From NCBI RefSeq assembly GCF_030684315.1, contig NW_026728244.1, positions 124,001 to 173,129 of the forward strand: DNA of 49,129 bases. The letters are read 5' to 3'. Position 1 is the first letter of the stretch. Each line of letters opens with the position of its first letter. The DNA comes from Stegostoma tigrinum. Lineage: Eukaryota. Shown here one piece after another: positions 1-49,129 of this stretch. The translations under genes were made by a program, and so were the position numbers. Under the pieces are notes generated by a model that ran no database searches, had not been told where the DNA came from, and saw nothing but the letters and a program-made list of their open reading frames with translations.

Positions 1-1903
1 GTATACTGCATCCGCTGTACCTGTTGTGGCTCCCTCTACATCGGGGACACCAAGCGGAGGCTTGGGGACCGCTTTGCAGAACACCTCCGCTCGGTTCGCA
101 ATAAACAACTGCACCTCCCAGTCGCAAACCATTTCCACTCCCCCTCCCATTCTTTAGATGACATGTCCATCATGGGATTTGAAAGCTGAGTACAGGATTA
201 AGGATAGGATTCTTGGCAGCGTGGAGTTCATGGACTTCAGTAAGGCATTTGATAAGGTTCCCCATGGAAGGCTCATTCAGAAGGTCAGGAGGAATGGGAT
301 ACAGGGGAACTTAGCTGCTTGGATACAAAATTGGCTGGCCAACAGAAGACAGCGTGTGGTAGTAGAAGGAAAATATTCTGCCTGGAAGTCAGTGGTGAGT
401 GGGGTTCCACAGGGCTCTGTCCTTGGGCCTCTACTGTTTGTAATTTTTATTAATGACTTGGACGAGGGAATTGAAGGATGGGTCAGCAAGTTTGCAGATG
501 ACACAAAGGTCGGAGGTGTCGTTGACAGTGTAGAGGGCTGTTGTAGGCTGCAGCGGGACATTGACAGGATGCAGAGATGGGCTGAGAGGTGGCAGATGGA
601 GTTCAACCTGGATAAATGCGAGGTGATGCATTTTGGAAGGTCGAATTTGAAAGCTGAGTACAGGATTAAGGATAGGATTCTTGGCAGCGTGGAGGAACAG
701 AGGGATCTTGGTGTGCAGATACATAGATCCCTTAAAATGGCCACCCAAGTGGACAGGGTTGTTAAGAAAGCATATGGTGTTTTGGCTTTCATTAACAGGG
801 GGATTGAGTTTAAGAGTCGTGAGATCTTGTTGCAGCTCTATAAAACTTTGGTTAGACCGCACTTGGAATACTGCGTCCAGTTCTGGGCGCCCTATTATAG
901 GAAAGATGTGGATGCTTTGGAGAGGGTTCAGAGGAGGTTTACCAGGATGCTGCCTGGACTGGAGGGCTTATCTTATGAAGAGAGGTTGACTGAGCTCGGT
1001 CTCTTTTCATTGGAGAAAAGGAGGAGGAGAGGGGACCTAATTGAGGTATACAAGATAATGAGAGGCATAGATAGAGTCGATAGCCAGAGACTATTTCCCA
1101 GGGCAGAAATGGCTAGCACGAGGGGTCATAGTTTTAAGCTGGTTGGTGGAAAGTATAGAGGGGATGTCAGAGGCAGGTTCTTTACGCAGAGAGTTGTGAG
1201 AGCATGGAATGCGTTGCCAGCAGCAGTTGTGGAAGCAAGGTCATTGGGGTCATTTAAGAGACTGCTGGACATGCATATGGTCACAGAAATTTGAGGGTGC
1301 ATCCATGAGGATCAATGGTCGGCACAACATTGTGGGCTGAAGGGCCTGTTCTGTGCTGTACTGTTCTATGTTCTATGTTCTATGGGCCTCCTGCAGTGCC
1401 ACAATGATGCCACCCGAAGGTTGCAGGAACAGCAACTCATATTCCGCCTGGGAACCCTGCAGCCTAATGCTATCAATGTGGACTTCACCAGCTTCAAAAT
1501 CTCCCCTTCCCCCACCGCATCCCAAAACCAGCCCAACGTGCCCCCACCTCCCTAACCTGTTCTTCCTCCCACCTCAAGCCGCACCTCCATTTCCTACCTA
1601 CCAACCTCATCCCGTCCCCTTGACCTGTCCGTCCTCCCCGGACTGACCTATCCCCTCCCACCCCACCTAAACTCACCTCCACAGGCTCCATCCCTGCCCC
1701 TTTAACTTGTCTGTCTCCTCTCCACCTATCTTCCACTCTACCCATCTTCGATCCGCCTCCCCCTCCCCCTCTCTCCCTATTTATTCCAGTTCCCTCTCCC
1801 CATCCCCCTCTCTGATGAAGGGTCTAGGCCCGAAACGTCAGCTTTTGTGCTCCTGAGATGCTGCTTGGCCTGCTGTGTCCATCCAGCTCCACACTTAGTT
1901 ATC
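1..1903 (+). mobile_element. Penelope-like element 3' part (GIY-YIG endonuclease), interrupted by a LINE at 177-1381
   Basis: LYIGDTKRRLGDRFAEHL...; the sequence resumes at 1382 collinear with the copy at 45399-46525. Confidence 0.85.
177..1381 (+). mobile_element. 5'-truncated CR1-clade LINE (HER1-like), RT C-terminal part with (TTCTATG)n tail
   Basis: Open frame with DFSKAFD, GVPQGSVLGP, FADD; microsatellite tail; ATGGG target duplication at 172-176/1382-1386. Confidence 0.92.
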
Positions 1904-2565
1904 TAGAAGCCTGTTTGAGGTGGGAGCGGGCGCTGCAGCATTTCTGTTTCCTCTCTCTTATTCACCCATTTTAGTGACGGTTAAGAGCTTTGAGGGAGGA
2001 ACCTGGGGCCAGATACTGGAATCGATCGGTGCCCACATGCCCCCATCATCCTCCTCAAATAGTGACAGGCTGCTGCTGGTGGAGTATTGTGGCCATCCTT
2101 GAGAACAGAACAATGTCACCCTTTTGCCCAGAGACAGCCCTTTGTTTTCCCAAGGGACCAGTCGTGGGTTCAGGATAATAACAGGCTGCTTACTGAAGCA
2201 AGTGGCTTGTAGGTGTGCAATAACTCAGAAGCACCCAGTCTGCCGAGAGAAATCACCTCAGTCTCTCTCGCTCTGTCCCTTCTGCGGCGCGTGTGTGCGT
2301 GTGTGTGTGTCCTAACAGTGCTCCCACTCACCATTTCCCTGTAATCCATTGTCACTGCAAATCGGCCTTTCAAAGGGGGTACACCTTCACCTCATTCTCA
2401 TTCTCACAGTCTCTCTCACTCTCTCTGTCTCACTGTCACTCTCTCTGTGTCTCACTCTTTCTCTCTGGCTTTCACTGTCTCTCTCTCTCTCTCTCACATT
2501 TTCCCTCTGTCACCCTCTCACTCTCCCTCTTGCCCTCATTCTCACTCTCTGGCTGTCTCTTAAAA

Positions 2566-2790
2566 AAACCAAAAGAACTGCAGATGTTGTAAATCAGGAA
2601 CAGAAACAGAAGTTGCTGGGAAAGCTCAGCAGGTCTGGAGGCATCAGTGAAGAAAAAAATCACAGTTAATGTTTTGGGTATGTTCTGAGGAAGGGAGGAA
2701 GTGTCACCAGACCCAAAACGTTAACTCTTTTTATCTTGTCAGACACTGCCAGACCTGCTGAGCTTTTCCAGCAACTTTGTTTTTGTTCTC
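2566..2790. mobile_element. short non-autonomous element with inverted arms (Penelope-terminus-like)
   Basis: gttgctgggaaagctcagcaggtctgg ... ccagacctgctgagcttttccagcaac are reverse complements. Confidence 0.55.
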
Positions 2791-2806
2791 TGGCTCTCTC
2801 TGTCAC

Positions 2807-2839
<33 letters not shown>

Positions 2840-3149
2840 GGGTAGTGTTGGAGATAGCGGTCCTCAGAATCCTGGCTAATGCTCCTCCCTCACCCAACAC
2901 CATTTGAAATGGATAAACTGATGTGTGATCGCATTTAGTCTCTTGTGTGAAAAGAACAGGGGCAGATGTGGCATCAGAGAGCAAGAGCTTATTATAGTGC
3001 TAACTGGATATTTTATAACGCTAAAGAAGCCAGAAGCAAAATTCAGATACAGTTTATTAATCATTACTATGAAATGTACAATCGATTTCTCCCATTCCTT
3101 TATGTAGAAACATACTGTAATCTAACAACAGCCCACAAATGTCATTGGT

Positions 3150-3705
3150 CAGTACATTGAGTTGGGAGGGCCACATGGCGGCTGTATTGGTGAGGCCACG
3201 TGTGGAATACCGCATTCAATTCTGGCCTCTCTGCTATTGGAAGGATGGGGTGAAACTTGAAGGGTTCAGAAAAGGGCGTTGGAGGGTTTGAGTGACAGGG
3301 AGAGGCTGAATAGGCGGGGGCTATTTCCCCTGAAGCGTTTGGATGGGGTGACGTTTTAGAAATTTATAAAATCATGAGGGGCATGGAGAGGGTGAATAGT
3401 CAAAGTCTTTTCTCCAGGGTAGGGGAGTCCAAAGCTAGAGGGGCATGGGTTTAAGGTGAGAGGGGGACGGACCTGAGGGGCAACTTTTTCACGCAGAGTG
3501 TGGTGTGTGTATAGAAGGAGCTGCCAGAGGAAGTGGTGGGGGCTGGTACAGTTACAGCATTTAAAAGGCGTCTGGATGGGGTTAGGAATAGGAAGGGTTT
3601 AGAGGGATATGGGCCACATGCTGGCAAATGGGACTAGTTTAACTTAGGATGTCTCGATGGCATAGATGATTTGGGCCAAAGGACCTGTTTCCGTGACTCT
3701 ATAAC
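3150..3705 (+). mobile_element. degenerate CR1 LINE 3' fragment
   Basis: VRPHVEY..QFW-like segment and 3' UTR similar to the other copies. Confidence 0.7.
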
Positions 3706-3926
3706 CATTGATGACCCTTGATTAATGGCAGATCCTGTATTCTGCTAAACAGAAAACATCAAACATCCTGCAGGTGAGGACAGTCACTCTCTCCTCTCCC
3801 AACGTGGACTGATCTACAGTGAAAATGGACAGAGAAAGGACTCATTTTGGTGAATACTTTCAACATAAAACCGTAGTCGACGTAAAGAGGAGCCAGTGCT
3901 AGGTTAGAATAGAGCATTACCCAGTG

Positions 3927-4631
3927 TTAGATACAGAGTAAAGCTCCCTCTACACTGTAACATCCCCCCACTTCACCCTCTATCTGATAGTCCCAGGGAC
4001 AGGGACAGCATGGGGTTAGATACAGAGTAAAGCTTCCTCTACACTGTAACATCCCCCCCACTTCACCTTCTATCTGATAGTCCCAGGGACAGGGACAGCA
4101 TGGGGTTAGATACAGAGTAAAGCTTCTTCTACACTGTAACATCCCCCCCACTTCACCTTCTATCTGATAGTCCCAGGGACAGGGACAGCATGGGGTTAGA
4201 TACAGAGTAAAGCTTCCTCTACACTGTCACATCCCCCCCCATTTCACCTTCTATCTGATAGTCCCAGGGACAGGGACAGCATGGGGTTAGATACAGAGTA
4301 AAGCTTCCTCTACACTGTAACATCCCACCCACTTCACCCTCTATCTGATAGTCCCAGGGACAGGGACAGCATGGGGTTAGATACAGACTAAAGCTCCCTC
4401 TACACTGTAACATCCCCCCCACTTCACCCTCTATCTGATAGTCCCAGGGACAGCATGGGGTTAGATACAGACTAAAGCTCCCTCTACACTGTAACATCCC
4501 CCCCACTTCACCCTCTATCTGATAGTCCCAGGGACAGGGACAGCATGGGGTTAGATACAGACTAAAGCTCCCTCTACACTGTACCCCCATTAAACGCTCC
4601 CAGGGACAGGGACAGCACGGGGTTAGATACA
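3927..4631. repeat. minisatellite, about 90-bp unit
   Basis: ttagatacagagtaaagct... recurs at 3927, 4016, 4106, 4196 and onward. Confidence 0.9.
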
Positions 4632-4864
4632 GTTTGTGAGCAGTGTGCTGCCTGTTGGATAGTTTCTGCGTGACATTGAGAAACGCCGTTGGGGTCTCTC
4701 TGCTGCAGTGAGTGTGTAAGTTGTTGCTGTGATTAGGGACTGGGATATATCTGCGAATGATGCCACCACACAATGTGTTGACAGTGGGGAAGGTCACTGC
4801 TCCAACCCACAGGCAAATGAACCTCACTGACCTTCCTCACACCTCCTTCCAGTCTCCGTTGCAG

Positions 4865-4904
4865 TTATTCTTTACAGGACAGGCTTGGAGACGGCGCACC
4901 CTGT
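4865..4904 (-). CDS. WA: WA-1 exon 5, cytoplasmic tail and stop
   Basis: cctttttacag acceptor; phase 2 joins to RQGAPSPSLSCKE-TAA. Confidence 0.7.
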
Positions 4905-7900
4905 CTGTAAAAAGGGGAAATGGCAGTGACCAGTCTGTAAGCCTGCACAGAAGGTGTGTGGAAAAGTTGGGTGGGGGGGGGGGGGGTTGTGAGAAAGAGC
5001 TCAGAGACTGTAAAGGAGAGGTGCTCACCGATTGCGTATCTTTATAACCAGGACCAGACCGATGAGGAATCCAACAGCTCCCACAATTACACCAACAGCA
5101 CAGATAACAGTCCCAGTGTGATCCTGTTGAGGAGGGGGATCTGTGTAAAAACAGGACAGAAACAATATTACACCAACATTCCCGTTACCACTCTTCACTG
5201 ATCGTCAGATATAGGCTTTCACAGGGCTCCCAGTGTAGTGTGTCAGTGTTTACAGGGGCTCCCAGTGTAGACCGTCAGTATTTACAGGGGCTCCCAGTGT
5301 AGACCGTCAGTATTTACAGGGGCTCCCAGTGTAGTGTGTCAGTATTTACAGGGGCTCCCAGTGTAGTGTGTCAGTGTTTACAGGGCTCCCAGTGTAGAGT
5401 GTCAGTATTTACAGGGGCTCCCAGTGTAGTGTGTCAGTATTTACAGGGGCTCCCAGTGTAGAGTGTCAGTATTTACAGGGGCTCCCAGTGTAGTGTGTCA
5501 GTATTTACAGGGGCTCCCAGTGTAGTGTGTCAGTATTTACAGGGGCTCCCAGTGTAGAGTGTCAGTATTTACAGGGGCTCCCAGTGTAGTGTGTCAGTAT
5601 TTACAGGGGCTCCCAGTGTAGAGTGTCAGTATTTACAGGGCTCCCAGTGTAGAGTGTCAGTATTTACAGGGGCTCCCAGTGTAGTGTGTCAGTATTTACA
5701 GGGCTCCCAGTGTAGAGTGTCAGTATTTACAGGGGCTCCCCGTGTAGTGTGTCAGTACTTACAGGGGCTCCCAGTGTAGTGTGTCAGTATTTACAGGGGC
5801 TCCCAGTGCAGTGTGTCAGTATTTACAGGGGCTCCCAGTGTAGTGTGTCAGTGTTTACAGGGGCTCCCAGTGCAGTGTGTCAGTGTTTACAGGGGCTCCC
5901 AGTGTAGAGCGTCAGTGTTTACAGGGGCTCCCAGTGTAGTGTGTCAGTACTTACAGGGGCTCCCAGTGTAGTGTGTCAGTATTTACAGGGGCTCCCAGTG
6001 CAGTGTGTCAGTATTTACAGGGGCTCCCAGTGTAGTGTGTCAGTATTTACAGGGGCTCCCAGTGTAGTGTGTCAGTGTTTACAGGGGCTCCCAGTGTAGA
6101 GCGTCAGTGTTTACAGGGGCTCCCAGTGTAGTGTGTCAGTATTTACAGGGGCTCCCAGTGTAGTGTGTCAGTGTTTACAGGGGCTCCCAGTGCAGTGTGT
6201 CAGTATTTACAGGGGCTCCCAGTGTAGTGTGTCAGTGTTTACAGGGGCTCCCAGTGTAGTGTGTCAGTATTTACAGGGGCTCCCAGTGTAGTGCGTCAGT
6301 ATTTACAGGGGCTCCCAGTGTAGAGCGTCAGTATTTACAGGGGCTCCCAGTGTAGTGTGTCAGTATTTACAGGGGCTCCCAGTGTAGTGTGTCAGTATTT
6401 ACAGGGGCTCCCAGTGTAGTGCGTCAGTATCTACAGGGGCTCCCACTGTAGTGTGTCAGTATTTACAGGGCTCCCAGTGTAGTGTGTCAGTATCTACAGG
6501 GGCACCCCGTGTAGTGTGTCAGTGTTTACAGGGACTCCCAGTGTAGTCTGTCAGTGTTTACAGTGGCTCCCAGTGTAGTGTGTCAGTATTTACAGGGGCT
6601 CCCAGTGTAGAGTGTCAGTATTTACAGGGGCTCCCAGTGTAGTGTGTGAGTGTTTACAGGGCTCCCAGTGTAGAGTGTCAGTATTTACAGGGGCTCCCAG
6701 TGTAGAGTGTCAGTATTTACAGGGGCTCCCCGTGTAGTGTGTCAGTATTTACAGGGGGTCCCAGTGTAGTGTGTCAGTATTTACAGGGGCTCCCAGTGTA
6801 GTGTGTCAGTATTTACAGGGGCTCCCAGTGTAGTGTGTCAGTATTTACAGGGGCTCCCGGTGTAGTGTGTCAGTATTTACAGGGGCTCCCCGTGTAGTAT
6901 ATCTGTAGTTGGGGAGAATCTCAGGGCAGGGGGTTTGTAGGTATGCATAGAGAGTCTGCCCAATGTCGGGTGTTACACAGCACTGGCAAACCCTGTACCT
7001 GGATCTGAATCTGTGCAGTAGACAGCAACCCTGTGTCTGACCTACCGAGTGAAACAGTGAGAGGCTGTTGCAGACTGATGTGATCCACACTGCATGCGTA
7101 GGTGTCCCCACTGCCCCGCCTCATCTGGATAGATTTCAGGATGTTAAATGTCCAATCCGGTTCCACCACTAACTGTGATGAGTTCACCTGGCCCCCAAAC
7201 GGCCTCCCATTGACCAGGAAACTCAGCTCAATCCCGAACGGATAGAATTTCTCTGCATAGCAGTACAGGATGTCCGGATGTCCTGGGCTCCTATTCGGCT
7301 CCATGTAGATGTGCACAGATGGTTTCTCTGTCGGACAAAGTGATTGCAGCATTAATGATTGGCCATTTGGTCCACTTTTCCTGATGGCGCACAGGAACTG
7401 TGGTGTCCCTGTGGAGTATGGGCCTCTCCCATTCTTCACCAACCCCGGGGGCAGCAGTGACAACCCCCCAACCACCTTCTCCATCAGACCAGCTGGGGAT
7501 AGGGCGGCACAGTGGCAATGCCTCGCCCTCTCATTGCTCTTGGGGGACAGTGTAGGGGAAGCTTTACTCTGTATCTAACCCTGTATTGTTCCTGTCCTGG
7601 GAGTGTTTGATGGGAGGCGCAGAGAGTGTAGAGGCAGCTTTAATCTAACTCGGTGGTGTCCCTGTGTTTTTTGGGGGAAAATGTCGAGGAAACTTTACTC
7701 TGTATCTTCTCTGTAACAAAACAGACCATGCATTTCTGCTCTGGGGATCTTGCTGTGCACTGAAGGTGTCCTGATGTTCAATGTACCCTCCGCCATCGAC
7801 TCCAGACTCCAAGCCCAGTACCCCTGGCTAGGGGGCAGATCATCCCTTCCTTTGTAGACCGAATAGACCCATACATGTGAGAGAGAGAGGGAGAAGGGAG

Positions 7901-10284
7901 CTAGGGTTGTGTGCTTGAAAATTATCAGGATGGAGAGATAGCAGTCAAGAGAAAACACAGTATCCCCAGCTTCATTAATCGAGGCTGAGGTGGGAGTGAA
8001 ATCAGAGAACATTGTAGAACCTGGGCACATCTTTCATTGTGAGGGTGAAAGAGAAGGCGATGATTAGCATTTTGAGTTCTTCCTAAGAGTGGGCGCCATT
8101 GGCGGACAAGAGACAGCTGGAGAAGATGGTAAGGGTGAACCAGACAAGGCAAAGGGAGAGCTCGCGGCGGTCAAGGATTGCTAGGGATATAAACTGGGTG
8201 TTAATAGTCGAGGGCTTTAGTGAGTGTTGACCGGACACAGGTGAGGGGAGGGGGCACAGCAGAAAAACTGAAGAGGCAGCGAAGTCAACAATGAGTTCCG
8301 AAGGAAGTAAGGTCCCCAAGCAGAACATGAGGGATTATCCTAGATAATGGGAACTGCAGATGCTGGAGAATTCCAAGATAATAAAATGTGAGGCTGGATG
8401 AACACAGCAGGCCAAGCAGCATCTCAGGAGCACAAAAGCTAAAGATTATCCTTCCAGCTTGTGTTGAGTTCCATCCAGACGTTGGGGCTGTCTCAGGACA
8501 TAAACTTCTGTCCAGGAGGTTGTTGCAGGGGGTGGGGGTTCTTAGGATGCTGGTCCGGCCTCCACTGGAGGATTGCTCCCAGTTTTTCTGGCACCCCTAA
8601 CCCCACAGCCCAACGTCCTCCGTGCTTTGGGTGAACACATTAAAGGGAAAGCGATTCATGGGAACAGTTCCTGGGATGAGGGGGAGGTCAGAGCAGGGAA
8701 GGCCAAAGGGAGATTCCATTGAGGTCTTGCCAAGCCACGACAGTGGTGGGGAGGGTGGGGTGCAGTCTGGGACGGAATAAAGGGGGAGAAGCCGGTGGAA
8801 GCATTGAGAGGGAACAATATGAGGAGAAACATTTTCACGCAGCGAACTTTCGGGATGTGGAACGTGTTGTCTGAGAGAGTGATGGGGGAGGCTTTTCAGG
8901 GGGAACTGGATGGTTATCAGAAAGAGGAGGATGTTGTCTTGTGGGGAGGAGGCGGGAGAGTAGGATTGGACGAGGGGCTCATCAGCGCAGAGAACATGAG
9001 CTGTCGTACGAAAGGGATGTCACATCGATGCTGATGGGGGAAGCCTGGGGATTCACAGCGTGTTCCCACTCTGTCGCACTCTGCACTGATCGTCCTGCTC
9101 CCTGGGGAACCAGCAACTTACTCTTGGCGATGGCCGTGGAGTTTGTCAAGTGGATCATCTCCCTGGTTGTGCCCCTCAGCCGGGCTTGGAAACCACGTGC
9201 TCTCTCACGGTAATAATCCACCTCGTCCTGACCCAGCTCCCGGATCCCGTCCGTCACTTGGCCGTTGATAACGAACGTTTGGGCTCCATAATCATAGAAC
9301 AGGAACGGGACATAGTTTATGCTGAACATGTCCAGGATGTTCTCGGAATGTGGAGTGTGGACGTAGTACAGACTCTCTGTCACTGCGCTGACCTCTAGCC
9401 AGGAGAAAGGAAGTTAAAAAATAGGTGTCAGAGTTTCCCGTTGTCTGACACACTCACCTGTTCATATCCTCACACACTCACGTTCACACCCTTACAAGCC
9501 CAAATCCTTTCATACTCATTCTCATGTTTGCACACTTACACATGCACTCACCCACTTACACACTCATGTTCACACCCTTACATGCTGAAATCCTGTCGCA
9601 CTCAGGTTCACACCTTGAGACACACACACCCTTACACACATTTAAATTCTCACACACTCATACCTTTATACGCTCACATTCAATCTCTTACACACTCACC
9701 CTTACATACACTCACAATCTTACGCACACTCAAACTCTTATACACTAATGCCCTTTACACACTTGTACCTTTACATACGCAAACTCTCACACTCACACCC
9801 TTTACCCACTCACATTCACACTCATACTCACACCCTTACACACACAGACTCTTACACACTCACACTGTTCCACAACCCATTCAAACACTTGCACACTTGC
9901 AGTTTAAAATTGCAACTCTAACACACTCAGTGTTACATTCACACATATTCTCTTACGCACAGACTTTCACACTCTTACACACTGACATGTTTAAGGACAC
10001 ACACTCCTACACACTCGCTTTTACATTTGCACGTTCTCTCATGCTCATATTCGCTCACGACCACATTCACACCCCATCTCACTCTTACACTCAGATTCTC
10101 ACACACATGCAACTCACACCACAACATACACAACTATGGGCCAAGTGCGGAGAAATGGGATTGGAATAGATAGATGCTCGAGGACTAGAATGGGCTGAAG
10201 GGCCTGTTAAAACCTCTGCGACTCACCAGTCTGTGCCCTGACTGCCGTCACCAGGATGAGAAGGCAGATCCCATGGAACTCCAT
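4865..10284 (-). CDS. WA: MHC W-category alpha chain, pair 1 (5 coding exons, about 254 aa)
   Basis: Exons 10284-10227, 9394-9122, 7327-7046, 5140-5029, 4904-4865. All introns are GT-AG with phases 1,1,1,2 and give an open frame: leader MEFHGICLLILVTAVRAQT; alpha1 EVSAVTESLYY...TNSTAIAK; C1-Ig KKPSVHIY...LYCYAEKFYP...QLVVEPDWTF...YACSVDH; class II-alpha-type TM TVICAVGVIVGAVGFLIGLVLVI; tail KIRNRQGAPSPSLSCKE*. Confidence 0.85.
5029..5140 (-). CDS. WA: WA-1 exon 4, connecting peptide/TM
   Basis: DPPPQQDHTGTVICAVGVIVGAVGFLIGLVLVIKIRN; ttttacacag acceptor, gtgagc donor. Confidence 0.85.
5218..6899. repeat. minisatellite, 32-bp unit (WA-1 intron 3)
   Basis: (cagtatttacaggggctcccagtgtagtgtgt)n. 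Confidence 0.95.
7046..7327 (-). CDS. WA: WA-1 exon 3, alpha2 C1-set Ig domain (beta2m-like)
   Basis: 282 nt, phase 1-1; LYC..FYP..DWTF..YACSVDH motifs. Confidence 0.92.
9122..9394 (-). CDS. WA: WA-1 exon 2, alpha1 groove domain
   Basis: 273 nt, phase 1-1, ctag| acceptor and A|gtaagt donor; PFLFYD strand motif and C-terminal N-S-T sequon. Confidence 0.85.
9445..10132. repeat. degenerate CA-rich simple repeat (WA-1 intron 1)
   Basis: cacactca/cccttaca units. Confidence 0.8.
10227..10284 (-). CDS. WA: WA-1 exon 1, signal peptide
   Basis: ATG in good Kozak context (gcgccATGG), hydrophobic MEFHGICLLILVTAVRAQT, phase-1 donor G|gtgagt. Confidence 0.85.
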
Positions 10285-11254
10285 GGCGCGCGAGCGTGTG
10301 GGTCCCTCTCCTGCGCGTTCCCAGATGGGGCGATGGGAATTTGAGAATCGCTCAGAGGCAGATCAGTAGGGTTGAGCTTTACCTGACGCCGTGATTCAGC
10401 ACTGTAACTGAATCTCAGCACCGACACACAGACACCCCGCCTGCTTTCGCCCCCGCCGGCAGCTCGTTCATTTCACAATCCCGGATATCTTAACCTGACA
10501 CTTGGCTCCCAGCTAGACAAACAGGTTCTGTGGGAACGAAGCACATTTCAAAACACTGGGGGAATTTTACAAAGCATCAGCATCAGGATAGGGAGGAGAG
10601 AGGGGCATCTCAAAGATGCTGGGGGAGGGGAGGAAATCCGACTCAAGGGGAATCTGTGAGGGAGTAGAGAGGGATAGAGCCCTTTCCCATTGTTGGAAGC
10701 ATCGAGACTCAACGGATGGCATGGACTGACGGTGACAGGAACAGGGGACAGTGAGGGCTCGGCATCTGCCTGAGGCTGCCCAGGGGAATGTGGGGCAAGG
10801 CGAGGCAGGTTCGATCCAGGCCCTCATGAGTGGGGGGGATAGGATCGTCCGCTGCCAGACCGAATGGATGTCATCTGCTCTGGATGAGTGGTGGGATTTG
10901 CTGGTGGAGGGTGACAGAAAGGGGCCAGCTGGAGCATGAATGCCAGGAGATGAGCCAATGGAAGGTCGGGGACATTCAGACCGAGGAAGGGGCAGGTGCA
11001 GGTTCGTTGGTCAAGCAGGAGAGTGGGGTGTGTGTGTGCAAAATGTATCCAGGAGTCATTCTCCTGCCCTGAAAATGGGCTGATTGTTCACAACGAGGTG
11101 GAAGGAGAGACCTGTCAGGAGCTGTTGAAGAGAGAGCATCAGCATGCCTGAGGAGGAGCGGTGGGTGGGGATTGTGATCGATGTGCCTGTATCTCAGGAA
11201 TGTGGACCGAGCACTGCTCACTCCAGGCAGTCTCACTCAGAGAACGCGTTTGAG
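10285..11254. promoter_or_regulatory. putative bidirectional promoter of WA-1/WB-1
   Basis: About 970 bp between divergent ATGs; CpG-richer next to the WA-1 start. Confidence 0.6.
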
Positions 11255-11327
11255 ATGCCAGCTCTCTACCAGTGGGCACTGCTCACCGCTGTGGCTTCTG
11301 TCCTGGAAGTGACAGGCAGCTCGGGGG
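11255..11327 (+). CDS. WB: WB-1 exon 1, signal peptide
   Basis: MPALYQWALLTAVASVLEVTGSSG followed by a consensus G|gtaagt donor, phase 1; lies about 970 bp from the divergent WA-1 ATG. Confidence 0.75.
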
Positions 11328-14300
11328 GTAAGTGGTGTCGGGAGGGCGCAGGGGAGTGGGGGTGATGGGTGGAGAACTCTCCCTTATCTGAACCAAGAGA
11401 CAGGGAGGGTGGATTTAGAATGTGGAACAGCTCAGAAATGGGCCCTTCAGCCAGCAATGTTGTGCCAAATATGGTGTCATGAGCTAAATGGCGAAGCTCA
11501 GGGGTGGGGGGAGTCCAAAGCTAGAGGGGCATAGGTTTAAGGTGAGAAGGGGAAAGGGACCTGAGGGGTAACCTTTTCACACAGAGGGTGGTGCGTGTAC
11601 AGAACGAGCTGCCAGAGGAAGTGGTGGGGGCTGGTACAATTACAGCATTTACAACATGTCTGGATGGGTACCTCGATGGGAAGGGTTTAGAGGGATAGGG
11701 GCCAAGTACTGGCAAATGGGCCTGGGTTAGTTTACAATATCTGGTTCGGCACGGACGAGTTGTACGGAAAGATCTGTCTCTACGCTGTACAATGCTACAA
11801 CTCTCTGAATTAAACTAATCCTTTCTAACTGTCCTGTGTCCATATCCCTTCATTCCTTGCATATTCATGTGTTTATCTAAAAGTCTCTTAAGCGTCCCTA
11901 TCATATCTGCCTCCACCACCCCTCCTGGCAGTGCATTCCAGACACCTACCACTCTTGTGTACAAAAATTACTACCCCCTCACCTCGCCATTCAACTTCCC
12001 CCTCTCACCTTAAATGCGTCCCTCCTCCCACCGCACCCAGTATTAGACATTTCAAATCTGGGGAAAGGATTCTGGCTGTCAAACCGATCTGTGTATGTCA
12101 TAATTTTATAGACTTCTATCAAGTCTCGCCTCAGCCTCCACTTCTCCAGAGAAAACAACCTGAGTTTTTCTAGAGCCTCTGTAAAGCTCACACCCTCTCA
12201 TCCCGGCAAACTTCTTCTGAACTCTCTCTTGTTTGTCAATGTGACATTGGCAAGCGATTGTCCCCGGTTCAGCCCCACCCCCCCCAACTTTCATTCCCAG
12301 GTATCTCGCCCTCATCCAATAGGGTTGGTACTGTAGCCAGCGGACATTGCAGAGGGATCGAGGATACAGGAATGGGGGAGAAGAGGAGTGGTTTGTGAGA
12401 CCACTCTAGCTCTCCCAGCCATTCCGTTCCCCCAGGAGGACATGCCCTCCTCCTCTCTTCAATATCTCTCTTGATCTCAGAGACTGAGGTTTGGGGCCCC
12501 ATATCAGGGGAAAGATAGACCTACATTGGAGGCAGTCTAGAGAAACTTCACTCAACTGATCCCAGGGATGGAGGGACTGCCCTACAAGGAGAACATAGAA
12601 CACTACAGCGTAGTACAGGCCCTTTGGCCCTCGATGTTGTGCCGACCTGTGAAACCAAACTGAATTCCATCTAACCTACACTATTCCATTCTCCTCCATA
12701 TGTTTATCCAATGACCATTTAAATGCCCTTAAAGTTGGCGAGTCTACTATTGTAGGCAGGGCATTCCATTCCCTTAGTACTCTGAGTAAAGAACCTACCT
12801 CTGACTTCTGTCCTATATCTATCACTCCTCAATTTAAAGCCACGTCCCCTCGTGCTAGCCATCACCATCCGAGGAAAAAGGCTCTCACTGTCCACCCTAT
12901 CTAATTCTCTGACCATCTTGTCTGTCTCTCTTAAGTCACCTGTTAACCTTCTTCTCTCTAACGAAAACAGCCTCAAGTCCCTCAGCCTTTCCCCATTAGA
13001 TCTTCCTTCCATACCAGGCAACATCCTGGTAAATCTCCTCTGCACCCTTTCCAATGCTGCCACATCCTTCCTGTAATGCGGCGACCAGAACTGTACACAG
13101 TTCTCCAAGTGCGGACACACTAGAGTTTTGTACAGCTGCAACATGACCTCATGGCTCCAAAACTCAATCCCTCTACCAATAAAACCTAACATACCATACA
13201 CCGCCTTAACCCTATCAACCTGGGTGGCAACTTTCAGGGATCTATACATGTGGACACCGAGATCTCTCTGCTCATTCACACTGCCAAGAATCTTACCATT
13301 AGCCCAGTATTCCTGTTACTCCTTCCAAAGTGAATCACCTCACGCTTTTCCACATTAAATTCCATTTGCCACCTCTCAGCCCAGCCCTGCAGTTTATCTA
13401 TGTCCCTCTGTAACCTACAACATCCTTTGTCACTATCCACAACGCCCGACTTTAGCATCATCTGCAAATTTACTAACCCATCCTGGGCCCGTACCTCCTG
13501 GAGTTTAGGAGAACGAGAGGTGACCATATTGAAACAGAAAAGGGGGGACCTGACGGGAGATGTGGAGAGATCATTTCCCCCCTTGTGTGGGAGAGTCTAG
13601 GACCACACGGGGCATCATCTCAGAGTAAGGGGGTTGCCCATTGAAGACAGAGATGGGGAGCAATTTCTTCCCTCTGAGGGGAGTGAGACTGTGGAGTTCA
13701 TCACCGCAGTGGGCTGTCGGGGCTATGTTGTTCAGAGCTGATCTTTTTAATCAAGAAGGGGAATCAAGTGGTTATATTCAAGGCTGATATTTTTAACCAG
13801 CAAGTGGAATCGAAGAGTTATATTTGAGGCTGAGATAGACACAAGTTTAATTAGGACAGGGGAATCGAGGGGTTATGTATAATCATAGAATCTCTACAGT
13901 GTAGAAACAGGCCTATGGGCCCAACAAGGCCACACCAATCCTCAGAGCATCCCACCCAGACCCATGCCCCTATAACCCACATAATATACACACCACCGAA
14001 CACTACGGGCAATTTAGCATGACCAATCTACGCAGCCCGCACATCTTTGGGAGGAACCCAGAGGAAGCGCACGCAGACATGGGGAGAATGTGCAAACTGC
14101 ACACAGACAGTCACCTGAGGATGGAATCGAACCCGGGTCCCTGGCGCTGTGAGGCAGCAGTGCTGACCACGGAGCCACCGTGCCGCCCTAATATTTGAGA
14201 CCGAGGGATTTTTAATCAGGAAGGGCAAATCAATGGTTATGGGGATAAAGGCAGGAAAGTGGAGTTGAGTTTAAAAGTGATGTAAGATGCGTGATTTAAC

Positions 14301-17300
14301 ATGGTTTCTTTCAGAGTTTGAGGTTGAACGTGTGGCACATCTGTTTATTGTGGGCCTGAATAGACTGAATGGTCGACTTGAATATCTGTAGCCATGGTGA
14401 TTTAGGAAAAAACAACACGAGAAAGACAGAGTTCCTGGTGTGTCATGGGGTTGGGTTTTCTCTAGGAGAGTTGGTGAGTGAGCAACATAAACTGTGTAGC
14501 TCACGGTTTAGAAAATTCTGGAAACCGTGTTTATTTTTAAAGGCTAAAAGCGCGAAGTGAGCGATAGGGTTTCAGTTCAGGTAGTTTTGTATGGTGAAGC
14601 TTGGGCTAGGGTAAAACAATCTCTCCTGAGAAAGGGGGTTCCCAACCTTTTAGAAATTAGTTACCTCCATGAAAGGAGGTTATTTTGAGAGCTCCAGGCC
14701 CAAAGTGTTTGGTTAAAGCCTTGAAGGGGCTCTTTGAAGCTCAGAAAGTCTAAGCTCAGTTGTATGATGGCTAAAGGAAGGGACTATCGGGTTCCTGTAA
14801 CCAGTGTTTGAAACAAGAGCCAAGTCAAAACCTTTGTGAGATGCAAATTCTGTCAGGGATTTGAGTGTCATAATTGGAATCATATTTTACCAGGCGTTGC
14901 AAAATTGTGAAACGTGTATACAGACAAATGGTTTGGACTTCCTCGGTTAATTTCATATCTGTTACGTGACAACCTTCTGCTCTATTGCGCAAACCAAATC
15001 TACAATTTATATTTCAGTGGAAGACCAGTTCATTATAAACGTTGAAAAGGATCTATCCAGCCACATTTCAGCCTGGAATTGAAATGTCCACCAGGTCCCG
15101 TGAACTGCCAGAGCAGATGTGAAGGGACAGGTGGCTGACCCCTGCTCCGATATCTTATGGTCTAATTTGCGAGTCAGGATGACAGGCAAAACACACCCCC
15201 ACCACCCCCCCCCCCCCAACCTAGCCCACCACATGAGTTAACCCCCAAGGGCAACAATTGGTGACTCAGCTTCACGAAGTCAAGCTGTGGCTCTGGAGAA
15301 TGTTGACACATCAATTGGTGTCACAGCAGCCAAGAGATGCCAACATCGCAGACATTTTACAGCCAGGGAGAACACATCCTCCGCAAATCCAGCCCCTATA
15401 CCCACTCCCTATCTCTGTCACCTCCTCCCGCCCCCTACACCCCCTTCCTGTCCCTGTCACCTCCTCCAGCCCCCTACAGCCCCTCCCTATCTCTGTAACA
15501 CCCTCCATCCCCCTACACCCCCTCCCTGTCTCCATCACCTCCTCCAACCCTCTACACCCCCTCCCCATCCCTGTCACCCCCTCCAGCCCCCTACACCCCC
15601 TCTCTATCTCCATCACCCCTTCCATCCTCCTACACCCCCTCCCGATCTCCATTACCCCCTCCAGCCCCCTACACCCCTTCCCCATCTCTGTCACCCCCTC
15701 CAGCTCCCTACACCCCCTCCCTATCTCTGTCACCCCCTACACCCCCTCCCTATCTCTGTCACGCCCTCCAGCCCCCTACACCCCCTCCCTATCTCCGTCA
15801 CCCCCTCCAGCCCCCTACACCCCCTCCCTATCTCTGTCACCCCCTCCATCCCCCTACACCCCCCTCCCTATCTCCGTCACCCCCTCCATCCCCTGACACC
15901 CCCTTCCTATCTCTGTCACCCCCTACACCCCCTCCCTATCTCTGTCTCCCCCTCCAGCCCCCTCCACCCTCTGCCTATCTCCGTCACCCCCTCCAGCCCC
16001 CTACACCCCCCCTATCTCTGTCACCCCCTCCAGCTCCCTACACCCCCTCCCTATCCCTGTCGCCTCCTGCAGCCCCCTACACCTCCTCCAGCCCCCTACA
16101 CCCCCTCCCCATCTCTGTCACCCCCTCCAGCCCCCTACACCCCCTCCCTATCTCTGTCACCCCCTCCATCCCCCTACACCCCCTCCCTATCTCTGTCACC
16201 CCCTCCAGCCCCCTACACCCCCTCCCTATCTCTGTCACCCCCTCCAGCCCCCTACACCCCCTCCCTATCTCTGTCACCCCCTCCAGCCCCCTACACCCCC
16301 TCCCTATCTCTGTCACCCCCTCCAGCCCCCTACACCCCCTCCCTATCTCTGTCACGCCCTCCAGCCCCCTACACCCCCTCCCCATCTCTGTCACCCCCTC
16401 CATCCCCCTACACCCCCCTCCCTATCTCCGTCTCCCCCTCCAGCCCCCGCCACCCTCTGCCTATCTCCGTCACCCCCTCCAGCCCCCTACACCCCCCCTA
16501 TCTCTGTCACCTCGTCCAGCTCCCTACACCCCCTCCCTATCTCTGTCACCTCCCCCAGCCCTGTAAACCCCCTCCCTATCCCTGTCACCTCCTGCAGCCC
16601 CCTATACCCCCTCCCTATCCCTGTCGCCTCCTGCAGCCCCCTACACCTCCTCCAGCCCCCTACACCCCCTCCCCATCTCTGTCACCCCCTCCAGTCCCCT
16701 ACACCCCCTCCCTATCTCTGTCACCCCCTCCAGCCCCCTACACCCCCTCCCTATCTCTGTCACCCCCTCCATCCCCCTACACCCCCTCCCTATCTCTGTC
16801 ACCCCCTCCATCCCCCTACACCCCCTCCCTATCTCTGTCACCCCCTCCAGCCCCCTACACCCCCTCCCTATCTCTGTCACCCCCTCCATCCCCCTACACC
16901 CCGTCCCTATCTCTGTCACCCCCTCCATCCCCCTACACCCCCTCCCTATCTCTGTCACCCCCTCCAGCTCCCTACACCCCCTCCCTATCTCTGTCACCCC
17001 CTCCATCCCCCTACACCCCCTCCCTATCTCTGTCACCCCCTCCAGCCCCCTACACCCCCTCCCTATCTCTGTCACCCCCTCCAGCCCCCTACACCCCCTC
17101 CCTATCTCTGTCACCCCCTCCAGCCCCCTACACCCCCCTCCCTATCTCTGTCACCCCCTCCAGCCCCCTACACCCCCTCCCTATCTCTGTCACCCCCTCC
17201 AGCCCCCTACACCCTTTACGTCGGTTCTGACTGAGAGCAATTATTCCCAAACAGACCTGAAGCCATGACAAGTGTAAGTGACCCTTCCCTGAGCTTATGA

Positions 17301-20300
17301 CAATGAACCTCTAACAGCTCGTCAATTCTGACTGTTTGCACTTCGGCACTAACTGGCCCTGTGCTCTGAGTAATTGTGAATCATCCTGAAATGGCTGACA
17401 ACATTTGCATCAGACTATGAGTGACCCCAAGCTGTGAAACTGATGCCCGTCAGGATCTAAGTGACCCCATTAAAGGCAATTTCCTTTAAACCTCCCTGAA
17501 GTGGCGACTAACAGCTCCTGAGCTCTACCTGAAGCAATTAGCCTGAAGCTGACCTTCTGCTAAGACAAATGCAGTTAACCCCTGACAGGCAGTGGGTTGC
17601 ACGACCAGGCATCCAGCTTCTGAACGAGCCCCAGGCTCCCCTCTGACCGACTCGGCCCACCTTCATTCGGGTGACCACCTGTCGTTGCTTTCCTTTGCCA
17701 GGCCTCCACATTCTGCACGTGCTGTGCGACTGCGTCTACAGGGAGCAGCGGACCATTGTATCGTGGGAGGATGCTTACGATGGTGCCACCATAATGTACT
17801 ACGACCTGGCAAACAAGAGCTTCGTAGCAACACAGCCTTTCGCGCAGGGACAGGCAGACAGACGCAATTCAAACGGAGACTTTGTTCAGTCCGTCCCTCA
17901 GCAGATTGGCAGCCTGTGTGAGAAAATTAAGCAAACAGCGATCTTAACACACGTCAGCCAGCGGCAAATAGGTAGGGCTTCTCTTTTTTCTTTCTTTATT
18001 TACAATATCAAGATCAGAGCAGTGACACTCCCTCTCTCCATCACCGATGCACAGTGGGGGCTGAGCTCCAACACTCCCTCTCTCCACCACTGATGCACAG
18101 TGGGGGCTGAGGTTATTAGGAATGCTCGGCTAAGCTCCACATCTCTCTCTCCCTCCATCATCGATGCACAGAAGCAGCTGGGCCTTTTTAGGAATGATCA
18201 GCTAAGGTCCAACACTCCCTCCTTCCACGACCGAGGCACAGCACAAGCTGGACTCATTAGGAATGCTCGGCTGAGCTCCAACACTGTACTGGGTCAAATT
18301 CCCTGACCCTAACCCTGTGACTAATGACAATTAACCTCTAAACTGACCCAATCCCATAAATAATATCAATCCCTAGACTGTCTGTACTGGGGAGGGTTAG
18401 GAGATAGAGCAGGGTCCTGAGGCCTGTGAAAGTGGGGGAAGGGTGGCTCATCAGCTGTTTGGGCGTCACTTTACGAAGAGCTGTAGTTTCTGACAACTGT
18501 AAACTCTAACCCCGTGCCACGTCTGGGTCCACAGCCCCCACGTCCGTCAGAGCGTTTATGGAGGAGCGGGCCGGGCAGAGGTCGCTGCTGTGTGAGGTGA
18601 GGAATTTTTTCCCAGCGGATATTACTGTGAGCTGGCTGAGAGACGGTGCGGTCGTCGCCGACAGTTCAGAGACGGTGACGGTCGTGCCTCAGAGGGATCG
18701 GACGTACCAGGCCTGGACCCGTCTCACGCTGAGGGGTGACATGGGCGGTTCGTATTTCTGCCAGGTGGAGCATCAGGCCATCACCGGGAAAGTCCTCATC
18801 CCGCTTGGTAAGATCCCAAGGAATGGCAGTCCCTGTCCCCCTTTCACCCACACTGTGCCAAATCTCCACACTAAACCCAAATATTTACACGTTCAACAAA
18901 CAGGCCATCGTGGGGCACGCGGGCATCACTGGGAAGGCATTTGCTGCCCATCCCTTCCCCTCTCCCACCCCTCCGATTGCCCCTTCTCAGTGTCTCAGAG
19001 GGGCAGTTAACAGGCAAGCACCTCACTGCTGGCCTGGAGTCACATGTAGCAGCGGTTGGCACCTCCTTCGCTACAGATCCAGGCGGAATTTTAACCACAA
19101 TCTGGGGTCTCAAAGTCGGGGGGGGTGGGGGGTGGTGAGGGGAGGGGTGGTGCTTTCTTCTTGTTAATTCATTGTGTTAAAACTCCCTCCCATCCACCTG
19201 CCAGGGTTAGGACTTGAACCTGTGATGCCCGCCTATAGAGGGGTGGGGTGGGTGGGTTGGTGTGGGCAGGGGATCTGTGTCCCAGGGATATTCCCACAAG
19301 GGGTATTGTGGGAAGTAACGAGGGGAAAATGTGCTGGGGTGGGGGGGGTTCCTGTGCGGGTGTCACAAACAAAAAGTAAATTCTAACCCCTCTCCCCCCA
19401 CCCACCCAACTCTCTGACTGCCCCCTTTCCTCAGAAAGTGACGCGACCATCACTAGTGAAACAGCATTGACCATCATTGGGGCAGTCCTGGGCCTCCTGG
19501 GATTGAGCTTCGCACTGGTCGCTGCCATTCTCTACTGCCGCTTCTTCAACCGTAAGCAACGATGTTCCCTTGGGATACAGGAGCCCACAGACGGGAGTGG
19601 AGAGAAGGAGAGAGGACAAAATGGGAGCGAGAGAGCGTGGGAGAGAGGGAGAGAATGGGAGAGGGAGAGAGAGAAAATGGGACAGAATGGGAGAGACAGA
19701 GAGAATGGGAGGGAGAGAGAGAGAATGGGATAGGGAGAGAGAATGGGAAAGAGAGAGACAGAGAGAGGGAGGGAGAGAGAGAGAGAGAGAGACGGGGGAG
19801 AGAGAGAGAGAGATGGGGAGAGGGAGGAAGAGAGATGGAGTGAGGGAGTGAGGGAGACGGGGAGAGGGAGTGAGCAAGGCACTGGGAGAAGTAGTAGGAG
19901 TGTGAGAGAGGGAGAGCGATCCCTGATGGAATCGAGTGGAAAATGGGAGGCCTTGTCTGCGGGGGGTGGGGAGATCAGTGAGGGCCTGAGCCTGGACTGA
20001 ACCTGTCCCTTTGTCTGTTTGTCCGGCAGGTTGTTCCCGAGTGTGTGTCAACCCGACAGGTGAGAGAGACTGTCCCTTCACCGCGGTCTTCATTCCGAGG
20101 GGGGGGGGGGAGGGTGGTGGGAAATATGCTGGAGGCAGCGCGGCAATAATTCCAACACCGTGGTCTCCGTCCCTCTTCCAGCAAAGTTCACCAGCCGTGG
20201 AGGAGTTCCATGTCGCTCCAATCTGTGCAACAGCAGTGTCCGATCCAGCAGCTCCGACACTTCCAACACCAGCACCACGTCAGGTAACAGCGAGGCTGGG

Positions 20301-22352
20301 AATCTGGGAATGGCACCCTCGGGAGTCTGGGAACGGCACCCTCGGGAATCTGGGAGTGGCACCCTCGGGGGACTGGGAACGGCACCCTCGGGAGTCTGGG
20401 AACGGTACCCTCGGGAATCTGGGAATGGCACCCTCGGGGGACTGGGAACAGCACCCTCGGGAGTCTGGGAACGGTACCCTCGGGAATCTGGGAGTGGCAC
20501 CCTCGGGAGACTGGGAACGGCACCCTCGGGAGTCTGGGAACGGTACCCTCGGGAATCTGGGAGTGGCACCCTCGGGAGACTGGGAACGGCACCCTCGGGA
20601 GTCTGGGAACGGTACCCTCGGGAATCTGGGAGTGGCACCCTCGGGGGACTGGGAACAGCACCCTCGGGAGTCTGGGAATGGCACCCTCGGGGGACTGGGA
20701 ACAGCACCCTCGGGAGTCTGGGAACGGTACCCTCGGGAATCTGGGGGTGGCACCCTCGGGAGACTGGGAACGGCACCCTCGGGAGTCTGGGAACGGTACC
20801 CTCGGGAATCTGGGAATGGCACCCTCGGGGGACTGGGAACAGCACCCTCGGGAGTCTGGGAACGGTACCCTCGGGAATCTGGGAGTGGCACCCTCGGGAG
20901 ACTGGGAACGGCACCCTCGGGAGTCTGGGAACGGTACCCTCGGGAATCTGGGAGTGGCACCCTCGGGAGTCTGGGAATGGCACCCTCGGGAGTCTGGGAA
21001 CGGTACCCTCGGGAATCTGGGAATGGCACCCTCGGGAGACTGGGAACGGCACCCTCGGGAATCTGGGAACGGCACCCTCGGGGGACTGGGAACAGCACCC
21101 TCGGGAGTCTGGGAACGGTACCCTCGGGAATCTGGGAGTGGCACCCTCGGGAGACTGGGAACGGCACCCTCGGGAGTCTGGGAACGGTACCCTCGGGAAT
21201 CTGGGAGTGGCACCCTCGGGAGTCTGGGAACGGCACCCTCGGGAGTCTGGGAACGGTACCCTCGGGAATCTGGGAATGGCACCCTCGGGAGACTGGGAAC
21301 GGCACCCTCGGGAGTCTGGGAACGGTACCCTCGGGAATCTGGGAATGGCACCCTCGGGAGTCTGGGAACGGCACCCTCGGGAGACTGGGAACGGTATCCT
21401 CGGGAATCTGGGAATGGCACCCTCGGGAGACTGGGAACGGCACCCTCGGGAGTCTGGGAACGGTACCCTCGGGAATCTGGGAATGGCACCCTCGGGAGAC
21501 TGGGAACGGCACCCTCGGGAGTCTGGGAACAGCACCCTCGAGAGTCTGGGAACGGTACCCTCAGGAATCTGGGAACGGTACCCTCAGGAGTCTGGGAACG
21601 GTACCCTCAGGAATCTGGGAATGGTACCCTCGGGAATCTGGGAATAGCACCCTCGGGGGACTGGGAACAGCACCCTCGGGAGTCTGGGAACGGTACCCTC
21701 GGGAATCTGGGAGTGGCACCCTCGGGAGACTGGGAACGGCACCCTTGGGAGTCTGGGAACGGTACCCTCGGGAGTCTGGGAACGGTACCCTCGGGAATCT
21801 GGGAATGGCACCCTCGGGAGACTGGGAACGGCACCCTCGGGAGTCTGGGAACGGCACCCTCAGGAGTCTGGGAACGGTACCCTCAGGAATCTGGGAACGG
21901 TACCTTTGGGAATCTGGGAATGGAACCTTCTGGAATCTGGGAACGGGATTTCGGGAATGTGGGACTGGTACGCTCGGGAACCTGGGAACAGAACCCTCAG
22001 AAATCTGGGAATGGCATTCTCGGGAATCAGGGCAAGCGACCCTTGAGAATTTGGGAGCGGGATCCTCGGAAAACTGGGAATGCGTCCCTCGGGGAATCTG
22101 GGAGCAGCTCTGAACCTGGGATGGAGAGGGGAGAGGACAGTGGAGCAGGGCAGGGGAGGGAAGGAGAGAGGAGGAGATGGGGAGGGGCAGGACGGCAAAG
22201 GAGAGGATGGGCAGAGGGCGGAATGCAGGTTTAGGGGAGGAGAAGGAAGAGAAGGGAGATAGGCAGGAAAGCGGGATTTTCCCAATGAGTGAAGCTGACC
22301 TCTTGCCTCTTTCCCCTTTACAGCTGACAATCTGACCAAAACCCACGCCTGA
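11255..22352 (+). CDS. WB: MHC W-category beta chain, pair 1 (7 coding exons, about 297 aa)
   Basis: Exons 11255-11327, 17702-17971, 18535-18807, 19435-19551, 20030-20059, 20182-20283, 22324-22352; all GT-AG, all phase 1, open frame. Leader MPALYQWALLTAVASVLEVTGSSG; beta1 GLHILHVLCDC...DAYDG...SLCEKIK; C1-Ig LLCEVRNFFP..SWLRDG..VPQRDRTYQ..YFCQVEH; TM IIGAVLGLLGLSFALVAAILY; AATAAA at 22541. Confidence 0.85.
11500..12240. mobile_element. two CR1 3' fragments in opposite orientation
   Basis: FKVRG..FFTQRVV-like segment on plus; LFSLEKWRLRRDLIEVYKIM on minus. Confidence 0.65.
12590..13482 (-). mobile_element. CR1 LINE 3' fragment
   Basis: ORFs 12719-13279 and 13276-13527 encode RT C-terminal motifs. 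Confidence 0.85.
13880..14189 (-). mobile_element. tRNA-derived SINE (HE1-like)
   Basis: Minus strand begins gggcggcacggtggctccgtggtcagcactgctgcctcacagcgccagggacccgggttcgattcc (A and B boxes) and has a LINE-like tail. Confidence 0.75.
15390..17215. repeat. minisatellite, 39-bp unit, C-rich (WB-1 intron 1)
   Basis: (cccctccagccccctacaccccctccctatctctgtcac)n. Confidence 0.95.
17702..17971 (+). CDS. WB: WB-1 exon 2, beta1 groove domain
   Basis: 270 nt, phase 1-1; Cys pair equivalent to class I alpha2 C101-C164; AYDG motif. Confidence 0.9.
18535..18807 (+). CDS. WB: WB-1 exon 3, beta2 C1-set Ig domain
   Basis: 273 nt, phase 1-1; C..FFP..W..YFCQVEH. Confidence 0.92.
19435..19551 (+). CDS. WB: WB-1 exon 4, TM
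   Basis: ESDATITSETALTIIGAVLGLLGLSFALVAAILYCRFFN; ttcctcag acceptor, gtaagc donor. Confidence 0.85.
20030..20283 (+). CDS. WB: WB-1 cytoplasmic exons 5 (20030-20059) and 6 (20182-20283)
   Basis: 30-nt and 102-nt phase 1-1 exons with good splice sites: RCSRVCVNPT / AKFTSRGGVPCRSNLCNSSVRSSSSDTSNTSTTS. Confidence 0.65.
20296..22100. repeat. minisatellite, 23-bp unit with trimeric higher order (WB-1 last intron)
   Basis: (ctgggaacggcaccctcgggagt)n variants. Confidence 0.95.
22324..22352 (+). CDS. WB: WB-1 terminal coding exon
   Basis: ttcccctttacag acceptor, ADNLTKTHA-TGA, AATAAA about 190 nt downstream. Confidence 0.65.
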
Positions 22353-22540
22353 CCTTCCGGTTCTCACAAACGGATTGGGTGCGGGTGGGGGAGTGGGCAG
22401 TGATGGCAGTAACCTGGGGTTGGGACTCGGGGTGGCCCTGTGTACACACATCATCCGTCAGGATCTCCCCAAACCACCAGCAGAGAGCAAGAAGCGGAGA
22501 CAGAGGATGGACGGTTTCACCAGCAGGACTACCGGCCTCA

Positions 22541-22546
22541 AATAAA
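22541..22546 (+). promoter_or_regulatory. polyadenylation signal of WB-1
   Basis: AATAAA downstream of the predicted stop and just before a TG-rich tandem array. Confidence 0.55.
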
Positions 22547-22559
22547 ACCTCCGAATAAC

Positions 22560-24056
22560 CGTGTGTTACAGACCCTGTCTCCATGTGTTACCGACACCGT
22601 CTCCGTGTGTTACAGACACTGTCTCTGTGTGTTACAGACCCCGTCTCCGTGTGTTACAGACACTGTCTCTGTGTGTTACAGACACTGTCTCCGTGTGTTA
22701 CAGACCCCGTCTCCGTGTGTTACAGACACTGTCTCCATGTGTTACAGACCCTGTCTCCGTGTGTTACAGACACTGTCTCTGTGTGTTACAGACACTGTCT
22801 CCGTGTGTTACAGACCCCGTCTCCGTGTGTTACCGACACCGTCTCCATGTGTTACAGACACTGTCTCCGTGTGTTACAGACACCGTCTCCGTGTGTTACA
22901 GACACTGTCTCCGTGTGTTACAGACACTGTCTCTGTGTGTTACAGACACTATCTCTGAGTGTTACAGACCCCGTCTCTGTGTGTTACAGACAATGTCTCC
23001 GTGTGTTACAGACACTGTCTCTGTGTGTTACAGACCCCGTCTCTGTGTGTTACAGACACTGTCTCCGTGTGTTACAGACACTGTCTCCGTGTGCTACAGA
23101 CCCCGTCTCCGTGTGTTACAGACACTGTCTCTGTGTGTTACAGACCCCGTCTCTGTGTGTTATAGACCCCGTCTCTGTGTGTTACAGACACTGTCTCTGT
23201 GTGTTACAGACCCCGTCTCTGTGTGTTACAGACACTGTCTCCGTGTGTTACAGACCCCGTCTCCGTGTGTTACAGACACTGTCTCTGTGTGTTACAGACC
23301 CCATCTCTGTGTGTTATAGACCCCGTCTCTGTGTGTTACAGACACTGTCTCTGTGTGTTACAGACCCCGTCTCTGTGTGTTACAGACCCCGTCTCCATTT
23401 GTTACAGACCCCGTCTCTGTGTGTTACACTGTCTCTGTGTGTTACAGACACTGTCTCTGTGTGTTACAGACCCCGTCTCTGTGTGTTACAGACCCCGTCT
23501 CTGTGTGTTACAGACACTGTCTCTGTGTGTTACAGACCCCGTCTCTGTGTGTTACAGACACTGTCTCTGTGTGTTACAGACCCCGTCTCTGTGTGTTACA
23601 GACACTGTCTCTGTGTGTTACAGACCCCGTCTCTGTGTGTTACAGACACTGTCTCTGTGTGTTACAGACCCCGTCTCTGTGTGTTACAGACACCGTCTCT
23701 GTGTGTTACAGACCCCGTCTCTGTGTGTTACAGACACCGTCTCTGTGTGTTACAGACCCCGTCTCTGTGTGTTACAGACCCCGTCTCTGTGTGTTACAGA
23801 CACTGTCTCTGTGTGTTACAGACCCCGTCTCTGTGTGTTACAGACACTGTCTCTGTGTGTTACAGACCCCGTCTCTGTGTGTTATAGACACTGTCTCTGT
23901 GTGTTACAGACCCCGTCTCTGTGTGTTATAGACAGTGTCTCTGTGTGTTACAGACCCCGTCTCTGTGTGTTACAGACACCGTCTCCGTGTGTTACAGACC
24001 CCGTCTCCGTGTGTTACCGACACTGTCTCTGTGTGTTACCGACACCGTCTCCGTTT
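22560..24056. repeat. minisatellite, 22-bp unit
   Basis: (gtgttacagacactgtctctgt)n. Confidence 0.95.
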
Positions 24057-24059
24057 GTT

Positions 24060-25440
24060 AAGATCTTGCCTATTGACGCTATCTATGTCCCTCAGGATTT
24101 TATAAACCTCTGTAAGGCCATGCCTCAGTCTCTGATGTTCCAGGGAAAATAGCCCCGGCCTGTTTGGCCTCTCCCTTTTGCTGAAACCCTCCAACCCTGG
24201 CAACATTTTGACAATCTTTTCTGAGCCCTTTCTAGTTTCACAACATCCTTCCTATCGCTGGGAGACCAGGATTGAACGCTGTTTTTCAAAAGCGGCCTCA
24301 CCCATACGGTCGCAACACGAGCGTCCCAACTCCTACACTCAACGCACCGACCAGAAAAGGCGAGCGTCCCAAACCTCTCCCTCACCACCCTGTCTACCTG
24401 CCACTCCTCTTCCAAGGAACTATGTACCTGCTCCCCCCGAGGTCTCTCTCTTCAGAGCTAGTCGAAGGCTTTGTGATATTGTGACCGCACCCTTAACCCA
24501 GAGACCCAGATAGTGTTCTGGGGTCCCAGTTTCGAATTTCGCCTGCGCAGGTGGTGGAATTTGAATTCAATAAATATCTGGAATTAAGAAACTAACAATG
24601 ACCGTGAATCCATTGTCAATTGTTAGGAAAATCCCACTTGGTTCACTAATGTCCTTTCGAGAAGGAAACTGCCATCCTTACCTGGTCTGGCCTACATGTG
24701 ACTCCAGACCCACGGCAGCGTGGTTGACCCATAACTGCCCTCTGGGCAATTAGGGATGGGCAATAAATGCTGGCCTGGCCAGCGATGCCCGCATTCTGTG
24801 AATGAAGAAAGGGAAAAAAATCTCCCCAGGACCTTTCCATTAAGTGAATAAGTCCTGCCCTTTCCAAAATGCAGCACCTCGCATTTCTCTGAATTAAACT
24901 CCATCTGCCACTCCTTGGCCCATCTGATCAAGATCATGTTGTACTCTGAGGTAACGTTCTTCGCTGTCCACTACATCTCTAGTTTTGGTGTCATCTGCAA
25001 ACTTACTAACCATCCCTCCTATGTTCACATCCAAATCATTGATATAAATGATGAAAATCGGTGGACCCAAGCGCTGATCCTTGTGCACATTGCTTGTCAC
25101 AGGCCTGCAGTCTGAAAAGCAACCCTCCACCACCCTCTGTCCTCTACCTTCGAGCCAGTCCTGTATCCAAATGGCTAGATCCCCCTGTATTCCATGTGCT
25201 CTCACCTTGCGACCCTGTCTACCAGGAGGAACCTTGTCTAACGCCTTACTGAAGTCCATATAGATCACATCCACCACCCTGCCCTCATCAATCCTCTTCA
25301 TTACTTCTTTAAGAAACTCAATCAGTTTAGTGAAACCAGATTTCCCATGCACAAAGCCATGTTGACTATCCCTAATCAATCCTTGCCTTTCCAAATACGT
25401 GTAAATCCTGTCCCTGGGGATTCCCTCCAACAGCTTCCCC
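24060..25440 (-). mobile_element. CR1 LINE fragments, with a probable SINE-like insert near 24490-24810
   Basis: ORF 24894-25448 has QHGF..DFSKALD..FADD; frameshifted. Confidence 0.8.
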
Positions 25441-26332
25441 TCCCCCAATGTCAGGCTCTCTGGGCTCTGTGTTGAGTTGGCTGGAATATTTCGAATTCTC
25501 TGAGTAAGGCCGATCCCATTCCTGTTCCGAAGTGTGCAACTGGGTGTTTTTATTTAAAGTTCTTGCAACAACCGCGTCCATCGCAAACTGTCTTCGCTTC
25601 ATCGTACAGCTTGGCTAGGAGTCAACGCCCTGGCCTAGTCCATCTCACACACGCACACACACTGAGGAAAGCATTGGTTACAGCCAAAGGCAGGACCTTG
25701 GAACAAGGTATCGTTATGGGAGAGCAGCCCAGGCTCTGGATGGTGACCGATGGAATAGGGTTAGGGGTAGGATGGTCGGGTTAATAATTCAGGGCAAGGG
25801 GCAAATCTTCCATCAGGTCTGCCCTCCCATGAGTTCCCAGTGCTGCCCACATTCTAACCCTGACACTGAACCTGACCTTGACCTTTAACCCTGGTCCTCA
25901 CCTTGAACCCAACTCTAACCCTGCCCATAAACCTAACCTTGACCCCGACCACAATCCTGCCCATATCCACAACCCTAACCCTGACCTGACCACGTCCTCG
26001 TTCTGACCCTGACCCTGTCTCAGACCCCGAACCTGCCCCTGTCCTTTGTTCCAATCCATACCCCACCGCGATTGTCTGCCGGGAGAGCGAGGGCGGTGGT
26101 GGGGGTGTGACGGGGATCTGCAGGCTCACCTCCAAGATGTGGGAAAGGTTGGGGTGGGGGGGGGGGGTGCTAAAGGAGAGTTAGAGGAGCGGGTGGTGGG
26201 GGCGGGGAGAGGAGACAGCAGAGAGAGCGACACTCTCTCAGACCTAGCGTTCAACATCCTGGGGATGGGGGCAAGAGAGGGTGTCTCTTTGGAGAAGGCT
26301 GGGGCAGATCACACCCCCTCCCCGAAACATCC

Positions 26333-26529
26333 TCAGGCCGAGCTCGAGTGACGTAAGCAGGAAGACATCTGGACAATCAGACAATTCCAGATATCTACCA
26401 ATGGCCGCCAGCAGCACAGCAAGATCCCAGCTATTATCCCCACCACCCCGAGTAGCAGCCCACAGACTAACACGGCCAGTTGACCCGAATCCAGGGCAGA
26501 TTCTTCCCAGATATCCCCGGTTTCTGGCT
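26333..26529 (-). CDS. WA: WA-2 exon 4, CP/TM/cytoplasmic
   Basis: ttttccacag acceptor; EPETGDIWEESALDSGQLAVLVCGLLLGVVGIIAGILLCCWRP...SSSA*. Confidence 0.8.
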
Positions 26530-29500
26530 CTGTGGAAAACAAAAGACAGAAAAGATTATTTGCAACTGTTGGAATATGGAACCTCCCTCCCCCCACCCCC
26601 CAACCTTTGCTGAGGACGTCTATAGCCAGGAGCTTGGCTCCTGTTCATATCCAATTTCTTAGAAGGGCAACGCTCTTAAAAGCATTGGCTCAAGCGGGAT
26701 GGGATGCTGCTTTACCCCAGGCTTCTCAAGTGTTGTCAGAGCTGCTCCCATCCAGGGCAAGAGGGAAGTGTCCATCACCCTCCTGACTTGTGCCTCGTCG
26801 ATGGTGGGACAGACTTTGCGGGGAGAGTCAGGACGGGAGTTACTCGCTGCAGGGCTCCCAGCCTCTGACCTGCTCCTTGCAGCCATTGCATTGATATGGG
26901 GCTGGGGTCCCGTCTGCTCAATGGGAATCCCGAGGATATTGATAGTGGGGGCTGGAAGGGATTCATTGATCGCCATTGAACGTCAAGTGGGGCGCAATGG
27001 TTAGATTCTCGCTCGTTGGAGATGATCAATACTTGGCATTTGTGTCAGGTGAACGTCACATGCCACTTGTCAGCTCGAGCCTGGATGTTGTCTTGCTGGG
27101 CTCACAGAGTCATACAGCACGGAAACAGACCCTTCGGCCCAGCCAGCCCGTGCTGACCCCATAAACCCAAACTAAACTAGGCCCAGCTGCCTGCTTCTGG
27201 CCCATATCCCCCCAAGCCTTTCCTATCCATGAACTTATCCAAATGACTTTTAGAAGTTGTGATGTATTCACATCCACCACTTCCTCTGGCAGTACGTTCC
27301 ACAGCAATGAAGGCTTTTGGTAAATCAAACAAATGCAGAACTTATTAAACTAAAATAGAACATTGCATAGTGCTGATAACCTCAAGATCCAGGGACATAG
27401 TTCTTTGAAGTTGGCGTCACAGGTAGACAGGGTGGGGAAGGGAGCGCTCGGCGCGCTGGCCTTCATCGCTCAGACCCTCTGAGTGTAGGAGCTGGGGACG
27501 TCACGTTGAGGTTGTACAGGGACGTTGGTGAGGGCCTCTCCTGCAGCGCTGTGCCCCAGCTCTGGTTGCCCCTGTTACAGGGACTGGAGAGGGTTCGGGA
27601 GGGATTCACCAGGATGTTGCTGGGAATGGAGGGGCTTGAGTTAAAGGGAGGGGCTGGGGCTTCTTTCCACTGGAGCATGAGGGTGTGACCTTACAGAGGT
27701 TTATAAAATCACGAGGGCCGTGGGTAGGGTGAATAGCAAACGGGTTTTCTCCCCCCACCGGGGTGGGCGAATCCAAAACTAGGGTGAGAGGAGAAAGATT
27801 TAACAAAGACACAAGGAGCAAGTTCTTTATCACACAGAGGCTGGTCTGTGTGTGGAATGAATTTCGGGAGGAAATGGTGGGTGTGGGCACCGTTACAATG
27901 TTTAAAAGATATTCAAATAAGTACAAGAATAGGAAAGGTTTTGTGGGTTTAGGGGATGGTGTGGAGGTGCTGGATATGGCCCAGAAGCATAGTTTACATT
28001 GGAACTATCGTCAGCACGGACTGGTTGGGCCAAAGCGTCTGTTTCCTTGCTGTAAAACCCAATGGGTGAAGAAGGCAGCTCACTACCGCCTCCTTCAGGG
28101 GCAGCAGTTACCAGCAAGGCCTGTTTCGCTGGAGGAAGCAAGGGGAGGGGGCTGTTACCAGGGGTTTCGGTTGCGCTTACCCCAGAAGACCACTTTCTCT
28201 TCTTGGCTGATGTTGTGCCTCACGACACAGGAGTACAGGTGCCCGGGGCCCGGTCGGATGCGAGCGTACCATAATGCCTGGAATCGCCATCCCTTGCTGA
28301 AGAAGATCCTTGAGGAGTTGACGTCGGAGCCGAGGGGAACGCCATCCAAATGCAGGCTGACGGCAACGGAGGGGGGGAATAGCCCGGTCACCAGGCAGAC
28401 AAGAACATTCGGCTGGCCCCACTCCACTACCATCTCCGGGTACAGGAAGATCTCGCCCACTTCTGCAGAGAGAAGGAACAAGACAGCCCCTAGGTGTGAC
28501 ATCAACAGTTCGAACCTGAGCCCAAGCCCAGGCTCTCCGGGGCCGAATAATACACACAGGCCTCGGGCCTGCTCTAGAGGGGAAGGGACGGGGCTCAAAT
28601 CGATTCGTGTGAATAAATTCGATTCGCAAACTCCACGGTCTTTGGTGAATGTTGACCACTCGGCCCATCAAATCTGCGCCAGCGACAAGAGAAACGAGTC
28701 CAAGTCCACACCAGGCCCACTTTCCCACACTAGGCCCAAAGCCTTTAATGACATGTCAAGGGTGGGTACAGACTTGTTTAAACCTGTGAGGTAATCCCGC
28801 CGCCATCAACGGCCGTCCCAGGCACAACATTCCAGAAGCCCACCAGAGCCTCGTTCTTTTCTTGCCTCAAACTCCGCTCTGAACGTTTCGTTTCAAAATT
28901 TAACCCCGTTGACTAAGGGGGAGCAATGCTTTCTATCCCTCCCCTGCCCGTGCGCCTCCTAACCTGACACAGCCCTCACTCAACCTTGCCCACTCCACAG
29001 AAAATAATTCCGACCTCTTTCCATCCCTCTGTCTCAGACGACATCCCAGCGAATCTCCCCTCATTACCCCAGCGCCAACGCGGAGACAGAACCGAACAAA
29101 ATACTCCGGCTGTAGCCTCACCAAAGCCCTGTACAGCTCGAACATCACCCCCTCGCTCTTATACTCTATAACCACAGCTGGCACAGAATTGTACAGCACA
29201 GAAACAGACCCTTCGGCCCAACCCGTGCGTGCCGACCCAGAAACCCTAAATTAATCCACTCCCCATTTGCCAGCACTTCCCTCTAAACCCTCCCTATCCT
29301 GTACCCATCCAGATGCCTTTTAAATGTTGTAACTGTACCAGCGCCCACCAACTTCCTCTGGCAGCTCGTTCCATACCCCCCAGCGTGAAAAAGTTACCCC
29401 TCAGGTTCCTTTTAAATCGTCCCCCTCTCACCTTAAACCTCTGCCCCTCCAGTTTTGGACCCCTCCACCCTTGGCGGGGGGGGGGGGGTAAGGGATCCAC

Positions 29501-31817
29501 CCCCCTCCACACAGAGGTAGACAGGGTGGCGAGGGAGGGCTTTGGGACACTCGCCGTTATCGGTCGGTGCGTTGAGTGTAGGAGTTGGGAGGGTCGTGTA
29601 TTGGCGAGGCCGCTTTGGGAATACCGCGTTCAGTTCTGGCCTCCCCTCCTACAGGAAGGAGTAATGAAACTTGAAAGGATGTTGGAGGGTTTGAGATGAG
29701 GGATAGACTGGGGCTGTTCTCCCCGCGGAACGTCAGAGGGGTGACCCTGTAGAGGTTTGTAAAGTCATGGGGGCCATGGATAGGGGACATAGACGAGGTC
29801 ATTTGCCCCAGGCTAGGGGCAAGTTTCAGCAGGGGCTTTTAATCATGCAAATCCAATTTAGCACAGCCAACAGTTTCCACATCTCCCGGCTCCCAGCTCT
29901 ACTCCCCGCCCAACCCAAAATCCGAGATCCTCAACCTCGAGCTGAGTCCGAAAGGTTCACTTGTAAAGGTACATGCACCTCCAACAGCTGGGGACTGTGC
30001 GCAGGCAGACTCTGCCCCCCCACCCCCCACCCCCCCACCAAGGGGTGAACAGTTTTGAAGCTCCCCCACTCACCATTTGGGCTGTTGGAGTGATTGGTCA
30101 CTGCGGCCGCTATGGCCATAGCTCTCCGTAGTGACGCCACAGTCCTGCCATGATCTTGTGAGAATTCTGTCAGGATCATGCGGTAGTCTTCGAAACCCGG
30201 GTACAGGAACTGTATGTCTGGTAAGCTGCTGTCGTAGTAGATGAAGGGTCTACCTTCGACCTGCAGCTCACACACCAACCCCGGGAATCTGGGATCATCC
30301 GCCACAAAACAGCCGAACTGCATGTTCCACCTGTCTGAGAGGGATCAACAGTTGGAGATGTTAACCCAAACCATCAGAATCAGGATGCCCGCGCAAGAAT
30401 GCAAGGTCGGTTTCTTTTTCAAAGTGCTTGGGGGACAGGGAGAGCAGGAGGAGGCCACTCAGCTTTGTTCTGATTGGGCCACTTTCTCATCACCCATCTC
30501 CCCCTCCCACCTCCGATTCCCAAAGCCTTCTGCTCCCCTCCTCAATCCACCTCTCTGGCAGTTGGGCTGCGGGGGTGGGGGGGGGGGGGTAGGTGAGGGG
30601 AGAGAATCCCACAGACTCCTCCAGCCTCCAACAGAAGAGCTGATGCCCTTCTCCTTGTCCGATGGGAGACCTCCCCACCTTCAGGCAACAAAACTGGGCA
30701 CGGTGTTCCCAGTGGCATTTCACCACTACATTTGGAGAAAGACTTGTGCAGCCTTATACAGGTTGGAGCAAATTCCAATCTTCTTCCTCATTCCTTACGA
30801 TTCACACAACCAGGTTTCTCCACTTCCTGTAACGACTCTTCGAGTCTCCAGTTAAGATATTACTATATTGAATAGACCCAGTCAGGATGACGAGGGACGT
30901 GGACGGAACTGGCAGGGGATGGTGCTCCCTGTGAGTATGCTGCTCCCTCACCCTTTCTGCGGGGCGAGGGGGGGGGGGGTTGTGTGTCAGGGGTAGAGGG
31001 TTTGGCAGGTTCGGAAGGTGCCGTGGGAGGAGCCTCGGCGAGTCGCTGCGGTGCATCTTGTGGACGGCACACACTGCTGCCCCTCTGCGTGGCTGTTGGA
31101 GCTCAGCCGAGCATTCCTAATGACCCCAGCTGCCGCTGTGCATCAGTGGTGGTGGGAGGGAGAATTGAAGGTGGCGGGGGGTGTTGGCATGTCCATCAAG
31201 AGCAGGAAGGGAGGTTCAATGGGAACCCCAAGGATTTTGATAGTGGGGTGGGTGAAATTCAGCAATGATGATGCCATTGAACATCAGGGGAGGAGGGTGT
31301 GCTAGTTAGATTCTCTCTCGTTGGAGACGGTCACTGCCTGGCATTTGTGTGGCGCAAATGTTAGTTGCATCTTTGCCAGCCCAAGAATATTGACTTGGTG
31401 ACCTCATTGGCGCAGGTGGCATCGTCAGCAGTTGGGTTGGCGGCGGGTAGCAGAGAGGGTTTTGGGAGGGGTCATGTGAGATACGGAGAGGGTGGGGACA
31501 GAGATGGAGGTGAAATGAGCCGTTCCTTTGGACTGGGTAAGAAATGGTCCAGATGGAGGGTGGGTGGAGAGCAGCTGCAGGATCTTGCTGCGCTTGGACG
31601 AGGCTTCGGAAGTGCCCAGAAGTTTTAGACTCTGACTATCCTGGTTCCCCTTTCCCATCCCACTGCCCGCTTCCTCCGTCTCCCCAGCCCCAAGCCAGCT
31701 GAGGCTTAACCGCACCCCCCATCCCCTAGTCTTTAAACCACCTCACTCACCAGACCCCTGGCACAGCCAGAGAGAGGGCAGAAGGCAAACCAAAGTGAGG
31801 AAGGACTCACTAGCCAT
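26333..31817 (-). CDS. WA: MHC W-category alpha chain, pair 2 (4 coding exons, about 268 aa; 3' end uncertain)
   Basis: Exons 31817-31751, 30334-30074, 28462-28181, 26529-26333; GT-AG, phase 1. Leader MASESFLTLVCLLPSLWLCQGS; alpha1 DRWNMQFGC..VEGRPFIYYD..TNHS; Ig EVGEIFLYP..LVCLVTGLFP..RIFFSKGWRF..YSCVVRH..VVFW; TM LVCGLLLGVVGIIAGILL. A donor at TTG|gtagat could shorten the last exon. Confidence 0.87.
27390..28060 (+). mobile_element. degenerate CR1 LINE 3' fragment
   Basis: LERVREGFTRMLLGMEGL, FFITQRLVCVWNE. Confidence 0.7.
28181..28462 (-). CDS. WA: WA-2 exon 3, alpha2 Ig domain, strongly beta2m-like
   Basis: 282 nt; VNSSRIFFSKGWRFQALWYA aligns with human beta2m [20 protein letters not shown]. 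Confidence 0.93.
30074..30334 (-). CDS. WA: WA-2 exon 2, alpha1 groove domain
   Basis: 261 nt, phase 1-1, ctctcag acceptor, gtgagt donor. Confidence 0.85.
31751..31817 (-). CDS. WA: WA-2 exon 1, signal peptide
   Basis: 67 nt, G|gtgagt donor. Confidence 0.8.
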
Positions 31818-32487
31818 TCTTGGTCCCTGGTCACAGTATCGTCACTGACAGGCAACTGGGGTCAACTTGTATCTCAATGATCCCCAGAGTCCAGTAAACT
31901 GAAAGGAGGAAGTCAGTCAGTGAGAGAGAGAGGGAGGGGCACAGCAGTAGTTTTGTTTCGATTAGGACNNNNNNNNNNNNNNNNNNNNNNNNNNNNNNNN
32001 NNNNNNNNNNNNNNNNNNNNNNNNNNNNNNNNNNNNNNNNNNNNNNNNNNNNNNNNNNNNNNNNNNNNNNNNNNNNNNNNNNNNNNNNNNNNNNNNNNNN
32101 NNNNNNNNNNNNNNNNNNNNNNNNNNNNNNNNNNNNNNNNNNNNNNNNNNNNNNNNNNNNNNNNNNNNNNNNNNNNNNNNNNNNNNNNNNNNNNNNNNNN
32201 NNNNNNNNNNNNNNNNNNNNNNNNNTGNNNNNNNNNNNNNNNNNNNNNNNNNNNNNNNNNNNNNNNNNNNNNNNNNNNNNNNNNNNNNNNNNNNNNNNNN
32301 NNNNNNNNNNNNNNNNNNNNNNNNNNNNNNNNNNNNNNNNNNNNNNNNNNNNNNNNNNNNNNNNNNNNNNNNNNNNNNNNNNNNNNNNNNNNNNNNNNNN
32401 NNNNNNNNAAAGGAGACCTCCCCCAGTGGCAGGGGTTTTGAAAAGCCCCCAAACACCCCCAACGGTGGCAGCACCAGCCTCAGGCCG
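31818..32487. promoter_or_regulatory. putative bidirectional promoter of WA-2/WB-2 (contains assembly gap)
   Basis: Divergent ATGs about 670 nominal bp apart; ISRE-like AAACTGAAAG (~31897) and AGTTTTGTTTCG (~31949). Confidence 0.5.
31969..32408. other. assembly gap (N run)
   Basis: N bases. Confidence 1.
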
Positions 32488-32536
32488 ATGGAAATCACTC
32501 TCCTCCTGTTGGCAAGTGGAGTCCCCTTGGGACAGG
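32488..32536 (+). CDS. WB: WB-2 exon 1, signal peptide
   Basis: gccgATGG, MEITLLLLASGVPLGQ, G|gtaagg donor. Confidence 0.75.
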
Positions 32537-35500
32537 GTAAGGGCAGTGGGGAGGGGGTAGATGCAGGGTGTGGGGGGTAAATGGGGGGTGTGGGGGTGGG
32601 GGGGTAAATGGAGGTGACATTGAGAGGTGTAATTTGAGGGTGAGGGTGCTCTCCCTCACTCTCCCTCCTCTCCCTCACTCTTCCTCCATCCCTCTCTCTC
32701 CCTCATCCTTCTCCCTCTCTCACTCTCCCTCCATCTCTCTCTCTCCACACACCCTCCTCCATCCCTCTCTCTCCCTCATCCTTCTCCCTCTCTCACTCTC
32801 CCTCCATCTCTCTCTCTCCACACACCCTCCTCCATCCCTCTCTCTCCCTCATCCTTCTCCCTCTCTCACTCTCCCTCCATCTCTCTCTCTCCACACACCC
32901 TCCTCCATCCCTCTCTCTCCCTCATCCTTCTCCCTCTCTCACTCTCCCTCCATCTCTCTCTCTCCATCACACACCCTCCTCCATCCCTCTCTCTCCCTCA
33001 TCGTTCTCCCTCTCTCACTCTCCCTCCATCTCTCTCTCTCCACACACCCTCCTCCATCCCTCTCTCTCCCTCATCCTTCTCCCTCTCTCACTCTCCCTCC
33101 ATCTCTCTCCCCATCACACACCTTCCTCCACATCTCTCCCTCTCTGTCTCTCGCCCTCACTCCCTCATTCTTCTCCATCTCTCTCTCTCCCTCACACGCC
33201 TTCCTCCACATCTCTCTCCCTCTCGCTCTCTCTGTATCCCTCTCCACACACCCTCCTCCATCCCTCTCTCTCTTCCCCCCCTCAGGCTTTAACATGATGC
33301 AGTTCCTACTCGCCGTCGGGAAGCCGGGCCAGTTGACCACGTTACGGTTTGCCTACGATGGGACCGATGTCCTTCAGTTTAACTACAGCAGCGAGAGGTT
33401 CGAGCCGCTCCACCAGGCAGCGCAGCCCTTTGCGCAGCAGTTCAACCAAAACCCAGACATGCTGAGGAGCTACCGACGCCACAAGGACTACGCACCCCTC
33501 ATCACCAAAACCATCGTCAACGTGGCACAGGGGCTGGCAGGTCAGTCACACTCACCCCCAGGCAGTGAGGCAGGGTCAGAACGTGTGACAGAGGTCGGGA
33601 GGGGGCTGGACGGGGGACGGAGACGGGGAGGGGGTGACGGAGATAGGGAGGGGTGTAGGGGGCTGGAGGGGCTGACAGAGATAGGGAGGGGGTGTAGGGG
33701 CTGGAGGGGGTGACAGAGATAGGGAGGGGGTGTAGGGGGCCGGAGCGGGTGACAGAGATAGGGAAGGGGTGTAGGGGGCTGGAGGGGCTGACAGAGATAG
33801 GGAGGGTGTGTAGGGGGCTGGAGGGGGTGACAGAGATAGGGAGGGGGTGTAGGGGGCTGGAGGGGCTGACAGAGATAGGGAGGGGGTGTAGGGGCTGGAG
33901 GTGGTGACAGAGATAGGGAGGGGGTGTAGGGGCTGGAGGGGGTGACAGAGATAGGGAGGGGGTGTAGGGGCTGGAGGGGGTGACAGAGACAGGGAGGGGG
34001 TGTAGGGGGATGGAGGAGGTGACAGAGATAGGGAGGGTGTGTAGGGGGCTGGAGGGGGTGACGGAGACGGGGAGGGGGTGTAGGGGGCTGGAGGGGCTGA
34101 CAGAGATAGGGAGGGGGTGTAGGGGGCTGGAGGGGGTGACAGAGATAGGGAGGGGGTGTAGGGGGCTGGAGGGGGTGACGGAGATGGGGAGGGGGTGTAG
34201 GGGGCTGGAGGGGCTGACAGGGATAGGGAGGGGGTGTAGGGGGCTGGAGGGGGTGACAGAGATAGGGAGGGGGTGTAGGGGGCTGGAGGGGGTGACGGAG
34301 ACGGGGAGGGGGTGTAGGGGGCTGGAGGGGCTGACAGGGATAGGGAGGGGGTGTAGGGGGCTGGAGGGGCTGACAGAGATAGGGAGGGGGTGTAGGGGGC
34401 TGGAGGGGGTGACAGAGATAGGGAGGGGGGTGTAGGGGCTGGAGGGGGTGACAGAGATAGGGAGGGGGGTGTAGGGGCTGGAGGAGGTGACAGAGATAGG
34501 GAGAGGGCGTAGGGGGCTGGAGGGGGTGACAGAGATAGGGAGGGGGTGTAGGGGGCTGGAGGGGCTGACAGAGATAGGGAGGGGGTGTAGGGGGCTGGAG
34601 GGGGTGACAGAGATAGGGAGGGGGTGTAGGGGGCTGGAGGGGCTGACAGAGATAGGGAGGGGGTGTAGGGGCTGGAGGTGGTGACAGAGATAGGGAGGGG
34701 GTGTAGGGGCTGGAGGGGGTGACAGAGATAGGGAGGGGGTGTAGGGGCTGGAGGGGGTGACAGAGACAGGGAGGGGGTGTAGGGGGATGGAGGAGGTGAC
34801 AGAGATAGGGAGGGGGTGTAGGGGGCTGGAGGGGGTGACGGAGACGGGGAGGGGGTGTAGGGGGCTGGAGGGGCTGACAGAGATAGGGAGGGGGTGTAGG
34901 GGGCTGGAGGGGGTGACAGAGATAGGGAGGGGGTGTAGCGGGCTGGAGGGGGGTGACGGAGACGGGGAGGGGGTGTAGGGGGCTGGAGGGGCTGACAGGG
35001 ATAGGGAGGGGGTGTAGGGGGCTGGAGGGGGTGACAGAGATAGGGAGGGGGTGTAGGGGGCTGGAGGGGGTGACGGAGACGGGGAGGGGGTGTAGGGGGC
35101 TGGAGGGGCTGACAGGGATAGGGAGGGGGTGTAGGGGGCTGGAGGGGCTGACAGAGATAGGGAGGGGGTGTAGGGGGCTGGAGGGGGTGACAGAGATAGG
35201 GAGGGGGGTGTAGGGGCTGGAGGGGGTGACAGAGATAGGGAGGGGGGTGTAGGGGCTGGAGGAGGTGACAGAGATAGGGAGAGGGCGTAGGGGGCTGGAG
35301 GGGGTGACAGAGATAGGGAGGGGGTGTAGGGGGCTGGAGGGGCTGACAGAGATAGGGAGGGGGTGTAGGGGGCTGGAGGGGGTGACAGAGATAGGGAGGG
35401 GGTGTAGGGGGCTGGAGGGGCTGACAGAGATAGGGAGGGGGTGTAGGGGCTGGAGGTGGTGACAGAGATAGGGAGGGGGTGTAGGGGCTGGAGGGGGTGA

Positions 35501-38500
35501 CAGAGACAGGGAGGGGGTGTAGGGGGATGGAGGAGGTGACAGAGATAGGGAGGGGGTGTAGGGGGCTGGAGGGGGTGACGGAGATGCATAGTAGCCAGTA
35601 TAAGTTAAGTGACCACCTCTCCCTCTGTGCCCAGCAAAATTCGCCCTCAGGACCACATCCTGACTTTAGGAAGCTGTGCAGAGTAGAAATGGCCATTCTG
35701 CCCATTGAGGGTGGGGGACAGGCCAGGTGCGGCCGGGTTGTGTGTCGTGTCTGAGCTGTCCATCGTTCCTTCAGCTTCAGTGCGGAGATCAATCCACATT
35801 CCTCCTTTCGCCCGCAGCCAAACCTTCTGTTACTATCCGCACGCGCCGCATGACAAGCAGTAGTGAGCCTCTCCTCCTGAGTTGCCACGTGAATGGTTTC
35901 TATCCGCGGGATATCAACATCAGCTGGCTGCTGAATGGCGCTGCCCTCGAACAGGCACACACCAGCACCACTTTACCCAATGCAGATGGCACCTTTCAGC
36001 TCATGGGGCACATCGGCATTGTTCCCAGGAACGGTGACACATACACCTGCCAAGTGGAGCACAGCAGCAGTTCAGACAAACTCACGGCCAACTGGGGTAA
36101 GGAAGTGTTGAAGGGCTGAGTGGGTGTTGCTCTGTTTATTATCTGACCCCTACAGGCTGGGCACACTGGCCCCTTTGGTTGCTAGTGCAGACTGAGTACT
36201 CAGTATAATCGTGTATCGTGCAAATAAATCCGAACGTGAGTTTTAGCCTGAAGGCCTTCGGCAGAACAGTGGGTTGGGGTGAGAGCATTCAATTTGCCAG
36301 AGACTTCAGCTTTCATTCCCCATCAGTGAAGTGTCGATTAGAAGCCATCATAGCCGCCCAACCTGTTTGTCTGAGATACCTTGGACCAGCCTGCTGTATT
36401 CAAAACAGGCTGCGGTTATATTCGAGGCTGAGAGAGAGAGAGATGTTTAATCAGGAAGGGGGGGGATCGAGGGGTTATATTCGAGGCTGAGAGAGAGAGA
36501 GATGTTTAATCAGGAATGGGGGGGATCGAGGGGTTATATTCGAGGCTGAGAGAGAGAGATGTTTAATCAGGAAGGGGGGGGATCGAGGGGTTATATTCGA
36601 GGCTGAGAGAGAGAGATGTTTAATCAGGAAGGGGGGAAGTCTGGGGGTCATGGATTTGGTTAAAGCCAGGTAACGCTCGACTGGGAGACTGTGAACGCAT
36701 TCTGGGGGCGAATGGGGTTTCAGGTGGGAGACATGTGGGTGTAATGAATCACACTGGACTCTTCTTCTGTTTCACTGCCCCCCCCCCTCAGAATCGACGG
36801 TGAAACTCTGGCCATCTGGCGGATACGCTATCGGGATAATCTTTGGAATTATTGGCATCATCTGTACTGTGACCGGCATGGTTGGCCGACGGCTAGGTAG
36901 GTGCGGAATCTGTGCGTCTGACCAAGCCGGAGGATCCCTGCAGCCCCCCACCTGCCGTCCTTCCCAAACTCAGGGAGTGGAATCGCTCCCCAGCACCCCA
37001 TACCATTCCAGGTCGTACTGAGCACCGACAAATCACCAGGCCCCCTCGCAGATGTCTCCCATTTGCTCCGGCCTGCATTTCCCGACATTTCACTCTCCCA
37101 CAGAGATGGGATGAGGTTGAGATCCTGCGGGTGCCAGGGTTGGGGGGTGGTGGGTGGTCGCGGGGACCGCTGGAGCAGGAGGTGGCTGCGGTGGGTCAGC
37201 CCCAATCTCAGACCCATCTCTTGGTTACTTTCTCCCCAGGGCACCATGCCAGGACCAACCAGAACCAACGCAACGCCCACTCAGAGGGTAGCTCGGGCAT
37301 CACTGGCGCAGGTAACACTAAAGCCCCCAATCCCCTAACATCTCCCTCCCCTCCCCCAACAACGCCCCCTCCCCCACCACCAACACCGTCCCATCCCCCA
37401 CTCAACACCGCCCCATCCCCCATTCAACACCGCCCCGTCCCCCACTCAACACCGTCCCATCCCCCAGTCAACATGCCCCATCCCTCCAAACACAGCCCCA
37501 CCCCTCAAACACCACTCCTTCAACCCTCAAAACCAGCCCATCACCCCACAAACGCCGACCCAACCCTCACAAACCACTAACATTAACCTACCTCCCACCC
37601 CGCACTCAACACCAACCCATCACCCACTCAACAGCACCCCAAACCCTCTAAATCACCCCCCTAGTCCCCGCCAAACACCACCCCATTCCCCCTAAATCAC
37701 CCCCCTAGTCCCCTCCAAACCCCACCCCAAACCCCTAAATCAACACCCTAGTCCCCTCCAAACACCACCCCACTCCCCTAAATCACCCCCCTAGTCCCCT
37801 CCAAACACCACCCCATGCCCCCAAATCACCCCCCTAGTCCCCTCCAAACACTACCCCATTCCCCTAAATCCCCCCCTAGACACCTCCAAACACCACCCCA
37901 TTCCCCTCAATCACCACCCTAGTCCCCTCCAAACACCACCCCATTCCCCTAAATGACCCCCCAAGTCTTCTCCAAACACCACCCCATTCCCCTCAATCAC
38001 CCCCATAGTCCCCTCCAAACACCACCCCATTCCCCTAAATCACCCCCCAGTCCCCCCCCAAACACCACCCCATTCCCCTAAATGACCCCCCAAGTCTCCT
38101 CCAAACACCACCCCATTCCCCTAAATCACCCCCCTAGTCCCCGCCAAACACCACCCCATTCCCCTAAATCACCCCCCTAGTCCCCTCCAAACACCACCCC
38201 ATTCCCCTAAATCACCCCCATAGTCCCCTCCAAACACCACCCCATTCCCCTAAATCACCCCCCTAGTCCCCTCCAAACACCACCCCATTCCCCCTAAATC
38301 ACCCCCTAGTCCCCTCCAAACACCACCCCATTCCCCTAAATCACCCCCCTAGTCCCCTCCAAACACCACCCCATTCCCCCTAAATCACCCCCCTAGTCCA
38401 CTCCAAACACCACCCCATTCCCCTAAATCACCCCCCTAGTCCCCTCCAAACACCACCCCATTCCCCCTAAATCACCCCCCTAGTCCCCTCCAAAAACCAC

Positions 38501-41025
38501 CCCATTCCCCTAAATCACCCCCCAGTCCCCTCCAAACACCATGCCATTCCCCTAATCACCCCCCAGTCCCCTCCAAACACCACCCCATTCCCCCTAAATC
38601 ACCCCCATAGTCCCCTCCAAACACCACCCCATTCCCCTAAATCACTGCCCTAGTCCCCTCCAAACACCACCCCATTCCCCCTAAATCACCCCCCTAGTCC
38701 ACTCCAAACACCACCCCATTCCCCCTAAATCACCTCCCTAGTCCCCTCCAAACACCACCCCATTCCCCCTAAATCACCTCCCTAGTCCCCTCCAAACACC
38801 ACCCCATTCCCCTAAATCACCCCCCTAGTCCCCTCCAAACACCACCCCATTCCCCCTAAATCACCTCCCTAGTTCCCTCCAAACACCACCCCATTCCCCT
38901 AAATCACCCCCCTAGTCCCCTCCAAAAACCACCCCATTCCCCTAAATCACCGCCCTAGTCCCCTCCAAACACCACCCCATTCCCCTAAATCACCCCCCAG
39001 TCCCCTCCAAACACCACCCCATTCCCCTAAATCACCCCCCTAGTCCCCTCCAAACACTACCCCATTCCCCTAAATCACCCCCCAGTCCCCTCCAAACACC
39101 ACCCCATTCCCCTAAATCACCCCCCTAGTCCCTTCCAAACACCACCCCATTCCCCTCCAGTACTCTAATACCAATCTCAAGCCCATCTAACCTACACTAT
39201 TCCATGTACGTCCATATGCTTATCCAATGACCACTTATATGTACCTAAAGTTGGCGAATCTACTACTGTTGCAGGCAAAGCGTTCCATTCCCTTACTACT
39301 CTCTGAGTAAAGAAACTACCTCTGACATCTGTCCTATATCTTTCACCCCTCAATTTAAAGCTATGCCCCCTCGTGCTCGCCATCACCATCCTAGGAAAAA
39401 GGCTCTCCCTATCCACCCTATCTAACACTGATTATTTTATATGTTTCAATTAAGTCACCTCTCAACCTTCTTCTCTCTAATGAAAACAGCCTCAAGTCCC
39501 TCAGCCTTTCCTCGTAAGACCTTCCCTCCATTCCAGGCAACATCCTAGTAAATCTCCTCTGCACCCTTCCCAAAGCTTCCACATCCTCCTTATAATGCGG
39601 TGACCAGAACTGTACGCAATACTCCAAGTGCGGCCGCACCAGAGTTTTGTACAGCTTCAGCATAACCTCTTGGTTCCGGAACTCGATCCCTCTATTAATA
39701 AAAGCTAAAACACTGTATGCCTTCTTAACAGCCCTGTCAACCTGGGCGGCAACTTTCAAGGATCTGTGTACATGGACACCGAGATCTCTCTGCTCATCTA
39801 AACTACTAAGAATCTTACCATTAGAATGACACCATTTGTTAGGTGTCTGGATGGGAACATGGATAGGAAGGGTTTAGAGGGATCGGGGCCGAATCATTGC
39901 ACTGAACAGTCTGTTTGTGTGCTGTATGGCTCTATGACTGGGAACACGCATTTGAGGTGAGTTCAAAGGTGATGTGAGGGGCAAGGTTTTTTTTTACACA
40001 CAGAGTAGTAGGAATGAGGAACGTGTTGCTAAGTGCGGTGGTGGGAGCAGGGTTAAGGGCCGTTAGGGTTAGATAAGCCCATGGACATGCAAGGAATGGA
40101 GGGATATGGGCCTCGGGCAGGCAGAAGGAAGTAGTTTCATTTTGGTTCAGTAAAACACTGTGGGCCGAAGGGCCTGTTCCTGTGCTGTGCACTGTTCTAT
40201 GACCGAGTGCCCTGTCTGGCCTGTGTAAATGAGCCTAAGCTTAAGTAGGAACACCCTCCCCTCCCCGCCCCATCCACATCAATAGAAGGTGGAGAGTGTC
40301 AAGTTCCTCACAGTGACAATAAAGCGACAACTTGCCCTGGACTCCCCCCGTAGACACGACAGCACAACATCCTCTTCTTCCTCAGGCAGCTCGGGAAATT
40401 TGCCGTGCCCCTCACCAGCTTCTGCGGACGCACCGTAGAAAGCAAACTGTCCGGGTGCCTGACGGTCTCGTATGCTCAGGGCCGTGAGAAACTGCAGAAG
40501 GTGCAGTGCACAGTCCAGACCCTCACTTAAGCCAACCTTCCATCCATGAACTCTACTTGTAGGGCTCACTGCCGCAGAAAGGCGTCCAACATCGTCAAAG
40601 AGCCCCCACCCCTCCCCAGGAATCTCTTCCATCAGGCAGGAGGTACAGAAGCCTGAGCGCACGCACATGTTCATCAGGAACAGCTCCCTGCCTGCTGTCA
40701 TCAGGCTGATGGGTGTGCTTCTCTCATTTCAAAATCTACTACCGTTCTGTGCACCTCCTGTACAGCCGTGACCCCGTATGCACCTCGCAACCCGCCCGCG
40801 CCGCTCGCACAACAAAACTTTTCACTGTACTCGGGCTCACACAGCAACAATGCATCAATCAGGGAGTGTTACAGATCAACGCTGCCCTAGGACCCACTCT
40901 GACCTGGTTTTCCTCTTCTGCTCTTGTTTTTTGCAGGGAGCTGCGCACAGGCAGAGGCAGAACGCCTGTACGGGGCAGGTGACCGGCATCCCAGTCCCAC
41001 TGACATCGACCTGAGTCAGTGCTGA
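32488..41025 (+). CDS. WB: MHC W-category beta chain, pair 2 (6 coding exons, about 282 aa)
   Basis: Exons 32488-32536, 33286-33540, 35818-36096, 36792-36896, 37240-37311, 40937-41025; GT-AG, phase 1, open frame. beta1 GFNMMQFLL..RFAYDGTDVL; Ig LSCHVNGFYPRDINISWLLNG..LPNADGTFQ..YTCQVEH; TM GGYAIGIIFGIIGIICTVTGMVG. Confidence 0.85.
32655..33280. repeat. CT-rich tandem repeat, about 72-bp unit (WB-2 intron 1)
   Basis: repeated cctcctccatccctctctctccctcatccttctccctctctcactctccctccatctctctctccacaca. Confidence 0.85.
33286..33540 (+). CDS. WB: WB-2 exon 2, beta1 groove domain (no cysteines)
   Basis: 255 nt, phase 1-1; Q at position 6 and AYDGxD as in class I alpha2. Confidence 0.88.
33630..35586. 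repeat. minisatellite, 39-bp unit, G-rich (WB-2 intron 2); reverse complement of the 15390-17215 array
   Basis: (gtgacagagatagggagggggtgtagggggctggagggg)n. Confidence 0.95.
35818..36096 (+). CDS. WB: WB-2 exon 3, beta2 Ig domain, class I alpha3-like
   Basis: 279 nt; LPNADGTFQ motif. Confidence 0.93.
36413..36636. repeat. tandem repeat, about 60-bp unit, about 3.7 copies
   Basis: ggttatattcgaggctgagagagagagatgtttaatcaggaag... Confidence 0.85.
36792..36896 (+). CDS. WB: WB-2 exon 4, TM
   Basis: ESTVKLWPSGGYAIGIIFGIIGIICTVTGMVGRRL; G|gtaggt donor. Confidence 0.82.
37240..37311 (+). CDS. WB: WB-2 exon 5, cytoplasmic
   Basis: tttctccccag acceptor, 72 nt phase 1-1, GHHARTNQNQRNAHSEGSSGITGA. Confidence 0.65.
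37640..39158. repeat. minisatellite, about 43-bp unit (WB-2 intron 5)
   Basis: (cccctccaaacaccaccccattcccctaaatcacccccctagt)n. Confidence 0.95.
39175..39825 (-). mobile_element. CR1 LINE 3' fragment
   Basis: ORFs 39418-39759 and 39192-39428. Confidence 0.85.
40937..41025 (+). CDS. WB: WB-2 probable terminal coding exon
   Basis: long polypyrimidine tract ending ttttttgcag; GSCAQAEAERLYGAGDRHPSPTDIDLSQC-TGA. Confidence 0.55.
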
Positions 41026-43134
41026 GGAGGGGGTGCAGCATTTCCAGCGTCTTGACTACACATAAGGGGAAGGCGGATGCCCAGATAAAACTGCTCCATT
41101 TTAACCGATAAGATTTCTGCTGCCTAGGATGAAGATACAGGAGGAACGAGTTTGTAAAATAAGGAGGGGGAGGGATACAGTTAGTGTTAGATTTCAAGCC
41201 TGGAGGGGGCACACTTCGAAGGTGAGATTTTCAACAAGCCAGGAAGGGGGCAAATTTTTTCGCGCAGAGGGCAGTTCGTGAGCACAATGAACTTCCTGAG
41301 GTACATGGACAGCAAAGGTTTGGAGGGATATGGGCCAGAAGCAGGTGGACAGGACTAGTTTCAGTTGGGATTATGAGTCAGCATGGACTGGGTGGACCGA
41401 AGGGCCTGTTTCCTTGCTGTATGACGCACATCGCTGTTGAGATGTGTTTTTGAGAATTTGTATTTGAAGGATTGTCACGCGTTTGAAAATTTTTTTCCTT
41501 CAATGAAGGACATAATTTTGTCATCAGAGACCCCTTTGGTAAGTGATGTCACACAAGCTAATTCCTCGGGCCCGTCCGCTGGAAATCTCACGTCTGGGCT
41601 CATGGTGGTCAAAAGCGATTACTTGCTTGGGAGATTGCCACCCGCTGAGGGAGAGAGAGGAGCTACAGAACTGAAACACCATCCCGTCTGGGGAAACATT
41701 GCTGGAGCATTCCCGATTTCCTTTGAGTTGTTGCCAATTTCCCAGAGACAACTGCCCTGTGCCCGGCGACATCGAAGAACCAACAATTTTGGCTAAAGTG
41801 CTTACTTATTCGGAAAAAGAGTTTTCGTGCAAAAGGCCGCCTTTTCCCGAGCTATTCCTTCCATCCTCGTGTTATCAGTTCTCTGGATCAGGTGGATTGA
41901 GGGGTATTCATTGGAGGGGTCAGTATTTAAGGCTGGAGATACTTTTGTCCCTTGGAAGCTAACATTTCCGTCCCCCTCACAATAAAATCCCATGTGACAA
42001 TGCTGTGGTTTTAAGAGTTATTTCGTCCTGTCCTTTCGTTTGGAAGTTGGGGGGTGGGGAGGGTGCTGGCTAGTAAAAACCCATAAACCAAACAGCTTGG
42101 GTTTCTTTGTAAAATGAAGCATTGGAACATTAGAAGCAGCCTGGCCGGGTGTGGCCGGCTCTCACACACCAGGATTCTGATTTTGCGTTTTTAAGGTTGG
42201 CGTTAAGCTGTTGGACCTCCGAGGGGGCAGAAGTAGTGGAAGCTATCTTTCTCCTCTCTGGTTTTCACCCAGAAACTGGGGGTGGGGTGGGCCAGGTTTC
42301 TCTCTGCTCCTGGGCTACCTGCGAGATAAACCTTGATGTCTGATTTTGCCAAGGGGTGTGCATTTAAGGGAATAGTTATTGCGTCTATTGTTCAGTTAAG
42401 TTTGCTGATAAGAGTTAAGTTATCCTAAATTCTTTTATCTCTTGCTGTATTTTAACTGCGGTGTTCCAATAAACTGTGTTGTGGCTTAACTGGCGGAATT
42501 TTGGATCCATAACATAGCACCTCACCTTCACCTTTGAAATAAGGAAAAGTTGGGGTCTACACAACCCTCTGCTGTGAAGTTGAACAGAGCACTTGTGGAT
42601 CGGAAGGCAGGGCAGTAGAATTTTTTGTTTGTGAAACAGAGGGCGAGAAAGAGTGCGTGGTCCCTTTGGAAGATGATGTTTTTCAAGGCTTGGAGATTTT
42701 TTAGAAAGAAAGTCTCTGCAGAGAGAACAGAAAACGAAACTTTGGATAACCTCCCCATGACGCACTCCTCACCGGCCGGGAAAAGGCCACTCACACAGTT
42801 TTATGCCCCCAGGCACCCTCCTGTGATGACCCCTCCCCCATCCGATCATCCCCCTCCCCCCCTCTTTGGGCAGCAGTGCCTTGTCGCCTGTCTCACCCCA
42901 TCCCCCTCCATCATTGCCTCCTCCTCCCTCTCTCCATCAAAGCCAACTCAATGAAGGGGCGTCACCCCCCTCACCCTCCACCCCAACATCCCTACCCTCC
43001 AACCTCTCACCCACCCCTCCTCCCCTCCCATTCCACTTCACCCCCCTCACCTTGCCCTCAACCCCATCACCCTCCCTTCCACCCCCGCACACTCCCCTTA
43101 AACCTGTCACCCTCCCTCCACCCCTCCCCCAATC

Positions 43135-43300
43135 GTCCATCCCCCTCACTGTCCATACCCTCACTCTCCCCTCCATCCCCCTCACTGTCCATACCCTCAC
43201 TCTCCCCTCCATCCCCCTCACTGTCCATACCCTCACTCTCCCCTCCATCCCCCTCACTGTCCATACCCTCACTCTCCCCTCCATCCCCCTCACTGTTCAC
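43135..43300. repeat. 36-bp tandem repeat, about 4.5 copies
   Basis: (ccatccccctcactgtccataccctcactctcccct)n. Confidence 0.85.
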
Positions 43301-43631
43301 CCCCTCAGCCTCCATCCCCCTCACCATTCACCACCTCACTCTCCATCTCCCTCCCCTCCAACCCCATCTCAGCTGCAGCTCCCAAGCTCCCCATGGCTAC
43401 CTTCCATATCACATCAATACGTGACCCACACTCGTGCCCCGCCCCCACCCCCAGGCCTGGTCTCCCTGTCACTGGCTTCGTTTACAGAGAAAGATCCCAC
43501 ATGACCCCACCCCATGAGGGCTTGGACTGAACCTACCTCCCCCCAGGCCCACTCCATTCCCCTGGGCAGACCCCGACCCCTCGCCATCCCCTCCTACTGT
43601 GTGTCCCCAGTCGGTGCCTGGTCCCTGTTCC

Positions 43632-44133
43632 CAATGGGAAAGGGCTCTATCCCTCTCTACTCCCTCACAGATTCCCCTTGAGTCGGATTTCCTCCCCTCC
43701 CCCAGCATCTTTGAGATGCCCCTCTCTCCTCCCTATCCTGATGCTGATGCTTTGTAAAATTCCCCCAGTGTTTTGAAATGTGCTTCGTTCCCACAGAACC
43801 TGTTTGTCTAGCTGGGAGCCAAGTGTCAGGTTAAGATATCCGGGATTGTGAAATGAACGAGCTGCCGGCGGGGGCGAAAGCAGGCGGGGTGTCTGTGTGT
43901 CGGTGCTGAGATTCAGTTACAGTGCTGAATCACGGCGTCAGGTAAAGCTCAACCCTACTGATCTGCCTCTGAGCGATTCTCAAATTCCCATCGCCCCATC
44001 TGGGAACGCGCAGGAGAGGGACCCACACGCTCGCGCGCCATGGAGTTCCGTGGGATCTGCCTTCTCATCCTGGTGACGGCAGTCAGGGCACAGACTGGTG
44101 AGTCGCAGAGGTTTTAACAGGCCCTTCAGCCCA
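43632..44133 (+). repeat. inverted near-identical copy of 10191-10692 (WA-1 promoter, leader exon and start of intron 1)
   Basis: Base-by-base reverse-complement match; paired coordinates sum to 54324; one substitution seen in codon 4 (CAT/CGT). Confidence 0.95.
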
Positions 44134-45354
44134 CCCTGCCCATGCTAGCCCGCGCTCCATTCTCATCCCATTTCCCTGCACTCAGCGTGCGGCTGTGCAC
44201 AGCTGCCCAAACACTTTTCCGAATGTCTGACCCCCCCCCCCGCCCCGCATTCAGTCAGCCCTCTGTGTGAAAACTGATTCCGTTATACCCCCTTCCCTTA
44301 AAACTCTGCCCCCCACATTGTTACAAACTTCATTTGTGGGGTGTGGGTGTCGCTGGCTAGGCTGCTTTAATGCCCATCCCTAATTACCCAGCGGGCAGTT
44401 TAAGAGTTGCCGGCATCGCTGTGGGAATGGAGTCACATGTAGGCCAGACTGAGTAAGTGTCATACAGTGCAAAACACCGCAGCAGGCCCTTCGGCCCACA
44501 TCCTTGCGCTGAACGTGACACCAAGTTGAACGAGTCCCTTCGGCCTGCCCTTCCCTCCATTCCTTGCGCAGTAGAGAGCTTGCCTAAATGCCCCTTCCAT
44601 TCTCTGTGTAAAATAAGAACCTTCCCCTCACATCTCCTGCTGGGAACGTGCCCCCCTAGCCTTAAATGTAGGCCCCATACTATTAGACATTTAATCTCGA
44701 GGAGAAGGATTCTGACTGTCAACTCTATCTATGCATCTCGTAATTTTATAGACTTCTATCGCGTCTCCCCTCATCCTCCAAAGAAAAGAACCCGAGTTTT
44801 TCCAGCCTCTCCTTACAGCTCATACCCTCTAATCCAGGCAGCATCATGGCAAACCTCGTCTGCACCCCTCTCCAAATCCTCCAACGCCTTTCCTGCAACA
44901 CAGCGACCAGTACTGAGCCGAGATCGTTTCTTTCCCTAATGGCCAGGAGTGAACCAGATGGGTCTTTATTCCCGATGTTTGGAAGCTTAAACTCTCAATT
45001 CTAGACCTTCTCTTTAACTGGGCTGTGGGTCCCCACATCCCCTCAAGCAATTTACAAAGTCGAGGGGGGTCTATACGTCCCGAGGACCTGTAGAGAGGTC
45101 GGGTGCCCTGCTGGGTGGGGTGGGGTTTAAACGCCGACCTGCATACTCATCAAAAAGACAAAGTTAAGGAACTGTGCCCACGTCCACCGCTTCCTCAGGT
45201 AGCTCATTCCACACGCGGACCACCCTCTGTGTTAAATGTTTGTCTCCACCCTCCAACCCTTGTCTTTTTTCAATCTCTCCCCCTCCCCATAGAAACGTAC
45301 CCCGTAGTCTTGAAACCCTGCCGAGAAACAAGTACCATTAACTATCTATGATGT

Positions 45355-46525
45355 GATAATGGGAACTGCAGATGCTGCAGAATCCAAGATAATAAAATGT
45401 GAGGCTTCCCCCCACAGTGGTCGAGAACGCCCTTGACCGCGTCTCCTGTATTTCCCGCAACACGTCTCTCACACCCCGCCCCCGCCACAACCGCCCAAAG
45501 AGGATCCCCCTCGTTCTCACACACCACCCCACTAACCTCCGGATACAACGCATCATCCTCCGACACTTCCGCCATCTACAATCCGACCCCACCACCCAAG
45601 ACATTTTTCCATCCCCACCCCTGTCTGCTTTCCGGAGAGACCACTCTCTCCGTGACTCCCTTGTTCGCTCCACACTGCCCTCCAACCCCACCACACCCGG
45701 TACCTTCCCCTGCAACCGCAGGGGATGCTACACTTGCCCCCACACCACCTCCCTCACCCCTATCCCAGGCCCCAAGATGACATTCCACATTAAGCAGAGG
45801 TTCACCTGCACATCTGCCAATGTGGTATACTGCATCCACTGTACCCGGTGTGGCTTCCTCTACATTGGGGAAACCAAGCGGAGGCTTGGAGACCGCTTTG
45901 CAGAACACCTCCGCTCGGTTCGCAATAAACAACTGCACCTCCCAGTTTCGAACCATTTTAATTCCCCCTCCCATTCCTCAGACGACATGTCCATCATGGG
46001 CCTCCTGCAGTGCCACAATGATGCCACCCGAAGGTTGCAGAAACAGCAACTCATATTCCGCCTGGGAACCCTGCAGCCCAATGGTATCAATGTAGACTTC
46101 ACCAGCTTCAAAATCTCCCCTTCCCCCACCGCATCCCTAAACCAGCCCAGTTCGTCCCCTCCCCCCACTGCATCCCAAAACCAGTCCAACCAGTCTCTGC
46201 CTCCCTAACCTGTTCTTCCTCTCACCCATCCCTTCCTCCCACCCCAAGCCGCACCTCCATCTCCTACCTACTAACCTCATCCCACCTCCTTGACCTGTCC
46301 GTCTACCCTGGACTGACCTATCCCCTCCCTACCTCCCCACCTATACTCTCCTCTCTACCTATCTTCTTTTCTCTCCATCTTCGGTCCGCCTCCCCCTCTC
46401 TCCCTATTTATTCCAGTTCCCTCCCCCCATCCCCCTCTCTGATGAAGGGTCTAGGCCCGAAACGTCAGCTTTTGTGCTCCTGAGATGCTGCTGGGCCTGC
46501 TGTGTTCATCCAGCCTCATATTTCA
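45355..46525 (+). mobile_element. Penelope-like retroelement, 5'-truncated, with GIY-YIG endonuclease
   Basis: ORF 45399-46208: FTCTSANVVYCIHCTRCGFLYIGETKRRLGDRFAEH; terminal sequence gatgaagggtctaggcccgaaacgtc. Confidence 0.9.
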
Positions 46526-46637
46526 TTCCCGTTAACTATCTACACCATTCTCGATGTTATAAACTTCTACAACGTCTCCTCTCAACCTCCAGCCTTTCTC
46601 TATAACTCAAACTCATTCCCAGTAACATCCTGGGGAA

Positions 46638-46853
46638 AGAGGTAACACGGTGTGGAGCTGGATGAACACAGCAGGCCAAGCAACATCAGAGGAGCAGGAA
46701 AGCTGACGTTTCGGGCCTAGACCCTTCATTTTCCGAAGAAGCGTCTAGGCCCGAAACTCCTTCCTGCTCCTCTGATGCTTGGCCTGCTGTGTTCATCCAG
46801 CTCTACACCGTGTTATCTCAGATTCTCCAGCATCTGCAGTTCTTGCTATCTCT
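46638..46853. mobile_element. palindromic Penelope-terminus-derived element
   Basis: ggatgaacacagcaggccaagc...gggcctagac / gtctaggcccg...gcttggcctgctgtgttcatcc inverted arms. Confidence 0.7.
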
Positions 46854-47569
46854 GAAACATGCTGGTAAATCTCTTCTGAACCCTCTGCAGCAGAATAATA
46901 TCCCTTCCTAAAACTGCTTGACCAAAAGTGGGCACAATGCTCCAGAGGAGGCTTTCCCAATGTACCGCACAACCGCAATGTGACGGCCCCAGCTCCTACA
47001 CTCCAAGGTTGATTGACCCTTTTATTTCTTCGATGTAGGTCTGTGAATGCAACTGTTTGCTTTTATGAAGAGATTAAGTGCTTGAAGAGATTTAAAATCG
47101 GGGATGTTTAGTCTCATATCTTGATTAATTACAGCCACGGCTCCTGGCATGGAAGGTGAAAGGGCCGACGATGGTCCTGAAGTTGACGTTGGGTTGGCCT
47201 AGAGGCTATAACGGGGCATGGAATGATCCCACGGTGCAAACATAAAAGGTGTTTTGCCCGTTCTGCTCGCCCTGCCCAGAGATGGAAACCGTCAACACAA
47301 GGCAGTTACACAGTGGAGCCGAAATCCTTCTCTGCTCTGGTATGGTGTCACGAGGCAGATGTTCATCGTCAACAGAAATGTGACAGACTGGGGAGGCAGA
47401 GCGGGGCCAGGTGAGGCGACGCATTACAAAGGAAGAGCCCACCGGTCCCCCACAAGCGCGAGGCGTTGCTGGAGACCTGATAAAGAACGCAGACCCAATC
47501 ACCGATGGCGGCGAGCTACTCTCGGTTGATGGGCCGAGTTAGGTTTGGACTGTCGGGGGTACATAGAAG

Positions 47570-48265
47570 TTCTGGAACATACGAAACAGGAGCAGGGAGT
47601 AGGCCATTCGGCCCAGTTCAGCCTCCTCTGCCACTCAATAAGATCAATTGCATGGATTCAGCTCCACTCACCATAAACCTGAGCACTTTTACTGTTCAAA
47701 AATCTATCTTCGCCTTAAAAACATTCAATGAAGTAGCTCCACTGGGCAGGGAACTCCACAGACTCTCAACCCTTTGGGTGAAGAAATTCCTCCTGAACTC
47801 ACCCCTAAATCTGCACCCCTTATTTTGAGGCTCGTTCTAGTTCCACCCAACAGCGGGAACAACCTCCCTGCTTCTATTGTAACTATTCCCTTCATATGTT
47901 TCGATAAGATTCCTCCCCCTCCCATTCTTCCAAATTCCCATGAGTATGGTCCCAGTTTACTCTACCTCTCCTCCGAAGCCGACCCTCTCAACTTCAGACT
48001 TAACCTCCTCTGCGCCCCATCCAGTTCCTCCTTTCTCAAGTAAGGAGAACAAAATTGTACACAGTACTCCAGATGTGGCCTCACCAGCACCCTACACACA
48101 GTAAACTCCCTAGTTTTAAACGCCATCCCTCTCGCAATGAAGGACAATATTCCATTTGTTTTCTTAATTACCTGCTGCACTTGCCAACCAACATTTTCTG
48201 GTTCGTGTACAAGGTCACCCAGGTCCCTCTGCATCTTCTCACTGTTTAAATTCTCAGTACACTTG
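47570..48265 (-). mobile_element. CR1 LINE 3' fragment
   Basis: LVRPHLEYCVQFCSPYLRK. Confidence 0.75.
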
Positions 48266-48925
48266 CAGTGCTCTCTGCCCATTTTGCTCAGTATTTACTT
48301 TAGTGTCTTTGGCAAACAGAAAGAGGTGGGGTGGGGTCATAGAGGATTCCTGGATAGATATTGGGATTGGGAAAGACAGAAGCAGTAACTTTTTTTAAAC
48401 CCCCAGCAGCATCCTTGACAGATACTCAACCCCAGTGATGTGACTCTTCAATTTTCTCTCATGAAATTCTTATTCAGCTGTTCACACTTCACGTGCTCCT
48501 TTCTAGTGACCTTTTTCGCACCTTCACCAGGTGTAATTCTCTCCATTACCCAACACTCACACAAATGCACTCAACTCCAAAGCCCAGCAAGCTCTGCTTG
48601 AACTTTCTTCCAGCACTGATGGTCTGGAACCTTCCAAATCTAAACTGGCCTTCCTACTGTCATGAATATTTTCCTGTTGAACTAGATGCAGTTTTATTGA
48701 CTGATTGATGGTTCTCACATGTCCTGAGATACTGTTCACAGTTTCTGTCAATATGTTAGACCAGTAGATTGAGCGTATGCCTGCCAAATTTGCTGAGAGG
48801 TCAGAAAGTGAGTTGCAAAGGGAACATAAAGAGGCTACTAAAGGATGTTGATTTGATTTATTGTTGTCACATGTTCTGAGGTATAATGTGAGAGGTGATG
48901 ATTTGTGTGTTACACGGACAGACTG

Positions 48926-49129
48926 TCACACACCACACTTAGTCCCCAACTCCAAAACATCTATGTAAAATATAAACAATTGTGGTCCCACCACTAATCC
49001 CTGAGGCACCCCAATAGACACCGACCACCAACCAGAAAAACACCCATTTACCCCTACTCTTTGCTTTCTACTGGTCAACCAATCCACTATCCAAGCCAAT
49101 ATGTTACCTGTAATACCGTGCAACTTTAT
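48926..49129 (-). mobile_element. CR1 LINE RT fragment
   Basis: WLTSRKQRVGVNG..GVPQG. Confidence 0.75.

Follow-up and report, generated by a model that had tools for sequence, protein, structure and literature searches.

WB-2 lies in the window (the whole stretch of DNA analysed here, 49,129 nucleotides of contig NW_026728244.1 of the zebra shark Stegostoma tigrinum), and it encodes a W-category MHC beta chain from an intact gene that is spliced. The reading we favor, to which we give a probability of about 0.42, is that WB-2 is an intact DS1 chain that would form a dimer with WA-2 at the cell surface, with a hydrophobic groove for a lipid-like ligand and not for a peptide. It has been proposed that W-category molecules are intermediate between class II and class I of the MHC; our literature search found no ligand or structure study of them. 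If the ligand is indeed a lipid, a heterodimer of class II type would be filling a role like that of CD1.

The WB-2 gene and its beta1 domain

WB-2 corresponds to the RefSeq protein XP_059499879.1 and is encoded by six exons on the forward strand, all of which are open and have GT/AG sites. The leader exon of 16 codons and 1 nt (32488..32536) precedes the beta1 exon (33286..33540; 255 nt, AG/GT, phase 1), and the beta2 Ig C1 exon follows (35818..36096; 279 nt), which contains P57 and G61 in W-category numbering, C124-C179, and W138 and matches the Pfam C1-set with an E value of 2.3e-20. The connecting peptide and a Gly-rich transmembrane segment share one exon (36792..36896), the first cytoplasmic exon (37240..37311) is missing from RefSeq isoform X3, and the last coding exon (40937..41025) runs up to the stop codon. 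The translation of beta1, beta2, and the four further exons is exactly that of the RefSeq entry P0003. This is the class II plan, in which a leader is followed by a single membrane-distal domain, a C1 domain, a membrane segment, and a tail, not the class I plan with alpha1, alpha2, and alpha3 in one chain; because the leader is spliced straight to beta1 and P0003 has no alpha1 exon, WB-2 is not a class I heavy chain.

One contig of run X5 carries the leader, beta1, and beta2 joined together with 0 differences from the window, and the beta1-beta2 joint is also present in run X6, where another contig leads from beta1 directly to the last coding exon and skips beta2 and the membrane exon. The splicing evidence comes from two samples of one study, and none of the runs with WB-2 contigs is recorded as RNA; runs X1 and X2 gave 0 contigs for WB-2. 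The beta1 exon is fully covered by one contig only, with 0 differences.

The 282-residue chain has cysteines at positions 124, 179, 219, 256, and 282 and none in beta1 (residues 17 to 101). The sequence-only reading had described a 255-nt beta1 exon without cysteine that is 5 codons shorter than that of WB-1; exon coordinates and translation bore out the first statement, and the lengths of 255 and 270 nt (a difference of 15 nt) the second. An overlooked upstream cysteine was ruled out, because the leader exon ends in G, which makes the split first codon of beta1 Gly, and the splice is seen in the contig. As composition, 84 Cys-free codons are unremarkable (P of 0.12 to 0.28 at 2.5 to 1.5% Cys), and therefore the absence matters by position only. 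By eye, Dataset S1 of PMC8713811 has the Cys pair in 32/32 rows of class II beta1 and in 36 of the 39 rows of class I alpha2. WB-2 beta1 lacks the C15-C79 disulfide of classical class II beta chains: V27 sits at the class I C101 position, and the residue at the helix Cys is K83 in the paper's alignment, Y85 in phmmer and MAFFT, and A86 when counted by the exon end and the helix break. At position 61 of beta2, WB-2 has Gly against the invariant W of classical class II beta chains.

Cysteine loss in the DS1 subgroup

The motifs quoted in the sequence-only reading are all present, its Q96, A117, G120, D122, P235, D238, and G239 being Q22, A39, G42, D44, P155, D158, and G159 of the chain, and it is by such class I-like motifs that the W category is defined (PMC8713811). 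Their description as class I-like stands for the W-category interface marks and fails for D238 and Q96, which are not class I-specific because the class II motif quoted for comparison has D238 as well and Q96 is partly class II too. The proposed likeness of GFNMMQ to the class I start extends to G and Q; the other four of the six residues differ. WB-2 has the W-category beta1 marks Q6, A32, G35, and D37 (Q22, A39, G42, and D44) and the beta2 marks P57 and G61 without W61 (P155 and G159), and its earlier assignment as a W-category beta chain fits this evidence.

WB-2 is almost certainly the orthologue of WB DS1 of Okamura et al. 2021 (PMC8713811). It has the short beta1 without helix Cys that marks this subgroup. 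Its beta2 domain agrees with the DS1 rows in both Dataset S1 and Dataset S2, is 94% identical to whale shark P0004 (the "whale shark WB DS1 like" row), and clusters with 12 DS1-type sequences of sharks and rays in a 13-row clade, whose support of 84/95 lies under the star threshold of the tree tool. WB-2 retains the Ig core and all five invariant DS1 residues of beta1, and the His kept by 9/10 DS1 sequences in the class I-like start is Asn in WB-2. The 5-codon gap between WB-2 and WB-1 recurs in the great white shark, where we counted 86 residues for DS1 and 91 for Nds5 in the published alignment.

DS1 orthologues were collected by a HMMER search and a C1 profile, and word-index protein searches with WB-2 beta1 returned the self match only (1/38 and 1/14 candidates). 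Among 11 DS1 beta1 domains of sharks and rays, none has the Cys pair and two have the strand Cys alone. In Dataset S1, the pair is present in 0/8 DS1 rows and missing from 19 of the 48 WB rows, tiger salamander WB among them. The orthologue check suggested by the sequence-only reading thus found the loss throughout, and the retained pairs that would have spoken for decay did not appear; we regard the loss as very probably an old conserved trait. The feature is also not special to this copy and belongs to the published DS1 subgroup, with the main facts on the DS1 Cys absence already visible in the alignment of Dataset S1. That dataset contains no carpet-shark DS1 beta1 row, and WB-2 adds one along with further orthologues, which show that DS1 can do without the near-universal beta1 disulfide. 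The helix Cys would have gone before the shark-ray split; loss of the strand Cys would have followed in several lines, and hydrophobic packing would stand in for the lost pair.

Probable pairing with WA-2 and predicted structures

WA-2 (RefSeq XP_048382004.1, P0162) lies on the reverse strand head-to-head with WB-2, the two ATG codons being 670 nt apart, of which 438 are N. It comprises a leader (31752..31817, tblastn limits), a DS10-like alpha1 exon (30074..30334) whose cysteines C31 and C44 correspond to class I positions 9 and 24, an alpha2 Ig C1 exon (28181..28462), and a coding part for the connecting peptide, transmembrane, and cytoplasmic regions (26336..26530, tblastn limits). The WA category marks are found in alpha2 as W168 (W61), F164 (F57), Y117 (Y8), and L at 37, with Ile in place of Leu at position 55. 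In this category the WA and WB genes are as a rule paired head-to-head, and WA and WB of the tiger salamander, whose WB is also without the canonical Cys pair, reach the cell surface only together (PMC8713811).

The pairing of WB-2 with WA-2 is highly probable. The complex model scored 0.80 against 0.00 for the best of 3 controls, with at least 86% of contacts shared between runs and a partner pLDDT of at least 80; the mark for this score is reached by 51/78 solved pairs and 2/108 mismatched microbial pairs. Predicted contacts join W168 with Q22, A39, and G42 and Y117 with L154. This pass may reflect solved MHC structures that the predictor had already learned, and the model cannot discriminate WA-2 from WA-1 as the partner. 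The two chains would assemble through a class I-type interface, with alpha2 W61 under beta1 Q96/A117/G120 and alpha2 Y8 facing the beta2 P57 region, and in alpha1 a bridge between C9 and C24 would link strands of the groove floor. The alpha1 Cys pair is present in 6/7 DS10 rows; as a required replacement for the beta1 disulfide it was ruled out as a rule by the skate DS10 row, which lacks it.

In the predicted model, WB-2 beta1 blocks have a pLDDT of 79 to 95, and among solved folds HLA-DP/DR beta comes nearest (Foldseek E 1e-14). The beta1-only model fits class II beta with a Z of 7.5 and an rmsd of 2.3 over 65 residues, and its last helix fails to superpose on MHC templates (aligned 1-65/67), which we do not take as a real shape change because this helix should pack on the alpha chain. 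The single-chain AlphaFold model places its two domains unlike those of solved chains (rmsd 7-12 A), and it therefore gives no groove information.

Predicted groove character, possible ligand, and comparison with known systems

The neighboring pair provides a reference for the groove floor. WB-1 has an Nds5-like beta1 exon of 270 nt with three Cys (17702..17971, forward strand) and a beta2 exon with P57 and Arg at 61 (18535..18807, forward strand), and WA-1 has a DS5-like alpha1 exon without Cys (9122..9394, reverse strand) and an alpha2 exon with W61, F37, and Y8 (7046..7327, reverse strand). Pfam gave no match for WB-1 beta1, WA-1 alpha1, or WA-2 alpha1, and the WB-1 leader was not found in our scan. 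Charged residues occupy 0/16 predicted floor positions in WA-2/WB-2 (mean hydropathy, 2.94) versus 3/16 in WA-1/WB-1 (1.69). At 10 beta1 groove positions, chosen by class I numbering, hydropathy is 1.7 to 2.7 in all 10 DS1 sequences, 0.4 to 0.5 in three fish class I chains, and 2.2 in a marsupial protein annotated as ZAG-like, the comparison set being six chains, two of which score 1.0 to 1.1. A hydrophobic, bulky floor is equally compatible with a collapsed groove.

Position 143 is aromatic in 9/10 DS1 sequences, W147 is missing in 10/10, and by sequence position the classical peptide anchors are absent from the WA-2/WB-2 groove. Identity across DS1 is 0.40 in groove columns, 0.40 in beta1 overall, and 0.62 in beta2; no fixed small ligand is indicated, because the groove columns are no more conserved than beta1 overall and fall below beta2.

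The sequence-only reading had linked the missing disulfide to an altered groove with a non-peptide ligand or none. That outcome fits the evidence, but the disulfide loss is weak evidence for the type of ligand. The disulfide is retained in CD1a, CD1d, MR1, HFE, ZAG, MICA, and FcRn, and in the majority of lipid binders. A precedent for its absence is given by chicken CD1-2 and bandicoot CD1, which are without the alpha2 Cys pair; on the chicken CD1 disulfide our literature search found no paper. By itself, the missing Cys pair is no predictor of ligand class. The apparent hydrophobic floor and the missing peptide anchors, as read from residue positions, are better ligand evidence. On this basis we tentatively favor a lipid-like ligand for WA-2/WB-2 over a closed groove: the uncharged floor and aromatic 143 would bar the anchoring of peptides in the classical way and leave room for an acyl chain or something like it.

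It is also possible, at a probability of about one in three, that the same heterodimer has a closed or empty groove, its helices collapsing on the hydrophobic floor as in HFE, FcRn, or DM, which have closed grooves, and that it acts through its outer surface, either as a ligand for a receptor or as a chaperone. Bulky residues at 97, 99, 114, 116, and 143, a helix elbow 4 residues shorter than that of Nds5 in the published alignment, a groove identity of just 0.40 while hydrophobicity persists, and groove-type conservation only in the teleost subgroup (PMC8713811) would all agree with such a closure. However, HFE, FcRn, MICA, and DM beta all retain the disulfide, the outer helix positions are poorly conserved too except R81 and Y82 (8/10 each), and the Ala-rich end of the WA-2 alpha1 helix would leave room. 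Nonclassical binding of peptides, for example hydrophobic signal or transmembrane peptides, is unlikely: the MHC fold is predicted intact with class II beta chains as best matches and Tyr at or near 159 is retained in 6/10, but T143, K146, and W147 are replaced by F, Q, and F, alpha1 has F at position 7, the helix does not carry the class II Cys-x-His-Asn motif, and W subgroups are without full peptide-binding sets or high polymorphism (PMC8713811).

Decay or relaxed selection in carpet sharks, with the Cys loss or other changes marking a loss of function, is very improbable. The zebra shark branch is long, and its private changes outnumber those of other sharks in 15/15 beta1 and 15/15 beta2 relative-rate tests on protein (9 and 7, respectively, at p<0.05, the tests not being independent), near-invariant DS1 residues are altered (H19N, A57P, P60Q, and T52S), beta1 and beta2 each carry a one-residue deletion, and there is the exon-skipping contig; yet all orthologues examined are without the pair, whose absence therefore does not mark damage to this copy, the six open exons are spliced, the Ig core is kept along with the five invariant residues, and beta2 of the bamboo shark has changed just as fast (7:6, 9:5, and 4:6 versus zebra shark), which makes the speed-up lineage-wide.

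In a more doubtful extension of the lipid reading, DS10/DS1 would be a lipid-binding two-chain MHC molecule of class II build that dates from before the shark-ray split and has traded the beta1 helix disulfide for an alpha1 floor staple. With the sister DS5/Nds5 pair next to it, which has a charged floor and a free floor cysteine, one W-category cluster would then serve two ligand chemistries.

Among known systems, WB DS1 (DS1 and DS1-like of the banded houndshark) shares with WB-2 the class II beta architecture, Q6/A32/G35/D37, P57/G61, the short beta1 without the canonical Cys pair, and the Gly-rich membrane segment; WB-2 differs in a beta1 of 85 versus 86 residues, in Asn for H3, and in a beta1 identity of just 19 to 38% with the other DS1 sequences. 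Nds5 (4/4) and teleost WB (22/22) retain the Cys pair, unlike DS1. DS3 and salamander WB (5 rows each) have no helix Cys, like DS1, but have a strand1-strand2 Cys pair instead, whereas DS1 has no pair at all; a similar strand1-strand2 pair lies in alpha1 of the DS1 partner. The other W-category beta subgroups have the same category motifs and head-to-head alpha/beta pairing, and classical class II beta chains have the same domain and exon plan, from which WB-2 departs in lacking C15-C79 and the helix His-Asn and in having G for W at beta2 61. For function, CD1, ZAG, and shark UFA/UGA offer a works-like comparison only, sharing hydrophobic groove positions with WB-2 by sequence position. These are single heavy chains, most with beta2-microglobulin. 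The passage on UFA and UGA in one review (PMC12562908) says that they bind lipids, citing a personal communication. WB-2, unlike all of these, is half of a two-chain molecule, for which lipid binding is a prediction only.

WB-2 gene structure, splicing and category

The six forward-strand exons of WB-2, an MHC beta-chain gene (leader, 32488-32536; beta1, 33286-33540, 255 nt; beta2, 35818-36096; membrane exon, 36792-36896; two tail exons, 37240-37311 and 40937-41025), join into an exact translation of the Stegostoma tigrinum RefSeq protein XP_059499879.1 (P0003), with AG/GT sites at the beta1 and beta2 exons. Translation confirmed the sequence-only reading that the beta1 exon encodes no cysteine (the codon split at its start is Gly) and is 5 codons shorter than that of WB-1, the second beta gene (255 versus 270 nt). 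A zero count is unremarkable by composition (P 0.12-0.28) but remarkable by position: in the accessible part of Dataset S1 of PMC8713811, tallied by eye, the canonical pair of strand and helix Cys occurs in 32/32 class II beta1 and 36/39 class I alpha2 rows.

The WB-2 stretch was present in 8 of 11 listed sequencing runs, none recorded as RNA, and four runs were examined for contigs. One X5 contig spans the entire beta1 exon with 0 differences, its loose ends matching the end of the leader and the start of beta2; X6 holds a contig with the beta1-beta2 joint, and X1 and X2 gave no contigs over the stretch. Spliced WB-2 forms are therefore shown by the X5 and X6 exon joints, in two samples from a single study, the contigs carrying no information on level or tissue. 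A second X6 contig links the beta1 end (33540) straight to the last coding exon (40937), in frame, and would yield a 130-residue leader-beta1-tail product without Ig domain or membrane anchor; this joint was seen in a single contig from one sample, and either splicing noise or an assembly path could account for it.

The window contains two head-to-head alpha/beta MHC pairs, and the start codons of WA-2 (XP_048382004.1; P0162), the alpha-chain neighbour, and WB-2 are separated by 670 nt. Against the available parts of Datasets S1 and S2, WA-1 is DS5-like, WB-1 Nds5-like, WA-2 DS10-like and WB-2 DS1-like in W-category subgroup type. This category is defined by a class II build with class I interface residues (beta1 A32, G35, D37; beta2 P57, G61; alpha2 W61, F/Y57, F/L37, Y8; PMC8713811). 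WB-2 and WA-2 carry these residues, alpha2 position 55 of WA-2 being Ile, and the class I-like motifs previously quoted for WB-2 beta1 and beta2 were found in the sequence and are the category's defining motifs. On every testable feature, WB-2 is a W-category member of the DS1 subgroup. The class I resemblance of a houndshark W-category exon was reportedly published in 1992, and we infer that this exon is DS1. Assignment of WB-2 to the classical class II or class I chains was rejected. In RefSeq, P0003, P0162, P0168 and others bear the names of conventional class II 'like' chains, alpha or beta, which conceals W-category genes from name-based surveys. Elasmobranch W-type genes are known to be multicopy and located outside the MHC (PMC10751288).

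Several other features accompany the cluster. An inverted duplicate (10191-10692 and 43632-44133; 502 nt, 99.8%) carries the leader exon of WA-1 together with the region upstream, and its second copy faces away from the cluster. At about 47270-47480 (+) lies a weak DS5-like alpha1 relic across shifting frames (tblastn within the window, 36% over 36 residues, E 7e-4), for which no DNA-level match was found; it may represent another WA gene, the third and now broken, behind the leader duplicate. Long tandem-repeat arrays fill W-gene introns (33600-35585, 5217-6898, 20298-22108 and 22559-24063), and reverse-transcriptase fragments at about 158-1291, 24897-25553 and 39418-39873 presumably belong to a LINE-like family.

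Cysteine loss across the DS1 subgroup

HMMER and profile searches found DS1-type chains in basking, great white, two cat, saw, horn, sevengill and bamboo sharks, and also in two mobulid rays and one stingray. In a C1-domain tree of 25 domains, which omits one frog sequence that the pattern failed to extract, WB-2 beta2 falls inside a clade of 13 DS1-type rows (support 84/95, not starred), with whale shark as nearest neighbour. Beta1 is included in 11 of the 13 alignment rows; none of these has the helix Cys, two (Pristiophorus and Heterodontus) keep the strand Cys alone, and nine are 86 residues long. The orthologue check proposed for the Cys loss thus found it shared by sharks and rays, with the pair in 0/11 domains. 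A partial manta beta1 (P0159), excluded from this count, has one Cys at a non-canonical position and no helix Cys. The 5-codon gap is likewise a subgroup trait (great white shark DS1, 86 residues, versus Nds5, 91).

In the accessible Dataset S1, the canonical pair occurs in 0/8 DS1 rows, one of them partial, and is missing in 19/48 WB rows (DS1 8, DS3 5, salamanders 5, lungfish 1). A search of the available main text of PMC8713811 for cysteine or disulfide gave no comment on the DS1 loss; its SI Appendix may have one. Domain-skipping forms recur among DS1 annotations, either real or from assembly gaps (P0134, P0029): in great white shark, another DS1-like model has beta1 and the membrane part without beta2, and a manta ray isoform has beta2 without beta1.

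Groove chemistry and the disulfide

Groove positions were picked by the established class I numbering. Over 16 floor positions, WA-2/WB-2 has 0 charged residues and a mean hydropathy of 2.94, versus three acidic residues and 1.69 in WA-1/WB-1; positions 143/146/147 are F, Q and F in WB-2 versus Q, R and R in WB-1. Hydropathy at ten beta1 groove positions is 1.7-2.7 in 10/10 DS1 chains, 2.2 in a ZAG-like chain, 0.38-0.54 in three fish class I chains, and 1.03 and 1.13 in a lizard class II and a frog chain. DS1 identity at these ten positions is only 0.40, so the DS1 groove conserves its hydrophobic character and not its individual residues.

The classical beta1-type bridge stabilises the platform part without Ig support (PMC8236899), HLA-A2 with this bridge mutated is impaired in binding its chaperone TAPBPR (PMC6926029), and classical shark class II retains the bridge (PMC8010645). 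Whatever the ligand, the bridge is kept in 19/22 non-classical class I rows in the available Dataset S1, the other three being two CD1 rows and one dogfish gene; therefore, Cys loss is only a faint pointer to a lipid ligand. Class I positions 9 and 24 of WA-2 alpha1 (30074-30334, -) are both Cys, a pair shared by 6/7 accessible DS10 rows, the skate being the exception; the two would face each other across a hairpin, and a bridge between strands 1 and 2 of the groove floor is predicted. The WB-1 beta1 exon (17702-17971, +; 270 nt) encodes three Cys, the third at class I 99 adjoining the canonical pair, as in 4/4 Nds5 rows available; there it would lie in the groove floor as a free thiol, next to acidic alpha1 E7 and D24 and beta1 D116.

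Pairing model and candidate ligand

In the AlphaFold2 model of WB-2 (mean pLDDT 75, pTM 0.53), beta1 forms four strands and a helical layer and beta2 a C1 fold, and class II beta chains are the closest solved structures. Modelled by itself, beta1 has a helix break at 83-85 and a middling match to solved class II beta (Z 7.5, rmsd 2.3, 65 aligned). The WA-2/WB-2 ectodomain complex scored 0.80 (best of 3 controls, 0.00), with contact agreement of at least 86% and partner pLDDT of at least 80; in calibration, this mark was reached by 51/78 solved versus 2/108 mismatched microbial pairs and by 71/105 solved versus 2/126 unrelated eukaryote pairs. Modelled contacts join W168 with Q22, A39 and G42, and Y117 with L154, while the strand register (F29 with L25) agrees with the numbering used. 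The pass may stem from solved MHC molecules already learned by the model, and it does not show binding by this WB-2 copy.

Our leading but tentative reading, at a probability of about 0.4, is that WB-2 would join WA-2 via a class I-type interface, that the dimer would travel to the cell surface, and that its groove would hold a hydrophobic, non-peptide ligand. Titles and abstract openings gave no ligand or structure study of W-category or W-type molecules, most subscription papers lying beyond the search scope. A closed groove, nearly as likely as a hydrophobic ligand, is a doubtful but serious alternative, and binding of odd peptides is less likely than either and improbable. Decay of WB-2 is very improbable, behind both a hydrophobic ligand and a closed groove: in favour of some relaxation, private changes in the zebra shark exceed those in five other sharks in 15/15 beta1 and 15/15 beta2 tests (p<0.05 in 9 and 7 of these overlapping tests) and affect H19, T52, A57 and P60, each kept in 9/10 sequences, but the exons are open and spliced, five of five invariant beta1 residues are retained, the Cys loss is common to rays, and bamboo shark beta2 is equally fast, so the speed-up looks lineage-wide.

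Tiger salamander WB, which arrives at the cell surface together with its WA (PMC8713811), also lacks the canonical pair, though a different Cys pair lies between its strands 1 and 2. Pairs like that of WA-2 alpha1 occur at 101 and 112 in DS3 and salamander WB.
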